This document shows positions 1 through 64,000 of a DNA stretch of 64,000 nucleotides, piece by piece. The stretch's first letter is position 1, and every line of letters starts with the position of its first letter. The stretch is from Thermodesulfobacteriota bacterium (GTDB lineage Bacteria > Desulfobacterota_D > UBA1144 > Nemesobacterales > JAJCZQ01). The stretch spans positions 288,001-352,000 of the forward strand of contig OZ244044.1 in the NCBI GenBank assembly GCA_965215275.1, given 5' to 3'. The notes below the pieces were generated by a model. The model was not told the DNA's origin, searched no databases, and saw only the letters and a program-made list of their open reading frames with translations. The position numbers and the translations under genes were made by a program.

Positions 1-12
1 TTTTGCAATATA

Positions 13-759
13 TCACCTTGAAGGCAGAACGTGATTTTTTCCCTTTGGGCTGAGGAGCTTGATAAACTCACTGAATACCGATGCACCGAGTTCCTTTAAT
101 CCGTCAATATATATATCGGTTTCTCTTCTTATCCCTTCCGGATCTATAACTCCTTTCAAACCGTTTAACTCCTCGACGTTAACCGGGTCTGCCAACCACC
201 TTTTTATCATTGGTTTATCTACTTCTAAATGGAACTGAAGACCATAGACGTTGTCTCCATATTTAAACGCCTGATTTTCACAGTCCGCTGACCTTGCCAG
301 ATGCACTGCACCATCGGGTATGTCAAATGTATCACCATGCCACTGAAAGATCTTCTCCGCACCGCTTAATTTAGACAGCAACCGGTCATCTGCTGCTTCC
401 CTGGTCGGCATGATGTTATACCAGCCGATCTCCTTGACCCTGTTCTTTCTTACCCTGGCTCCCAGTGCTTTAGCGATCAGCTGAGACCCGAGGCAGATGC
501 CGAGCATCGGCATTTTACCGTCCATTGCCTGCTCAATTGCTTTCAGTTCGGGGATCAGATAAGGGTACAGGTCGACTTCATCCACGTTCATCGGACCTCC
601 CAGCACGATAAGACCGTCGTAACCGCCCAGGTCGAGGACCTTATAGTTCTCTCTTCCGAAATTTACATACTTGATCCTGAAACCGGCCTCTTTAAGCAAA
701 GGATCAAGAGTTCCTAAAACTTCATGTGGAACGTGCTGAAATACGAGCAGTCTTGGCAT
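13..759 (-). CDS. Class I glutamine amidotransferase (GMP synthase-like, stand-alone)
   Basis: GICLGSQL nucleophile motif, FQWHGD, and GLQFHLE His-Glu dyad; likely start MPRLL at 759. Confidence 0.85.
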   Translation of the reverse strand: MPRLLVFQHVPHEVLGTLDPLLKEAGFRIKYVNFGRENYKVLDLGGYDGLIVLGGPMNVDEVDLYPYLIPELKAIEQAMDGKMPMLGICLGSQLIAKALGARVRKNRVKEIGWYNIMPTREAADDRLLSKLSGAEKIFQWHGDTFDIPDGAVHLARSADCENQAFKYGDNVYGLQFHLEVDKPMIKRWLADPVNVEELNGLKGVIDPEGIRRETDIYIDGLKELGASVFSEFIKLLSPKGKNHVLPSR

Positions 760-800
760 TTTTCTCCTTCTGTTCATAAGACGATGATCGCGGTCCTGTA

Positions 801-1484
801 TTATGAACCACTCCACTTTCCTCTTTGTGTTCTGTGTTTTAAAGACCTTTCAAGTTCTGACAGGAACCTCTTTCTGTCTATATTAACGGCACCTAAACTC
901 ATCATGTGTTCAGTGGTCACCTGCGAATCTATGAGATCAAAGTCCCACTCTTTACATTTCTGCACAAGAAAATATAAAGCGACCTTTGACGCGTTATCCA
1001 CGCTGTGAAACATCGATTCACCGAAAAACGCAGAACCGAGCGACACTCCGTATAAACCACCTACCATATTACCTTCTGAATAAGTCTCAACTGAATGAGC
1101 ATAACCCTCCTTGTGCAGCTTGTTATACGAATCGATCATATCAGAAGTGATCCATGTTCCGGATTCTTCCTTCCTGACGACCTCGGAACATTTTTTTATA
1201 ACCAAATCAAAATCAGTGTCAAATCTGACCTGAAATCTGCCCGATCTGACCACCTTCATAAAACTCCTTCCCGGCGTATAATTATCAGGATAAAGAACAC
1301 ATCTGGGATCAGGTGAGAACCACAGTATCGGTTCTCCTTCCGAGTACCATGGAAAGATACCGCTCCTGTATGCCAGAAGCAGTCTCTCAACGCTCAGATC
1401 ACCGCCAACGGCAACTAATCCAGAAGGTTCAGCATCAGCAGGGTCAGGAAAAACAAGCTCATCCGTCAGGCAGTAAACCGGCAT
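801..1484 (-). CDS. aat: Leucyl/phenylalanyl-tRNA--protein transferase
   Basis: GLVAVGGDLS..RLLLAYRSGIFPW, WFSPDPR, GGLYGV, FFGESMF, ASKVA motifs. Confidence 0.95.
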   Translation of the reverse strand: MPVYCLTDELVFPDPADAEPSGLVAVGGDLSVERLLLAYRSGIFPWYSEGEPILWFSPDPRCVLYPDNYTPGRSFMKVVRSGRFQVRFDTDFDLVIKKCSEVVRKEESGTWITSDMIDSYNKLHKEGYAHSVETYSEGNMVGGLYGVSLGSAFFGESMFHSVDNASKVALYFLVQKCKEWDFDLIDSQVTTEHMMSLGAVNIDRKRFLSELERSLKHRTQRGKWSGS

Positions 1485-1494
1485 AATTAAAAAC

Positions 1495-1767
1495 TCATTC
1501 AGGGTCCGTGTGACCCAGTTCCTTTTCTGGAACTATTTCATCTCTTATAATTCTCTTTAAAACTTTGATTTCCGGAAAACCCCCTTTTTCTTTCCGAGAC
1601 CATACTGTTTTACCATTGGCATACACCTCAAATACCCCTCCCGTCGAGGGAACCAAGGTCAGTTCATCTATTTCCTTGCTGAAAGTGCTGAGCAACTCCT
1701 GAGCGATCCGTGCACTTCTGGTAAGCCACCCGCACTGGACGCAATACACTATTTTTACTACGTTCAT
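1495..1767 (-). CDS. SelT/SelW/SelH (Rdx) family thioredoxin-like protein
   Basis: IVYCVQCGW CxxC motif, GGVFEV, WSRKEKGGFPE. Confidence 0.9.
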   Translation of the reverse strand: MNVVKIVYCVQCGWLTRSARIAQELLSTFSKEIDELTLVPSTGGVFEVYANGKTVWSRKEKGGFPEIKVLKRIIRDEIVPEKELGHTDPE

Positions 1768-1884
1768 ATTATTATAGGATAAATAAAATACGCATATAAT
1801 GGAATTATCTATTTAAATAAAAGAGAATGATCCCTGCATCCTGACATGATCTGTATCATTAAGAACAGAGAAAGAAGTTCATAC

Positions 1885-1996
1885 TTGACATTACAGTGGA
1901 ACAGAAGTAAAATATCGCTATCATGAATATAAAAGAGCGTATCTCTGCTACCCCCCCCCATATATACTTGACCTTTCAGCCGGAGATAAGCACAAT
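1885..1996 (+). promoter_or_regulatory. Two tandem sigma70-type promoters
   Basis: TTGACA(1885)-17-TAAAAT(1908) and TTGACC(1968)-17-CACAAT(1991); each has an ATG 9 nt after the -10 box; same layout upstream of paralogue 3. Confidence 0.65.
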
Positions 1997-2029
1997 AGTA
2001 CGATAATGCTGAAGTTTCTACCCCCCCCC
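1951..2029 (+). repeat. Two poly-C tracts (C9 at 1951-1959 and C9 at 2021-2029)
   Basis: Seen directly; each follows an ATG (1923, 2006). Confidence 0.95.
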
Positions 2030-4509
2030 ATAAATTATTAATTCCCTTTTTCTTTTTTCTGTGCCTTGTAAACGTTGGTGCATATGGTCAGACCAGCATT
2101 AATAACTGTGACTCCAGTGCAGCGGTCGAAGCTACTTTAAGACTGGATGGGTCAAAACGCGGAGGAAGTTTAGAGGATGCCGGTGGACTGCTTTACTTTC
2201 GGACACAGGTAAACACAGATAACATTTTTATTGCAGAGATAAGTGTAACCTTCACCTTCTCCAATGATCTGGGATACAGTTTACAGTTGTGTGACAGCAA
2301 TGATGATCTGATAGCAAGTACTACTGAAGTGACTTTGCTAGGGAACGCAGCGATAGCCACAATAAAAACCCGCCTCAGACGAGGAACGTACTATATAATT
2401 GTGGGAAGCAGTGGTGCTACACCCTACGAATTAGGTGTTTCATTTGCTGATTCTCAACAATTATTCAACGACTGTTCAGTTATCACTACCAATTTTCCAA
2501 ATGATCCCTTATACGGCTGTCAGTGGTATCTGAAATATCCAGGAAGTGATCTGACATTAGGCAATAAGCCAATAATCACTGGAGACAGAACAAATATAGA
2601 TATAAAAATAGAAGAGGTATGGGATGATAGTGTATTTGGAGCTGGGATTAACGTAGCGGTGGTAGATCATGGTATGGACACAGATCATGAGGACCTTGCT
2701 GACAACGTGGATACCGCACTTTCTCATGATTACTCCGGGAACAGCGACCTATACAGTCCTTCAAGTGGTCGTGGTACACGTGTAGCTGGCATTATAGCAG
2801 CAGTTGGTGATAACAGCCTTGGAGTAAGAGGTGTAGCACCTCAGGCAGGCATCTACAGTTATAATTTAGCTGGTAACTTCAGTGATACTAACGCAAAGGA
2901 CGCCATGGTCCGTAATATGGATACAACGGCTGTATCTGTCAACAACTGGGGACCGAAGGACCTTCCTGTTCTTACAGAGGCTTCATCAGAGTGGGAAGAA
3001 GGAGTGGAAACGGGTATAAGAGAAGGTTTTGGTGGTAAAGGTGTGTTTTACGTATGGGCGGCAGGGGATGGACATGAAGGATCAGATCAGGCTAATTTTA
3101 ATGAGTATTCCAGCTACTACGCAGTAACTACCGTATGTTCAGCAGAGGTCGTAAAGCTCGGTAATGATTCGAAGTTTGTTACCAAGAGTTCTTTTTCAGA
3201 AGAGGGAGTAAATCTATGGGTATGTGCACCGGGTTCTGATATTGTAACTACCGACAATAACGATGGTTATACTTTTGAGTTCCCTGGAACATCAAATTCA
3301 GTTGCTGTCGTTTCAGGAATAGCAGCACTGATAAGAGAGGTAAACAGTGATATTAGCTGGAGGGACCTGAAACTGATACTGGCAGGTTCAGCTCGCCATA
3401 CTCTCAGCAATACTAATCATCTCTTTTTCGACGACCAAAACTGGAGGACAGAAACATTTAAATACGGTTCTGATTCAGAGCAGTATTCTTACAATCCAAA
3501 GTTCGGTTTTGGCATGGTAGACGCCGCTGCGGCAGTAGAACTTGCCGAAAATTGGACCAATGTTCCACCGCCAATGAGACCCGTGACGGTTTCCTCGGGT
3601 AATATCAATACGGTTATCCCAGACTTCAGAACGGGAAACGCAGAAGATGTTTCCGCTGTTTTCAAACTGACCGTACCTGATATAGATATACCAGATACTG
3701 AGGTATTTACAGAATTTATAGAGATAAATCTCAATTTCACTCACCCTTTCTTTCCTTTTTTAGATATAGAAATAACCTCCCCTGACGGTACCCTGTCGAA
3801 ACTCACTGAGGCATATCCAGCAGATGCAATATCACATTTATCTGACAGATCTCTTACTATAGACGACTTTGACTACACGGGCAGAGATCATCGTTTTGGT
3901 TTAGCTAAACATTTAGGAGAAAACCCTGCTGGAGAGTGGACTTTAAAGATAACTAATAATTCACCTGCAGGTACGGGGACCTTACACTCATGGAACATTA
4001 AGGTCTATGGTCATATGTCTGGTGAGACGCCGACGTTTAACAACTGGACCATACCTGATAAGAACTACGTGCCGGGAACTGCAATAAAGGAAACACTGCC
4101 TGAGGCAACAGCAGGGAATGGAGAATTAACCTACAGCCTTTCCCCTCTTTTACCAGATGGAGTTACTTTCAGTGAAGCTGACAGAGTGCTTAGCGGAACA
4201 CCAACTGCTGTATCTTCTGGCAGTTATACATATACCGTAACGGATGAAGATGGAGATAAGGATGAGCTGAGCTTTACTATCAGGGTAACAACTACGCCTC
4301 CAGGACCAACGGACCCACCACCAACAACAGGACCAAGACCACGAAGACCGACATCATCAGGTAGTGATGGAGGCGGAGGTGGAGGAGGATGCGTGATATC
4401 TGATCAGAGCGAAGCCGTTCCTGATATGCTCACAGCAGTGGCATCTCTGATGCTTATACCTGTATCCGTTGTTATCAGAAGAAAGATAAGGTCTCGGATA
4501 AAGACCTGA
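2006..4509 (+). CDS. S8 kexin-like pseudo-protease 1: signal peptide, 1 PPC-like repeat, S8 domain, P-domain, 1 Ig-like (He_PIG-type) repeat, Gly-rich-Cys/TM/basic tail; frameshifted at C9
   Basis: ATG 2006 is out of frame; +1 C joins it to HKLLIPFFFFLCLVNVGAYGQ and ORF 2287-4509; AVVDHG, RGTRVAG, WAAGDG, GTS; GEWTLKI P-domain. Confidence 0.85.
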
Positions 4510-4562
4510 CAACGCGGTCGGTCCTTTCCAAGGCACCTAACGGAGTGAGATCTCCCGAACGC

Positions 4563-4684
4563 TCTCTTTAATAAAGGAAACTTTATACTGGATGGGAAAA
4601 CCTGTGCTCCCGATGGGTCCTGAACATATTATAAACCAGAAGGAGACGGGAATAAGAGAAGTATCCTGCACTCAAAACAGTATG
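4563..4684 (+). ncRNA. Orphan copy of the TnpB 3' tail / putative omegaRNA scaffold
   Basis: Aligns by eye with the reverse complement of 39540-39660: CTCTTTAATAAAGGAAACTT...CTCCCGATGGGT...TGCACTCAAAACAGTATG. Confidence 0.6.
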
Positions 4685-4875
4685 CTTTTTGTTAAGTATA
4701 TAAGTCCGTTATATAAATACTGACTAATTGAACTTATTTTGACCCCTGTTTACTACAAATTATCCATTCTTTCAGAGGTTAGTTTCAAAATATAGTACTT
4801 ACTGAGTTAGTATTATTGAAAAATTGTGTTAATAGTTACTTTCCTATATCTGTATTTAGGAATGAAAACAAACCC

Positions 4876-6177
4876 ATGAAAATTCCCGAGGGATTTTACA
4901 AAGCCATAGACTACGGTCTGCTGGATTCCATATTTGCGAGAAGGTCCAGAAGATTTGGCATGGGTATGGAAATACCTGAAGGTAAATTACAATACAGGTC
5001 TGAACACAACCCTTATCCGTTGTCAGATATAGAAGAAGCGATCTTAATCTGGTCTGGAACGGGAACCACCGGATTATCACTTGGCGATATGCCAAGGACT
5101 GGAATATCATGGCTGTTCCAGTGGACAGGACGCAGCTGGCCGTGCTCGTGCAACTCCCATTCCACGGAGCTCTTTTACACCAACGACGACGGTGTATACA
5201 TGGTAAAGCTGTTTGACTTTATACCGGAAGATAATGCGATCTTTGCCGGTCTGACAAGAGAGGAGCAGATGGAAAAGGTCATGGAGCTTTTTAAGAAAAA
5301 CAGGATCAAACTGGAAAACGGCAGAGCTGAACTTCCAAAAGGCGAACCGGGTCTGTTTGATTTTAACGCCTGGAACTGCAACAAGCCTGGTACGACATTT
5401 TTCATACCTGTAACGAACACAACGGTGGAATACATGGTACTGCTTTTCATATATTTTGGCGCCAAGTACGGATTTAATATCATTGACGAGTTAAACGGAG
5501 GCAGGTCATGTGGTCTTGATAAATGGATCGATAAGGGATACATACGAAACGACGTCCGGCTTTCCCTTTTTGATCTTGAACTCAGGGTCCTGACGACACT
5601 TAACGTAGAGCAGGCCTTTATAAGTCAGAACATGAACCTTGCACTGCAGGCCCTTGGACTTGGGGGCTGGACGTTCACGGGTCTGCTTCCACACTATGCC
5701 CTGGGACTTGACCCAAAGTACAAAGGTTTAGGCTTCAGGTTTAACCGGCCTGATCGCTCGCTAAGGTCCACCAGGGCTGCCTATCCTGTCGGACGGGATG
5801 GGATCTTCGAATCTTTATCTCCCCCTTACGTAAAGGATATGAACGAAGCAGTGGACAGGTTCCTCGAAATAAGAGGCGAGTTCTGGAAAGAAGATAATCC
5901 TTATCCATACAACGAGCCGGGATCAGTTCTCAGTGGTGAATATATACCTTCCGAGGTCAGAGTTCAGATAGTCAAGGATTTCTGCAGTTACGTTTACGAA
6001 AATTATGGAAGATTTCCGGCTTTTTTAGACCCGATGTTCGTCAGGCTCGTTTTTCAGGCACACCATCTTGACATTGATTTTTACGATAAACACTACAAAG
6101 AAGATGCCTATACTGACATGCATAAAAACCACTTCAAGCTCTGGCATCCTGAGGTCAGCGACCCGTTTGAAGGATAA
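4876..6177 (+). CDS. Conserved hypothetical protein, possibly nitroreductase-like fold
   Basis: Long ORF with host-like codon use; N-terminal RRSRRF and QNMNLALQALGLGGW resemble nitroreductase motifs; likely start MKIPEG. Confidence 0.5.
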   Translation: MKIPEGFYKAIDYGLLDSIFARRSRRFGMGMEIPEGKLQYRSEHNPYPLSDIEEAILIWSGTGTTGLSLGDMPRTGISWLFQWTGRSWPCSCNSHSTELFYTNDDGVYMVKLFDFIPEDNAIFAGLTREEQMEKVMELFKKNRIKLENGRAELPKGEPGLFDFNAWNCNKPGTTFFIPVTNTTVEYMVLLFIYFGAKYGFNIIDELNGGRSCGLDKWIDKGYIRNDVRLSLFDLELRVLTTLNVEQAFISQNMNLALQALGLGGWTFTGLLPHYALGLDPKYKGLGFRFNRPDRSLRSTRAAYPVGRDGIFESLSPPYVKDMNEAVDRFLEIRGEFWKEDNPYPYNEPGSVLSGEYIPSEVRVQIVKDFCSYVYENYGRFPAFLDPMFVRLVFQAHHLDIDFYDKHYKEDAYTDMHKNHFKLWHPEVSDPFEG

Positions 6178-6229
6178 GTCGGATCTCAATGGCCTGTTCA
6201 GACGGTATTGCTAAGATCTGAATACAGGA

Positions 6230-6574
6230 TCAGTTCCCTTTTGTGATAAGTTCCTTGACCGATCCTGCAAATTCACTGGCAAATTCACGGAACTTTTCGG
6301 CGATCTCCTTATTGTTCGTGGCCTTCTCGTACGTATCGGCCATCTTCATGATAGTGAAATAACAGTGTCTGTTCATCTCGTTCACCTGCATCGACTTTGT
6401 CCAGAGATCAACCGTAAGAGTGTTACTTTCCTTTCTGTCCCAGAGAGAAAGGAACATTGCATCACACTGCTTTTCCTTCTGAGCTTCTGACTCGCTTGCC
6501 TGCCAGAGTATCTCTTCAGGAACATTCTCCTCGTTCAGCGTGACCCTTAAATTAATTTCAGCTTTCCTTGCCAT
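6230..6574 (-). CDS. GldC-like protein
   Basis: EINLRVTLNEENVPEEILWQA...LSLWD...TLTVDLWTKSMQVNEM...MADTYEKATN pattern of the GldC family. Confidence 0.75.
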   Translation of the reverse strand: MARKAEINLRVTLNEENVPEEILWQASESEAQKEKQCDAMFLSLWDRKESNTLTVDLWTKSMQVNEMNRHCYFTIMKMADTYEKATNNKEIAEKFREFASEFAGSVKELITKGN

Positions 6575-6607
6575 ACAAGTGTCCTTACCGGTCATATAAA
6601 AGGAGAC

Positions 6608-6757
6608 CTACCACGGTAAGCTGTTCATAAGTGGCGCTATTTTAGGTCCGAACAGAGCAACCGAAGTGATCACTAACACAAGAGTACCCACGATGCCCAC
6701 TACGTTTATAATTACGAACTTTACGACCTTATCCAGCTGCTCATCAGTTAAATTCAT
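6608..6757 (-). CDS. Small single-TM protein (49 aa) translationally coupled to actF
   Basis: TGATG overlap with the actF stop; MNLTDEQLDKVVKFVIINVVGIVGTLVLVITSVALFGPKIAPLMNSLPW; below the ORF-track cutoff. Confidence 0.6.
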   Translation of the reverse strand: MNLTDEQLDKVVKFVIINVVGIVGTLVLVITSVALFGPKIAPLMNSLPW

Positions 6758-7959
6758 CAGTGATGACCTCCCTGTCCGATCTTGCCATCAAAGAACGGGT
6801 CCCCGAAAGGAATGATCGGATACTTGTTTATAAAAAGCAGAAAAGTGGTAATGAACGCTCCTATAAAACCCAGAGTAACCAGAATATAGGATATCCCGAA
6901 ACTTATATTGTCAGCCAGGGACGGTACGACCAGCAGGAACTTATCCATGAACAGTCCCGTGAAGGATACTGATGCGATAAAGACAAGTATAGGTGTAACT
7001 ATCTTGTTCGTTCTTGGTATCAGTGCGATAAAAGGAAATATGAAACAGGTCGTAAGTACCGCCCATGAGAACGTTCTGAAAGGCTCGTCAACGACCCTTT
7101 TTATTACAAAACCCGTTTCTTCCGGCATGTTCGCGTACCAGATGGGCAGGAACTGTGAAAACATCAGATAGACCCAGAAGAGCGAAAAACCCTGAAGTAT
7201 CTTTCCCATATCCCAGTAATGATACTGTCCGAGATATTCATTAAGTCCCAAGTACCTCTTAAGCACGACCGAGATGATTATCGTAAACCCTATTGCAGCG
7301 ATGAAACTTCCCATAAAATAGAACGGGCCGAACAGCGTGCTGAACCAGTGGGGGTCCAGGGACATCATAAAGTCCCATGCAAAAAAGCTGAACGTCAGAG
7401 CGTAAAGGATAACGACCGCCGGGGCCAGCTTCCTTAACTTCGGGAAATAACCATTGTTCCTGTCACTGCTCACGCCCTTGAGGTCCTGATCAAGTGATAT
7501 CCTTACGTAGAAGAAGCTCAGAACGATAAGAACGGCAAAGCCGATTATATTTCTCGCTGATACAAGTCCCATATCGAGCCAGACGTCCTTAGGATGATGA
7601 TAATGCTCGGTAGCGTACGGCAGGACCTCGTTCTTACCCACGAACAGGATTATCAGCAGTAAAATAAACCCGACCGGTATGAACGAACCAAATCCTTCAC
7701 TTATCCTTAAAAAGCTCCTGCCCCATCTTGCGTCCGTTATCCTCAGCACACAGGAAAACACTATCCCCGCCTGTGCCACTCCGGTCCAGAAAAGGAAATT
7801 CACCAGAAATATCTGCCAGATATCCTTTGAGTTCTCCCCACTCGCGTTAATGGCAAAAGTTGCAAATCCCACGATCGCGAACGTAAGGAACAGGTATATC
7901 ACCCATCGGGGTACCTGGTTCCGTTTGTTTAATATTTCGTTTTTTATATCCGTATCCAT
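6757..7959 (-). CDS. actF: Alternative complex III membrane subunit F
   Basis: Polytopic; WDFMMSLDPHWFSTLFG, FSQFLPIWYANMPEET; last large gene of the act operon. Confidence 0.85.
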   Translation of the reverse strand: MDTDIKNEILNKRNQVPRWVIYLFLTFAIVGFATFAINASGENSKDIWQIFLVNFLFWTGVAQAGIVFSCVLRITDARWGRSFLRISEGFGSFIPVGFILLLIILFVGKNEVLPYATEHYHHPKDVWLDMGLVSARNIIGFAVLIVLSFFYVRISLDQDLKGVSSDRNNGYFPKLRKLAPAVVILYALTFSFFAWDFMMSLDPHWFSTLFGPFYFMGSFIAAIGFTIIISVVLKRYLGLNEYLGQYHYWDMGKILQGFSLFWVYLMFSQFLPIWYANMPEETGFVIKRVVDEPFRTFSWAVLTTCFIFPFIALIPRTNKIVTPILVFIASVSFTGLFMDKFLLVVPSLADNISFGISYILVTLGFIGAFITTFLLFINKYPIIPFGDPFFDGKIGQGGHH

Positions 7960-7989
7960 TATCTATGCAGTTCTCCTGAAACGGTCTCT

Positions 7990-8499
7990 TTAACGCTTTT
8001 TTTGCAAGCTCCTTATATAGTTGACCACGTTCCACGCGTCCACCTCTGAAATGCCCTCTCTGTAGCTCGGCATCATGACCTTTCCACCGTACCTTATATA
8101 CGCGTAAATAAATCCATCACTTCTCCGTGCCGTGCCAGGAGCTGTAAGGTTAACGGGATAAAATCCCTTTCCCGTCATTACTATGATCCCATCTCCCTTA
8201 CCCTTCGGTCCATGACAGACTGTGCAGTGTATATCAAAGACCTGTTTACCTCTTTCTATCGAGCTTTTGCTGTAAGGTACGGGACTTTTTTCAATAGCTT
8301 CTTTTTTCTCCCGAGGTTCTGGAGCGGAAGTATCACCATCTGTTGTCACGGAGTTCCTGGGATATACCAGAGGAGCTTCGTACGGCTGCTTAACGGGCTG
8401 CTCCCACATATCGTAGTTCCACGGGAACGAGTACGACTTCACGCCGTTTGAAAGCAGTATTGCAAACGCTAAAATTATGGTCAGTTTAAACTTGTTCAA
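7990..8499 (-). CDS. actE: Alternative complex III monoheme cytochrome c subunit E
   Basis: Signal peptide, CTVCHG heme motif, MPSY; operon position. Confidence 0.85.
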   Translation of the reverse strand: MNKFKLTIILAFAILLSNGVKSYSFPWNYDMWEQPVKQPYEAPLVYPRNSVTTDGDTSAPEPREKKEAIEKSPVPYSKSSIERGKQVFDIHCTVCHGPKGKGDGIIVMTGKGFYPVNLTAPGTARRSDGFIYAYIRYGGKVMMPSYREGISEVDAWNVVNYIRSLQKKR

Positions 8500-8523
8500 T
8501 ACCTTGTTCCCTCCACAGTGTCC

Positions 8524-9042
8524 TTAGCTCTCCAGAGTGTCTACCTTGACCTCTTCTGCTCCCGTTGAGTTTAAAATATCCTTAACGTCCTGCATCTGCT
8601 CAGTGGAACAAACCACCATTACTCCGAACTTATCATCAGAGAACCGCGGGTCGTACATATTTACCGGTACTCTTTTTCTAAGCAGTGAATTGACCAGCAT
8701 ACCTATCAGGGTGAACAGCGCACCGAACAATACCGTCAGTTCGAACACTATCACCATATACGGAGGTATGGAAACTATAGGTTTGGCACTTACCGATATA
8801 GGCCAGTCCATAGAGGTAAGCACGGTAAAACCAAAACCGCACGTGGCACCCAGCAGTGCACCAAAAAGCGTAAAGAACCTTACGGGGCTTGGAGGCAGCT
8901 TCATTTCATCCTCGATCTCATGGTTCGGGAAAGGAGAAAATACCCTAAGTTCACTAAATCCCTCGGCCTTCAGCTTTTTAACGGCGTCAAGTACCGAGTC
9001 CAGATAAGAATATATGCCCAGTATTCCTTGATTTGCGTTCAT
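8524..9042 (-). CDS. actD: Alternative complex III subunit D (DUF3341)
   Basis: VFSPFPNH, two TM helices, WPISVSAKP, FELTVLF, YDPRFSDDKF. Confidence 0.85.
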   Translation of the reverse strand: MNANQGILGIYSYLDSVLDAVKKLKAEGFSELRVFSPFPNHEIEDEMKLPPSPVRFFTLFGALLGATCGFGFTVLTSMDWPISVSAKPIVSIPPYMVIVFELTVLFGALFTLIGMLVNSLLRKRVPVNMYDPRFSDDKFGVMVVCSTEQMQDVKDILNSTGAEEVKVDTLES

Positions 9043-10370
9043 TTTCTGATCCCCTTTTTAGGCACGGGAAGTATCTCCTTTATTTCCGCTATTGAAACAG
9101 CGGGTAAGGTCTTTATAAATAACAGGAAGAACATAAAGAACCATGCAAAGCTGCCGACGGTTATTCCGATTTCAACCCAGGAAATTTTATAAACACCCCA
9201 AGCGGCAGGATCAAAGTCCCTTGAAAGTGATATAACGATTATATTGAACCTTTCAAACCACATGCCGATATTTATGAATATGGATATAATAAAAAGCGCC
9301 TTTAAGTTCATCCTTACGCTCTTCCACCAGAGCGGGAGCGGCGCCACCACGTTACAGATGATCATGACCCAGTAGAAGAAAGCATATTCCCCGGTGGCCC
9401 TGTACATGAACTGCTGGAATTCGAACGGACTTGAACTGTACCAGGCCATGAAGAACTCGACCCCGTACGCGTAACCCACGATACCGGATGTCAGAAGTAT
9501 GAGCTTTGCCATACCGTCATAGTTATCAAGGGTAATGTAGTCCTCAAGATGGAATATCTTTCGTATCGGTATCGTGAGGGTGATGACCATGCCAAGCCCC
9601 GAGAATATAGCACCTGCAACAAAATACGGTGCGAAGATCGTTGTGTGCCACCCCGGCACGTTACCCATTGCAAAGTCCCAGGAAACGACGCTGTGTACCG
9701 AAAGGACCAGAGGGGTCGCCAATGCTGCAAAGTAAAGGTAAGCCCTTCCGTAATGAAGCCATTCCCAGTTGGAACCTTTCCATCCAAAGGACAGTATGGT
9801 GTAGATTATCTTTCTCGGTACCTCTTTCACTTTATCCCTGATCGCGGCGATATCGGGTATCATCCCTATAAGAAAGAACAGCGAACTCACCGTGAGATAC
9901 GTACTGACAGCAAAAACGTCCCATACAAGTGGTGATTTAAAGTTGATCCACAGTTCTCTCTGGTTCGGGTACGGGAACAGCCAGTAGAAGTTCCAGGGCC
10001 TTCCAAGGTGCATTATAGGGAACAGCCCGGCAGTCAGGACCGCGAACACCGTCATGGCCTCGGAGATCCTGTATATGGACATTCGGAACTTTGCCCTGAA
10101 CAGGTAAAGGATAGCTGATATCAGAGTTCCTGAATGAGCAATACCGACCCAGAACACGAAATCCGTAATGTAAGTACCCCAGAAGACCGGATGTCTGTAG
10201 CCTGCAACGCCAAGTCCCGTGTAAACCTGGTATATAAAGCACATCAGTCCTATACCAACGAACGAAATGGATATCAAGAACAGCGCCCACCACTTGGCAG
10301 AAGGCTTATCAAGCATCCTGACAACGTCATTTGTAACCCTTGAATACGTCAGATTGTTCTCTATGCTCAT
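9039..10370 (-). CDS. actC: Alternative complex III subunit C (NrfD/PsrC family)
   Basis: FVFWVGIAHSGTLISAIL, HLGRPW, SPLVWDVFAV, SVHSVVSWDFA, GMWFERF. Confidence 0.92.
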   Translation of the reverse strand: MSIENNLTYSRVTNDVVRMLDKPSAKWWALFLISISFVGIGLMCFIYQVYTGLGVAGYRHPVFWGTYITDFVFWVGIAHSGTLISAILYLFRAKFRMSIYRISEAMTVFAVLTAGLFPIMHLGRPWNFYWLFPYPNQRELWINFKSPLVWDVFAVSTYLTVSSLFFLIGMIPDIAAIRDKVKEVPRKIIYTILSFGWKGSNWEWLHYGRAYLYFAALATPLVLSVHSVVSWDFAMGNVPGWHTTIFAPYFVAGAIFSGLGMVITLTIPIRKIFHLEDYITLDNYDGMAKLILLTSGIVGYAYGVEFFMAWYSSSPFEFQQFMYRATGEYAFFYWVMIICNVVAPLPLWWKSVRMNLKALFIISIFINIGMWFERFNIIVISLSRDFDPAAWGVYKISWVEIGITVGSFAWFFMFFLLFIKTLPAVSIAEIKEILPVPKKGIRK

Positions 10371-13300
10371 TTATACGTTATCCCACTTTAATTTCTTTAG
10401 ATAGGTTATCCCGGGTTTTGTATTTATAACCTCAAAGACCTTGTACCCTCTTTTATCCTTCTCCAGCTTCGAGACCTTGCTGGTCTTATCCTTGAGGTCA
10501 CCGAACACGATCGCGTCGGTCGGGCAGGCCTGCTGACATGCGGTAAGGATATCCCCATCCCTTACCACTCCATCCCCGTCCTTGGCAATATCTTCTCCGA
10601 ACTTGATCCTCTGTACGCAAAACGTGCATTTTTCCATAACTCCCTTTGTCCTCACCGTTACATCGGGATTAAGCTGCCAGTTCAGGGGTTCAGGGAACTT
10701 GTAGGTGTACCAGTTGAACTTTCTCACCTTATAAGTACAGTTGTTAGCACAGTACCTCGTTCCAACGCACCTGTTGTACACCATGCCGTTCAGACCTTCG
10801 GGGCTGTGGTACGTAGCATAAACGGGACAGACCGGTTCACAGGGAGCGTTACCGCAGTGCTGGCAAAGCATCGGCAGGAACCTAACGTCCAGCTTGCCGC
10901 TTTCATCTTTATCAAAATACCTTTCGATCCTTATCCAGGCCATATCACGGCGTTTTGCCACCTGGTCCTTCCCCACGAATGGGATGTTGTTTTCCGCGTA
11001 GCAAGCGGTCACACACGCTCCACACCCCGTACATTTGTTCAGGTCGATGTTCATCGCCCATCTGTGCTTTGCGTATTTTCTGGGAGGATAGAAATCAGGC
11101 TCCTCGTGATGGTCATGGTGATGACCACCTTTTTTAAGCTCGCTGATCGTCATGGCCTTTGCAACGTCCCTGTCGTGCTGTGTTTTCGTGTACTGCGTTC
11201 TTACGAGCAAGCTGTGATCTCCCGCACTGGAAACCGAAACTTTCGTGGAAAGAAAAGCAAAACCCCCTGATGTTTTATCCATGACGTCCGGCAGAAGGTC
11301 CAGAGGATTTACTCCTCTGTTCTTTGCGTATCTGCCGTAGCTCGTATGCCCTTGCCCCATAGGTACCGCGACCGTGTCGGACCTTATTCCTTCATAAACA
11401 AAGGCCTGGACCTTAAATTCTCCATAAGGTGACTTGATGTTCAGATACGAACCGTCCCTGACGCCGAGTTTTTTAGCGACGTCCGGATGGACCTCAACGT
11501 AGGAATCCCATACGGACGTTGAAAGTGCCTCGGGAAGTTCCTGAAGCCACGGCTTATTAGCACCGGAACCGTCGTAGTACCTGTAAGAGGGATAGGTCAC
11601 AAAGTAAAACCCTCCATCACCCTTCACGTAAGACTTGGAAACTTTAAACGACTTCAGATCCGAAGAAATTGAGACGTTCCTTCTGGACAGATCTAATTTA
11701 ATTCCACCTTCTTTAAGTGCCTGCCTCCAGAATGCCTCAAAGTTATTATCACCTTTATATCCTTTAATTAATGGACCAAGTTTTTCTATCAATTCAACTA
11801 ATGGACCAAGTTTTTCTATCAATTCATCTAATATCTTTTCTTGATGCTTTTGTGACCCTTTAATTAATGGAACAAATCTATATATTGATTCAATTAAAAA
11901 CCTCTCTTGATACCTTTGTGAATGTTTATCAAGAAATGATTTAAATTTATCCAACTGTTCCTTAGGTAAAGGAACGGCTCTTTTATAAGCTTGATGAACC
12001 CCAAACATTCGAAGTATCCAGTTCAAGATTCTAGCTACCAATGGGAAGGGACCAGCTATAATCCAGCTAGCTATAATCCCGGCAAGAATAAAAGCACATT
12101 CACGAGCAATAACACCACCATAATTTTTTGCTATATAAGATAACACTTCCTTAACTTCTTTTGCTATCTGAAGTAATACTTCTTTAACTTTAGATAATTT
12201 TTCTTTCAATGTAGACGAACCGATTGATACGGCCTTTTTCCAAGAATTTCTTAAGTAGTCATAATAGCTTGATTCCTCAAAGAGACCTTTTGTAACATCT
12301 ACCTTACCGCTCAGTTCTATGATCAGGTCACCGACCGACTTTGTATTAAATACCGGATGCATTACGGGCTGGATCATTCCCAGGTATGATTCGCTGAAAT
12401 AATAATCCCCCCAGCTCTCAAGCGAATGATGGTCTGGAAGAACAAGTGAGGCCATTTCAGTGGTTTCATCCATAAAAGAGGATAAACTCACTATATAGCC
12501 GGCCTTACCAAGTGCCTTGACCGCGTTAAATGACCTGGGAAGCGTAAAAGCGGGATTGGTTCCCTGAACTATGAGAAGTTCGACCTTGCCAGCTTCCATA
12601 TCTTTGAACAGATCTGTAATATCCTTAAAAGTGCTGACATCTGATATGGACAGCGTATCTGAAAAATCCACCGTTTCTCCAATATTACCGACAAGATAGT
12701 TCAGTATATTGATCGCGACCATGGTTTCGGTTGCATTGGTTCCGCTGTTGGCTACGCCTCCTCCGATAGCAATACTTCTGTCCTTGCTGAAATCAGAGGC
12801 TACCTGGTTGATGGTTTCCACTGAAATATCCGTTAATTTAGAGACTTTCTCCGGGGTGTATCCCGATATCAGTTTTTTCACAACTGAAGCTTTTTCCCTG
12901 TTCCATCCCCTGCTTACGATCACGTTCGCGATCCCCAGTGCCAGGAACACTTCGGTCCCGGGTTTAACGGCAAGCCACAGGTCCGCACTGGTGGCAGTAA
13001 CAGAGGCCCTTGGTTCCACCTGGACCACTTTGCCCATCCTGCCGTCCTTATACGTCTTCAGTTTTGAAAATCCCTTGGCAAAATACGTGGGTGACAGCCA
13101 CGTCTCAAGAAAATCAGCACCAAACGAAAGGACATAATCTGCCTTTTCTATCCTGTAAGTCGGTATTTCATCAGCGTCGAAACATATCCTGTTGGCCTGT
13201 CTGATCGGTTCGTACGAGAACGACTCGTAGGTGTAACGGCGACCTCCAATGGCCTGTACCCATCTGTCAACGAGGTTGTCCAGGGTACCCGAGATATTAT

Positions 13301-13772
13301 TGCTCAGATAAACTATACTGCTTCCTCTGCCGCTGCTGACGAGCCTGTTTATTTTTTCAGATAACGTGTCAATACCTTCGTCCCATCCGATCGGAACGAG
13401 GTTTTTTCTGTTCTTCTTCTTTCCGAGCGGGGACCTTATTCTGTCCGGATTGTAAAGTCCCTGCAGAGAAGCCTGTCCCCTTGCACACGTGCTTCCTTCA
13501 TTAGTTGGACTGGCAGGGTTACCTTCTACTTTTATAGCCCTTCCATCCCTGTTCTTTACAACTACACCGCACCCGGATGGACACTCCCTGCACGTGGAAG
13601 CATAGAATTTCGGTACCGCGGGTACGTAGGACTCAGGGGGTATGACGTAAGGTATTATCTGCTCAACGGGATCACCCGAACATGCACCGGTAACCGCTGC
13701 CGTACCACCGGCGACCCCTATCACCTTTAAGAAGTCCCTTCTGCTCAATCCGCTGTTTTTCTTTTCAGACAT
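10371..13772 (-). CDS. actB: Alternative complex III subunit B (molybdopterin-oxidoreductase-like plus Fe-S domains) with an internal insertion
   Basis: Tat motif SRRDFLK; CTGCGACVTAC, CQHCGNAPCEPVCP, CVGTRYCANNC, EKCTFC; about 155 aa extra segment. Confidence 0.9.
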   Translation of the reverse strand: MSEKKNSGLSRRDFLKVIGVAGGTAAVTGACSGDPVEQIIPYVIPPESYVPAVPKFYASTCRECPSGCGVVVKNRDGRAIKVEGNPASPTNEGSTCARGQASLQGLYNPDRIRSPLGKKKNRKNLVPIGWDEGIDTLSEKINRLVSSGRGSSIVYLSNNISGTLDNLVDRWVQAIGGRRYTYESFSYEPIRQANRICFDADEIPTYRIEKADYVLSFGADFLETWLSPTYFAKGFSKLKTYKDGRMGKVVQVEPRASVTATSADLWLAVKPGTEVFLALGIANVIVSRGWNREKASVVKKLISGYTPEKVSKLTDISVETINQVASDFSKDRSIAIGGGVANSGTNATETMVAINILNYLVGNIGETVDFSDTLSISDVSTFKDITDLFKDMEAGKVELLIVQGTNPAFTLPRSFNAVKALGKAGYIVSLSSFMDETTEMASLVLPDHHSLESWGDYYFSESYLGMIQPVMHPVFNTKSVGDLIIELSGKVDVTKGLFEESSYYDYLRNSWKKAVSIGSSTLKEKLSKVKEVLLQIAKEVKEVLSYIAKNYGGVIARECAFILAGIIASWIIAGPFPLVARILNWILRMFGVHQAYKRAVPLPKEQLDKFKSFLDKHSQRYQERFLIESIYRFVPLIKGSQKHQEKILDELIEKLGPLVELIEKLGPLIKGYKGDNNFEAFWRQALKEGGIKLDLSRRNVSISSDLKSFKVSKSYVKGDGGFYFVTYPSYRYYDGSGANKPWLQELPEALSTSVWDSYVEVHPDVAKKLGVRDGSYLNIKSPYGEFKVQAFVYEGIRSDTVAVPMGQGHTSYGRYAKNRGVNPLDLLPDVMDKTSGGFAFLSTKVSVSSAGDHSLLVRTQYTKTQHDRDVAKAMTISELKKGGHHHDHHEEPDFYPPRKYAKHRWAMNIDLNKCTGCGACVTACYAENNIPFVGKDQVAKRRDMAWIRIERYFDKDESGKLDVRFLPMLCQHCGNAPCEPVCPVYATYHSPEGLNGMVYNRCVGTRYCANNCTYKVRKFNWYTYKFPEPLNWQLNPDVTVRTKGVMEKCTFCVQRIKFGEDIAKDGDGVVRDGDILTACQQACPTDAIVFGDLKDKTSKVSKLEKDKRGYKVFEVINTKPGITYLKKLKWDNV

Positions 13773-13788
13773 TTATACCTCCAACCAC

Positions 13789-14358
13789 TTAATAATGGCA
13801 GGTAAGACAATCCTTTAACTGTTCTAAATGCTCCGCATTATCTGCATTTTGTTCATGACATGTTATACAAAAACCCATATTAAGGCTCTCCGCCTTGTAC
13901 ACAACGTCCATTTCCTGCACCTGTCCGTGACAGGTCTGGCATTCAAATCCCCTCTTGATGTGTCTCTTGTGATTGAACTTCACGTACTCCGGCATGGTCG
14001 TGACCTTTACCCATGGTATGGGTTCTTTTCTCTCCCAGTAGTCCTTGACCTTGGCGATCTCCTTCTTATAGTTTATCACCTGTCCATCACTGGTCGTATA
14101 GTCCTGATCCCTTCCGCTTACGAACTGATGGCATCCGATACATTTCTGAACGGACGGTATGCCTGGATTTGGTGATACATCTGCAAAACTGTGACAGTAC
14201 TGACACGGGATCTGGTTCTCTCCTGCATGTATCTTATGGCTGAACAGGACCGGCTGAGAGGGACCACGACTGTTACTTTCTGCCGTGTACTGATATATCC
14301 CTACTGCAAAAAAGGCACACAACACGACAACTGGGGTAATTTTTATAAAGTAGTTCAT
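13789..14358 (-). CDS. actA: Alternative complex III pentaheme cytochrome c subunit A
   Basis: Five CxxCH motifs, N-terminal TM, QPVLFSHKIHAG. Confidence 0.9.
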   Translation of the reverse strand: MNYFIKITPVVVLCAFFAVGIYQYTAESNSRGPSQPVLFSHKIHAGENQIPCQYCHSFADVSPNPGIPSVQKCIGCHQFVSGRDQDYTTSDGQVINYKKEIAKVKDYWERKEPIPWVKVTTMPEYVKFNHKRHIKRGFECQTCHGQVQEMDVVYKAESLNMGFCITCHEQNADNAEHLEQLKDCLTCHY

Positions 14359-14508
14359 AAATCGATCAATTCTTTGTAAAAAGACCGCAGTCCTGACAGA
14401 TGGTTATTATCTATACCAGCCTGCAACTCGGCGGTGCAGTCGTGGGTAAAAAAGTTCTCCTTATCCTTAAAAAATGGTTGATTATTTATACCAGCTTGCA
14501 GTTATCTG

Positions 14509-15264
14509 TCAAGTCATATTGGAAATATCCGTTAAAGAACTGCTGGTATCGTCCATATCAAATATGCCTCCAAGCTCTTTTACAAAGAACTTATGGCTGT
14601 TCTCATTTAAATTCCCGACCCACCCTTTTTCCACGTTCACGTTTTCCAGCTGCGGAACAACTCCCAGTATATCAGTTCCCAGCAGCTCCCTCAGCTGAGA
14701 GATATTCGTGCGGGTGGCCAGTCCCGGGTTTCCGGGATAACCGGATATTACGACCCCTAGGATCTTAAGTCCGCAGGACGTTGCATGATCTATGGTCAGA
14801 AGGGTGTGATTGATCGTGCCAAGTCCCGGCCTTGCCACGATCAGAAGAGATGCTCCCAGGTCCTTTGCCAGATCGCTCATAAAGTAGTCCTTTACTATCG
14901 GCACTCTGATACCACCGGCGCCCTCTATCAGGTTTACGCCTTCTTTGTCCATTCTGCTTTCCGTTATCTCTATGACCTCAGGGACCCTGTAGCTGATATT
15001 TTCCAGTTTACTTGCATAATACGGTGAAAGTGGTTTTCTTAGCCTGAAGGGACAGACCCTGTTCATATCAAAGGTCCTGTTCATTACCTTATAGATGAAC
15101 TCTATATCGTGAACAATGGGTTCTTCCGTTCCGGTCTGAAAAGGTTTGAGGCAGGTGACCTTAACTCCTTTCTTTATTAAACAGCTGGAAACCGCAGCAG
15201 TAACGACCGTCTTTCCGACCCCGGTATCGGTCCCCGTAACGAATATCCTGTCTGGAAGGTCCAT
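14509..15264 (-). CDS. bioD: Dethiobiotin synthase
   Basis: FVTGTDTGVGKT, KPFQTG, IEGAGG, LGTINHTLL. Confidence 0.95.
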   Translation of the reverse strand: MDLPDRIFVTGTDTGVGKTVVTAAVSSCLIKKGVKVTCLKPFQTGTEEPIVHDIEFIYKVMNRTFDMNRVCPFRLRKPLSPYYASKLENISYRVPEVIEITESRMDKEGVNLIEGAGGIRVPIVKDYFMSDLAKDLGASLLIVARPGLGTINHTLLTIDHATSCGLKILGVVISGYPGNPGLATRTNISQLRELLGTDILGVVPQLENVNVEKGWVGNLNENSHKFFVKELGGIFDMDDTSSSLTDISNMT

Positions 15265-15293
15265 TAACTTATAATACCGCCTTGCAGGCTGCT

Positions 15294-15752
15294 TTAAAGT
15301 GCCAGCTCCCTGACCTTTTCAGCTACTTCATCAGCATGGCTGGAGGTTTTAACCTTTGTCCAGATATGCAGTATTATACCATTTGTGTCTATCAGGAATG
15401 TATTTCTCTTTGCAGAACCAAAAGGGCCTTTCACGCCATACATACTTACAATACTTTTGCTTTTATCGCTGATCAGAGGAAAGTTCAGTTCGTGTTTATC
15501 TCTGAAATTCTCATGTGCTTTCACTCCATCGGTACTTACCCCGACGACCTGTACTCCCAGCTTTGAAAGCTCGTCCATCCCATCTCTGAGAGAACAGGCC
15601 TGTTTGGTACATCCGGGAGTATTGTCCCTTGGATAAAAGTAAAGTGCCACGATACCTTTCTTATAAAGATCACTTAACCTGATCATCTCGCCACCATAGG
15701 TCTCGGCCTCGAAATCAGGTGCACTGTCCCCTGTTTTTAATTTTTCAGACAT
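15294..15752 (-). CDS. bcp: Peroxiredoxin BCP/PrxQ
   Basis: LYFYPRDNTPGCTKQAC. Confidence 0.92.
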   Translation of the reverse strand: MSEKLKTGDSAPDFEAETYGGEMIRLSDLYKKGIVALYFYPRDNTPGCTKQACSLRDGMDELSKLGVQVVGVSTDGVKAHENFRDKHELNFPLISDKSKSIVSMYGVKGPFGSAKRNTFLIDTNGIILHIWTKVKTSSHADEVAEKVRELAL

Positions 15753-16117
15753 ATATTTTTCTCCTTGAGAACATCAGACTGAACACAAGTATAGACGATC
15801 ACAGAAAAAAGTTAAGATGAAATTACAAGACAAAAACCGGAACGAGACCTGCCAGCACAAATTCCAGCCGTCCTGACCAAATCCCTTTTATTATCTGATA
15901 AATTTCAAATAATAAAAGTATGATAACAATGTTTATTAAAGTAAACTCTTAACTCTCTGTATACGTTAAGACACGCTGTAAAGAGCAGGATACAAAGCGG
16001 ACCCGGGCAGGTAAAGGAACTGAAAGAGCGAAATTTAAAGGATCTTATCTTTGAAATATAAGGTTTGATCATATATTCTAATGGCAGTAAAAATTCCAGA
16101 AACGGAGAACTTATAAT

Positions 16118-16513
16118 ATGAAAAAAATAATAAAGATCAACAGTTCGAACCAGGCTCCGCAGGAGCAGGGTGTAACGTTTAAAAAGTTCGAGAAGAAAGA
16201 CAAGACAGAAAAAGTCGAACTGACGGAAGAAACGATAAAAAGTGCACTGGAGAAGGTGAACGACCCTGAGCTCCCAGTGAACATAGTCGACCTGGGACTG
16301 ATCTACGACACAAAGGTATCAGGCAATGACATTAACGTAAAAATGACCCTTACCACACCTGGATGCGGCATGGGTGCAATGATAGCGACACAGGCCGAAA
16401 TGGCATTGAAGGACATAGGGGCTGATAACGTTCTGATCGAGATCATATGGGACCCGCCATGGAACCCGGACATGATGAGCGATAAGGCCAAGGAAAAGCT
16501 CGGTATCGGTTAG
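16118..16513 (+). CDS. Metal-sulfur cluster assembly factor (DUF59/SufT-like)
   Basis: DPELPVNIVDLGLIY, MTLTTPGC, WDPPW. Confidence 0.9.
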   Translation: MKKIIKINSSNQAPQEQGVTFKKFEKKDKTEKVELTEETIKSALEKVNDPELPVNIVDLGLIYDTKVSGNDINVKMTLTTPGCGMGAMIATQAEMALKDIGADNVLIEIIWDPPWNPDMMSDKAKEKLGIG

Positions 16514-16518
16514 TCCAT

Positions 16519-17568
16519 ATGCCCCTTAACAAAGAAAATATCTTACAAACCCTGAAAAATATCAAATATCCCGGGTTTACAAGGGATATCGTTTCCTTCG
16601 GACTTGTAAAGGAAGTAAGTATTGACGGGTCCGTCGTTCATATCTCCATTGTGCTTCCAAAGCCCGATGAAGCACTGAGGTCCCAGATAGAGGATGCCGT
16701 CAGAAGTTCCATCCTTGAAATACCCGGCGTTTCAAGCCTGGATCTGGAAATAAGTGCAAGGCAGACCACCGGAAAACCCACGGATACCGCCAGAACGGAC
16801 GGGTCCAAGCTCCCTGATATAAAACACTATATAGCAGTTGCCAGCGGCAAGGGTGGCGTCGGCAAATCGACCGTGGCGGTAAACCTTGCACTGGCAATGT
16901 CAAAAAAAAGACAGAACATAGGTCTGATGGATGCAGATATCTGGGGACCGAGCGCTCCTATAATGATGGGCACGGACGCAAGACCGGTCGCGTCTGGCGA
17001 TCAGAAGATATTTCCCGTTGAAAAGTATGGACTGAAGATGATATCAATAGGATTTCTGGTAAACGAAGAAGAAGCAGTGATCTGGAGAGGTCCCATGGTG
17101 CACAGTGCGGTCAAGCAGTTTATCGAAGACGTGGAATGGAAAGATACCGACTATCTCGTGATCGACCTGCCTCCCGGAACCGGGGACGCTCAACTTTCCC
17201 TCGCACAGACCGTTCCCCTCAGTGGCGGCGTGATCGTCACTACCCCGCAGGACGTAGCACTGATCGACGTCAGAAGAGGGATCTTGATGTTTCAGAAGCT
17301 CAATATACCTCTGATCGGGATTATTGAGAACATGAGCTATCTGGACGTACCCGCAAGTAACGACCAGATAGATATCTTTGGCAGAGGTGGCGGCAAGAAG
17401 ATGGCAGATAAGTTCAACGTACCGTTCCTTGGAGAAATACCAATCGACCCCAATATCAGGATCGGCGGGGATACAGGAAGCCCCATCGTGGAGTCCAGAC
17501 CTGACTCCAAAGCATCAGAGGCATTCTTCAGTATTGCTGACCAGGTACTGAAATATGTTGAGAAATAA
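16519..17568 (+). CDS. apbC: Mrp/ApbC Fe-S cluster carrier ATPase
   Basis: SGKGGVGKST, WRGPM, DLPPGTGD, VTTPQ, IENMS. Confidence 0.92.
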   Translation: MPLNKENILQTLKNIKYPGFTRDIVSFGLVKEVSIDGSVVHISIVLPKPDEALRSQIEDAVRSSILEIPGVSSLDLEISARQTTGKPTDTARTDGSKLPDIKHYIAVASGKGGVGKSTVAVNLALAMSKKRQNIGLMDADIWGPSAPIMMGTDARPVASGDQKIFPVEKYGLKMISIGFLVNEEEAVIWRGPMVHSAVKQFIEDVEWKDTDYLVIDLPPGTGDAQLSLAQTVPLSGGVIVTTPQDVALIDVRRGILMFQKLNIPLIGIIENMSYLDVPASNDQIDIFGRGGGKKMADKFNVPFLGEIPIDPNIRIGGDTGSPIVESRPDSKASEAFFSIADQVLKYVEK

Positions 17569-17613
17569 AAAATTCAGGGATTAAACTATTAAGAAAGTCA
17601 CTTATGAACTAAA

Positions 17614-18594
17614 ATGAGCCAGGTAAAAGATTATTACAAGACGTTAGGCGTTTCAAAATCGGCATCCAAAGAGGAGATCAAAAAAGCCTACAGGGATATG
17701 GCAAGAAAGTATCATCCTGATCTCAATCCCAACGATAAAGGAGCGGAAGACAGGTTCAAGGACATTCAGGAAGCTTATGAAGTGCTCTATGACGATCAGA
17801 AACGGCAGCAGTACGACACGTTCGGTCACATGAACTTTGGTGGCAGCCGGGGTGGTCAGCAGGGTTTTTCCGGTTCATACCGCTTCTCTGGTGATATACC
17901 GAGCTTTGAAGAGATCTTCAAGGACGTGTTTGGTGGTGCTTTTTCGGGCCGTGGAGGCGGGTCATCAGATCCTTTTTCAAGTATGTTCGGGGGATTTTCA
18001 ACGGGCGGACGCTCCCGGCAACGTCAGCAGAGACCCAGAAACACGGAATACAGTATCACTATAGATTTTCATACAGCTATAAAGGGAGGGGAAAAGAACC
18101 TGATCATCAACCACCGAGATGAGCAGGGAAATAAACAAAACGAGACGATTTCCGTCAAGATACCACAAGGGGTCAATGACGGTGCAAAAATGAGGCTGAA
18201 GGGTAAAGGAGAACGATCAGGAAACAAAAGAGCAGACCTTATACTGAATATCAAGGTTACACCCCACGAACTATTTACAAGACAGGGAGATGATCTCTCA
18301 ATAACCCTGCCAATAACCTTTTATGAAGCAGCATTGGGGGTAACTACTGAAGTCCCAACCGTCGATGGTAAAGTAGAGTTGGTAATTCCAAAGGAATTAC
18401 AGAACGGTGCAAAAATGAGGCTGAAGAACAAAGGCGTCAAAAATCTAAAAACAAAAAAAACTGGTGATCAGTACGTTATTATAAAGATCGTAATGCCAGA
18501 TAATATCAATAGTGAAACACTGGAAAAACTCAAAGATATTTCCAAATCCCAGCCGTATAACCCGAGAGAATATTTAGATAAACACCTGACCTGA
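17614..18594 (+). CDS. Class II DnaJ-family chaperone (CbpA-like, no zinc finger)
   Basis: J-domain with HPD, G/F-rich linker, C-terminal domains, no CxxCxGxG. Confidence 0.9.
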   Translation: MSQVKDYYKTLGVSKSASKEEIKKAYRDMARKYHPDLNPNDKGAEDRFKDIQEAYEVLYDDQKRQQYDTFGHMNFGGSRGGQQGFSGSYRFSGDIPSFEEIFKDVFGGAFSGRGGGSSDPFSSMFGGFSTGGRSRQRQQRPRNTEYSITIDFHTAIKGGEKNLIINHRDEQGNKQNETISVKIPQGVNDGAKMRLKGKGERSGNKRADLILNIKVTPHELFTRQGDDLSITLPITFYEAALGVTTEVPTVDGKVELVIPKELQNGAKMRLKNKGVKNLKTKKTGDQYVIIKIVMPDNINSETLEKLKDISKSQPYNPREYLDKHLT

Positions 18595-18921
18595 AACTAT
18601 TCGTCTTTATAAATAAGATTATTATATGCTTTGTTGTCCTAGATTAAAAAAAACAAGCATCAATGCCATCAAGCTCCCCATCTATCGGCAGATTTATCTT
18701 TGGTTTTCTCCTCACTGTTTTTTCTTATCCAAGAGAAGGGTTTATCAGTTGCTGCCTTAACAATGGTTGGCGACATGTATTACAGACGTGAAGCTCAATC
18801 TCCCATAGATTAAGAAGACCAATCTTTTGACTTATAACGCATTATCTCCATATCGGAGGTTCTAAATGGGCATTCCATCGGGGAGGTTACGGGACAAGGT
18901 AAGAATGACAAAACGAGATAA

Positions 18922-19170
18922 ATGAAAGAAGTTGAAGCAATAAAAAAGACTGATAAGCGCATGGTAGATTACGTTTACGGACCTACTATGGACATCAATG
19001 AGGATAACATTATACAACTTCTTGTAGAAGACCGTATAATGGATAAACAAGAAACCATTGCCTTGAAGATATTAACTGACGAGGGCGATTTGCAACTTTC
19101 TAAAGAAGATGGTAAGATACCAGTGGAATGGGGTCAGACCATACAAAACCCGGTTAGCAATGGGGATTAA
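18922..19170 (+). pseudogene. Probable fragment of a phage head gene (prohead protease-like)
   Basis: Directly upstream of the capsid gene; KIPVEWGQTIQNPVSNG loosely resembles an HK97 protease N-terminus; truncated. Confidence 0.3.
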
Positions 19171-19255
19171 GATAGAGAAGTATTTACTGAAAAAATACCC
19201 CAGTTTACTGATTTAAAGAGCTGGGAACAATTTAGTATAGGGGAGGTAATGAACA

Positions 19256-20512
19256 ATGCCGGAGAGGAAACTAATAACAAAGGAAAAATACCAGAACAAG
19301 TTGATGGCTATTTTTTCGACTCAGGAAGGTGATTTGATAGAGAAGGTCAATCGTAACAACGATAGGTTAAATGCAAAGGAGATTACAGAAGAACAGTGGT
19401 TGATCGAAGATCGCACTCTGAAGGCAGAAGGTGCAGATATCAGAAGCACAAAAGATCTTTGGGAACAGCTTGACAGCTATGTGATCAACACTGGAGATTA
19501 TAGTCCGGTATTTGCTGATCATCATAAAATGCCCGTTCCATCGTTTGATAAAGCATTTTCTGAGATGATAGGCACTCCATCTCAGAAAGGAAAGGTCAAT
19601 TCATATGAGATGAGTGAACGTGACTGGATAACGCTTTTGAGGGGTGGGGGTATGGCAGTTCCGTTACAGGCAGCTGTAGGCGATATGTCGACTGGCGATG
19701 CTGTTGCAGAAGCAACTAACACGTCAGAGGTTGTTGAATACCTGATGAATCCTATTACTATCTTAGATTTTATCACTGTCCGGATGATAAATACGAGACA
19801 GATACGTATGATCCGAGAAGATACTACTAAAGCAGATTTTGGTCTGACCGCCAAGGTAGCAACCAGAGATTGTGTGTCTACTGGTGCTTTCTATCGTTTC
19901 AATGAGGAGTTGATGCTGGATGACAATAGAGCTCACTTCCTTCCATATGTAAGAACAAGGTTGCCGATGGAGTTTCGCCTTCAGGTCGAAACGTGGTTAT
20001 ATCGTGGAGCTGGTACAAGTAACACTCCTCTTGGTTTTACTGCTGAAACAGGTAGATCTACCTTGACTGACCTTGCACACAGTGGAGCTTCTGTGCAAAA
20101 ACGGCTTGAAGCCTTTGAGGATGCTCGTGTAAAAATCTTTACAGATGCAAAAACACGTGCCAACTTGTTCATTGTGCATCCATCACATTTTTCCGAGTTT
20201 TTAACTCTGAAAAACAGTGATAATAGGTATCTGTTTGCTATAAACACAGTGAAAACACAGAGTGGAAAACAGATCCCAACAGTTTGGGGTGTACCTATTG
20301 TAGAATCTTTCGCAGCTGAGAAGAATAAATTCACGGCTGTGGATATGGGGTTTGTATCCCAGTATCTTCTGAAGGGAAGCACAAGGCTCCGTGAAGGTCA
20401 GATAGATGACGACCTGCTGAAAAACAAATGGACGATCATAATTGACTCCTATATGAATCAGTATACCGTTCGTCCTAAAGCGGTCTGCACATGGGGACAG
20501 GCGACTTCTTAA
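19256..20512 (+). CDS. HK97-family phage major capsid protein
   Basis: N-terminal coiled region; LYRGAGTSNTPLG, IVHPSHF..LTLKNSDNRYLF, TVWGVPIVES, VRPKAV. Confidence 0.85.
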   Translation: MPERKLITKEKYQNKLMAIFSTQEGDLIEKVNRNNDRLNAKEITEEQWLIEDRTLKAEGADIRSTKDLWEQLDSYVINTGDYSPVFADHHKMPVPSFDKAFSEMIGTPSQKGKVNSYEMSERDWITLLRGGGMAVPLQAAVGDMSTGDAVAEATNTSEVVEYLMNPITILDFITVRMINTRQIRMIREDTTKADFGLTAKVATRDCVSTGAFYRFNEELMLDDNRAHFLPYVRTRLPMEFRLQVETWLYRGAGTSNTPLGFTAETGRSTLTDLAHSGASVQKRLEAFEDARVKIFTDAKTRANLFIVHPSHFSEFLTLKNSDNRYLFAINTVKTQSGKQIPTVWGVPIVESFAAEKNKFTAVDMGFVSQYLLKGSTRLREGQIDDDLLKNKWTIIIDSYMNQYTVRPKAVCTWGQATS

Positions 20513-21000
20513 TTAGAGAAAGACGGGAGATTCAGACTGATAAAGTTCTGAATCTCCTATTCTTATCCCGGATCAAGAAGCATCTGCGTATTGCAACGAA
20601 CGAGACAGATGAAGATGAGTTGTTGCAGGAATATGCTGAAGCGTCAGAGAAGTTAATCGAGCATATGACGGACATCTTTCTTAACGACTGTGTTTTCTTT
20701 TATACTTTCGATGTATCTCAAGATTCTAAAGAAGTATTTGATTTAGATGCTTATCCTATAACGGTTAATATCATTTGATTATTCGAAAAGAATGAAAGAA
20801 TTCATTTTGCTTTTGATAAATACATTGAAAACGATACGGTCTTGCAAGATCTTGAAGGTAATGTTTTAACTCCTGCCAGTAGCATTGCTGTAGAATTTTT
20901 AACGCTAACTTTCTTAAAGTTCGTCATACGGCAAGCAAAGATTACGTGAGTATTCTGTTCGAATCCCAATTGGGTCGTACTCTTGGATACATAGCTGATG
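20491..21000 (+). pseudogene. Phage head-tail connector (gp6-like), interrupted
   Basis: IKKHLRI..NETDEDELLQEYAEASEKLIEHMT; early stop at 20778; 3' limit approximate. Confidence 0.65.
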
Positions 21001-21031
21001 AAACTGCAGCCAGCAGACATTCTGACGGAAA

Positions 21032-21108
21032 GATATCAGTTAGTTCAATCCTCGGAAAGGACTGCGTCGTTGTTATGTATTTATTCGAGACCTTCTCTTC
21101 CTTGCTAA
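21032..21108 (-). repeat. Copy of the 3' end and downstream sequence of S8 paralogue 2 (22711-22786)
   Basis: GATATCAGTTAGTTYAATCCTCRGAAAGGACTGCGTCRTTGTTATGTATTTAT at both sites. Confidence 0.9.
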
Positions 21109-21248
21109 ATCGTTTTCTCTTAGCCTGATTCTCTCATGTAGTAGCTAAATGACACACCTAGGCTAATCAGGCAAGAGAGCGGAAAATGAGGAGGGGGAGA
21201 TAATTATTAAATACTCTTTTTATTTTTTGTTTGGATTTATACGAATCT

Positions 21249-22196
21249 TCAATTTTTTAAAGAACTTAAGAGATTAATTAAAAAGTCTAAGAATTCAATT
21301 AATCCGCCAGTTACAAATAATAAGATAAGAATTACAAGAATAGCCGGAACACCAACAGCCGTTCCTAATCCAGCAACCCCAATATTGCCAATCAAAATAC
21401 CAACTCCAACAACAACCCCTAGTAAGACAACTTGGATTTTTTGCTTAAAAGTTAATTGATCCCAAATCTTTGGAATCTCATCTTTTATAATTTTAATTGC
21501 AGGGTCTATTATTTCTAAATTAGAAAGAGTCTTTGCCACCTCTTTAAACCATTGTCCTTTTTCAGATAAACTTGCGTTATCATCGGGAATATTTTTCTTA
21601 TGTTTTTCTAAGTCTTCTAAGACGACTTCAACATTACCTTCATCATCAAGCTTATCCTTAAACTTATCCTTCGATCTTATAACCGCATCCTTTAAGATGT
21701 TAAGGAGCGAACTTTCGTCCGCGTTCTTCTTGTCTTCATTGGCTCTTTGGCTATCTTCAACCTTTCTGAACAGTTCAGAAAAATCGCTATAATAAATAAT
21801 TCGTTGACCTGAAGGTATCTCAATAGTTGTTCCTGCCTTTCCCTCTCTGTCAACTGAAACACTTAATCTTACTTCATTAATCTCACTTGGTAGATCTGGC
21901 ATTGATTTCAGACGAATTTCAAGGTCTTTAATATGCTTGCTGACCCTGTCAAGTGCTTCTGACCACTTAGGCGTTCCCTGTGGGCACGAGTTAACATTAT
22001 CGATTCGGTCATTAATCAGATCTATTAGGCCGACGATGTTATTCGTTTGATCTTTTTCTTTTTTATATACCCAATTCTGTACCCTATCCCCAAGTCTTTT
22101 AAAAAATCCAACTTCTTCACAAGTTTCTGCAAAGGTAGCAGAACTTGGAATAAGTAATAATAAAAGGATAATAAATATTTTCATCTTGTTCACCAA
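21249..22196 (-). CDS. Hypothetical exported coiled-coil protein with a C-terminal Gly-rich TM hairpin
   Basis: Signal peptide MKIFIILLLLLIPSSATFA; AT-rich; hydrophobic C-terminus. Confidence 0.6.
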   Translation of the reverse strand: MVNKMKIFIILLLLLIPSSATFAETCEEVGFFKRLGDRVQNWVYKKEKDQTNNIVGLIDLINDRIDNVNSCPQGTPKWSEALDRVSKHIKDLEIRLKSMPDLPSEINEVRLSVSVDREGKAGTTIEIPSGQRIIYYSDFSELFRKVEDSQRANEDKKNADESSLLNILKDAVIRSKDKFKDKLDDEGNVEVVLEDLEKHKKNIPDDNASLSEKGQWFKEVAKTLSNLEIIDPAIKIIKDEIPKIWDQLTFKQKIQVVLLGVVVGVGILIGNIGVAGLGTAVGVPAILVILILLFVTGGLIEFLDFLINLLSSLKN

Positions 22197-22285
22197 TGAA
22201 TAGAGGATTGACTTGCTAGGTTGCGTAATACTATCTTGATGTTTATATCTGCCGCATTGATTTCGTTAATAACAATATAACTCAT

Positions 22286-22645
22286 TTACTTCACCTCATT
22301 GTTGTTTTGATAATCCAAAATGGACTTGTATTCGCCTGGATATAACTGTCTAAATTCTTCTTTATCTTTCTCTGATAAAGTAAAATACCACCATACATAA
22401 TCATCCATAGACCATTCTCGAGTCCAATCATCAATGTTTTTACCAATCCATAACAACATCAATAAACCAATTACTACTAATGCCAAACATGTGCTGAAAC
22501 GCACTGCTACTACAAAGTATTGATGTTGGTATTCTTGCAAACCGCTTTTTATCCACTGGTTAGCATCCGGTGCGTAACTATAAACAGCAGATACATACAA
22601 AAGAACTAATATGGTAAATAAAAACCAAAATAAAAACTTTTTCAT
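22286..22645 (-). CDS. Hypothetical membrane protein (2 TM)
   Basis: ORF with two hydrophobic helices. Confidence 0.55.
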   Translation of the reverse strand: MKKFLFWFLFTILVLLYVSAVYSYAPDANQWIKSGLQEYQHQYFVVAVRFSTCLALVVIGLLMLLWIGKNIDDWTREWSMDDYVWWYFTLSEKDKEEFRQLYPGEYKSILDYQNNNEVK

Positions 22646-22751
22646 AAGAGCTTCCGACTTTTATTTTGTTTTTTACTCATTGTACCATTTAAATGTTAAT
22701 TTGAACAAGGGATATCAGTTAGTTTAATCCTCAGAAAGGACTGCGTCATTG

Positions 22752-25700
22752 TTATGTATTTATCTGAGATCTTCTCTTTTTTCTAATTATTACTGATACA
22801 GGTATTAGCATCAGAGATGCTACTGCTACGAGCAGATCAGAAGCAACTTCGTTCTGACCGGAGATTGCACATCCCCCACCACCGCCTGCATCACTAACTG
22901 ACGTCGGACCTCGCGTTGGTGGTCTTTGTGTTGGTGGCGGCAGAACAGTTGGAGTTGTTACTTTGATCGTAAAACTCAACTCATCCATATCCTTATCTTC
23001 ATCTATCACCCTGTACATATAATTACCAATTGATGCTCTGGTCGGTATTCCGCTTATCGTTCGGGTAACTGAATTAAAACTCAATCCAGTAGGTAAAGGA
23101 AGGTTTATACTGTAAGTCAGAACTCCATCCCCTCCCGCTGCCTCAGGCAGCGTCTCTGATGTTGTCTGTCTCCCTACTGTGTAATGCTGAGTGGAAATGG
23201 ACTCTCCATCAAAGGTCGGACTCCTGTCTGCTTCTACCGTGATACCAAAACTCAACTCGTCCGTATCTCCATCTTTATCTGTTACCGTATACGTGTAAGT
23301 AGTCTCAAGTGCTGCAGTAGTGGGTGTGCCACTTAACTCTCGGATAGCTTCATTAAAACTCAATCCAGCAGGCAATGCTGGGGTTATACTGTAAGTTAAA
23401 GGCGCGTTTCCTCCCGTTGCCTCAGGCAGCGTCTGCGGGGTTATCAGGCTCCCTGCTATGTACTCCTGATCAGTGATTGTTGTACCACCAAAGGTCGGAC
23501 TCCTGTCTGCTTCTACCGTGATACCGAAACTCAACTTATCCGTATCTCCATCTTCGTCTGTTACCGTATATGTGTAAGTAGTCTCAAGTGCTGCAGTAGT
23601 AGGTGTGCCACTTAACTTTCGGGTAGCTGAATTAAAACTCAATCCAGCAGGCAATGCTGGGGTTATACTGTAAGTTAAAGGCGCATTCCCTCCCGTTGCC
23701 TCAGGCAGCGTCTGCGGGGTTATCAAGATCCCTGCTATGTACTCCTGATTAGTGACCGTTGCACTACCAAAGATCGGACTCCTGTCTGCTTCTACCGTGA
23801 TATGGAACGTCAAATCATCCGTATCCCCGTCCTCATCCGTTACTGTATATGTATATGCTGTCCTGCCCACTGCAGTAGCCGGTGTTCCGCTTATCATTCG
23901 GGTAACTTCATTAAAACTCAATCCAGCAGGTAATTCTGGGGTTATACTGTAAGTTAAAGGTTCATTCCCTCCAGTTGCAACAGGCAGCATCTGCGGGGTT
24001 ATCAAGCTCCCTGCTATATACTCCTGATTAGTGATCGTTTCACCGTCAAACCTTGGCACTGTGTCTCCGGCCCTGTGACCATAAACTTTAATGCCCCATG
24101 AGTGTAAAGTCCCTGTATCTGTATCTTCAGGAGAAAAGTCAGATATTTTCAAAGTCCACTCTCCAGCAGAACTTTCTCCCAAGTGCTTGGCTGAACCAAA
24201 ACGATGAGTGTATCTGCTGTATACGAAATCTGATGCGCTGAGTGAAGTGGACAGTGCTCCTGATGCAAATTCCTCAGTAAGTTTAGATACAGTACCAACA
24301 GGGGACATTATCTGTATATTTAAATCTGGTAAGAAACCATGGGAGAGTTCGAGATAAATCTCTACAAACTCTGTAAAAAGCTCATTATCGGATATGGTCA
24401 GTCTGGAAATAGTTTCTCCGTCTCCGGTTCTGCTGTAGTCGACAATTGTCATATTAATAGTAGACGAGGAAACGGTCAGGGTTCTTATTGGCGTTGGTGG
24501 AATCCTGTTCCAGTTCTCAGCAAGTTCTACTGCTGCATCAGCATCTACCACACCGAAACCGTACTTTGGATTGTAATTATACCTCTCTGAATCAGAACCA
24601 TATTTAAGTGCTCCTGTCTCCCATCCTGAGTCTGAAGCGTCGTTCTTACGAGCTGAAGCTGCAAGTATTAACTTAAGATCTCTCCAGCTAAGCTGGCCGT
24701 TCACCTCTCTCATCAGTGCTGCTACACCTGAAACCTGTGCTGCTGAATATGCCGTTCCACTTGCATCAAAAATATATCCATTGTTATAAGATTCAGTAGT
24801 TGTAATATGTTCTCCTGGAGCACATACCCATAGATTTACTCCTTCTTCTGAAAAAGAACTCTTACTTCCCTCTCCATCTACTGAACATATTGTAGTTACT
24901 GCGTAGTAGTTAGAATACTCGTCAAAATTAGCCTGATCTGCGTCTTCATGTCCATCTCCAGCCGCCCAAACGTAAAATACCCCTTTACCACCGAACCCTT
25001 CACTTATACCCGTTCTCACTCCTTCTTCCCACCTTGATAAAGCCCCGCGAAGAAGAGGCAACTCATCCGGTCCCCAGTTGTTGTTCGATACGGCTGTTAT
25101 ATCTTTATTACGTATCATAGCATTTTTTACGTTAGCGTCGACAGGATTCCGCCAATTATAACTATTGTCTAAATCATAATTATAGATGGTTGCCTCTGGT
25201 GCTACACCTCTCACTCCAAGACTGTTATCACCGACTGCTGCTATAATGCCTGCCACACGTGTACTTGAATAGTCATTGTGGTATCCGTATCCTATGTAGT
25301 AATGATGATTCAGACTGGTATTTACATTATCAGTAAGGTCCTCGTGCCCTATGTGAACACCATCATTTACCACTGCTATGTTAATTCCAGCACCGAATAT
25401 GTCATCATCCCAGACCCCTTCTATGTTTATATCTTCTCCTGCTGTTATTGTCTTACCGAAAATATTCCGTCCTGTATTTTTCAGATACCACTGACAGCCG
25501 TAGAGAGGTTCACTTGGAAAATTGGTATTACTGGAGTCACAATGATCAATATAATCAGAAAGAGTAGGATCAGTTGCTTCAGCTGTAAGTCGAGAGTACT
25601 CTGTATTACTATTGCTTTCCACAACGATATAGTACGTTCCTGATGGGACGATAGCTGTAATCTCCCGAAGTCTACCTGCCAGAAGTCTACCTGTACTACC

Positions 25701-27469
25701 GTCTATCAGATTATTATTGCTGTTACACAAATGTATACCGTATTCGTGTGAACTGTGTCCGAGATCAAGACTGTCAAAAATTATACCTATATCTATGGTA
25801 CTAAGAGGGTCTGTTAAGTATGCCTTATAGTAATGTAGTCCTCCACCACTAGCGAAACTTCCACTTTGTCGCGTGCCGCCCAACCACAATCTTCTAATAT
25901 TACTTGCACTGGAAGCACCTTCACAATAATAAGAAGGATCAGGATCAGTTTTTGTAGCTCTAAGTTCACTGTAGCTTATAGAATCATCGCCTCCCACAAC
26001 GATATAGTGTGTTCCCGATCTTACGGTAGCTGTAATACTTTCACGACTTACGCCAAACTCATCACTTGTACCAGTAGTACTGTCTATCAGACCATCATTG
26101 CTGTCACACAACTCTAAACTGTATTGGACCCCACCAGAACCTTGGCCGAAGGTTATATCTATATCTAATTCTGTAAGAAGGTCCGTTACTTCTATCTCAT
26201 AGTAACGAAATTCAGCACCAGTATTGAAACTTCCACTTTGCTCCATTCCGTCAAGCGTCAGGATAGTTGAACTTTGCCCTGAGTTGCAATTATTAGAACC
26301 AGCTCTGATATAGTAGTCTGTAGAATAATATTTATTGGTATAGCCTTCCAAAACGATATAGTACGTTCCTTGTTCGACAGTAGTTGTAACATGCCGACCT
26401 CTCCATGTACCGGTGGAACTGGCTATTATATTATTATTGCTGTCACACAAAACTAAACTGACTGCGGAAGAACTGACATCAACTGTTGAGGTCGTAAATA
26501 CAATTACTTTGCTAAGAGGGTCTCTTACACTTACTTGATAATAGTGCAGTTTACCAGCTCTTAAACTTTCATGTCGTCCATGTCCGTCCAACCACAATCT
26601 TCCAATATTACTTGTACTGGATGCACCTTCACAATAATCGGAATAATCACTTGTTGTAGCTGTAAGTCCAGAGTAGTCTATACTATCATCACTTCCCACA
26701 ACGATATAGTACGTTCCCGATCTTATGATAGCTGTAATATTCTCAGGACTTGCAACACCACTACTTGTACCAGTAGCACTGTCTATTAAAGCATCATCGC
26801 TGTCACATAAAACTAAAACGTAGTCGACACCATTACCAGTACCAAAAGTTATATCTATATCTAATTTTATACCAGGGTCTGTTACATCTATCTGATAGTA
26901 ATGCAGTTCACCATTAGCATTGAGACTTCCACTTTTTGAATCTCCGCCAACCTCCAGCGTATCTTCGGTACCTTCACTGGCATCGCAATATTCGGAAGGA
27001 GCAGGAGCATCTTCATTAGCACTGACATAGTAGGCTGCACTATACTGGCTATTGATATAGCCTTCAAAAACGATATAGTATGTTCCCGGCCCGACCGTAG
27101 CTGTAACACGCCGACTTTTCCCCGTACCTGTAGAACTAGTTATCAAATTATTATTGCTGTCACACAACTCTAAACTTACTGTGGTACTATAAATATAACT
27201 AAGTGAAAATCCCGCCGTTATAGTTACTTTGCTAAGAGGATTTGTTACATCTATCTGATAGTAACGTATTCCACCCCAGCCATTGAAATCGCCATTGAAA
27301 GTTCCACTTTGCTCCGTTCCCTCAAACCCCAATATAGCTTCGATACTTGCACTGGAGTCACAATTATTACTCTGTCCATATGCCTCAATGGATACAAAGC
27401 ATAGAAGAAAAAAGACAAAGAGAATTACTAATTTAGATGGGGGGGGGTAGAATCTAAATAAATGTTCAT
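22752..27469 (-). CDS. S8 kexin-like pseudo-protease 2: signal peptide, 5 PPC-like repeats, S8, P-domain, 4 Ig-like repeats, Gly-rich-Cys/TM/basic tail; frameshifted at C9
   Basis: ATG 27469 reads MNIYLDSTPPHLN*; +1 C at 27439-27447 joins it to PSKLVILFVFFLLCFVSIEAYGQ and ORF 27332-22752. Confidence 0.85.
23216..24050 (-). repeat. 279-bp tandem coding repeats (Ig-like units)
   Basis: TCGGACTCCTGTCTGCTTCTACCGTGATA recurs at about 23216, 23495 and 23774; units nearly identical. Confidence 0.9.
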
Positions 27470-27479
27470 AACCTGTTTT

Positions 27480-27509
27480 ATTCTACTTTGTATCCTGACC
27501 GAATGTCAA
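27480..27509 (-). promoter_or_regulatory. Sigma70-type promoter of S8 paralogue 2
   Basis: TTGACA-18-TAGAAT on the minus strand, ATG 10 nt downstream. Confidence 0.65.
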
Positions 27510-27863
27510 GAATAACCTCTTTAGTAAACAAAAAGCCGTTATCAAAGCAAGAAAACCTAAAAATAAGGTCGGTCATACTAAAAGATCCGTTCAAAACTTT
27601 ATAGTCAGCATCATATATGAAGTAATCAATAATAAATGCGACCACAATGAAACTAACTTAAATTACCATCCTCTTCTCACTATCTGCTCTAATATCCACA
27701 AATAACTTCTCAAATAGATATATCTTTGCCCTACTCTATCCATAACCCTTATAAATTAACATTTTCTCCACTTCTAAGGTACACTTTCCCTCAATGTTAA
27801 ATATAATTGTAATATTTGCTTGATGTTTATATCATTACTAACTTAACACAGAGAGGTACATAA

Positions 27864-28130
27864 ATGACCGACACAAAAAACAACCAAGGTGGTTTCAAGC
27901 TTGATTTCTCAGGATTTATATTATCACTCAATACATCAGCATTAATTCATCTTGGTGAAATTCCCGACCCTGAATCCAAACAAAGAATGGTGAACTTACC
28001 TGCGGCAAGACACACTATAAACATTCTGGAAGTCATCACTGAAAAAACCGAAGGGAATTTATCGGAAGAGGAACAGAAACTCATTAATGACATTATTTAT
28101 GACCTCAGGATGAAGGTAATAAAAACTTAA
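27864..28130 (+). CDS. DUF1844 family protein
   Basis: DFSGFILSLNTSALIHLGEIPDP...ARHTINILEVITEKTEGNL. Confidence 0.8.
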   Translation: MTDTKNNQGGFKLDFSGFILSLNTSALIHLGEIPDPESKQRMVNLPAARHTINILEVITEKTEGNLSEEEQKLINDIIYDLRMKVIKT

Positions 28131-28172
28131 ACCTGAATATTCAATATTATAGATAACTCTCTCAAACTAAAT

Positions 28173-29612
28173 ATGAATTATCGCTCAGTCATAAACGACT
28201 TCAAGAGCAAGAAAGTACTTGTGATCGGAGATCTGATCCTGGATAAATACATCTCCGGCACAAGCGGCCGTATATCTCCCGAGGCTCCCGTGCCTGTGAT
28301 CAGTCATAACGGGACCGAATATCAGCTGGGCGGGGCTTCGAACGTTGCAAAGAATATCATAAACCTGGGCGCTGAAACACATCTGATCGGAACGGCCGGT
28401 AAGGATAACAATGGAAGGACCATAACAAAGCTGCTTGGCAAAGCAGGTATAAACCCGGAAAACATTATTAAGGACAGTAACAAACCGACAACGCTCAAGA
28501 CGAGGATCATTTCAGGTAACCAGCAGCTTCTGCGAATTGACGAAGAGCGTACCTCTGAGATCTCCTCCGATATACAAGACCAGCTGCTGGAGATGATACA
28601 AAAGGTCATTCGTACCAGCAACCCGGACGCAGTAATAATATCGGATTACAATAAAGGAACGGTAACGGATAAGATCTGCAGAGTGGCGATAAAAATGGCT
28701 GGAAGGTCCGGTGCTTTCATAGCCGTTGATCCAAAAGGGAAAGATTTCAGAAAGTACAGGGGAGCAAACGTTATAACCCCGAACAGAAATGAATCCGAGA
28801 CCGTCTATGGTAAGCCGATATCAGATAATAACGTACTGGTCAAAGCACTAAAGAAAATAAAAAGCGATACAGGAGCGGAAGGGGTCGTGATCACAAAAGG
28901 AAGTGAAGGGGTAAGTTTTATAAAAGGGAATAAGGTCTTTAACGTTCCAACTGCCGAAAAAGACGTATACGACGTAACGGGAGCAGGAGATACATTTATC
29001 TCCGCTTTTACCCTGTCGGTCCTGTGCTCCGGTTCATGGACGACCGCCGCAAAGATAGCCAATGCAGCGTCTTCCGTCGTAATTGACCACCTGGGAACGG
29101 GTTCACTTACCCGGGACCAGCTGGTGAACAGGCTCTCTTTTCCGGAAAAGATACAGAATATAAGGGATCTGATCCCTGTTCTGAACGAAAGAAGAAAAAA
29201 AGGAGAAAAGGTCGTCTTTACCAACGGATGCTTTGACATCCCTCACGCCGGACACGTCAAGTTCTTAAGGGAATCCAGAAAATACGGCGACCTGCTGGTC
29301 GTAGCGCTCAACAGTGACAGATCGGTAAGAAAATTAAAGGGAGAAAACAGACCTTTCTTCTCAGAGAACGACAGAGCTGCAATAGTATCTGAGTTCACAT
29401 GTGTGGACTACGTCATCATCTTTGACGAAGATACGCCCTTGAGCACGATAAAAAAATTAAGGCCGGACGTTATTACAAAGGGAGCCGACTATAAGAAAGA
29501 GCAGATAGTTGGCAAGGACCTTGTGGAAAGCTGCGGTGGACAGGTAAGGATAGTCCCGCTTGAACAAAACAGGTCGACCTCGTACTTTGCAGACAAGATC
29601 AGAAAAGATTAA
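28173..29612 (+). CDS. hldE: Bifunctional heptose-7-phosphate kinase / heptose-1-phosphate adenylyltransferase
   Basis: RISPEAPVPV, DVTGAGDT, VFTNGCFDIPHAGH, ALNSDRSV. Confidence 0.95.
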   Translation: MNYRSVINDFKSKKVLVIGDLILDKYISGTSGRISPEAPVPVISHNGTEYQLGGASNVAKNIINLGAETHLIGTAGKDNNGRTITKLLGKAGINPENIIKDSNKPTTLKTRIISGNQQLLRIDEERTSEISSDIQDQLLEMIQKVIRTSNPDAVIISDYNKGTVTDKICRVAIKMAGRSGAFIAVDPKGKDFRKYRGANVITPNRNESETVYGKPISDNNVLVKALKKIKSDTGAEGVVITKGSEGVSFIKGNKVFNVPTAEKDVYDVTGAGDTFISAFTLSVLCSGSWTTAAKIANAASSVVIDHLGTGSLTRDQLVNRLSFPEKIQNIRDLIPVLNERRKKGEKVVFTNGCFDIPHAGHVKFLRESRKYGDLLVVALNSDRSVRKLKGENRPFFSENDRAAIVSEFTCVDYVIIFDEDTPLSTIKKLRPDVITKGADYKKEQIVGKDLVESCGGQVRIVPLEQNRSTSYFADKIRKD

Positions 29613-29627
29613 CCGGCTGATCCAATA

Positions 29628-30536
29628 TCAAGGCTCAATACTTGAAAGCTTTGAGAACTCGGCGTATCTGGCGTTTATATCCTCTCTTTTGACGTTTGCC
29701 AACCGGTCCACACTGAAACTTTCCACTGTAAAGGACGCCATGACGCTGCCGTAGAAAACGGCTTTTTTATAATCCATGTTCCCTGCTGATCCGCAACCGG
29801 CCATATAGCCCATAAAACCGCCGGCAAACGTATCCCCGGCACCCGTCGGATCAAAGACGTCCTCGAGCGGATAGCCTGGAGCACAGAATATACCTTTACC
29901 GTTGAACATCAGCGCTCCATACTCGCCTCTTTTGATCACAACGGTCCTTGGACCCATGTTCATTATCTTACGTGCTGCCTTAGTTATTATAGGTTCACCT
30001 GACAGTTCCCGTGCTTCCGAGTCGTTGATCATAAGAATATCAACGAAGCTTAAAAGTGATCTAAGCTTATCGGGCTTGTTCTCTATCCAGAAGTTCATCG
30101 TGTCGCACGCCACTATCTTAGGTCTTTTCATCTGCTCAAGTACCGACATCTGTATAACGGGGTCGATGTTTGCCAGGAACACGTACTCGGCTTCCTGCAT
30201 GTTATCAGGTACGACCGGTCTGAACGTCTCGAACACGTTCAGATGAGTGGACAACGTCTTTGCTTCGGAAAGGTCGTATCCATATTCACCTTCCCACCTG
30301 AACGTAAATCCGTCCTTTTCCTTCTTTACACCATCCACGTTTATCTCCTTCTGCCTCAACAGATCAAGATGTCCTTCAGGAAAATCCCCTCCGACCACTG
30401 CCACTACGTTGACCCCGGTAAAGTGGCTTGCAGACAGAGAAAAATACGAGGCGGAACCGCCAAGCACGTTACTTACCTCTCCAAACGGTGTTTTAACGGA
30501 ATCAAGTGCCATTGAACCAACAACAAGTAAACTCAT
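29628..30536 (-). CDS. PfkB family carbohydrate/nucleoside kinase
   Basis: LGGSASY, DPTGAGDTFAGG. Confidence 0.9.
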   Translation of the reverse strand: MSLLVVGSMALDSVKTPFGEVSNVLGGSASYFSLSASHFTGVNVVAVVGGDFPEGHLDLLRQKEINVDGVKKEKDGFTFRWEGEYGYDLSEAKTLSTHLNVFETFRPVVPDNMQEAEYVFLANIDPVIQMSVLEQMKRPKIVACDTMNFWIENKPDKLRSLLSFVDILMINDSEARELSGEPIITKAARKIMNMGPRTVVIKRGEYGALMFNGKGIFCAPGYPLEDVFDPTGAGDTFAGGFMGYMAGCGSAGNMDYKKAVFYGSVMASFTVESFSVDRLANVKREDINARYAEFSKLSSIEP

Positions 30537-31390
30537 TATAAATATCTCCCCACCAACAGTTCTACTTTATCCCTATCGGCTTTTTTGATCTCACTTCGTG
30601 GCGTTATAATGGAATCTTTCAGCGACGAACCACACTTACAGTTCATCTTATCGGGTATTGACACGGTCAGTCTCTTGATTATAAGTTTTGCCATATCAAC
30701 GTTTTTCCTAAGCGTGTCAATAATGTCACCAACTGCAACTTCAGCGTGTTCATCATGCCAGCAGTCATAATCCGTCGAAAGGGCCATCGTGGAATAGCAG
30801 ATCTCCGCCTCCCTTGCCAGTTTGACCTCCGGCATGTTCGTCATACCGATAACGTCCACATTCCACTGCCTGTACAACTCACTTTCTCCCTTGGTGGAGA
30901 ACTGCGGACCCTCGATACAGATATAAGTCCCTCCCATATGTGCCGTAGCACCTGAATCAACGGCTGCTTCGAACAGGATCTTTGACAGATGGGAACAGAC
31001 GGGGTCGGCCATTGAAACATGTGCAACGATGCCGCTGCCGAAAAAAGTGGATTCCCTTTTCCTGGTCAGATCAATGAACTGAGTGGGAACTACGATGTTC
31101 CCAGGTGCTATCTCATCCTTCATGCTCCCGACCGCACTTACTGATATTATCCACTTCACGTCCAGCATTTTCATTGCATAGACGTTTGCACGGTAGTTAA
31201 TGTCCGAAGGCATGATCTTATGCCCTTTTCCGTGACGCGGCAGGAAAAAAAGTTCTGCGTCCCCGAGAAAGCCCCTTATTATCTGTCCAGATGGGTCTCC
31301 CCAAGGCGTTGAGAGGTTTATGGTCTCAACGTTCTTCAATCCGTCCATCTCGTACAGACCACTTCCGCCAATTACACCTATCTTGAACAT
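30536..31390 (-). CDS. mtnP: S-methyl-5'-thioadenosine phosphorylase
   Basis: GVIGGSGLY, FLPRHG, EGPQFST, IGMTNMPE, TDYDCW. Confidence 0.93.
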   Translation of the reverse strand: MFKIGVIGGSGLYEMDGLKNVETINLSTPWGDPSGQIIRGFLGDAELFFLPRHGKGHKIMPSDINYRANVYAMKMLDVKWIISVSAVGSMKDEIAPGNIVVPTQFIDLTRKRESTFFGSGIVAHVSMADPVCSHLSKILFEAAVDSGATAHMGGTYICIEGPQFSTKGESELYRQWNVDVIGMTNMPEVKLAREAEICYSTMALSTDYDCWHDEHAEVAVGDIIDTLRKNVDMAKLIIKRLTVSIPDKMNCKCGSSLKDSIITPRSEIKKADRDKVELLVGRYL

Positions 31391-31608
31391 AGTTTTATTG
31401 AAAAACGTACAATTCTCCTTCTTTGCCCCTGTGCATAACCTGAAGCAGGCAGAAGCGTCTTAACAAAAATAGCAAGGTTATCAATAAACAGGTACTTTAT
31501 CAACATTTATTAAAAAAAGGGAACTATATATTTAAACAAAAAAAGAAAATGATCCGGACATCCTGATGTGACCTCTGTCATTAAATAAAAAAACGCTGTT
31601 CGTTATAT

Positions 31609-31747
31609 TTGACATTGCAGCAGAACAGAAGTAGAGTATAATCATAATGCGTATCCCTGTTATCCCCCCCCCCCACCACCATATACTTGACCTTTCAACT
31701 GAATATAGCTATCCTGTAACTACAATGTCAGGTTCATCCCCCCCCCC
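31609..31747 (+). promoter_or_regulatory. Two tandem promoter-ATG-poly-C units
   Basis: TTGACA-17-TAGAGT, ATG 31647, C11 (31664-31674); TTGACC-17-TATCCT, ATG 31725, C10 (31738-31747). Confidence 0.7.
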
Positions 31748-34700
31748 ATCAATGCAGTAGTCCAGTAAGCAGTTCCTGCTGTAACGGCAGACGGTTCATA
31801 TTTCCCTTTGTCTTTTTTCTTCTGTGCATAATGGTAATAGCTGCAAAAGGGCAGAGCAGTCTGGAAAAAACATTATCTGAATGCAGAGGTATCAGTGCAG
31901 ACACAGAAGATCCGTTATACGGATGTCAGTGGCATCTGAAGAACACTGGGCAGCTTAGTTTTTCCGGAAAGGCAGTAACAGCAGGAGAAGATATAAACAT
32001 AGAAGGGGTCTGGGATGATGGCATATCCGGTGCTGGAATTAACGTAGCTATTGTAAGTGACGGAATAGACCTTTCACATGAGGACCTTTCTGCAAACGTC
32101 CGTTCCGGACTGAACTGGAGTTATTTTGAAGAAAACAATTCTGAAAGCGTTGATTTGTCTGACAATTCATCCTTTACCGGAACACGAGCGGCAGGTGTTA
32201 TTGCAGCGACTGGATATAATGGTCTGGGAGTAAGAGGTGCAGCACATAAGGCAAGCATCTATAGTTATAAATTAGCTGGTAACTTCAGTGATGCGGACAT
32301 AAAGGATGCAATGGTCCGTAATAAGGAAATAACAGCAGTATCGGTTAACGACTGGGGATATGAGGACGTAGTTTTTCTTCAGGGGGCTCTGGCTGCGTGG
32401 GAAGAAGGAGTGGAACTTGGTATAAAGAAAGGGTTTTATGGTAAAGGGGTATTTTACGTCTGGGGAGCAGGGGACGGATATGAGAATAACGATCAGGCTA
32501 ATTTTTCTGAATATTCAAATTACTACGGGGTAACGGCCGTGTGTTCAACAGACGGATTTGGAAAAAAGAGTACTTTCTCAGAAGAGGGAGTAAATCTTTG
32601 GGTATGTGCACCTGGTTCTGATATTACAACCACTGATAACAACAACGATTACGTTGCAGCTTCCGGAACTGTCCTTTCAGCATCACAGGTTGGAGGAGTG
32701 GCAGCACTGCTGAGAGAGATAAATGGAAATCTGAGCTGGAGGGATATAAAACTTATACTTGCAGGTTCAGCACGTCAGAACGATGTTTTTAACATAAGCT
32801 GGGAGACTGGAGCAGTTAAATACGGCTCTGATACTGAAAGATATAAATACAGTTATAAATACGGATTTGGAACTGTAGACGCAGAAGCAGCTGCAGAGCT
32901 TGCCAGAAGCTGGAAAGGTGTTGGAGAAATGAGGACAGTCAGCGCCTTTTCAGATAATGAAATAACAATCCCTGATGGAGAAGCAGATGGAGTTCTTGTT
33001 TCCAGGGTTACGGTGCCGGACCTTGAAGAGATCTTATTTACGGAGTTCGTGGAAGTTGAACTTGTTCTCTCGTGTGACTGCGTACAGGACCTTAATATAC
33101 AGATAACCTCTCCTTCCGGGACGGTATCTGAACTTGTAAGGGAGTCTGTCAGTGGAACTTCAGATGAAGAAAAGTGCGTCAGTTACCTGAGAAAAAAACA
33201 TCGTTTTGGGTCGGCTAAACACCTCGGAGAAGACCCTTCCGGAGAATGGACACTTAAGATCTCTGATACTGCTTCCGGAGATGAAAAAAATGGAAAAAAC
33301 ACTGTTACCTTACACTCATGGAGCATTAAGGTCTATGGACATAAGAAGGGTTTTTTTTCTCAGGACCTTGGCAGGGGAATAACTCCTAAACGTATAGAGT
33401 GGCCCTCTCAAGAGATAGGTGATCACGTGTATAGAACAGGGGTTGAAATAACACCATTAATGCTGCCTGTGGCAACGGGGTCTGGAACAATAAGCTACAG
33501 TATAGAGCCTCCTTTACCTGATGGATTGAGCTTGACCCGACCTTTTTTCCATATAATAACCGGAACACCCACTACTCCGCAGGAGAAGACTACGTATGGA
33601 TGGTTTGCTGAAGATGATGATGGGTCGAGTTTTGTTGGTTTTTCTATTACGATAAAAGACGTGCCGAGTTTCGGAGGTCAGACAATTAGTGATCAGGATT
33701 ATATAGTAGGGGTTCAGATACCACCATTAGTACTGCCTCGTGCAACGGGAGGGTCTGGAACATTAACCTATAATATAATACATGGTTGCTGCACTGGAGT
33801 ACCAACTGGATTGTTTTTTAACAGTGGTACCCGGAGAATATCTGGAACTCCTACTGCTGCATCGTCTGATACTTATACATACAGGGTAACGGACGAAGAT
33901 GGAGAGACGGCTGAACTTGAGTTCAGGATCAGTGTAAGAACTGAAAGTGAAATACCAAGCTTCGGCAGTCAGACGATAGATGATAAAGTGTATTATAATG
34001 GTGAAACAGTAACAGAAACGCTGCCTCAGGCAACGGGAGGGGATGGAACTTTAAGTTACAGTTTAACTCCTACTGGTACTTTACCTTTTCAGTTGGCGTT
34101 TATCACAGCTACCCGAACGATAAGTGGGACACTCAGTCTCAGGCCAGAGGCAATTCCTTGGACCAGGAGTTTTAAATATACCGTAAGAGACGCAGACTCA
34201 GATACGGGTGACGGTGATACTGACAGTCTGACCTTCTCTATTACGGTTGATGACAGAACACCGACATTCGGCAGTCAGACGGTAGAAAATCAGGTTTTTG
34301 TTAATGGTTCAGCAGTAACGTTAACGCTGCCTGAGGCAACGGGAGGGGATGGAACTTTAAATTACAGTTTAACTAATAGTATAGGTGATCCAATTAACAT
34401 TAATGGATTGGATTATAACGAAAACACCAGAACGTTAAGTGGAACGCTCAACGTTTCTCCAAGAGGATTACCTATAACTCAAACTTATACCTACAAGGTA
34501 ACTGACTCTGATACCAATACTGATGATGGAGATACGGATGAGTTAACGTTCAGTATCACTATACAAGAAGACAGCGTTCCAACCTTTGGTGGTGAGACGA
34601 TAGATGATCAGGTGTATATAGCAGGAAATCGAATAACGCCAGTAACACTGCCTGAGGCAACGGGAGGGAATGGAGATTTAACATACAGTTTTAACCCTGC

Positions 34701-35883
34701 TCTGCCTTCTGGATTGGATTTTAACCAGAACACCCGGGTGTTAAGTGGAATTCCAACTGCTGCAAGTGGTCAGGTTCTTTATACGTATACGGTAACGGAC
34801 GAAGATGGAAGTACAGATCATATACAGTTCAATATCACGACAGAGAATGACAGATTTCCAATCTTTGGCAGTAACAGCAGTATAAGTGATAAGGAGTACA
34901 CGGCAGGAGTTCAAATAACACCAGAAACGCTGCCTGCTGCAACAGGAGGAAATACTCCATTAACTTACAGTATAACTCCTACATTACCAATTGGATTGGA
35001 GTTTAATAACAACACCCGAGTGTTAAGTGGAACACCAACTACTGCAACGAGCAGGACTACTTATACATATACGGTAGAAGACGCAAATGGAGACAGAAAC
35101 AGGTTGACGTTCAGGATCACAGTAAGAGCAGCAGAACCAGACACGGAACCGAGCTTCGGCAGTGAGACAATCCCTAATCAGGGTTATGTAAAAGATCATA
35201 CAATAACACCGGTAACGCTGCCTCGTGCAACGGGAGGAAATGCTCCATTAACTTATGGTATAACTCCTTCTTTACCTTCTGGATTGAACTTTAACACAGC
35301 TACCCGAGTGATAAGTGGAACACCGACCACTGCAACGCCTGAGAATACTTACACGTATACGGTTACTGATATAGATGGAGATACTCGCAGTTTGACGTTC
35401 AGGATCACAGTAAGGACTGACGGCGCACCAACCTTTGGCAATGAGACAATTCGTGCTCAGTCTTATGTAATAAGGAGTCCAATAAGACCATTAACGCTGC
35501 CTGTGGCAACGGGAAGAAATGCTCCATTAACTTACAGTTTAGCTCCTGCTTTACCTGCTGGATTGAGCTTTAACGCAAACACCCGACGGATCAGTGGAAC
35601 ACCCAATACTGTGACAAGCAGGAGAACTTATACATATACGGTAACGGACAGTAATGGAGAGACGGATGAGTTGAGTTTCACGATCAGGGTAACTGCTCCT
35701 CAGTCGCCAACGCCACCAGGAGGAACAAGAACATCAGGTACTGATGCAGGCGGTGGTGGTGGGTGTGCGGTCTCCGATCAGAACAGCGTTGTTTCCGGTC
35801 TGCTCGGAGCAGTGGCATGTCTTATACTTATACCTGTATCAGTAATTATCAGAAGGAAGAGAAGACATCAGATAAAGACTTAG
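31725..35883 (+). CDS. S8 kexin-like pseudo-protease 3: signal peptide, S8, P-domain, 8 Ig-like repeats, Gly-rich-Cys/TM/basic tail; frameshifted at C10
   Basis: -1 C joins ATG 31725 to ...RRFIFPFVFFLLCIMVIAAKGQ; the ORF-track start at 31831 lies inside the signal peptide. Confidence 0.85.
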
Positions 35884-35936
35884 TAATGTGGGATCCTTTC
35901 CAAGGCACCTGACGGGTGAGAATTTCCTGAATAAAT

Positions 35937-36054
35937 ATCTTCAGTAAAAGAAACTTTATACTGAATGGAAAAGATTATGCTACCAATGGGTCCTGAAGAT
36001 ATTATAAGCCGGAAGGGAACGGAAGAGGGAAGTATCCCTCACTCAGAACAGTGT
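35937..36054 (+). ncRNA. Second orphan copy of the TnpB 3' tail / putative omegaRNA scaffold (more decayed)
   Basis: AAAGAAACTTTATACTG...CCAATGGGTCCTGAA...CACTCAGAACAGTGT aligns with 4563-4684 and with the reverse complement of 39540-39660. Confidence 0.5.
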
Positions 36055-36091
36055 GTTAAGTATATAAAGCCGAAAAAATACGGACCCTTTG

Positions 36092-36754
36092 TTATCTTCT
36101 CACAGTAATTACCGTTCTTTCATGGTCGCTGAACGGAAGTTTGAACTTTATCCTGTCGGTCACAAGACGGTATTTTTCCTCCCTGCCGAACCCGCCGGTA
36201 AAGGACTTCCATTCCCGCTCACCGTCCTTTCCTCGCATGAGCACCACTTCTCCATCTTCTTTAACATAAGGAAGGGATATATCCAAAACCTCTTTAATGC
36301 CCCCTACTGCTCTGGTAACAACAAAATCAAAAGGACCTTTTATCAGTTTATCGTCCTCGGCGCTGCCTGCCCTTGCTGCAACTGCTGCTGCAGTTTTCAG
36401 TTCCAGATGCCTTATTACCTCTTTCATAAATATCACTTTCTTTTCGGCCGAATCAAGAAGGGTTACGTTCAGACCGGAATTAACGATGGAGAGAGGAATT
36501 CCTGGAAATCCCCCTCCGGAACCTATATCCAGCACGTCGGCCTCGGTATTCAGCAGTCTCCAGATGGACAGAGAGTCCAGAAAGTGTTTAATAACTATCT
36601 CTTTTTCATCCGTCAGGGAAGTAAGGTTTATCCGTCTGCTCCACTGCTTCAGCAGCCGTGCATAAACTGCGAATTTTTCGACCTGATCGTCACTTAACTC
36701 TGTCCCGAGTTCTATCGCCCCTTCTTTAAGTAAATTTAAACCCGCTGAACTCAA
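36092..36754 (-). CDS. rsmG: 16S rRNA m7G527 methyltransferase
   Basis: INLTS, KHFLDSL, LDIGSGGGFPGIPL, VVTRAV. Confidence 0.93.
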   Translation of the reverse strand: MSSAGLNLLKEGAIELGTELSDDQVEKFAVYARLLKQWSRRINLTSLTDEKEIVIKHFLDSLSIWRLLNTEADVLDIGSGGGFPGIPLSIVNSGLNVTLLDSAEKKVIFMKEVIRHLELKTAAAVAARAGSAEDDKLIKGPFDFVVTRAVGGIKEVLDISLPYVKEDGEVVLMRGKDGEREWKSFTGGFGREEKYRLVTDRIKFKLPFSDHERTVITVRR

Positions 36755-37563
36755 TCCAGTACCCTGATCGATATGGGATGCTCCACTATTATCCGAGGCG
36801 AACCCCTGTACATTTTTATACGTCCAACCACTTCAACGTACCTTTTCAGATAGAACTCCGAAGGCTCGATCCCAAAAAATCTGAAATTATCCAGGTCGCT
36901 CCTGAAAAATACCAGACCCAGCAGGTCTTCCATTTTCATCACCGTCAGCCTGTTTTTCTTCTCGGACAGTTCAGTTACCCTGCCCCTTACCACAACGCTT
37001 TTATTGATATGGTCCCTGACGTCTGCCGGACTGATCAGAAAACGTCCGTTGTCCCCCGGGACCTTAAAACTGCCCGGGTCGCCCCATATCCCCCTTCTTT
37101 CCCTCTTTGCCTCCTGCTGGGCCTTGAGGATCCTGTCCTTGTACTTTCTGTTCTTACCTATGAACAAAGTCCTTGCCAGACCCCTTCTTACGAGCTCTTC
37201 ATTGACAAAGGTCCCATCCACAAAAACGTATCCGAGCAGCCTTCCATAGCGGCCATACTTTTCCCGGTCGAACTCTACCGTTACTGACCTTCCTCCCACT
37301 AACTTTTTGTTCAGGTCCGTGGACCTCTGAGAAAAAGGCTCTCCCGGTGAACGGCTTGAAAGTTTCTCAGGTGCATCTATCCCCAGATATCTGAGCCTTT
37401 TGACCTTCGGATGATCTATCGTAATGGTATCCCCGTCATAAACTTCCAGGACGTTATAGCTGCTTTTTATCCCCGCGCTTGAGCAGGAGAAAAAAAGCAG
37501 GAAAAGCAATACAAAATATATTATGTAGTTTCTGAAATATCCTTTATAACTTGTTATTATCAT
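36751..37563 (-). CDS. Thermonuclease (SNase-like) family protein with a C-terminal OB-like domain
   Basis: VYDGDTI, RYLGIDAPE, YGRLLGYV, NEELVRRGLA. Confidence 0.85.
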   Translation of the reverse strand: MIITSYKGYFRNYIIYFVLLFLLFFSCSSAGIKSSYNVLEVYDGDTITIDHPKVKRLRYLGIDAPEKLSSRSPGEPFSQRSTDLNKKLVGGRSVTVEFDREKYGRYGRLLGYVFVDGTFVNEELVRRGLARTLFIGKNRKYKDRILKAQQEAKRERRGIWGDPGSFKVPGDNGRFLISPADVRDHINKSVVVRGRVTELSEKKNRLTVMKMEDLLGLVFFRSDLDNFRFFGIEPSEFYLKRYVEVVGRIKMYRGSPRIIVEHPISIRVLD

Positions 37564-38342
37564 TATGAACTGTTTTTCCTGTTAATTTTTCTTCCAACTG
37601 TAATAAACCCCGTGTGACCAACTATCCTGTCGATCGGTCTGGTCCTTCCCGGTCGCACGAGATAGTTCCTCAGGATGATCTCAAAGGTCTCCGTAAAGAC
37701 AAATCCCTCGTTACGCATGTGAACGGCGGTCTCCTCCACCTGATTTACCGTTGGTGACAGGCTGACAAGTCTGCCTCCTCCTTTCAGCGACTGGTAAGCC
37801 GAGCGAATTCCGTGCCAGGGAGATGGAAGGTCCAGAACGGCCGCGTCCGCTTCTCTCTGATCAAAGCCGTCCCTTGCGTCCCTGGACTTGATCTCGACCC
37901 GGTCCTCAAGCCCTGCCTCCGTTATGTTCTTCTCTGCATTCCTGAGGAACCTCTCTCTTATTTCGTAAATACAGAGCTTTCCCGTGGGACCAACGGCGTT
38001 TGCCAGAGGTATGGAAAGTGCACCGGAACCCGCTCCGCACTCAATGACCGTGCTGCCACTTGATATACCCGCCTTCAGAACGATCATCGCCGCATCTTTA
38101 GGATATATGATCTGGGTCAGCCTCTTTACCTTCATCATCCTGTCTTCCACCGTCGGTTCAAGAAGGGCAAAACTCTGATGCAGGGACGAAGTAACAAGAT
38201 CACCGACTTCCTTTCCTATTATATCGTTAAACTCCAGTATCCCTTTACTGGTATGGAATTTCCCGTCCGGTTCGACCTTCAGCAGGTAGGTCCTTTCATC
38301 CGGGTCCAGTATCAAAACCCTGTCATTTGGTCTGATCTTCAT
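37563..38342 (-). CDS. trmI: tRNA (adenine-58-N1)-methyltransferase
   Basis: TQIIYPKD, IECGAGSGAL, LDLPSPW, VGHTGF. Confidence 0.9.
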   Translation of the reverse strand: MKIRPNDRVLILDPDERTYLLKVEPDGKFHTSKGILEFNDIIGKEVGDLVTSSLHQSFALLEPTVEDRMMKVKRLTQIIYPKDAAMIVLKAGISSGSTVIECGAGSGALSIPLANAVGPTGKLCIYEIRERFLRNAEKNITEAGLEDRVEIKSRDARDGFDQREADAAVLDLPSPWHGIRSAYQSLKGGGRLVSLSPTVNQVEETAVHMRNEGFVFTETFEIILRNYLVRPGRTRPIDRIVGHTGFITVGRKINRKNSS

Positions 38343-39495
38343 CTGAAGTACCGTTCTCAAATATCGTATATATTAAAAATCCCGCAAAGACAAGTATCCC
38401 CGCGATCATATACATAACTGGAAATCCCCAGTATTTAGCCAGTATTCCAAGAGGGAAGGCAATATAGTTTATCCCGAGGCTGAACGAACCATTGAACGCC
38501 CCCATGGCCTTTCCCCTTTCAGAAGCAGATGCCCTGTCTATTATTATCGCACTGATCGTCGGGTATAAAAAACCATACCCGAAACTGAACAGAAAGGAGA
38601 TCAGAACCGCCGTGTACAGCGAATCAATGGTAAACACGAATATAAGCGACAGGGACATCAGAAGAATACTTGGAGCGGCTATGAACTTCCTGTTGAACAT
38701 ATCGGAGACCTTGCTCCCAAAAACGCGGATGGCTATCACAGTGACCGAATAGGTAAGGAAGAACGCGGACACGTTAAAGCTCTTGGACCTCAGAAAGACC
38801 GAAAAGAAATGGAGCATACTTCCAAGCCCGCATGCTATGATAAGGTTAGTGAACAGTATGAGCCTGTACCTTCGTGACCCTATCAGGTGAAAAAAGGCCA
38901 AGGCAGAACTGCCATCTGACCTTGTAAATCGTCCGTCCTGTGCAAACAGCGTAAGAAGCACCGCAACAAGGCCGAACGAAGAAGCGTAAAGAAAGAAAAC
39001 GTCAAATCCGAAACCGCTTACGACCAGTTCACCGACCGAAGGACCTATCGCGTACGACATTATCGTAAAGGCACCGAAAACCCCGAGGCCATGTGCCCTT
39101 ACCTCCTGGGGTACGTTATCTGAGACCAGAGTGCTCGCAGAGGTAAAAAAGAACGCAAATCCGACCCCCTGTACAAGCCTGAGGAAATAGATCGCCACTC
39201 CGATCTCCGAGATGAACAGGAACGAAAGCGTGGAAAAAAAGGTCAACACACCTCCAAATATGATGAAGTACTTTCGCCCGTACGTGTCTATCAGATGAGA
39301 GACCAGCGGGATCGACGCAAGGGACGTAATACCGAAAGTACCCATTATATAGCCGATCTCCGCTTCATCCCCACCTAACCCCTTTATAAAGAGCGGCAGC
39401 AGGAAGAAAGCTGAAAAATTACAGAAGAAGAAAAAATTGGCCAGCGTGACCAAGGTGAAATTCCTTTTCTGGATCTCGTCAAGACCTGAGAGCAT
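38323..39495 (-). CDS. MFS transporter
   Basis: About 12 TM helices; LIDTYGRK and KVSDMFNRK loop motifs. Confidence 0.9.
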   Translation of the reverse strand: MLSGLDEIQKRNFTLVTLANFFFFCNFSAFFLLPLFIKGLGGDEAEIGYIMGTFGITSLASIPLVSHLIDTYGRKYFIIFGGVLTFFSTLSFLFISEIGVAIYFLRLVQGVGFAFFFTSASTLVSDNVPQEVRAHGLGVFGAFTIMSYAIGPSVGELVVSGFGFDVFFLYASSFGLVAVLLTLFAQDGRFTRSDGSSALAFFHLIGSRRYRLILFTNLIIACGLGSMLHFFSVFLRSKSFNVSAFFLTYSVTVIAIRVFGSKVSDMFNRKFIAAPSILLMSLSLIFVFTIDSLYTAVLISFLFSFGYGFLYPTISAIIIDRASASERGKAMGAFNGSFSLGINYIAFPLGILAKYWGFPVMYMIAGILVFAGFLIYTIFENGTSDEDQTK

Positions 39496-39533
39496 TGTAT
39501 ATTTTAGGGAATTATATAGTTAAGTTGACAAAC

Positions 39534-40757
39534 TTACCCATACTGTTCTGAGTGCAGAGTTCCTCTATCCCTGTTCTCTTTTGATCTGATACTCTTAGCA
39601 CTCATCGGGAGTATTGCTACCTTATTCCCGCCCGACATGAAGTCTCCTTCATTAAGAGTATTAATATTTTTACCTGCGTTTATATCCCTGTCTTCCGAAT
39701 AACCGCAATACATACAGTTAAATACTCGTTGATACAGAGGCAGTTTTGGATTTACCTTTCCGCATTCAGAACAGGTTCTTGTTATATAATGAGCTTTAAC
39801 TAAAACCAGCTTGCCTCCAGCTATCTCGGCTTTGTAAGCAAGTTGATGTTTGATCTTACCCCATTGCTGTTCTGTTATGGATTTAGCAAGATGATGGTTC
39901 TTTACCATTCCTTGTATATTCAAATCCTCTAATTTTATATGATTACACTTCTTTACTATATTGGTGGTCATTCTGTGTATAGCGTTATTTTCACGATCGG
40001 TAGTTCGTTCCCATTCCTTCGCTAACGATAAAACTTTCTTCTTTCTGCTGTCAGAACCTTTTACCGCTCTTGAAACAATTTTTTGCTTTCGTTTAAGTTC
40101 CTTCCTGTCTATCCTGATACCGGGAACTTTAGTTCCATCTGAAAAAGCTAATCTGTTTGTTATTCCAAAATCTATCCCTATGGATTTATCCAAAGGTCTC
40201 TTCTTCTCATCTGTAAACTCACACAGAAACTGGAGCTTAATTCTTAACGAACTTTGAATTACTCTTATTATTGTTTTAGGTGCTTTCAAACAAACACACT
40301 CTGGCATACTACCTTTGAAAGATAATCTGCCAAGTCCCTTTATCGTTAAATATGTTCTTCTGCCTGTCTTCTTTATGTTTTTATAATTGTTTGTTTCAAA
40401 TGAACGAACTGGTCTGTTTGGACTTTTATATTTAGGTCTGCCAACCTTCCCTACCTTCTTACCTGCTTTCTTATTCCTTAAATAGCTCAAATAAGGACTA
40501 TATGCATTATCCAGTCTTTCCAGAACGCTTCTTTGAGCTACCGCATTAAACTTTTCGAATCCCTTGTCTTGCTCTCGGACCTCAGTCAACTGATTAAACT
40601 GTTCGTATTTAGAGATAGTTCTTTCATACCAATCCCAGGATCTTAACCTATGGTACAAGGCACTGTTATACAGATCGGTAAGCTGATTTAAGAATTCATC
40701 CAGTCTTTTATGAAAACCACTATCTGCCTTTACAGTTCGTGTAATCGTTCTGATCAC
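39534..40757 (-). CDS. tnpB: RNA-guided endonuclease TnpB
   Basis: RuvC-I IGIDFG, RuvC-II IKLEDL, zinc finger CSECG..CMYCG, RuvC-III DRDINA; all three acidic residues intact. Confidence 0.93.
   Translation of the reverse strand: MIRTITRTVKADSGFHKRLDEFLNQLTDLYNSALYHRLRSWDWYERTISKYEQFNQLTEVREQDKGFEKFNAVAQRSVLERLDNAYSPYLSYLRNKKAGKKVGKVGRPKYKSPNRPVRSFETNNYKNIKKTGRRTYLTIKGLGRLSFKGSMPECVCLKAPKTIIRVIQSSLRIKLQFLCEFTDEKKRPLDKSIGIDFGITNRLAFSDGTKVPGIRIDRKELKRKQKIVSRAVKGSDSRKKKVLSLAKEWERTTDRENNAIHRMTTNIVKKCNHIKLEDLNIQGMVKNHHLAKSITEQQWGKIKHQLAYKAEIAGGKLVLVKAHYITRTCSECGKVNPKLPLYQRVFNCMYCGYSEDRDINAGKNINTLNEGDFMSGGNKVAILPMSAKSIRSKENRDRGTLHSEQYG
39540..39660 (-). ncRNA. Putative omegaRNA scaffold overlapping the tnpB 3' end
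   Basis: Expected position; pairings UCGGG/CCCGA, GAGUGC/GCACUC and an AGAG-GAA-CUCU hairpin; conserved in two orphan copies. Confidence 0.65.
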
Positions 40758-40882
40758 TACTGTAATACTACCATTTTCCTACCAATTTTACAAGTTCTTT
40801 CTTGTCAACTTAACTATATAATTCCCTTTTTTACACAGGGGATTTAAGCTTTGTATATAACCGGCCTTATAAAGGCTTAGTT

Positions 40883-40910
40883 TTGACAAGATACTTATCA
40901 GTGATATATT
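40883..40910 (+). promoter_or_regulatory. Promoter of the tRNA pair
   Basis: TTGACA-16-TATATT with an extended TG. Confidence 0.6.
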
Positions 40911-40924
40911 GTTGCTTCAAATTT

Positions 40925-40998
40925 GAGCCGTTAGCTCAGCTTGGTAGAGCAACTGCCTTTTAAGCAGTGGGTCACAGGTTCGAATCCTGTACGGCTCA
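40925..40998 (+). tRNA. tRNA-Lys(TTT), CCA not encoded
   Basis: GAGCCGT/ACGGCTC acceptor stem, loop CTTTTAA, GGTTCGAATCC T arm. Confidence 0.95.
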
Positions 40999-41004
40999 TT
41001 TGAA

Positions 41005-41082
41005 GTCCCCGTCGTCTAGCCAGGTCCAGGACATCGGCCTTTCACGCCGGTAACAGGGGTTCAAATCCCCTCGGGGACGCCA
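41005..41082 (+). tRNA. tRNA-Glu(TTC)
   Basis: GTCCCCG/CGGGGAC stem, loop CTTTCAC, GGTTCAAATCC, 3' CCA. Confidence 0.95.
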
Positions 41083-41284
41083 GTTATTATCCTGTGTCCG
41101 GAATAAATCAGATTGAAAATGTTATTGAAGGATTAGATGTCAGGATGTTCTAACGTTGTTTTAAACTTGCCAGAAATGAAAAACAGTTCACAAAGAATAT
41201 ATATCTATACTTTTAAGCAATAGGTTTTATAGAATTGCCTAAAAGAAGTAAGGGTCATCATAGCTGATATTATAGGAGGTTTAT

Positions 41285-41662
41285 ATGTCAGATGTTAATG
41301 AATATATAAATGATTTACCACAAGCGGATATAAGTATAGCAGACAGGAATAGAAGTACTGTACCTGAAAAGCTCAATATAAGTGAATTATTTAAAGATTG
41401 GAAAGGTTTTAAGGATATTAAACATCACGGATTGTATAAGAATTTTAATATGTATACTTACAGAGATACTGATGATGGTCTTCTATCTGTGTGTCCTGAG
41501 TTAAACATATTTATGAACGAAATAGAAGATGAATATAATGATAGTGAAAATATTATAATAGACGAGTTAAAGAATCTTATAGATGTAAATATTAGGCTTA
41601 GTAAAAAAATAGGTTCTAAAAAGAATCTTAGCTGGATGTTAGGTAGATATGTCTATTTTTAA
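41285..41662 (+). CDS. Hypothetical protein (AT-rich)
   Basis: AGGAGG RBS upstream; no recognised family. Confidence 0.6.
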   Translation: MSDVNEYINDLPQADISIADRNRSTVPEKLNISELFKDWKGFKDIKHHGLYKNFNMYTYRDTDDGLLSVCPELNIFMNEIEDEYNDSENIIIDELKNLIDVNIRLSKKIGSKKNLSWMLGRYVYF

Positions 41663-41707
41663 GTTTGGGAATTATATAGGAAAGTTGACAAAATCCCATA
41701 ACTCCCT

Positions 41708-41893
41708 TTAATCATTAACTTCTTTTATAAGAGGATTTCCTTCAGGATCTACTACTAATTTAAACCTTTTATTCAGTTCTTCTTTAGTTGGTCTTTCAGG
41801 TCGTTTATGCGGGATCAATCCCATTTTTAATAACATCTTTGATGCTTTATCTATTGCTTGTTCTTTTTCTTTTTTTGCTTTTAATTTTGTCAT
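41708..41893 (-). CDS. Small passenger protein of element D
   Basis: 61-aa ORF between the transposase scar and the TIR. Confidence 0.55.
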   Translation of the reverse strand: MTKLKAKKEKEQAIDKASKMLLKMGLIPHKRPERPTKEELNKRFKLVVDPEGNPLIKEVND

Positions 41894-41910
41894 TATAAAA
41901 CGAATAATTA

Positions 41911-42080
41911 CTATATATAATTAAGACTTTTCCATACTATATTATCATTACTTAATTCTTCAAAGGTAATAGTTTTTCTTACCATACTGCTAAAAAGAGC
42001 ATCCGATCGGGCTTGTGTATCTGTTTTAACAACCATCATTTAACTTGAACGAAAACTGAAAACTCATCTATATACTTCTC
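41911..42080 (-). pseudogene. C-terminal remnant of an IS1595-family transposase
   Basis: Reads KYIDEFS / FKLNDG / VKTDTQARSDALFSSMVRKTITFEEL across frameshifts, like the Y..EF.FR.N...T..EL C-terminus of IS1595 DDE transposases. Confidence 0.7.
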
Positions 42081-42131
42081 AAATTGATATTTTGTCAACT
42101 TTTATAAGTTTAAACATCATCTCTTTTTCTT

Positions 42132-42791
42132 TCACAGCAGGCGCTTTTTTATCTTGGAAGATATAAGCTCGTCAAGGAAGTCCTTCCTCCCGCCGCAGGA
42201 ACTGAACCCACTGCCTGGAAAATCCAGGGCCCACCGGTATATACGTTCAATGTCCTTACGCTTTCCTTTGGCAACAGGAGGTTCAAGCAGTACCTTGTCA
42301 AACCCCTGAACCACTTCGTTTGCCAGATGTGTATAGTACCGGTCGGTGGACATGGACACATCTTCACCCGGCCGCCTTAATTTATGATACAGGGCCATGG
42401 CATGAATGCTTAAGATACGGGTCCTGGGATAATACGAGCACATAAGGTTCCAGTCATCCGTTCTCTGATCACCTCCTGACCTGAAATCAGAACGAATAAT
42501 GACCGCCGGGATATCCAGGAACTTGGCGAACATATACTCGACCACGGTCCCGGAATCCAGTTCCGTACCATCAAAACTGAACAAGCCCAGATCACAGTTC
42601 ATCACGTGGTACAGGTCCTGGTTCCTTATGTCCACCGCCCGTTCAGTAGCCTGTTCCAGGTCCTGCGGAAGTACGCAGGTATATTTACCTTCGGACCCTT
42701 TCTCTATGTAGGAAGCAAGAAGGGCGTTTCCCGTCAGATGTTTATGATCGAACAGTTCCCCTGCTATGTAAATAGATAAAGGTTCATTCAT
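42132..42791 (-). CDS. Nucleoside 2-deoxyribosyltransferase family protein
   Basis: IYIAGELF, LPQD, DGTELDSGTVVE, DFR, WNLM. Confidence 0.8.
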   Translation of the reverse strand: MNEPLSIYIAGELFDHKHLTGNALLASYIEKGSEGKYTCVLPQDLEQATERAVDIRNQDLYHVMNCDLGLFSFDGTELDSGTVVEYMFAKFLDIPAVIIRSDFRSGGDQRTDDWNLMCSYYPRTRILSIHAMALYHKLRRPGEDVSMSTDRYYTHLANEVVQGFDKVLLEPPVAKGKRKDIERIYRWALDFPGSGFSSCGGRKDFLDELISSKIKKRLL

Positions 42792-42855
42792 GGGACACCT
42801 CCGAGTAAGTCATGTACGTAAGTTTAACAAGCTGACGCCCACGGTAAAACCCCTT

Positions 42856-44295
42856 TTAAAACGAACCTGCCGCTTTAATGAGCAGGTCAACTGAATACAT
42901 AGGGAACAGACCAAATAGCAAAGCCGCCAGTGAAAGTATCCCTATAGAGACCATTGAAACGGTCCCGGCCGGTTCAAAAGCGTGTTTTTCATCGTGCATA
43001 AAGGCATAGACCAGCACCTTCAGATAATAGTAAGCGGAGACAACGCTGTTTATCACCCCGATAAGGACCAGTGAATAAAGCTGTACCTCAGCTGCAGAAA
43101 GAAATACCCTGTATTTTGCGAAAAAGCCAATAGTTGGAGGAAGTCCGGCAAGTGAGAACATCAGGATCGCCAGACAGATCGCTACGTAGGGGTTTCTCTT
43201 CCACAAACCCGATACGGAGTCGTAATCATTTGCCTGTCCGTCCTTCCTGTTCAGACAGCAGATGATCGCAAAGGCGCCCATGTTCATTATCGAATAGGCG
43301 TAAACATAGTACAGCACGTCGCTTATTGCATCTGTCTCACCGTTTATCCTGGCCACTATACCAACGGTAAGGTAGCCCGCGTGTGCTATGCTTGAATAGG
43401 CAAGCATTCTCTTTATGCTCTTCTGAACGATAGCGGAGACGTTACCGATCGTCATCGTCAGGACCGATACCCCTATCAATATGGAGCTTATGTCCACTGC
43501 GTGGATATCCACCCCTTCGAACAGGAACCTCAGTAAGATCGCAAAAGCCGCGGCCTTTACAGCCACCGACATAAAGGCCGTCACGGGAGTTGGAGCACCT
43601 TCATAGGTATCCGGGATCCACTGATGGAACGGGGCAGCTCCTATCTTAAAAAGAAAACCTATAAGTACAAGTACGGTACCCGCCAGAAAAAGAGGGTCTT
43701 CAGGATCGAACCCGGCAATGATACTTTCAAAGAAAACCGACCCGGACGCGCCGTAGAGAAGTGATATACCGTAAAGGAGCACGGCAGAGGAAAAACCACC
43801 CAGTATAAGGTATTTAATACCTGACTCCATAGAACCGGCGGACCTTCTGTCAAAGCCGCTGAGAACATACGCTGAGATCGACATCACCTCGAACCCTATG
43901 AACAGCGATATGAACTCCTTTGCAGAACTTATGAACATCATCCCCGCAGTACACAGCAGTATAAGAGAGATATACTCATCCACGTTCTCGCTCCCTTTTA
44001 AGTAATCCCTTGAGATAAGTAACGTGAAAAAGGCACCCGCCAGGAAAACGGAGTTGAAATAGGCAGAGAAGACGTCAAGCGAAAGAGCACCGTAAAAGGC
44101 GACCTGAGGGTTGTCGATCCGCTCCAGATTGGTAAAAAACGAAAGACAGACGGCCACAACAGCAACGAAAAAACCGTAATCCTTACCTTTTCCCGAGGCA
44201 GAAACGGCAATGATAATAACTATCAGAGAAGCAACAACAAGGATAAGTTCGGGGATTATAAATATTGTGCTGGACAGTAAACTGCTTAGTTCCAT
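42856..44295 (-). CDS. nuoN: NADH-quinone oxidoreductase subunit N
   Basis: FKIGAAPFHQWIPDTYEGAPTP, KRMLAYSSIAHAGY, SLAGLPP. Confidence 0.93.
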   Translation of the reverse strand: MELSSLLSSTIFIIPELILVVASLIVIIIAVSASGKGKDYGFFVAVVAVCLSFFTNLERIDNPQVAFYGALSLDVFSAYFNSVFLAGAFFTLLISRDYLKGSENVDEYISLILLCTAGMMFISSAKEFISLFIGFEVMSISAYVLSGFDRRSAGSMESGIKYLILGGFSSAVLLYGISLLYGASGSVFFESIIAGFDPEDPLFLAGTVLVLIGFLFKIGAAPFHQWIPDTYEGAPTPVTAFMSVAVKAAAFAILLRFLFEGVDIHAVDISSILIGVSVLTMTIGNVSAIVQKSIKRMLAYSSIAHAGYLTVGIVARINGETDAISDVLYYVYAYSIMNMGAFAIICCLNRKDGQANDYDSVSGLWKRNPYVAICLAILMFSLAGLPPTIGFFAKYRVFLSAAEVQLYSLVLIGVINSVVSAYYYLKVLVYAFMHDEKHAFEPAGTVSMVSIGILSLAALLFGLFPMYSVDLLIKAAGSF

Positions 44296-44385
44296 TCGCG
44301 GTCGCCATGAAAATAAGATTCGGGGTTATTATGTTCAAACGGTGATCATTGTCAAGAAATATGCTTTACGGGGTCTTTTACCTGG

Positions 44386-44847
44386 TCAGTCTGTCAGCTT
44401 GAAGTCAGCACGTTCGAACCGGGTAAGGTCTTCACTTAAATACCAGAGCCTCGCGTCGTTGTACTTCCCGCCGTTCACTGAAAAGATGATATATCCCCAG
44501 AAAGGCGAGGCGATCTTCCTGTCGGTCTCGGAAGGCCGTGACGGACTGTCCGGGTGTGAATGATAAATACCGATTATATCAAGGCCGTTCTCCCTTGCCC
44601 ACTCGTCCGCTTCCATGAACGACCTCGGGTCCAGTTCGAACCGGTCCCTCATGCGCTGGCTGTCAAGGTCGTTCTCGGTCTTGAACTCCGTCCTTACGGC
44701 GTCCTGGGAGATCAGATTATCACACTCCCTGTGATACTTTATAAGTCCCTTTTTCCCTATTATGACCCCGCAGACCTCATAGGGATAGCCTGACTCGGCG
44801 TGGCTTATCATACCTTCATAGGCAGACCTTTTTATCTTCACCACCAT
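44386..44847 (-). CDS. JAMM/M67 metallopeptidase (Mec-like)
   Basis: YPYEVCG, IYHSHPDSPSRPSETD. Confidence 0.9.
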   Translation of the reverse strand: MVVKIKRSAYEGMISHAESGYPYEVCGVIIGKKGLIKYHRECDNLISQDAVRTEFKTENDLDSQRMRDRFELDPRSFMEADEWARENGLDIIGIYHSHPDSPSRPSETDRKIASPFWGYIIFSVNGGKYNDARLWYLSEDLTRFERADFKLTD

Positions 44848-45758
44848 ATTCCTTCGCTCAGGTACTTAAAACCGCTGTCGGGCAGGACCGTAACTATTAC
44901 ACCCTCGTCCAGGCTTCGGGCCAGCTTTAACACGGCACAGATGGCTGCACCTCCCGAATGACCGATGAAAAAACCTTTCAGGTCCATGACCGTCTTCATC
45001 ATATCATAGGACTCTTCCGTACCTATCCCAACTATCTCATCTGGAAAGGATCCGTTGTATATCCCGGGAACTATGGAGGTCGGCATATGTTTCAGGCCCT
45101 CAAGTCCGTGAAGCGGTTCTGCGGGCTGCATCGCAATCACCCGGATGTCGCCGCTGAACTCCTTCAGTCCGGCCCCCGTCCCCATTAAAGTGCCGCTGGT
45201 GCCAAGACCTGCAAGAAAATGCGTTACCCTGCCTCCGGTCTGCTCCCATATCTCCCGTGCGGTAGTTCTGTAATGTGCTCTGGGATTGGCGGGATTGTTG
45301 TACTGGTCGGGCATAAAGTACTTTGCAGGATGCTCCTTCTTTAACTTCTTTGCAAGATTTATAGCTCCATCGGACCCTTCAAAGGGGTCTGAGTTTACTA
45401 TCTTCGCCCCGTACGCCCTGAGCACCTCTCTCCTTTCAAAGTTAATGTTCTCCGGCACAACCAGTTCAACCTTGTAACCGAGCACGGTACCGATCATCGC
45501 ATAGGCAACGGCGGTATTGCCGGAAGATGAATCCATTATGATCTTGTCTTTTGTCAACTCGCCCGTCTTGATCCCGTCCATAATCATTTCAAGTGCAGGC
45601 CTGTCCTTTACCGAACCGCCGGGGTTGAACCACTCGGCCTTTGCGTATACCTCCACCCCGGACCCGATACCGGCATCAGAGCAGAGCTCATTCAGGGACA
45701 CAAGGGGGGTGTTCCCTATCAGGTCAAGTAAACTGTCGATATTTCTGCTGTTTTTCAC
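44838..45758 (-). CDS. cysM: PLP-dependent cysteine synthase (CysM-like)
   Basis: IGNTPLV, NPGGSVKDR, SSGNT, GLGTSGT. Confidence 0.85.
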   Translation of the reverse strand: MKNSRNIDSLLDLIGNTPLVSLNELCSDAGIGSGVEVYAKAEWFNPGGSVKDRPALEMIMDGIKTGELTKDKIIMDSSSGNTAVAYAMIGTVLGYKVELVVPENINFERREVLRAYGAKIVNSDPFEGSDGAINLAKKLKKEHPAKYFMPDQYNNPANPRAHYRTTAREIWEQTGGRVTHFLAGLGTSGTLMGTGAGLKEFSGDIRVIAMQPAEPLHGLEGLKHMPTSIVPGIYNGSFPDEIVGIGTEESYDMMKTVMDLKGFFIGHSGGAAICAVLKLARSLDEGVIVTVLPDSGFKYLSEGIWW

Positions 45759-45785
45759 GGTTCTGAACGGAGGGAACGGCCAGGG

Positions 45786-46025
45786 TTAACAGCGCTCGAT
45801 CAGGATCTTGTAAACACGGTCGTCGTCTTTGCTTATGTCCAGTACTTTGTGACCATCCTGCTCAGCGCTTTTAGGTACGTTGGCTAACGGCTCACCTTCC
45901 CTCAGCACGACCTCAAGTACCTGACCTTTTTCCATTTTATCAAGCTGGATCTTTGTCTTGACAAAGGTCATGGGACAGATCTCTCTGGTAATGTCAATTG
46001 ATTTATCGTGTTTGAATTCAGTCAT
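45786..46025 (-). CDS. TusA family sulfur carrier
   Basis: IDITREICPMTFVKTK. Confidence 0.88.
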   Translation of the reverse strand: MTEFKHDKSIDITREICPMTFVKTKIQLDKMEKGQVLEVVLREGEPLANVPKSAEQDGHKVLDISKDDDRVYKILIERC

Positions 46026-46115
46026 GATCAAGAATGCCGTCCTGTCTTTATGCTACCACAAACGGATATCAATAACAAACACGGAACTTACCTAAGTAAA
46101 ACGTTCCACGGGTCG

Positions 46116-47186
<1,071 letters not shown>

Positions 47187-47188
47187 CT

Positions 47189-47400
47189 ATACAACATTGA
47201 TCTGTAAAAGATGAATATCCCTCTATATCATTTATATTCATCACTTCATGAAATTTGGTCTATGTTTACCCATCCGTGGAGACTGTTCGCTGAAGTTCAA
47301 CATTGATCTAGCTATCAGAGCAGAGGAACTGGGATTTGACTCTGTGTGGATCAGCGACCATATGATCACACCAAGCAATAACAAGAATATCTTTAGTTCT
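47189..47400 (+). repeat. 212-bp direct repeat of 57536-57747 (upstream region plus truncated 5' end of the LLM gene)
   Basis: Near-identical sequence; this copy encodes MKFGLCLPIR...FSS and then stops. Confidence 0.93.
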
Positions 47401-47739
47401 TTACTTTATTAAACCCTAAAAACACAGGACCCTATACCTATAAAGGAAATGCCGAAGTCGATATTAATCAAATCAGTAAAGTCATTGCAGATTCCAGATG
47501 TGCAAACAGATTATGGCAAAAAGAAATTTACAAGAAGTGTGTTTAATGTATGCAGAACAGAATGCTTCACAAAATCCGGAGCAGAGACAACTGGCTAATT
47601 GTAATATTAAAGCCTGACCTTTTTGGTTACGGTAAAAGAGTTCAATTTTTTTCAGATGTTATAAACCTTTTGTAATTTTTACTGTACAATAAGTATCAGT
47701 AAAGAATAGAAGGAAATACAGTTTGCCAGAGAATAAATT

Positions 47740-48726
47740 ATGGACAAATCAAATACTTTATCAGAACCAAAGGATACAGAAGTATATCTTGCCCGCGGAA
47801 ACGAGTCTTTGAACAAAGGTGATTTTATAGATGCCATTGAAGAATTTGACAAAGCAATAGAGACCGACCCGCGAAATGCAGATGCCTACTATGGCAGTGG
47901 ATGTGCTAAAACCTATCTTGGGGGAGAGCTATACAAGGAAGCCATTAAGGACTTTAATACAGCAATAACGATCAACCCGCAAGATGCAAACGCCTACTAT
48001 GAAAGAGGACGTGCCAAATTCGAGCTTAAGCTATACAGGGAAGCCGTTATGGACTTTAATAAAGCAATAGCGATCAACCTGCAACACGCAGATGCCTACT
48101 ATGAAAGAGGACGTACTAAAACCGAACTTAAGCTATACACAGCAGCCATTAAGGACTTTGACAAAACAATAGAGATCAACCCGCAAGATGCAGATGTCTA
48201 CTATGAAAGAGGATGTGCCAAAACCAAACTTGGACTACTCAAAGGAGCCATTAAGGACTTTGACAAAGCAATAGAGTTCGACCCACAAGATGCTTATTAC
48301 TATTATGGCAGAAGACGTGCCAAAACCTACCTTAAGCTATACACAGCAGCCATTAAGAATTGTGACAAAGCAATAGAGTTCGACCCGCAAGATGCAGATG
48401 TCTACTATGAAAGAGGATGTGCCAAAACCAAACTTGGACTACTCAAGGAAGCCATTAAGGACTTTGACAAAGCAATAGAGATCGACCTCAAGGAAGCCAT
48501 TAAGAACTTTGACAAAGCAATAAAGATCGACCCACAAGATGCAGATGTCTACTATGAAAGAGGATGTGCCAAAGTCGGACTTGAGCTATACAAAGAAACA
48601 TTTGAGGACTTTGACAAAGCAATAGAGGTCGACCCGAACAGACACCCGCGAACTACATATGGCAGAGGATTTGTTGAAGGCAGACTTTTGCAAATGAAAA
48701 GAAATGATTGGGGATTTTTATTTTGA
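47740..48726 (+). CDS. Tetratricopeptide repeat protein
   Basis: Repeated 34-aa units AYYERG.AK..L.LY.EAIKDFDKAIEI.PQ. Confidence 0.92.
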   Translation: MDKSNTLSEPKDTEVYLARGNESLNKGDFIDAIEEFDKAIETDPRNADAYYGSGCAKTYLGGELYKEAIKDFNTAITINPQDANAYYERGRAKFELKLYREAVMDFNKAIAINLQHADAYYERGRTKTELKLYTAAIKDFDKTIEINPQDADVYYERGCAKTKLGLLKGAIKDFDKAIEFDPQDAYYYYGRRRAKTYLKLYTAAIKNCDKAIEFDPQDADVYYERGCAKTKLGLLKEAIKDFDKAIEIDLKEAIKNFDKAIKIDPQDADVYYERGCAKVGLELYKETFEDFDKAIEVDPNRHPRTTYGRGFVEGRLLQMKRNDWGFLF

Positions 48727-48888
48727 ACATGTCGCGGGATTTTCCACACCTACGTATGAACAGGTAATTATGTAACTATGCCTGCATGAATGGAAAAATG
48801 CCAAAAAGACTTTTAACCCTTGAAATTTTTAGAAAACACCTGCACTTATCACGCATATATAAAATCCCTGTTTTCCGTCGGCAACATA

Positions 48889-49170
48889 TCTATCAGATGA
48901 ACAAGTATCTTCGTTCTCTCCAGATGTTTAAGAACCTTAACCCCAGACCAACACCTTTGTTTAACTTAGCAAAATCTATAGATAAAAGGGTCAACTCCTA
49001 ACTATAATTCAGGCAATATAAGAAAAACCGTGAGCACGGTCGCTTTGAATGTCAATCAAGAAAAGTAGGATATACTGGACATTAAAGACGACAACCTTCT
49101 GGTAACTGTCAATCCTGGGACAGACAAAACCCTTCTGCTTGCCCACAAACATCTTGCTCTGACAAGAGAT
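48889..49170 (+). repeat. Chimeric copy: obg internal fragment (46417-46488) fused to the uvrD upstream/5' fragment (58533-58752)
   Basis: Direct sequence match on both sides; junction at CACCTTTGT/CATCTTTGT microhomology. Confidence 0.88.
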
Positions 49171-49183
49171 AAAAATCTCTTTC

Positions 49184-49606
49184 TTAAAAAATAAAATTTA
49201 AAATAATACTTACAAAAATACTTATAATAGCAGTTATAATTATAAGGCTATTAGAATTAGTAGTACAAACAAATTGTTTCCATTTTGATTTCCATTTATG
49301 TTTAACCCCTACATACTCTTCTGGAACATATTTGTATGATTCTTTTTCACTATTACATTTTTCCCAAATTTTTCCATTACTTCTAAAAAATTTTTTACTA
49401 CCATCTTTTAATTTAAAATTCGCAAAATACAATCTATGAGGACTTGAAGGAAAATAGGTCAACTTAACTCTAATCCTATCTTTGATATTTTCTTCTACAA
49501 TATCGCCATCGCTTCTATTTTCAGAAATAGTATAAAAATCATCTATTCTTACCATATAAGTAACTTTTTTTACATCATTAAAACATTTCTTATCTAAAAA
49601 ACCCAT
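49184..49606 (-). CDS. Hypothetical protein with a C-terminal TM anchor
   Basis: AGGAGG RBS; AT-rich ORF. Confidence 0.55.
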   Translation of the reverse strand: MGFLDKKCFNDVKKVTYMVRIDDFYTISENRSDGDIVEENIKDRIRVKLTYFPSSPHRLYFANFKLKDGSKKFFRSNGKIWEKCNSEKESYKYVPEEYVGVKHKWKSKWKQFVCTTNSNSLIIITAIISIFVSIILNFIF

Positions 49607-49928
49607 TTGGTATATATCCTCCTTTTTTAATAAAAAGATGTACGCTATCTAGTGCAAATTCCGCAATATCCTCGTGTCCATTAATCCCATTGAACACAAG
49701 ACATAGTGTAGATATTAATCAAATTAGTAAAGCCATTTCAGATTTTGGATGTGCCAACAAATTGTAGCAAAAAGAGATTTATAAGAAGTTTGTTTAGTTT
49801 ATGCAGAAAAATGCTTCACAAACTCCGGTGCAGAAGCAGCTGGCTAATTGTAGTATCAAATCCTGCCCTTTTGTAATTTTTATTGTACAATAAAGCAGTA
49901 AAGAATACAGCTTGCCGGAGAATAAACT

Positions 49929-50129
49929 ATGAAAAAATCTAATACTTTCTCAGAATCAAAAGATACAGAAGTATATCTTGTCCCCGGAAATGAGTTTTTT
50001 AACAAAGCTGATACTTTAAAAGCAATTGAGAACTTTGACAAAGCAATAAAGATTAACACGCAACATGCAAAAACTTACTATAGCCGAAGATGTGACGAAA
50101 CTTTTCTAAAGAGGTACTTCCTGCAATGA
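49929..50129 (+). pseudogene. Truncated TPR gene paralogue (5' part)
   Basis: MKKSNTFSESKDTEVYL matches the N-terminus of ORF 47740; upstream 49710-49930 duplicates 47458-47740. Confidence 0.8.
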
Positions 50130-53100
50130 CTTCACTGGACCGCCTTCTTGAATCTTACCGAACCGACTCTATCAGCGAGCGAGATAAGGGCACTGCATTT
50201 GAGAAACTAATCGCCACATGGTTGGTGACCGACCCCGTGCAGTCAAAGCGATTTGCTCGTGTCGAACTCTGGTCTGACTGGGCACGCCGCAAGGATATTG
50301 ACAGGACAGACACCGGGATTGATCTCGTCGGCTCCTTGCATGATGGCAAGTTTGCCGCGATCCAATGCAAGTTCTTCGATATCAACCGGAGCATCCGCAA
50401 GGAGGATATAGATACCTTCATCTCTGCCTCGGCAAAGTCAGCATTCGCCGAACGTCTGATCGTCGAGACCACCGACAGACCGTGGACTCTAAATGCCAAG
50501 ACGATGCTGTACGGCCAGAGGGTCCCAACGGCAGTCGTCGGTCTTCGCGACCTCCGCAACAGCCAAGTGGACTGGTCCACGTTCGCAGCAACGGGCAAAA
50601 TCGCACGTCCCAAACCGAAGACCTTACGGCAGGACCAAGTCGAGGCACTGGAGGCAGTGAAGAAAGGGCTGGCCGATGCCGACCGTGGCAAGCTTATCAT
50701 GGCCTGTGGGACCGGAAAAACCCTGACTGGGCTACGCATCGCCGAGGAACTCTCGGGTTCTGGCAGGCATGTTCTGTTACTGGTGCCGTCCCTTGCCTTG
50801 ATGTCCCAGACCGTGTACGAATGGTGTGCTAATACGGTCTTGTCACTCTCCACCTTTGCAGTGTGCTCGGACACTCAAGTGGGCAGAAGGCGCCGAAGTC
50901 GACATGATGTTGCAGAGCTTGAAGTTACCGACCTCGCCTTTCCACCCACGACGGACGCGGTTTTGCTGGCACGAGAGGTCGCTGCATCGGACGCCGACTC
51001 AATGCGCGTCGTTTTTGCAACCTATCAGTCAATCTCGGTAATCGCAGCCGCACAGGCAAATCATGGACTTCCTGAATTTGACCTGATTATCTGCGATGAA
51101 GCTCACCGCACCACAGGTGTAACTTTCCCGGGTGAGAACCAGTCTAATTTCGTAAAGGTGCACGACAACGAAACGATCCGAGGCTGCAAGCGGCTCTACA
51201 TGACGGCAACACCACGGATCTACGGTGAGAATGCAAGGACGAAGGCACGCGACACGCAGGCCGTTCTTGCCTCAATGGATGATCCTGACCTCTACGGTGA
51301 AATTCTATTTTATCACGGGTTCGCGCGGGCGGTTGAGAGCGATATCCTGACAGATTACCGCGTAATAGTTTTAATCATGGACGAGGGGCAGGTGAGCACT
51401 GCGGTGCAGAATCGCCTTGCCGACGAGAACACTGAACTTGTACTTGACGACGCCACGAAAATCATCGGTTGCTGGAGAGCCTTGTCCAAGAGTGGTCTTA
51501 TGGGAACGACCGTGGACGGTCTTGAACCGATGCGTCGCGCTCTTGCTTTCTGCCGGGACATCAAAAGTTCGAAACTTGTTCAAAACGAGTTCGAGCAGGT
51601 TGTCGCTGAATTTAAGTCTAAAACTGGTAAAAATGAGCGAAAAGGTGTCCTCTGTAAAGTCCGGCATGTAGATGGCACCTATAACGCCCGGGATCGGGGC
51701 CGGTTGCTCGACTGGCTAAAGGAAGACACGGGTAAAAATGTCTGCCGGATCCTGAGCAATGCACGATGCCTGACCGAAGGTGTTGACGTGCCAGATCTCG
51801 ACGCGATTCTATTTCTGCATCCACGCAACAGTCAAATAGATGTTGTGCAGGCCGTGGGTCGGGTGATGCGCAAAGCACCCGGCAAGCGGATGGGCTACGT
51901 CATTTTGCCGGTCGGCGTACCGCCAGGTGTTTCCACAGATGTGGCTCTCGCCGACAACAACAAATACCGAGTTGTCTGGCAGATCCTGAATGCACTACGA
52001 GCCCATGACGACCGTCTTGACGCAGTCATCAATCAGGGTGGCCTTGGGCAAGATATCAGCAGCCGTATTGCTATCATTGATGGCAGATCGCCGATTGCCA
52101 GCACTGAACTCCAAGCGGTCACGGCAAAAATTGAAGACCTGCCCAGCCGTCCCGGAACACGCGGATTAGAGATCGGTCGAGGAGATTTGAACAACTACGA
52201 AAACAGGAGCGAACAACAAGAACCATTGCAGTTGGTAATCAATGAGTTTTCCCGGGCAGTGATGGCGAAGATCGTCGAGAAGTGTGGCACGCGCGACTAC
52301 TGGGAAGACTGGGCAAAGGACGTCGCCGAAATTGCAAGACGGCATGTCACCAGAATCGCCGGACTTGTACAGGAAAAGGACAGCAACGCTTCGTCGGTTT
52401 TCCAGAAATTTTTTTTGGAACTCCGCGACGACCTCAACGAGTCTGTCACGGAACACGATGCCATTGAGATGCTGGCACAGCATCTGATTACTTGTCCCGT
52501 ATTTGATGCACTATTCGAAGGTCATACCTTCATCAACAGAAACCCTGTCTCGGTTGCCATGACAAAGGTCCTGTCGGTGATCGACGAAGCACAAGTCGAG
52601 CGCGAGGCCAGAACCCTCGAAGGATTCTACACCTCCGTGCGAAAGCGGGCGAAGGGAATTACCGATCCGCTGGCACGGCAGAACCTAATCGTCGAGCTCT
52701 ATGACAAGTTCTTCCGGGGCGCGTTTCCGCGTACCACGAAAATGCTCGGCATCGTCTACACGCCGGTTGAGATCGTTGACTTCATCATCCGGTCGGTAAA
52801 TGAAGCATTGCAGGATGAGTTTAACCAGACACTCGGTTCGGAAGGTGTCCATATTCTAGATCCATTTGCCGGTACCGGCACCTTCATCACCTGTTTGTTG
52901 CAATCGGGACTTATTGAGCCCGAAGACCTGGAGCGGAAATACCGCAAAGAAATCCATGCCAACGAGATCGTTTTGCTCGCCTACTATATCGCCGCCGTCA
53001 ATATCGAATCCGTCTTCCATTCGGTTTCCAGACGGGACGACTATCTTCCCTACACCGGTATCTGCCTTACCGATACCTTCGCCCTGCACGAGAGCGACGA

Positions 53101-55031
53101 CGAATTGTCGTACTATATGGAAGACAATACCGGTCGTCGTAAACGACAAAAGAAAACCGAAATTCGGGTCATTGTCGGCAACCCGCCCTATTCGGTCGGT
53201 CAAAGAAGCGAGAACGACAACGCAAAGAATGTGTCTTATACAAGGCTGGATGAGCGAATCCGGACCACATATGCAAACCGGTCGAACGCCAAGACAGTTC
53301 GGAATCTGTACGACAGCTACATCCGTGCAATCCGTTGGGGCAGTGACCGCCTCGGGAAGGCCGGTGTAATGGCATACATTACCAACAGTGCATGGGTCGA
53401 GCGTTCCTTCTCCGACGGATTGCGTAAGTGCCTAGCCGAGGAGTTTGCCAGCGTTCATATATTCCATCTTCGCGGCGACATCCGTAAGAACATGCTGTCC
53501 GGCACTACAGGGGAGGGTGAGAATATCTTCGGACAGGCGAGCATGACAGGAGTTGCAATCACAATCTTCGTCAAGAATCCCGATGCCACAGAGCAAGGTT
53601 GCATTCTGTTCCACGATATCGGGGATAAACTAGACCGGAAACAGAAACTTGATCGGATTAGGTGTTTCGGAAGCACCTGCGGAATCAAGGACACCGGCGG
53701 ATGGAAACAAATCATTCCAGATGAGCATGGCGACTGGATGGACCAACGCGATCAGCACTTCAAGGCGTATCCTGTGGTCGGAGACAAGAATAATAGGAAA
53801 AGAACCGTTTTATTTGATAATTATTCCTTGGGCGTAGTTACCGGCCGGGATCCGTGGTGCATTAATCCATCCCGGAACGCACTGGTCAAGAACATTGAAT
53901 CGACAACCTCTTTTTATAACAGTATATTGGAATGCTGGCAGGCAACGAAGCAACGCGCAACGATCGGGTCTGCAGAAGGCAAGCTCCCTGCAATAGACGA
54001 ATTCGTAACGATTGATACCAGCAGAATCAGTTGGACTCACTCTCTCAAGCAAGACCTCCGAAAAGGGAAAAAACTTCAACAGACCGATGGCATATTTGTC
54101 CCTTGTCTGTATAAGCCTTTCACAAAGCAATGGCAGTTTTTCAGCCGCCGTCTCAATGAGAGGGTCTATCAGATGCCTCGTATCTTCCCGAATGACAAGC
54201 TACCCAACCGTGTAATTGCAGTGACGGGAAAGGGAGGACGGTCCGGATTTTCTGCACTGATGATGGATGTGCTACCCAATATAGACACAATCGACAAGGG
54301 TCAGTGTTTCCCTTTCTGGCTTTATGAAGAGGGCAAGGAAATGCGGACCAATCTCTTCGGAGAGCAAATTTCCAAATTTCGGAGGATTGATGCCATTACC
54401 GATTGGGGTCTTCAAATTTTTCGCTCAGCGTACCCGTCGGAGACCATCAGTCAGGAAGACATATTTAACTATGTTTACGGGATTCTGCATTCAGAAGATT
54501 ACCGAAGTCGCTTCCGTGCCAACCTCGTCAAGGAACTACCTCGAATTCCTTTAGTGAAGCCAGTTGAGGATTATCGCACCTTCCGCGATGCCGGGAAACA
54601 CCTTGGCGAACTGCATGTTGGTTACGAGTGTGTCGACCCCTATCCGGCGGTCATCGACATGGACGGCAAGTTGCTTACGGGATCTCACCCCCCCCCCCGA
54701 AGATATCTACAGGGTCACAAAGATGAAGCACCTAGAGTTGGGCAAGAACAAGGACCGATCAACAGTGATCTACAACAACCACATCATCATTAGAGACATA
54801 CCCGAGGCAGCGTGGGAATATGTGGTTAACGGAAAATCGGCGCTCACTTGGGTCATTCAGCGCCAGAGCGTCAAGACCCACAAGGAGAGCGGGATTGTCA
54901 GCGACTCCAATTGCTACGCGACCGAGACGGTGGGCAATCCAAGATATCCACTTGACCTATTTTTGCGAATCATTACCGTCAGTCTTGAGACAGTGAAGGT
55001 CGTACGCACCCTTCCCGAATTGGCAATCTAA
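50126..55031 (+). CDS. Type ISP restriction-modification enzyme (Mrr-like nuclease, SF2 helicase, m6A methyltransferase, TRD), frameshifted at C11
   Basis: DTGIDLV..AIQCK; MACGTGKT, DEAH; LDPFAGTGTF, GNPPY; the C-terminus continues in ORF 54564-55031 after C11 at 54688-54698. Confidence 0.92.
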
Positions 55032-55199
55032 TAATTCGGGTTAACTACCAACAATAACTGGTACTGGGGTAAAATCGTGGTTGTCGAGATTCCTGATTTA
55101 CAACCGAAATATCAACGTGAACCAATCTTCGGTGCACAGTGAATATGGTTTGCTCACTACACCGTTTATCCAGCGGGTTTGTTGAGAGTTACGGTGACT

Positions 55200-55290
55200 T
55201 CACAAAGAAGCCATTAAGGATTGTGACAAAGACTAGAGATTAACCCGCAACATACAGAAATTATTACAGCAGAGGATTTGCCAAAACAGT
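55200..55290 (+). pseudogene. TPR gene 3' remnant
   Basis: GAAGCCATTAAGGATTGTGACAAAG...AACCCGCAA matches the TPR repeat DNA. Confidence 0.7.
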
Positions 55291-55409
55291 TAATTTAACA
55301 AACAGGACTTTTTCATTATCAGTAAAGAAAATATGATAAAATTTTGCACTATTAAAGAATGAACTACTTAAATTACCTGAAAAAACTGAAAATCAGAGGC
55401 GGATAAATT

Positions 55410-55640
55410 ATGACAGACCAGACAAAGTTAATATTCTAAATCGGACTATATTCTGTCATGATAACCTTGAAGTATTACAAGGTATAAATTACAACTGCAT
55501 TGATTTTATTTACCTTGACCACCTTTTAATAAAAAAAGTATTTACTGCTCCAATAGGTAGTAGTGTGGAGGGAGCAAGTTTTAAAGACATATTTACAGAA
55601 GAAAATATTAAGGATAAATAGGTTAAGATAATTAAGGGAA
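55410..55640 (+). pseudogene. DNA methyltransferase 5' remnant
   Basis: LNRTIFCHDNLEVLQGIN..CIDFIYLD(H)PFNK, then frameshifted FTAPIGSSVEGASFKDIF; decayed DPPF motif. Confidence 0.7.
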
Positions 55641-55833
55641 ATATTGATGCATATGATTATAAAAACCCAGTCCAGATAGGACTTATGTAAACAAAATCCT
55701 GTTTGTTAAGTTATCCCTATAATCCTCTTAATTTTTTTGTATTAGAAGCACTGTATAACCTTGGAACAGAAGTAACGAATTTTTTGGCTAGTGCAGTTTA
55801 TATTTGAATACAAGAAGGAAAACGGTAGAGAAG

Positions 55834-57441
55834 ATGAGCAATCAAGAACAAATAAAGAGCTTGAAAGAATATTTAGATGTAATCACAAAAATTAATGAAG
55901 CCAAGGGAGAACATCAATACATATACCGTGGACAGAAAAACAAAAACTGGAAGATAAATAGCAGTGCAATGCGGCGACTAAAAGATGAACAAACTGATGA
56001 ACAAACCGATTTATTATCATATATATTCACAGGATACATCCATCAGATTATTGATGAGATACAACTCCGTTACTCCAACACTTACAAAGGCTTGACTGCG
56101 TTGGAATGTATGGCGCACTTGCAGCATAATAGAGTAGCCACTGGATTGATAGATTTTACCTATAATCCTTTTGTAGCCCTATGGTTTGCGTGTGAGGTAT
56201 GTGAAACAGACGGTAAAGTATTTGTGATAGATACTAAAACAAGCCCAATAGAAAAAATCAAAAACAGAAAAGATTTAAGTCAGGAATTGCAATATTTTTT
56301 TAACAAAGACAATCTTTGGCATCTTTGGCAACCTTTTATAGGTAATTCTAATATTGATACTCAACGTATTACCGTTCAACAGTCTGTTTTTCTGTTTGGA
56401 GCTCCTGAAGTACCACAAAATTTTATCAAGAAAGAAATTTTAATTTCTGGACAATACAAAAATCACCTGATAAGGGAACTTAGAACAATGGGTATATCAG
56501 AACAAACGCTGTTTTCAGATTTAGCAGGTTTTTTTGAAAGAAACAATGTTGATTCTTTCTACGATAAAGAACTTGCTGGAGATTTTTATACCTCCCAGAA
56601 CAACTATTTTCAGAGTGGTATCTTTAAATACGCGTTAGGCAAATACGAGGAAGCAATTGAGGACTTTGACAAAGCCGTAAAAGGTTATGAAAAAACCGTA
56701 AATAACAATACACAACTGGTAGAAGCTTATAATAACAAGGGGTCTGCCAAAATCAGACTTAAGCAATATGAGGAAGCAATTAAGGACTTTAACAAAGCCA
56801 TAAATCTCGACCCACAATATGCAATGGCTTACTATAACAGGGGAATTGCCAAAACCGAACTTGAGCAATACGAGGAAGCGATTAAGAACTATGACAAAGC
56901 CATAAATCTCGACCCACAATATGCAATGGCTTACTATAACAGGGGAATTGCCAAAACCGAACTTGAGCAATACGAGGAAGCGATTAAGGACTATGACAAA
57001 GCCATAAATCTCGACCCACAATATGCAATGGCTTATAATAACAGAGGATTTGCCAAAGTAAAACGTGGGCTATACGAGGAAGCAATTAAGGACTTTAACA
57101 AAACTATAAAGATCAATGCACAATTGGCAGAACCTTATAATAACAGAGGGCTTGACAAAGCAAGACGTGGGCTATACGAGGAAGCAATTGAGGATTTTAA
57201 CAAAGCCATAAAGATTAACCCGAAATCGGTACATGATCACTATTACCGGTGGATTGCTCTATTATGCTTGAGCAAATGGGAAAATGCAAAAACAAATTTA
57301 ATCACTGCTAAAAACCAAGGGGTAGACATTGTTAAATTGTTACAAGAAGAACATAAAAACATCACTGAATTTGAAAAAAGATTTAATATTAAACTGCCGG
57401 CAGACATCAAGGCATTGCTAACCTATAAGAGTAAAGATTGA
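55834..57441 (+). CDS. FRG domain plus TPR repeat protein
   Basis: YIYRGQ, LQHN...TGLIDFTYNPFVALWFAC, RITVQQSVF; C-terminal near-identical 102-bp TPR units. Confidence 0.88.
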   Translation: MSNQEQIKSLKEYLDVITKINEAKGEHQYIYRGQKNKNWKINSSAMRRLKDEQTDEQTDLLSYIFTGYIHQIIDEIQLRYSNTYKGLTALECMAHLQHNRVATGLIDFTYNPFVALWFACEVCETDGKVFVIDTKTSPIEKIKNRKDLSQELQYFFNKDNLWHLWQPFIGNSNIDTQRITVQQSVFLFGAPEVPQNFIKKEILISGQYKNHLIRELRTMGISEQTLFSDLAGFFERNNVDSFYDKELAGDFYTSQNNYFQSGIFKYALGKYEEAIEDFDKAVKGYEKTVNNNTQLVEAYNNKGSAKIRLKQYEEAIKDFNKAINLDPQYAMAYYNRGIAKTELEQYEEAIKNYDKAINLDPQYAMAYYNRGIAKTELEQYEEAIKDYDKAINLDPQYAMAYNNRGFAKVKRGLYEEAIKDFNKTIKINAQLAEPYNNRGLDKARRGLYEEAIEDFNKAIKINPKSVHDHYYRWIALLCLSKWENAKTNLITAKNQGVDIVKLLQEEHKNITEFEKRFNIKLPADIKALLTYKSKD

Positions 57442-57594
57442 AGATCAAACATTATAAACCATCTGTAATTTTTACTGTGTAATATTCAACAAAGGATGTA
57501 ACTTTATGATAGTAAACATGGAAGTTTTATGCCTAATACAATATTGATCTGTAAAAGATGAATATCCCTCTGGATCATTTATACTCATCACTTC

Positions 57595-58485
57595 ATGAAA
57601 TTTGGCCTATGTTTACCTATCCGCAGAGACTGTTCACTGAAGTTCAACATTGATCTAGCTATCAGAGCAGAGGAACTGGGGTTTGACTCCGTGTGGGTCA
57701 GCGACCATATCATAATACCAAGCAACACGAAGAATATCTTCAGTTCTATATTTTATGACCCTTTTATACTGCTGACCGCTATTGGAGCAAAAACCAAGAA
57801 TATAAGGCTTGGCACCAGCGCGGTCGTTCTGCCTTACAGGAACCCAGTAGTTGTAGCAAAGATGCTGACCACTCTTGATACCTTGTCAGAAGGCAGACTG
57901 ATCTTCGGAGTGGTCCCGGGATGGCTAAAAGAGGAGTTCGATGCCCTTAATGCAAATTTTAAGGAAAGGGGAAAGATCACAGATGAATATCTGCAGGCAA
58001 TATCAGAACTTTTAAGCAGTGATGACCCTGTTTTCAGAGGAGAGTCAGTCAGTTTTTCAGATATAGAATTTTACCCTAAACCTTATAATAACCGAAAGAT
58101 CGAGACCTGGATTGGCGGTAGCAGTAAATCCGCCATGGAACGTTCGTTAAAATATGGTACTGGCTGGCAGCCGACATGGGTCAGCCCTGAAGATATTTCT
58201 GAACTTATAAACTATCTTACAACTGTCTCCGATGATATGAACGTGAATATGGAAAACTTCACCATATCAGTGAGAAACAGAGTTAAGTTCAACACGGAAG
58301 CAAATCCTCAAAACAACCCCATTTATATGTTTTCGGGAGATATGGACGCTATAAATCTGGAAATTCAATCTTTTAAAAAAGCAGGTATCAACCATATAGT
58401 TTTTGACCCTGAAACAACAAGTAATTTGGAGACAATGGAGATGGCAGAGCAGTTATCAGAGAAAGTTATAAAATTTTTTGACTAA
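57595..58485 (+). CDS. LLM-class (luciferase-like) oxidoreductase, possibly F420-dependent
   Basis: AEELGFDSVWVSDH, DPFILL, RLGT.AVVLPYRNP, WIGG. Confidence 0.88.
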   Translation: MKFGLCLPIRRDCSLKFNIDLAIRAEELGFDSVWVSDHIIIPSNTKNIFSSIFYDPFILLTAIGAKTKNIRLGTSAVVLPYRNPVVVAKMLTTLDTLSEGRLIFGVVPGWLKEEFDALNANFKERGKITDEYLQAISELLSSDDPVFRGESVSFSDIEFYPKPYNNRKIETWIGGSSKSAMERSLKYGTGWQPTWVSPEDISELINYLTTVSDDMNVNMENFTISVRNRVKFNTEANPQNNPIYMFSGDMDAINLEIQSFKKAGINHIVFDPETTSNLETMEMAEQLSEKVIKFFD

Positions 58486-58612
58486 AAGATTAATTGTATT
58501 AGCTTTGAATAAGTTAACCCATTTAATCCGTAAACATCTTTGTTTAGCTTAGCAAAATCTATAGATAAAAGGGTCAACTCCTAACTGTAAATTAGGAAAT
58601 ATAAGAAAAACC

Positions 58613-61336
58613 ATGAGCACGATAGACCTGAATATCAATCAGGAAAAGCAGGATATACTGGACATTAAAGACGACAACGTTCTGGTAACTGCCAATCCTG
58701 GGACGGGTAAAACCCTTCTGCTTGCCCACAAATACCTTTCTCTGATAAGGGACGGGACCGAACCGAAAGACATCCTGTGCCTGACGTTCACGGAAAAAGC
58801 AAAAAGCGAGATGGAAAAAAGGATCTTGGAACTGCAAAAGAAAAGCAGAGTTCAGATGGACGTATCTCAACTGAACGTAAGCACGTTCCACTCCTATGCA
58901 CTCAGTCAGCTTGAACAGAAGGATATAATATCTTCAAATCTGCTCAGGTCGGAGATCTACCTGTACATTAAGAAAAAGGACCTGTTTAACTACCAAGACA
59001 CTCACATTATAGGTACGATCGTTCCCAGAATAGATACTCTAATAAAGTACCTGAAGAGCTTTGGTGTATTGCCAGAGGACATAAATATCAAAGAAGCTGA
59101 AAAAGAACTTCTCAAAAACAAAGACCTTGATAAGACGTATTCCGACAGTGAGAAAGTGCTCCTTCTGAAAACTTTCATAGAGATCTATAAGGAATACGAA
59201 GATATCAAAAAACCAAAAGGATACGACTACGCCGATCTTCTGATAGAGTTCCTGAAATTAGAGAAGAAAAGAAAATTCGACTATGTGCTCATAGACGAAC
59301 TTCAAGACCTGAACAGAATAGAGGCAAAGATAGCACTGGGGTCCGCCGACAGGTTCGTGGCAGTGGGAGACAAGAAACAGGCGATCTTTGGATTTCAAGG
59401 TGGGTCCATCATTAATTTTGACCTTTTTAAAAGGTCCAGAAGATCCATCCTGTCAGAAAACTTCAGAAGCACGGACCAGATACTGTTCTATGCCAAGAAC
59501 TACTTTATCGCCAAGACCAAAAATACCGCTCATAAAGGTGAGTTAAAAGATCTTAAGAACGCAACGGGATATAACGGAAATATGCCTATTATCATTAAAA
59601 CCGAAAGGTCCGATCAGGTAAAACGCGCCGCAGACGTCCTTGAGAGTATTATCAACAGCCATGAAGAGACCAAGTGTTCTGACAAGACCACTGCGGTCAT
59701 AATGAGAACGAACGCTCAGATAACGAAAATGAGCACAGAACTGGAAAACAGGAACGTTAATTTCACAACCACTTTCTTCAGCGGTTCCGAGAACACAAAA
59801 GACGATATTTTAAACTTTATCAGAGGAGTGATGAGCGATGACGTGCAAATCATAAAGAGCACAATGTTCACTCCCTATTCTCCTGTCACGATCCAGCAGG
59901 CATTTAAACTTGCGGACAAAAAATACGGTTCGGCAGAAGATATCCTTAAGGACATTAAACCTTTTAAAAAACTGAGAAATAAGATAAAGGATAAATACGA
60001 CCTGTTAAAACTGTTCCGTGACAGGATTCTCCCGATCGCAGTTTCCCATGGTAAAGAGCACTACTATGCCGCAAAAAAGACCAGTGACGCTTTCTTTGAA
60101 GCTTTGGAACTGCTCGGAGATAAAGATCTGGACAACGTTATAAACTACGTCCGCTTATACGGTCTGTCCATGGAAGAGGCAGAGAAAAACGGTCCGGTGA
60201 CCCTTACTACGGTCCATAAGGCAAAGGGAAGGGAATTCAACAATGTTATCTACCTGCCAGCCCCTCCCGTAAATAAAAAGGGTATCTTTGATCCTATCGT
60301 TCAATCAATACTTGGGTCCAAAAAGATCAACGCTGAAGAGGAACTGCAAGAGGAGAGTTTCCGAATAGACTTTGTCGCTTTCACTCGTGCCAAAGATCAG
60401 CTTTTAGTTATCACTACGGACGAGAACAAATATTTCAATGAAGAATTTTCCCGACCTGATCCAGGAACCTACGAATCAAGGGACCCGGTACCTGAACCGG
60501 CAGCTTACAGGCTGGAGGCTTACAAGCTGTTCGTGAACAAAGAATACGAAGAGGCAAAAAAACTCCTGAAAGACAGGGACCACTGGCTTATAGATTTTAT
60601 AAAAGACCATTTCAGGAAACTGGACAGCGTATCTTTTTCTTCCATAGATAATACAAAACCTTTTGAATACCTGACCGGTAATATTTTAAAAATAAGAACA
60701 TATTCCCCAGCTCTGAACGTTGGCAGCGAAGTTCACTCTATGGCGGAAAAGAAACTAAAAGGCGAGGAACACGAAACCGATGATGTATATAAACCTTATG
60801 AAAAAAATATTGATAAGCTGTTAGCTTCCGAGTCAATAGCTGAATATCCTGAGGTTCACTGTGTGGAAGAGTTCTTTGAAGTGCCTCTGCCGGAAATATC
60901 GGACATTGAAGAAGATATAAAGTTCAGAGGGAAGATAGACGCAGTATTAAAAAAAGATGGCAAGTATCTTATGCTGGACTGGAAAACCGACAGGACACAA
61001 ACGCCAAAACACCGACAGCAACTTGAGATTTACAGAAAGGCATTCTGTCATCTTAACGACGTTACAAAAGACAATGTTCAGGTGGCAATAGCCTATATAG
61101 GGCTCAGACCCCAAGTGAACACCGGTGAAGTTCATTGGGAACTTGATACAAAAGAACCAGGACCGACAGCATTTGGAACGGTGAAAAAGAGATTAAAAAA
61201 AATAGTGGATTGGAAAAACAACCCTGATGACTTTATCCGCGAACTATCAGGCCAGAAGGGAATAAAAAGCAATGAGATACTCTGGAAAAACGTTGTTGAA
61301 CAGTACCTTTACGAATATCAGAAGGACCAGAAATAA
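58613..61336 (+). CDS. UvrD/Rep-like helicase with a C-terminal PD-(D/E)XK nuclease
   Basis: ANPGTGKT, IDELQD, VGDKKQAIF, TVHKAKGRE, VAFTRAK; GKIDAV..LDWKT..QLEIY. Confidence 0.9.
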   Translation: MSTIDLNINQEKQDILDIKDDNVLVTANPGTGKTLLLAHKYLSLIRDGTEPKDILCLTFTEKAKSEMEKRILELQKKSRVQMDVSQLNVSTFHSYALSQLEQKDIISSNLLRSEIYLYIKKKDLFNYQDTHIIGTIVPRIDTLIKYLKSFGVLPEDINIKEAEKELLKNKDLDKTYSDSEKVLLLKTFIEIYKEYEDIKKPKGYDYADLLIEFLKLEKKRKFDYVLIDELQDLNRIEAKIALGSADRFVAVGDKKQAIFGFQGGSIINFDLFKRSRRSILSENFRSTDQILFYAKNYFIAKTKNTAHKGELKDLKNATGYNGNMPIIIKTERSDQVKRAADVLESIINSHEETKCSDKTTAVIMRTNAQITKMSTELENRNVNFTTTFFSGSENTKDDILNFIRGVMSDDVQIIKSTMFTPYSPVTIQQAFKLADKKYGSAEDILKDIKPFKKLRNKIKDKYDLLKLFRDRILPIAVSHGKEHYYAAKKTSDAFFEALELLGDKDLDNVINYVRLYGLSMEEAEKNGPVTLTTVHKAKGREFNNVIYLPAPPVNKKGIFDPIVQSILGSKKINAEEELQEESFRIDFVAFTRAKDQLLVITTDENKYFNEEFSRPDPGTYESRDPVPEPAAYRLEAYKLFVNKEYEEAKKLLKDRDHWLIDFIKDHFRKLDSVSFSSIDNTKPFEYLTGNILKIRTYSPALNVGSEVHSMAEKKLKGEEHETDDVYKPYEKNIDKLLASESIAEYPEVHCVEEFFEVPLPEISDIEEDIKFRGKIDAVLKKDGKYLMLDWKTDRTQTPKHRQQLEIYRKAFCHLNDVTKDNVQVAIAYIGLRPQVNTGEVHWELDTKEPGPTAFGTVKKRLKKIVDWKNNPDDFIRELSGQKGIKSNEILWKNVVEQYLYEYQKDQK

Positions 61337-61429
61337 CCGGCAGAAGACCGTGCATGATCATTTGGCCAGTTCGACCTTCATACTATATAATGGTCCTGAA
61401 CACCGGTCTTTGCATTTTTGTAGCTTCCT

Positions 61430-62902
61430 ATGAAAAGTCTGATATTTTTTCTGCTGCTCTTCACGCTACAGTTCACCACTGATACTTCAGCTGCGTCCGA
61501 CCACGATATAAGAAACTCCATAGTCAAGATCTATACCCAGGTTATAACTCCAAGCTACTCTGACCCCTGGACCATGAACAGCACCCGATCCCACACTGGT
61601 TCCGGATGCATAATCTCGGGAAACAGAATACTTACGAACGCCCACGTCATAGCCAATAACACGCTGGTTCAGGTAAGAAGATACGGAGAGGTGAAAAGAT
61701 ACACTGCAAAGGTGCTCTACGTCTCACATGAAGCGGACCTGGGAATATTAACGGTTGATGACCGGGAGTTCTTCAAAGACGTTCAGCCTCTGCAAATCGG
61801 TTCACTTCCAGGAACGCAGGAAGAGGTACTGGTATATGGGTTTCCCAAGGGAGGCGACACTCTCAGTATCACAAAAGGGGTTATTTCCCGTATAGAGCAT
61901 GAACCATACGCCAACAGTAACCTCTCACTGCTTGCTGCACAGATAGATGCACCTATCAATCCAGGGAACAGCGGCGGACCGGCAATAAACAACGGCGTTG
62001 TCTTTGGAATAATAATGCAGACGCTGACCAGAGCGGAAAATATAGGCTATATGGTCCCGCCACCGGTCATTGACCATTTTTTAAAAGATATTGCACAAGG
62101 TAAATACAGCGGATTCCCCTCTCTGGGCATAAGGACGCAGAACATCGAGAACGATGGGCTGAGAAGAAAATACGGACTGAAAGGGGATCGAACCGGCGTG
62201 CTTGTAACGAACGTTGTTCCCGGATCACCGGCAGATGGCAGGATAATGGTCAAGGACGTGCTGCTTTCGGTCGAAGGAAAGTACATCTCCGGGGACGGCA
62301 CAGTGGAGTTCAGACGTAAAGAAAGGACCCACTACTCATACTATATTCAGAACAAACAGATAAACGACGACCTTGACCTGGAGGTCATAAGAAATGGTAA
62401 AAGAACAAAGGTCAGCGTTGTGCTTGATACACCAATGCAGGATATACACCTGGTAAAATTTCAGAAAGAGGCAGTGCCGACCTACTTTATTTACGGCGGG
62501 CTGGTCTTTTCTCCGCTTACCGTTAATTATCTTAAAGAGTGGGGAAGGAACTGGTTCCGTACAGCACCAAGCAAGCTTATAGCAGTGGCTGAAAACGACC
62601 TGAAAAAGAAAGAGAACGAACAGGTCGTCGTTCTGATCAAAATACTGGCTTCAGAGGTCAATCTCGGATACCACGAAAACAGAGACCTGATTATCAAAAA
62701 GGTAAACGGAAAAGATATAAGTAATATAAAAGATCTGGTCAGAACAGTTAAGAACACCAAAGGGAAGTTCGTAAGTTTTGAAGACACGACCGGTACAGAG
62801 ATCGTCCTTGACAGAAAGCAGGCAGAAAGAAAAAACCCCGAGATACTAAGGATCTACAGGATAAACTCGGACAGATCGGACGATCTCAAGAATTTAAGAT
62901 AA
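61430..62902 (+). CDS. HtrA/Deg-like serine protease with PDZ domains
   Basis: Signal peptide; LTNAHV, ADLGIL, INPGNSGGP with intact triad. Confidence 0.92.
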   Translation: MKSLIFFLLLFTLQFTTDTSAASDHDIRNSIVKIYTQVITPSYSDPWTMNSTRSHTGSGCIISGNRILTNAHVIANNTLVQVRRYGEVKRYTAKVLYVSHEADLGILTVDDREFFKDVQPLQIGSLPGTQEEVLVYGFPKGGDTLSITKGVISRIEHEPYANSNLSLLAAQIDAPINPGNSGGPAINNGVVFGIIMQTLTRAENIGYMVPPPVIDHFLKDIAQGKYSGFPSLGIRTQNIENDGLRRKYGLKGDRTGVLVTNVVPGSPADGRIMVKDVLLSVEGKYISGDGTVEFRRKERTHYSYYIQNKQINDDLDLEVIRNGKRTKVSVVLDTPMQDIHLVKFQKEAVPTYFIYGGLVFSPLTVNYLKEWGRNWFRTAPSKLIAVAENDLKKKENEQVVVLIKILASEVNLGYHENRDLIIKKVNGKDISNIKDLVRTVKNTKGKFVSFEDTTGTEIVLDRKQAERKNPEILRIYRINSDRSDDLKNLR

Positions 62903-63398
62903 ACACTTTTCTTGCCTTCATTACGTTCTTATGTTTTGTGAGGAAGAAGTTCTTATTTTTACTGTACCTTCCATGGATCCTCACCACTGAACCATCCTTG
63001 ATATCATCAATAAAACCCCTGCCGTAGACCTTGAGGGTTTTATTATCATCGATCAGATTAAATAAAGTGAACTTTTTACCGTTTATGAACTTCTTATACT
63101 TCAAACCAGATACTCTGCCGTCGATCGTTATAACCTCTTTATTGTACTTATCAGGATCAGACACAACACCTGAGATCGTCAGATCAGACCTCTCAAGCGG
63201 ACCTATATCCGTATAGCTTTTATAACCATCATTAATTTTTGCAGGTAGAGGCGCAGAGTAGATGCCCATATACGTTGGTATGCCTTTATAATCATCATTA
63301 ATTTTTGCAGATACAGGGACACTAAAAGTTAAAATACCAAATAAAAGGATCAGAAACGCACGCAGTATATTGTTGTTCTTGTTCATAATTGATTTCAA
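62886..63398 (-). CDS. Exported OB-fold-like hypothetical protein
   Basis: Signal peptide; DPDKYNKEVITIDGRV...VRIHGRY. Confidence 0.55.
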   Translation of the reverse strand: MKSIMNKNNNILRAFLILLFGILTFSVPVSAKINDDYKGIPTYMGIYSAPLPAKINDGYKSYTDIGPLERSDLTISGVVSDPDKYNKEVITIDGRVSGLKYKKFINGKKFTLFNLIDDNKTLKVYGRGFIDDIKDGSVVRIHGRYSKNKNFFLTKHKNVMKARKVFILNS

Positions 63399-63764
63399 AA
63401 AAAGATCAGAAACAAAAGTATAACCTAAGTTGAGTTACAAACGCTGATAAAAAATACATAATATCTGAATTTTCCGCTAACACACTTTTATATACAGCTA
63501 TTTCAGTCAACCAGGTGTTTAAATAAAAACCTCTATATAACTAACATGACTACACATATGAGGATTGGAAAATATATAACTGCATTCCTGTTCCTCAAAA
63601 GACCTGTTAAAAACCTTCATCTATACCTTAATCAGAAAAATATACACTATTTATTTTAAAAATAAAAATTATGGAATAATATATTTTAGTACCAAAGGTA
63701 ACTATGTTAATAACTTGAACTTTTAATTTGAAACCTTAACTAACTTAATATAAAGTTTCTCTAT

Positions 63765-64000
63765 ATGCCGATTGCAACGAACAAAGAGGTTTCCAGACAT
63801 TATATCGAAGAACTGCAGAACGCAAAAAATCTTGATGTAATCAACGAGATGATGACCGAGGATTGCCAGGTCCATTTCGGTTCAAAGTGTTTAAGCAGGG
63901 AACAATACAAGGATACGGTTGAAACACTCCAGAAGCATTTCCCTGACATCCATGTGATAATCAAAAATCAGGTCGCTGAAGGAGACACGGTCGTAACACA
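63765..64000 (+). CDS. Ester cyclase/SnoaL-like protein (runs off the window)
   Basis: MPIATNKEVSRHYIEEL...HFPDIHVIIKNQVAEGDTVV. Confidence 0.75.
   Translation, partial: MPIATNKEVSRHYIEELQNAKNLDVINEMMTEDCQVHFGSKCLSREQYKDTVETLQKHFPDIHVIIKNQVAEGDTVVT

Follow-up and report, generated by a model that had tools for sequence, protein, structure and literature searches.

Most of what is known about phase variation through simple sequence repeats comes from cultured pathogens of mucosal surfaces. Among the subtilases, NalP is encoded by a gene with a tract at its 5' end, and CspC is a single germinant receptor. In nalP of Neisseria meningitidis the poly-C tracts range from 6 to 15 and the gene is in frame at 7, 10 or 13, as was confirmed by immunoblot (PMC3723659). 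The Helicobacter pylori adhesin gene sabA has a promoter tract in addition to its coding repeats (PMC3960876), and in Campylobacter jejuni G/C tracts, mainly 9–10 long, are found at many loci of a small genome (PMC6321876, PMC8355987). For ASP, the Aeromonas sobria protease, work on the enzyme and its external chaperone is cited in PMC5638518. Here we analyze a stretch of 64,000 nucleotides (the window) that contains three paralogues of a kexin-like gene, each with poly-C at its 5' end. As in NalP and MspA, where coding-sequence poly-C sets the ON or OFF state (PMC3723659), the length of such a tract sets the frame of paralogue 1, and we consider it likely that the C9 at 2021–2029 is a slipped-strand phase-variation switch on a probably surface-anchored kexin-like protein without the catalytic His.

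The locus of paralogue 1 and its protein

The long frame of paralogue 1 covers 1999–4509 and is closed upstream by the TAG at 1996–1998. Its first ATG, GTG or TTG is the TTG at 2287, which lies 3' of the signal peptide. The locus is composed as follows:

1885..1913, plus strand: promoter-like site P1, TTGACA-17-TAAAAT, matching the consensus at 11 of 12 positions
1923..1925, plus strand: ATG1, 9 nt past the -10 box of P1, predicted near-leaderless start
1951..1959, plus strand: tract 1, C9, behind ATG1
1968..1996, plus strand: promoter-like site P2, TTGACC-17-CACAAT, matching the consensus at 9 of 12 positions
2006..2008, plus strand: ATG2, 9 nt past the -10 box of P2
2021..2029, plus strand: tract 2, C9, out of frame, with the stop TAA at 2039–2041
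2030..2088, plus strand: remaining part of the predicted signal peptide, its hydrophobic core running to AYG, cleavage site placed by eye
2089..2460, plus strand: N-terminal beta-sandwich, predicted PPC/collagen-binding-domain-like from a fold match
2638..3414, plus strand: kexin/furin-like S8 domain (PF00082), by Pfam and furin alignment
3718..4002, plus strand: proprotein convertase P-domain (PF01483), by Pfam
4030..4290, plus strand: He_PIG Ig-like domain (PF05345), by Pfam
4369..4509, plus strand: C-terminal Gly-run-Cys, hydrophobic helix and basic end, stop at 4507–4509

With tract 2 at C9, translation from ATG2 gives a product of 11 aa. Tract lengths of C7, C10 and C13 furnish proteins of 833, 834 and 835 aa from ATG 2006, the C7 product having one Pro fewer than the C10 product, and C8, C9, C11 and C12 end after 8–12 aa. 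The first-pass annotation had read the start at 2006, the C9, the stop at 2039 and the closure of the long frame by the TAG at 1996, and all of these are in the sequence. It was also right that C10 or C7 restores the long frame (the peptide it quoted is the C10 product) and that no other start precedes the signal peptide.

Tract 1, which the first-pass annotation had passed over together with ATG1 and the two promoters, adds a second layer. At C9 the ATG1 frame closes at the TAA 2004–2006, which overlaps ATG2; C10 fuses it to the ATG2 frame, and C8 or C11 leads to a stop after 15–16 codons. Because its other two frames stop before tract 2, ATG 1923 needs both tracts in frame together, and the full protein is obtained in only one of nine tract-length combinations, compared to one of three lengths from ATG 2006. 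The P2–ATG2 unit is identical to the P1–ATG1 unit at 27 of 41 positions in an ungapped comparison, which makes it likely that the two promoter–ATG–poly-C units of paralogue 1 are an old tandem duplicate.

The sigma-70-like promoters and the starts are in all cases consensus matches. Their number by itself does not exceed that in shuffled sequence (2 sites in 820 nt compared to 1.7), and the promoter calls rest on a box with 10–11 of 12 matches that recurs 8–10 nt before the ATG in most paralogues, all of these being copies of shared ancestry. No Shine-Dalgarno 4-mer was found before ATG1 (1923) or ATG2 (2006), and near-leaderless messages would be expected from the cassette starts. Leaderless translation as a genome-wide habit was considered and rejected, as ordinary starts have a peak of Shine-Dalgarno 4-mers 5–11 nt upstream and the 16S has a canonical end.

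The best matches of paralogue 1, in sequence and in fold, are furin and Kex2, followed by ASP (furin, E 6e-37; Kex2, TM 0.83 over the target with a structure model of pLDDT 75.8). In the alignment to furin the Asp (2665) and the Ser (3292) of the S8 domain are kept, the catalytic His is replaced by Arg (2770) and the oxyanion Asn by Asp (3067). Paralogue 1 has the kexin fold but, judged by these residues, is not an active S8B member, a loss that the first-pass annotation had not noted. The N-terminal domain gave no Pfam match. Its single-sequence model (pLDDT 63) superimposes on the ColG collagen-binding domain with Z 10.5 and rmsd 2.9 over 102 aligned residues, from which one may speculate about an adhesion role, although a shared fold by itself shows no function.

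The C-terminal tail is likely a sorting or anchoring tail. The three tails in the window stay below the cut-off of the JDVT-CTERM/Synerg-CTERM models (best E 0.02, 14.9 bits compared to 22.5). The only PF02517 (CPBP) gene of the genome is situated directly upstream of one paralogue and matches Mrt models below cut-off. A GlyGly-CTERM/rhombosortase pair was rejected, since no rhomboid was found in the genome, which is 99.87% complete. An autotransporter beta-barrel is absent: paralogue 1 ends in the Ig domain, a Pro/Gly linker, the hydrophobic helix and the basic tail.

A tract-bearing family in the genome

The other two paralogues of the window carry the same type of 5' end:

22752..27509, minus strand: paralogue 2, single cassette, out of frame; Asp, His and Ser of the triad all lost
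27509 to 27439, minus strand: cassette of paralogue 2, with -35 at 27509, -10 at 27485, ATG at 27469 and C9 at 27447–27439
31609..35883, plus strand: paralogue 3, double cassette, triad lost
31609 to 31674, plus strand: unit 1 of paralogue 3, with P1 at 31609, ATG at 31647 and C11 at 31664–31674, in frame with ATG2
31687 to 31747, plus strand: unit 2 of paralogue 3, with P2 at 31687, ATG at 31725 and C10 at 31738–31747, out of frame

C/G runs of at least 7 occur six times in the window, in five cases at the 5' end of one of the three paralogues. This agrees with the first-pass annotation, according to which all three carry a tract at the same position and C runs are otherwise nearly absent. 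The sixth run is a C11 at 54688, inside a Type ISP restriction-modification gene.

We then scanned the genome (1,990,023 bases in one contig, completeness 99.87%). It contains 78 C/G runs of length 6, none of length 7 and 139 of at least 8, with a mode of 9; a geometric extrapolation expects about 1–4 runs of 8 or more. The 139 tracts are distributed over family 5' ends (81), the inside of family members (3) and other places (55). Within genes, 12 of 21 C/G runs of at least 8 mark a frame junction; the same was seen for none of 50 C/G6 runs and for 9 of 134 A/T runs with a length of at least 8. Two sequence hallmarks of simple-repeat contingency loci were found here: the long homopolymer is over-represented, and its length sets the frame of an otherwise intact gene. 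We also saw the same tract type in unrelated methyltransferase-like, TPR and restriction genes. Loss of mismatch repair as the cause was rejected, because mutS (868-aa frame) and mutL (617-aa frame) are both present and intact.

The genome holds 57 S8 ORFs, compared to the three paralogues named in the first-pass annotation, and the family ORFs span 183.7 kb, or 9.2% of the genome. A tract before the signal peptide was found in 51 genes, 49 with and 2 without an S8 match, of which 28 have a double and 23 a single cassette. Family tract lengths are 8–13, with none at 7. Taking the start 8–10 nt past the -10 box that is nearest to the signal peptide, 9 of these genes are in frame and 42 out of frame; the former number rises to 11 if an ATG 6 nt past the -10 box is used at two loci. 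The in-frame share is in either case below one third (P 0.01 for 9 of 51, P 0.05 for 11 of 51). In-frame copies yield ordinary signal peptides, and the open frame is kept to the tail in 46 of the 51, the other five having no tail in the same frame. Among the out-of-frame copies, offsets of +1 and +2 are both common.

All 28 double cassettes behave like that of paralogue 1, with one of nine length combinations reading through from ATG1, and a single gene (1028816) is now in this state. The ATG1 read-through frame is free of stops in 24 distinct spacers with 49 variants. As 11 of 135 possible spacer changes create a stop, the probability of this is about 0.016 under a uniform model, which suggests that the ATG1 read-through frame is used, although P2 constrains the same bases.

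The named neighbors of the Obg protein, at 57–64% identity, belong to Thermodesulfobacteriota, Ca. Dadabacteria and Deltaproteobacteria, and a place in the Dadabacteria is likely. Among 40 relatives we found no comparable S8 expansion, and full S8-plus-P matches occurred singly, at about 30% identity. The order is uneven in its tract content: runs of at least 9 number 21, 43 and 113 in three related genomes (G001, G005 and G025). In G001, a pattern check of 7 loci found poly-G in the spacer between -35 and -10 at 3 of them, the genes that follow being lipoprotein-like with Ig repeats. The first 30 tracts of G025 include 21 promoter-spacer poly-G, 17 of those before collagen-like lipoprotein genes. 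Genes with the order ATG, poly-C, signal peptide were found in G005 and G025 too.

A 207-aa gene, possibly ORF2-like, precedes 2 of the 57 family members and 3 of 5 Dehalococcoidia loci. It has no Pfam or NCBIfam match and scores 0.92 in the Atlas to a cluster in which 48% of the members carry ORF_2_N; an ORF2-like chaperone gene is absent at the paralogue-1 locus. A pattern scan of metagenomes gave 54 loci, none with S8 or a match to the genome, and these were set aside as chance. A search among short proteins for the in-frame N-terminus of paralogue 1 gave 172 candidates, none at E ≤ 0.001, which speaks neither for nor against its expression. Our literature search, which covered main texts and few subscription papers, returned nothing that joins Dadabacteria and phase variation, nor, judged by titles and the beginnings of abstracts, anything on this system.

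Catalytic residues, selection and tract lengths between samples

The intact D-H-S triad is present in 7 of the 57 genome copies and missing in 50. All 49 tract-bearing S8 genes have lost at least one triad residue, and so has 513692, which contains an internal G13. In the 7 intact-triad copies the signal peptide is never preceded by a frameshift tract, although a run resembling tract 1 lies upstream of 427584 and internal tracts occur in 603598 and 667925. In a quick tree, from which the two family ORFs without S8 match were left out, the 49 dead copies form one clade together with 5 proteins of other assemblies (SH-aLRT 99), nested in the intact family. Cassette gain and catalytic loss thus map to one branch and count as one event, not 49, and a Fisher test of tract against triad was set aside for this reason. 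The listed outside relatives keep D-H-S in 58 of 58 cases. The Dehalococcoidia loci keep it in 5 of 5 by motif, with the Asn motif not picked up in one of them (L033).

The dN/dS ratio of the S8 domain is 0.42 and 0.28 in two subgroups (n = 10 and 29), that of the P-domain is 0.27 and 0.24 in the same subgroups, and the N-terminal domain is the most variable with 0.70, all values being open to blurring by gene conversion. By these ratios, the dead S8 domains and the P-domains evolve under purifying selection.

The C9 of both paralogue-1 tracts is crossed without a gap by public contigs of three deep runs (X1, X2 and X3; contig depth 100–700); those of X2 and X3 extend 28 letters beyond tract 2, so that under a 31-letter rule the strict count is 4 tract/run pairs. 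No RNA run was among those listed as containing this DNA. A second region of 15 kb added 7 bridged pairs, all with the assembly length and one taken from another study. In total, 11 of 11 pairs, which cover 6 tracts and runs from two studies, agree with the assembly, where one of X1–X3 may be its source, contigs lose minority alleles and 8 pieces per run were covered. The public contigs therefore carry the out-of-frame C9, and not the one fixed in-frame length by which the first-pass annotation would have recognized an assembly error.

Between copies the picture is different. Of 67 pairs whose 15-nt flanks are identical, 36 differ in tract length, as do 25 of the 39 pairs that are identical over 20-nt flanks. 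The tracts thus mutate faster than the sequence beside them, with the reservation that the pairs are not independent of each other. Contigs with one C more or one C fewer at 1496590 and 1496660 were not distinguishable from paralogues. Two contigs of run X5 are too weak to count: one (depth 4.8) shows 3 letters without a match immediately behind tract 1, and one (depth 2.7) is short of one C at a tract-1 site, a length absent from the tract-1 set of the assembly.

Four of the five tract-bearing orthologues from other assemblies agree with our genome in apparent state, as read from gene calls. The fifth, 1482199, is in frame here, whereas the gene calls of two other assemblies begin it at an internal codon; run X6 has a different 5' end at this gene, which could explain the change of state without slippage. 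In another assembly, the probable paralogue-3 locus holds an allele of 78% identity, compared to 96–99% for five neighboring proteins, and the difference in paralogue 2 is one repeat of 95 aa. Both observations indicate that recombination also acts.

Probable switching, its alternatives and known systems

Tract position, tract length, recurrence in the family, length differences between paralogues and the purifying selection of out-of-frame genes all fit slipped-strand phase variation. This is the reading that the first-pass annotation had proposed, and position, recurrence, length differences and selection support it. The switching itself we infer, since we could not attribute any change in length between samples to one particular locus. 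Slippage rates may be low because mutS and mutL are intact, unlike in C. jejuni, and switching may be slow enough for consensus states to persist.

Replication slippage would add or remove one C, so that lineages display different subsets of the proteins. Transcription from the near-consensus P1 would lead to a message that is almost leaderless, and the double cassette would then operate on it as an AND gate. A route that depends on tract 2 only could be opened by the weaker P2 or by re-initiation where stop and start overlap, and the AND gate would be relevant only if P2 and re-initiation are weak. The products would serve as adhesins, ligand binders or decoys rather than as proteases, and recombination between paralogues would add further variation.

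A one-way process, in which slippage is rare and the out-of-frame copies are fixed as silent genes that are kept as gene-conversion donors, appears rather unlikely to us. It would be in line with the equal tract lengths across runs, the intact mismatch-repair genes and the excess of out-of-frame copies, as well as with the divergent allele at the probable paralogue-3 locus, the 5' end in X6 and the five genes without an in-frame tail. Silent donors, however, need no near-consensus promoters, signal peptides or tails, and the out-of-frame copies keep all of these. Neither would one expect tracts held at 8–13 with none at 7, a length that varies between near-identical copies, or the same tract type in the unrelated methyltransferase-like, TPR and restriction genes. 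Recoding, by which slippage of RNA polymerase or ribosomal frameshifting lets every copy make a small and steady share of full-length protein, is distinctly improbable. C runs near a start codon are shift-prone, and the tract lengths look stable between samples, which counts in favor of recoding. However, both shift directions would be needed, with 9 copies needing none, so that there is no single programmed direction, and the poly-G in promoter spacers of the relatives is left unexplained. That the C9 is an assembly homopolymer error in a gene truly in frame is hardly credible, even though the single-contig assembly suggests long reads and X1–X3 may include the source sample, because the X1–X3 contigs cross both tracts gap-free, all 7 further pairs match, completeness is 99.87%, A/T runs are rarely at frame junctions, and such an error cannot make 81 runs at one position of one family.

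If slipped-strand switching is true, 9% of the genome DNA is spent on one switchable family. The tandem cassette would then set the ON fraction by logic (1/9 compared to 1/3) and not by slippage rate, and the pseudo-protease clade would be an example from nature in which an enzyme scaffold has turned into a variable binding protein. Annotation is affected as well: in the stored gene calls, the four out-of-frame genes inspected are started from internal codons and have lost their signal peptides. We can imagine, although we would not yet bet on it, that an uncultured Dadabacteria-like bacterium has coated itself with about 50 dead surface proteins derived from one kexin, each with its own switch, more than half of them behind a duplicated leaderless AND-gate cassette (1/9 ON) and each rarely displayed, while other families of the order built comparable repertoires with different repeat cassettes. 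This would amount to a lineage-wide contingency strategy outside the known pathogens. The bacterium may be host-associated.

Compared to the described systems, the family combines familiar elements in a different way. NalP is a single gene for an active protease and autotransporter, whereas here 51 paralogues are found with a two-tract cassette, no intact triad among the 49 with S8, and an Ig stalk plus C-terminal helix. Kexin/furin (S8B) and ASP share the S8-plus-P-domain architecture, but in paralogue 1 the catalytic His is Arg. CspC of Clostridioides difficile also has a subtilase fold without the full triad; the NCBIfam match to it is weak (E 0.0003–0.0008, far below cut-off). We know of no report of CspC as phase-variable, expanded or membrane-tailed. 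To our knowledge, the phase-variable loci of C. jejuni are not concentrated in one family. The Hop adhesins SabA, OipA and BabA of H. pylori resemble the family here, as 5' coding repeats switch a paralogous surface family that undergoes gene conversion (PMC3960876). They differ in that the repeats are CT dinucleotides in a handful of genes of another outer-membrane family, and a duplicated promoter–ATG–tract unit is not described for Hop genes in the accessible part of that source (PMC3960876). According to the Campylobacter sources, C. jejuni has no functional mismatch repair, whereas the genome described here has mutS and mutL (PMC6321876, PMC8355987). With these genes intact, its 139 tracts in 2 Mb exceed the 18–81 genes reported per Campylobacter genome (PMC6321876), that is 18–39 per C. 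jejuni genome and 81 in one doylei strain (PMC6321876, PMC8355987).

Tracts outside the S8 family

Outside the family of kexin-like S8 genes we found 55 tracts in the source contig. Poly-C lies 3' of the start in several DNA-methyltransferase-like genes, whose DPPF/SPPY motifs were read by eye. A TPR-like family contains internal poly-C and has copies of both kinds, in-frame and shifted. Examples are (source-contig coordinates):

828763, 834720, 1001504, 1490289, 1814694: methyltransferase-like genes
19539, 20737, 1899949, 1914729, 1964984: TPR-like genes

In the window itself a restriction-modification gene has such a tract, and two further genes of other kinds were noted:

50126-54793: Type ISP restriction-modification gene, C11 run at 54688-54698
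19256-20512: HK97-type major capsid protein gene
39534-40757: IS605-family TnpB gene (OrfB_IS605 and Cas12f1-like TNB domain)

The C11 run of the Type ISP gene lies within the C-terminal specificity domain. With C11 the product has 1555 aa, and C10 or C13 would extend it to 1634-1635 aa; the gene likely encodes a phase-variable restriction enzyme. Near the capsid gene no other phage genes were recognised. The + strand of the contig carries 109 of its 139 C runs and the majority of the family genes, an excess that holds on either side of the GC-skew extremes.

Individual family members and neighbouring genes

We noted the tracts of two family members, and two kinds of gene beside members of the family (L174 and L112 are loci with their own numbering; remaining coordinates, source contig):

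518332 and 518941: member 513692, G13 frameshift where S8 starts and A9G11 run immediately 5' of the ATG
668426 and about 667930: member 667925, in-frame C17 and a separate frameshift within the first Ig repeat
L174:1477-2121 (-): CPBP/Rce1-like intramembrane protease gene, immediately upstream of paralogue 678057
L112:6963-7583 (-) and 431545-432168: secreted-looking gene of about 205 aa, upstream of two members

The CPBP/Rce1-like gene is the only one of its type in the genome, and its product may act as the sorting enzyme that handles the Gly-Cys tail. The ~205-aa gene is also found upstream of an S8 gene in three Dehalococcoidia loci (L031, L032, L034), at 50% identity. It possibly encodes an external chaperone like ORF2, the partner of the Aeromonas sobria protease ASP, and the pair could have been exchanged horizontally together.

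Repeat cassettes in relatives

Relatives of the same order also carry homopolymer runs. In genome G005, C runs of 15-56 precede signal-peptide-like sequence in a surface family (L114, L122, L132, L136, L140), although part of the very long runs may be long-read artefacts. Genome G025 has a recurrent promoter cassette, TTGACT-spacer-poly-G-TAAA(C/A)T, 5' of collagen-like lipoprotein genes (L144-L173); it was seen in 21 of the 30 loci examined, out of 113, with spacers of 18-24 nt and 17 nt in none. In genome G001, G9-G10 lies between -35 and -10 (L092, L093, L096; spacers 16, 16 and 17) ahead of Ig-repeat lipoprotein-like genes. G001 and the source genome belong to one genus but differ in their switch, which in G001 is poly-G in the promoter spacer.

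Follow-up and report, generated by a model that had tools for sequence, protein, structure and literature searches.

Three genes in the window, the 64,000-nucleotide stretch of DNA analysed here, encode kexin-like S8 proteins of a 49-copy, triad-defective kexin-fold family that probably serves as a phase-variable, non-enzymatic surface repertoire. A randomly switched, non-enzymatic coat is likely because the residues needed for cutting have been lost, conservation has been kept, and every such copy carries a C-run that sets its reading frame.

Domain layout and catalytic residues

Pfam searches found an S8 domain (PF00082) followed by a P domain (PF01483) in all three window genes, which are laid out as follows; the first two promoters come from reading of the sequence.

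1885..1913, +: sigma-70-like promoter of paralogue 1 (TTGACA, 17 nt, TAAAAT)
1923..2029, +: paralogue 1 leader, ATGs at 1923 and 2006, each followed by C9 (1951-1959, 2021-2029)
2030..4509, +: paralogue 1 body, D-R-D-S class, signal h-region first
from about 2089, +: paralogue 1 PPC-like beta-sandwich, one copy
about 2638-3414, +: paralogue 1 S8 domain
about 3718-4002, +: paralogue 1 P domain
about 4030-4290, +: paralogue 1 He_PIG, one copy, then a Gly-Cys/hydrophobic/basic tail
27480..27509, -: sigma-70-like promoter of paralogue 2 (TTGACA 27509-27504, TAGAAT 27485-27480)
27439..27469, -: paralogue 2 true start, ATG 27469, and C9 run 27447-27439
25520..27438, -: paralogue 2, mature start about 27374; the signal h-region precedes five PPC-like beta-sandwich repeats
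24087..25520, -: paralogue 2 S8 domain, predicted dead (24642-25394), and P domain (24087-24368)
about 25367, -: paralogue 2, Asp to Asn
about 25268, -: paralogue 2, His to Ser
about 24956, -: paralogue 2, oxyanion Asn to Asp
about 24752, -: paralogue 2, Ser to Ala
22752..24086, -: paralogue 2, four He_PIG Ig repeats, Pro/Thr linker, Gly-Cys/hydrophobic/basic sorting tail, stop
31609..31747, +: paralogue 3 leader, promoter -35 at 31609; ATG 31647 and C11 31664-31674; ATG 31725 and C10 31738-31747
31748..35883, +: paralogue 3 body, S-T-D-V class, signal h-region first, sorting tail last
about 32029-32817, +: paralogue 3 S8 domain, predicted dead
about 33046-33330, +: paralogue 3 P domain
within 31748..35883, +: paralogue 3 He_PIG stalk, five stretches over the Pfam test

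The order of S8 and P domains resembles that of the kexin/furin group (S8B), and by both sequence and fold the closest matches were furin, Kex2 and then ASP. An AF2 model of paralogue 2 (pLDDT 83.5) gave a TM of 0.84 to Kex2, and against furin a Z of 45.7 with an rmsd of 2.3 over 436 residues. Acidic Ca/S1 residues of S8B are retained in part. The family departs from S8B in having lost the triad in 49 of 57 members, in its PPC-like head, Ig stalk and sorting tail, and in being multi-copy with frame switches.

The triad columns come from two alignments: one by phmmer that pairs paralogue 3 with furin (E 2e-38), and one of the whole family, where 59 of 61 outgroup homologues have D-H-N-S. At the Asp, His, oxyanion and Ser positions, paralogue 1 (ORF 2287-4509, +) has D, R, D and S, paralogue 2 (ORF 22752-27332, -) N, S, D and A, and paralogue 3 (ORF 31831-35883, +) S, T, D and V. 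These alignments confirm the triad motifs given in the initial annotation, as well as its replacement of the oxyanion Asn by Asp in all three proteins. The substitutions are not sequencing errors, since proteins from other assemblies carry them too: DRDS in P0002, P0005, P0007 and P0012, DRDA in P0015, N-DA as in paralogue 2 in P0152, and STDL in P0138.

Lacking both nucleophile and base, paralogues 2 and 3 are supported as pseudo-proteases by their predicted sequences. Paralogue 1, in which His is replaced by Arg and Ser is kept, is likely to be one as well; it is the least surely dead of the three because its class retains Ser and has a remodelled pocket under strong conservation. The earlier statement that all three are catalytically dead thus holds for paralogues 2 and 3, and for paralogue 1 only as a likelihood. 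The oxyanion position is Asp in 47 of the 49 dead copies, a change that by itself is not disabling; active PC2 has Asp there. Sedolisins (S53) combine a Ser-Glu-Asp triad with an oxyanion Asp; catalysis of this type was rejected, as the general-base column contains Arg, Ser or Thr and no Glu.

A profile search of the window genes gave no match to a propeptide family, and the N-terminal domain is PPC-like, resembling collagenase PPC/collagen-binding domains in fold comparisons (E 2e-6, TM about 0.5). The initial annotation was therefore right that no propeptide is evident, but we rejected this as evidence that a copy is dead: the N-terminal layout is shared by the intact paralogues, which have no propeptide either, so its absence is not diagnostic. 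Aeromonas sobria ASP, a bacterial S8B member, is termed propeptide-deficient in the title of a reference cited in PMC5638518. At the other end of the proteins, the tail reached at best 14 bits against the JDVT-CTERM profile (cut-off 27), and all 16 weak matches to this profile lay in tails of the kexin-like family. The one PF02517 gene in the genome (CPBP intramembrane protease) is directly upstream of paralogue G000:678054-680561.

Family size, ancestry and selection

Where three paralogues had been counted, the source genome encodes 57 kexin-like S8 plus P-domain paralogues, the window genes included, which take up 175.6 kb of 1.99 Mb (about 9%). Six have the full D-H-N-S set, two lack the oxyanion Asn alone and 49 are triad-defective. 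The long ORF reaches the tail unbroken in 46 of these 49; an additional break precedes the tail in the other three, and half of S8 is absent in one. A search of 40 genomes of the same order gave no close match to paralogue 3 outside G000 (best 32% identity) and two kexin-like matches, both with intact triads. A genome of the same genus contains He_PIG lipoproteins whose promoter spacers have G9-10 runs; it gave no S8 match, an absence that counts for little because this genome is 80% complete and in 190 contigs. Scanning JGI metagenomes with a DNA pattern returned two matches, both unrelated, and a literature search that covered few subscription papers listed none on this family.

In a quick tree that left out two fragments and included 23 of the 76 homologues from elsewhere, the dead copies formed one clade (SH-aLRT 98) and the intact copies were basal. 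Within the family the active-site residues form a stepwise series: D-H-N-S, D-H-D-S, D-R-D-S/A and S-T/S-D-F/V. We regard it as shown, at the level of sequence, that one ancestral clade lost His and the oxyanion Asn and that most branches lost Ser and Asp later.

Estimated solely by the Nei-Gojobori method, dN/dS of the S8 domain in the three dead classes is 0.41, 0.27 and 0.26, against 0.33 for the intact copies, with dS of 0.25-0.35 and dN of 0.08-0.10. Constraint is weakest in the N-terminal domain (dN/dS 0.71), and in windowed estimates no segment clearly exceeded 1, short loops excepted. A recombination signal was present in all four classes (0/500 permutations), and the copies are mosaic. 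Strains differ as well: a 4.5-kb block with one paralogue is missing from X5 and X7, and the paralogue-3 locus in X5 carries a divergent allele. The suggestion that these proteins were repurposed is supported by purifying selection like that on the intact copies, by retention of the kexin fold, and by a single loss followed by expansion.

Poly-C tracts and rival explanations

A C8-13 run separates the start codon from the signal peptide in 49 of 49 dead copies versus none of the six intact ones, an association that reflects one ancestral event and not 49 independent ones. Both frame offsets are represented among tracts of 8-13, and 28 copies carry a serial pair of tracts; among 48 scorable dead copies about 11 are in frame in the assembly and about 37 out of frame. 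Each window gene is put out of frame by its tracts. In paralogue 1 both C9 runs place the S8 ORF out of frame; in paralogue 2 the C9 run leaves the signal peptide out of frame, with a stop 13 codons in; in paralogue 3 the C11 tract is in frame and the C10 tract is not, leaving the gene OFF overall. The long ORFs had been described as otherwise intact, which is not so for their 5′ ends: poly-C frameshifts sever the true ATGs from the ORFs, and the listed TTG/ATG starts sit downstream of the real signal peptides. The poly-C switches, absent from the initial annotation, are together with the family size the principal features of these genes. The sigma-70-like motif of paralogue 1 recurs upstream of most dead paralogues. 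Across the genome, C/G runs are bimodal, with 78 of length 6, none of length 7 and 139 of length 8 or more. Within or just before S8 ORFs lie 83 of the 139 long runs, and most of the rest are located at genes whose translations read as TPR, methyltransferase, restriction or lipoprotein-like.

Homopolymers are error-prone in sequencing and the assembly is a single contig, so the frameshifts might be long-read errors in genes that are all expressed. However, the C9 run of paralogue 2 is equally long in four of four runs from three studies (X1, X4, X5, X6), two of which, X5 and X6, come from two other studies; the tracts of paralogue 3 have equal lengths in X1 and X4, whose contigs are identical to 26900-31857 and span three tracts; and the gene calls for the orthologues P0005 and P0152, from other assemblies, use the same downstream starts. 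The check covered the paralogue 2 and 3 loci, where run contigs give majority alleles only. Because the tracts match across runs and studies, assembly error was rejected as their source; as an account of paralogues 2 and 3 it is largely refuted, and we give it hardly any credence. Three of four orthologue pairs share their state and the called start differs in one; in two other assemblies the gene call for the orthologue of an in-frame copy omits the signal peptide. Contigs with an extra C were seen at one tract, possibly originating from a paralogue. The family could also be a self-amplifying, decaying repeat, spread by recombination, silenced by frameshifts and conserved in appearance only, through gene conversion. 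The out-of-frame majority, the further breaks and the copy without half of S8 would suit such decay, as would strong mosaicism and presence/absence among strains. We nevertheless consider it very improbable: conversion transfers synonymous and non-synonymous changes equally and so leaves dN/dS unlowered, whereas dS here well exceeds dN, nearly all long ORFs reach the tail, and the few long C runs elsewhere lie at contingency-type genes.

Two further alternatives concern what the heads do. They may be specific decoys or traps that bind protease inhibitors or basic-motif substrates in the old cleft, shielding the six active paralogues or blocking host processing. Active paralogues do exist in the same genome, and the furin-equivalent Ca/S1 residues are largely kept in the dead copies (Glu331 in 49/49, Asp/Glu258 in 49/49, Asp/Glu301 in 47/49). 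Against this, Asp306 is kept in the class of paralogue 2, but Asn or Ser predominates at this site in the other classes; in the largest dead class residue 306 is Ser or Asn in 30/30, Trp254 has become Arg in 22/30, and Phe or Val at the Ser position partly fills the cleft. A classical substrate trap is disfavoured in two of the three dead classes because their cleft is variable and, in the largest, partly filled. A mostly-off state would bring a decoy little gain, and the scabies mite SMIPP-S are described as binding outside the old site (PMC4031079), so that we think this role improbable. The ten-member D-R-D-S class, which includes paralogue 1, might instead not be dead, an active or binding site having been rebuilt from a new His plus Arg, Asn and Lys at the cleft. 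Its Asp is kept, its Ser codon is kept in 10/10 and an invariant His directly follows the catalytic Asp in 10/10; cleft codons have a dN/dS of 0.20 (bootstrap 0.09-0.42) against 0.44 (0.36-0.57) for the rest of the domain, the reverse of the intact copies (0.60 versus 0.26). These intervals overlap slightly, though, and gene conversion could yield the pattern because cleft dS is low too (0.15). With Arg at the general-base position and Asp for the oxyanion Asn, a rebuilt site seems unlikely for this class, and it is inapplicable to paralogues 2 and 3, as both lack Ser.

Proposed mechanism and known systems

In the switched-coat reading that we prefer, slipped-strand changes would flip single copies on or off, and each cell would thus export another subset. 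Serial tracts would act as an AND gate in the 28 copies that have them. The tail would anchor the protein and the Ig stalk would hold out the head, made up of the PPC-like domains and the dead S8-P unit, whose variable loops may alter binding to, or recognition by, host, predator or phage. Constitutive proteolysis would be supplied by the six intact, tract-free paralogues. Several results count against this reading: no switch was seen, the C9 run of paralogue 2 being equally long in all four runs and three of four orthologue pairs agreeing in state; dN/dS clearly above 1 was confined to short loops; and the tail scored below the JDVT-CTERM cut-off. It is possible, and we propose it tentatively, that one catalytic death and the gain of poly-C seeded 49 recombining pseudo-enzymes, many of them AND-gated, with antigenic-variation-like heads turned toward host or phage and one subclass with a rebuilt, conserved binding or catalytic pocket.

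Each part of this arrangement has a counterpart. The Clostridioides difficile S8 pseudoproteases CspC (His to Thr) and CspA (Ser to Ala) share a subtilase fold, a substituted triad, a conserved pseudo-site and a non-catalytic role beside an active paralogue, but each exists as a single copy, regulates spore germination and has its prodomain bound, and P domain, stalk, expansion and phase variation do not figure in the text available of PMC7200643. The CspC family profile (NF040808) scored about 19 bits, below its cut-off of 675. The SMIPP-S, 33 inactive serine protease paralogues, are likewise a dead-protease multigene family at a host interface, with an occluded pocket and binding moved elsewhere; they are described as eukaryotic, secreted and of chymotrypsin fold, without repeat switches (PMC4031079). 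The Trypanosoma cruzi trans-sialidase superfamily is reported as a large surface family with active and inactive, lectin-like members; unlike the window family, it has a eukaryotic sialidase fold and is described without slipped-strand control. Campylobacter poly-G contingency loci are described as having G/C homopolymer switches of this kind, and in Neisseria the opa repeat sits in the signal-peptide coding region. The 11 dispersed opa genes are switched independently, but they encode beta-barrel adhesins in about one fifth as many copies (PMC11868660). The window family differs from Opa in that the switched product is a pseudo-enzyme and that 28 copies have two serial tracts.

For annotation the family is a warning, as dead kexin-like genes are called active peptidases and given wrong starts. 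Eukaryotic parasites have large dead-enzyme families at the host interface and bacterial pathogens have repeat-switched paralogue families; here both traits would be combined in one uncultured bacterium, whose intact and unswitched paralogues provide an internal control. The stepwise series from D-H-N-S to S-T/S-D-F/V would offer a natural set for following how a pseudo-enzyme originates and what selection retains.

Triad loss in the S8 paralogues

The three kexin-like S8 genes of the window share one architecture:

2287-4509, + strand: paralogue 1, S8 + P-domain + He_PIG
22752-27332, - strand: paralogue 2, S8 + P-domain + He_PIG
31831-35883, + strand: paralogue 3, S8 + P-domain + He_PIG

Also in the window are a Phage capsid family gene (19256-20512, +; PF05065, E 3e-14), with no further phage genes evident among the adjacent long ORFs, and a 407-aa ORF (39534-40757, -) whose C-terminal Cys pairs give it what we take to be an IS200/IS605 TnpB-like look.

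We placed the catalytic columns through a solved-structure alignment, in which furin and Kex2 were the top matches (E about 1e-38), and a family alignment. At the Asp/His/oxyanion/Ser positions paralogue 1 has D-R-D-S, paralogue 2 N-S-D-A and paralogue 3 S-T-D-V, and the same substitutions recur in proteins of other assemblies. This bears out the initial annotation, which had reported triad and oxyanion changes in all three genes and proposed this alignment, structure prediction and dN/dS as checks. The kexin fold is kept in paralogue 2, because the AF2 model of its S8 and P domains (pLDDT 83.5) matches Kex2 (TM 0.84) and furin (Z 45.7). By fold the window genes are kexin-subfamily derivatives; the dead ones, with defective triads, are not kexin proteases. 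The propeptide reported missing is indeed absent from the window genes, but intact (D-H-N-S) paralogues, which have the same head as dead ones, equally lack it; like them, Aeromonas ASP is termed propeptide-deficient, in a reference title within PMC5638518.

The source genome (1.99 Mb, one contig) contains 57 S8 paralogues with 175,584 bp of open frame. Six are intact, two retain His and Ser with an oxyanion Asp, and 49 are dead, in the classes D-R-D-S (n=10), Ser-to-Ala (n=9) and S-[ST]-D-[FV] (n=30). Homologous proteins of other taxa (43-48% identity) have D-H-N-S in 59/61 cases, as do 62/72 domains of a second set. The ten remaining domains include two from strain orthologues of window genes and several from proteins carrying two S8 domains. 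Seven long distant homologues (P0142, P0147-P0149, P0151, P0154, P0157) apparently carry two S8 domains, one with a substituted triad. A search of 40 genomes from the source organism's order with paralogue 3 gave no close match, and literature searches listed no publications on the family. In a tree whose support values come from a quick method only, intact copies are basal, the two D-H-D-S copies branch off after them (support 87) and the dead copies all group in one clade (SH-aLRT 98), a topology showing that catalysis was lost a single time and that expansion followed. Irrespective of replichore, 43/57 paralogues lie on the + strand; by GC skew, 34/57 are on the leading strand.

Poly-C tracts at the gene starts

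The listed start codons are incorrect. Each dead ORF is preceded by a signal-peptide h-region, a poly-C run (tract) and an ATG, usually with a TTGACA...TA.AAT promoter about 10 bases 5' of the ATG. A C8-13 run is present in 49/49 dead copies versus 0/6 intact ones, for a total of 77 tracts, with two in 28 copies; this link is one ancestral event kept 49 times rather than 49 independent events. Genome-wide, 78 C/G runs have a length of six and 139 a length of at least eight, with none at seven. Of these long runs, 83 lie within or shortly 5' of S8 ORFs, and most others, judged by translations, at TPR-, methyltransferase-, restriction-enzyme- and lipoprotein-like genes. Of the 48 dead copies that could be scored, about 11 can be read in frame from an ATG 5' of a tract; none of the three genes in the window is in frame. 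Where tracts are serial, intervening stops leave only one frame open; translation from the first ATG then depends on both tracts being right, and such pairs would act as an AND gate.

Other runs were also observed. A paralogue keeping His and Ser (genome positions 513689-518958, -) is split inside S8 at a G11 run, a putative second kind of switch, and at genome position 1401695 a C26 run, far exceeding every other tract, directly follows a promoter-like stretch and ATG. In the window, a Type ISP restriction-modification gene (50126-55031, +) has a C11 run (54688-54698) near its 3' end, past which the specificity domain apparently resumes in a different frame; this run is likely a phase-variable switch.

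No switching was seen in contigs of four other sequencing runs, which show majority alleles: X1, possibly the source sample, and X4 show no difference from window positions 26900-31857, spanning three tracts, and in X5 and X6, which come from two further studies, the paralogue 2 tract is identical. One tract shows an extra C in X5 and X6, which may derive from paralogues. Four copies were compared with their orthologues in other assemblies. Three pairs share state; in the fourth, judged from called proteins rather than DNA, the copy is in frame in the source genome and its orthologue is called without a signal peptide. Gene content varies between strains as well: X5 and a further run, X7, lack a 4,520-bp block carrying one paralogue and a methyltransferase gene, and at the paralogue 3 5' end X5 has 57 substitutions in ~400 bp versus 50 in ~4,050 bp of flank.

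Heads, tails and neighbouring genes

Paralogue 1 has one PPC-like N-terminal domain, paralogue 2 has five and paralogue 3 has none. The domain scores 0.94 to PF04151-rich atlas clusters. Modelled (pLDDT 86), it is closest to collagenase PPC/collagen-binding domains (TM about 0.5), a predicted likeness that reveals no ligand. Tails comprise a Gly run, a Cys, a hydrophobic stretch and a basic end, and scored below cut-off against the JDVT-CTERM profile. The sole CPBP (PF02517) protease gene of the genome (680806-681453, -), directly upstream of paralogue 678054-680561, is a candidate tail-processing enzyme. Two members (627284-628606 and 1649106-1650050) have no S8 or P domain and keep the signal region, C9/C10 tract, PPC-like domains, Ig repeat and tail.

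A same-genus genome (G001, 80% complete in 190 contigs) gave 41 He_PIG matches and no P-domain match. Four of its loci (L089, L090, L093, L095) encode lipoproteins with He_PIG repeats and carry G9-10 in the spacer that separates the -35 box from the -10 box, forming by sequence a putative parallel switched surface family without the protease head. The switched Ig-repeat surface protein therefore seems older than that head.

Selection and the proposed mechanism

The dead classes have an S8 Nei-Gojobori dN/dS of 0.41, 0.27 and 0.26, against 0.33 for intact copies, indicating purifying selection, and 46/49 dead copies have an ORF unbroken up to the tail. All four classes are mosaic (0/500 permutations), to which clustered rates could contribute. 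Variation in the D-R-D-S class sits in the N-terminal domain (dN/dS 0.71) and three inserted loops, with the core nearly fixed.

We consider it probable that the dead copies are slippage-switched, exported and anchored pseudo-proteases with variable heads: slippage at the tracts would switch individual copies, those in frame would undergo export and anchoring, the heads would alter binding or recognition, and intact copies would stay on. A rebuilt site in the D-R-D-S class of paralogue 1 is unlikely, though the cleft codons are conserved there (dN/dS 0.20 versus 0.44 elsewhere) and an invariant His directly follows the catalytic Asp. Only this His is a candidate substitute for a lost catalytic residue, which the initial annotation had held to speak against dead enzymes. 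Intact copies show the opposite pattern (cleft 0.60 versus 0.26), as do the other two dead classes (0.39 and 0.43 versus about 0.24). A decoy or trap acting through the old cleft seems slightly less probable than a rebuilt site. We think it improbable, given the selection on dead copies, that the family is in decay, and assign next to no weight to assembly error, largely ruled out as the cause of the frameshifts in paralogues 2 and 3 by the matching tracts in X1, X4, X5 and X6.

S8 pseudoproteases are known singly, as with CspC/CspA (PMC7200643), and PIMMS2 is a subtilisin-like surface protein whose triad is not essential (PMC5520436). Mite SMIPP-S (PMC4031079) and inactive trans-sialidases are likewise pseudo-enzyme families. 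The pseudo-protease family, which is real, conserved and unusual in scale, would apply to a pseudo-enzyme the same working design as Opa/contingency loci (PMC11868660).
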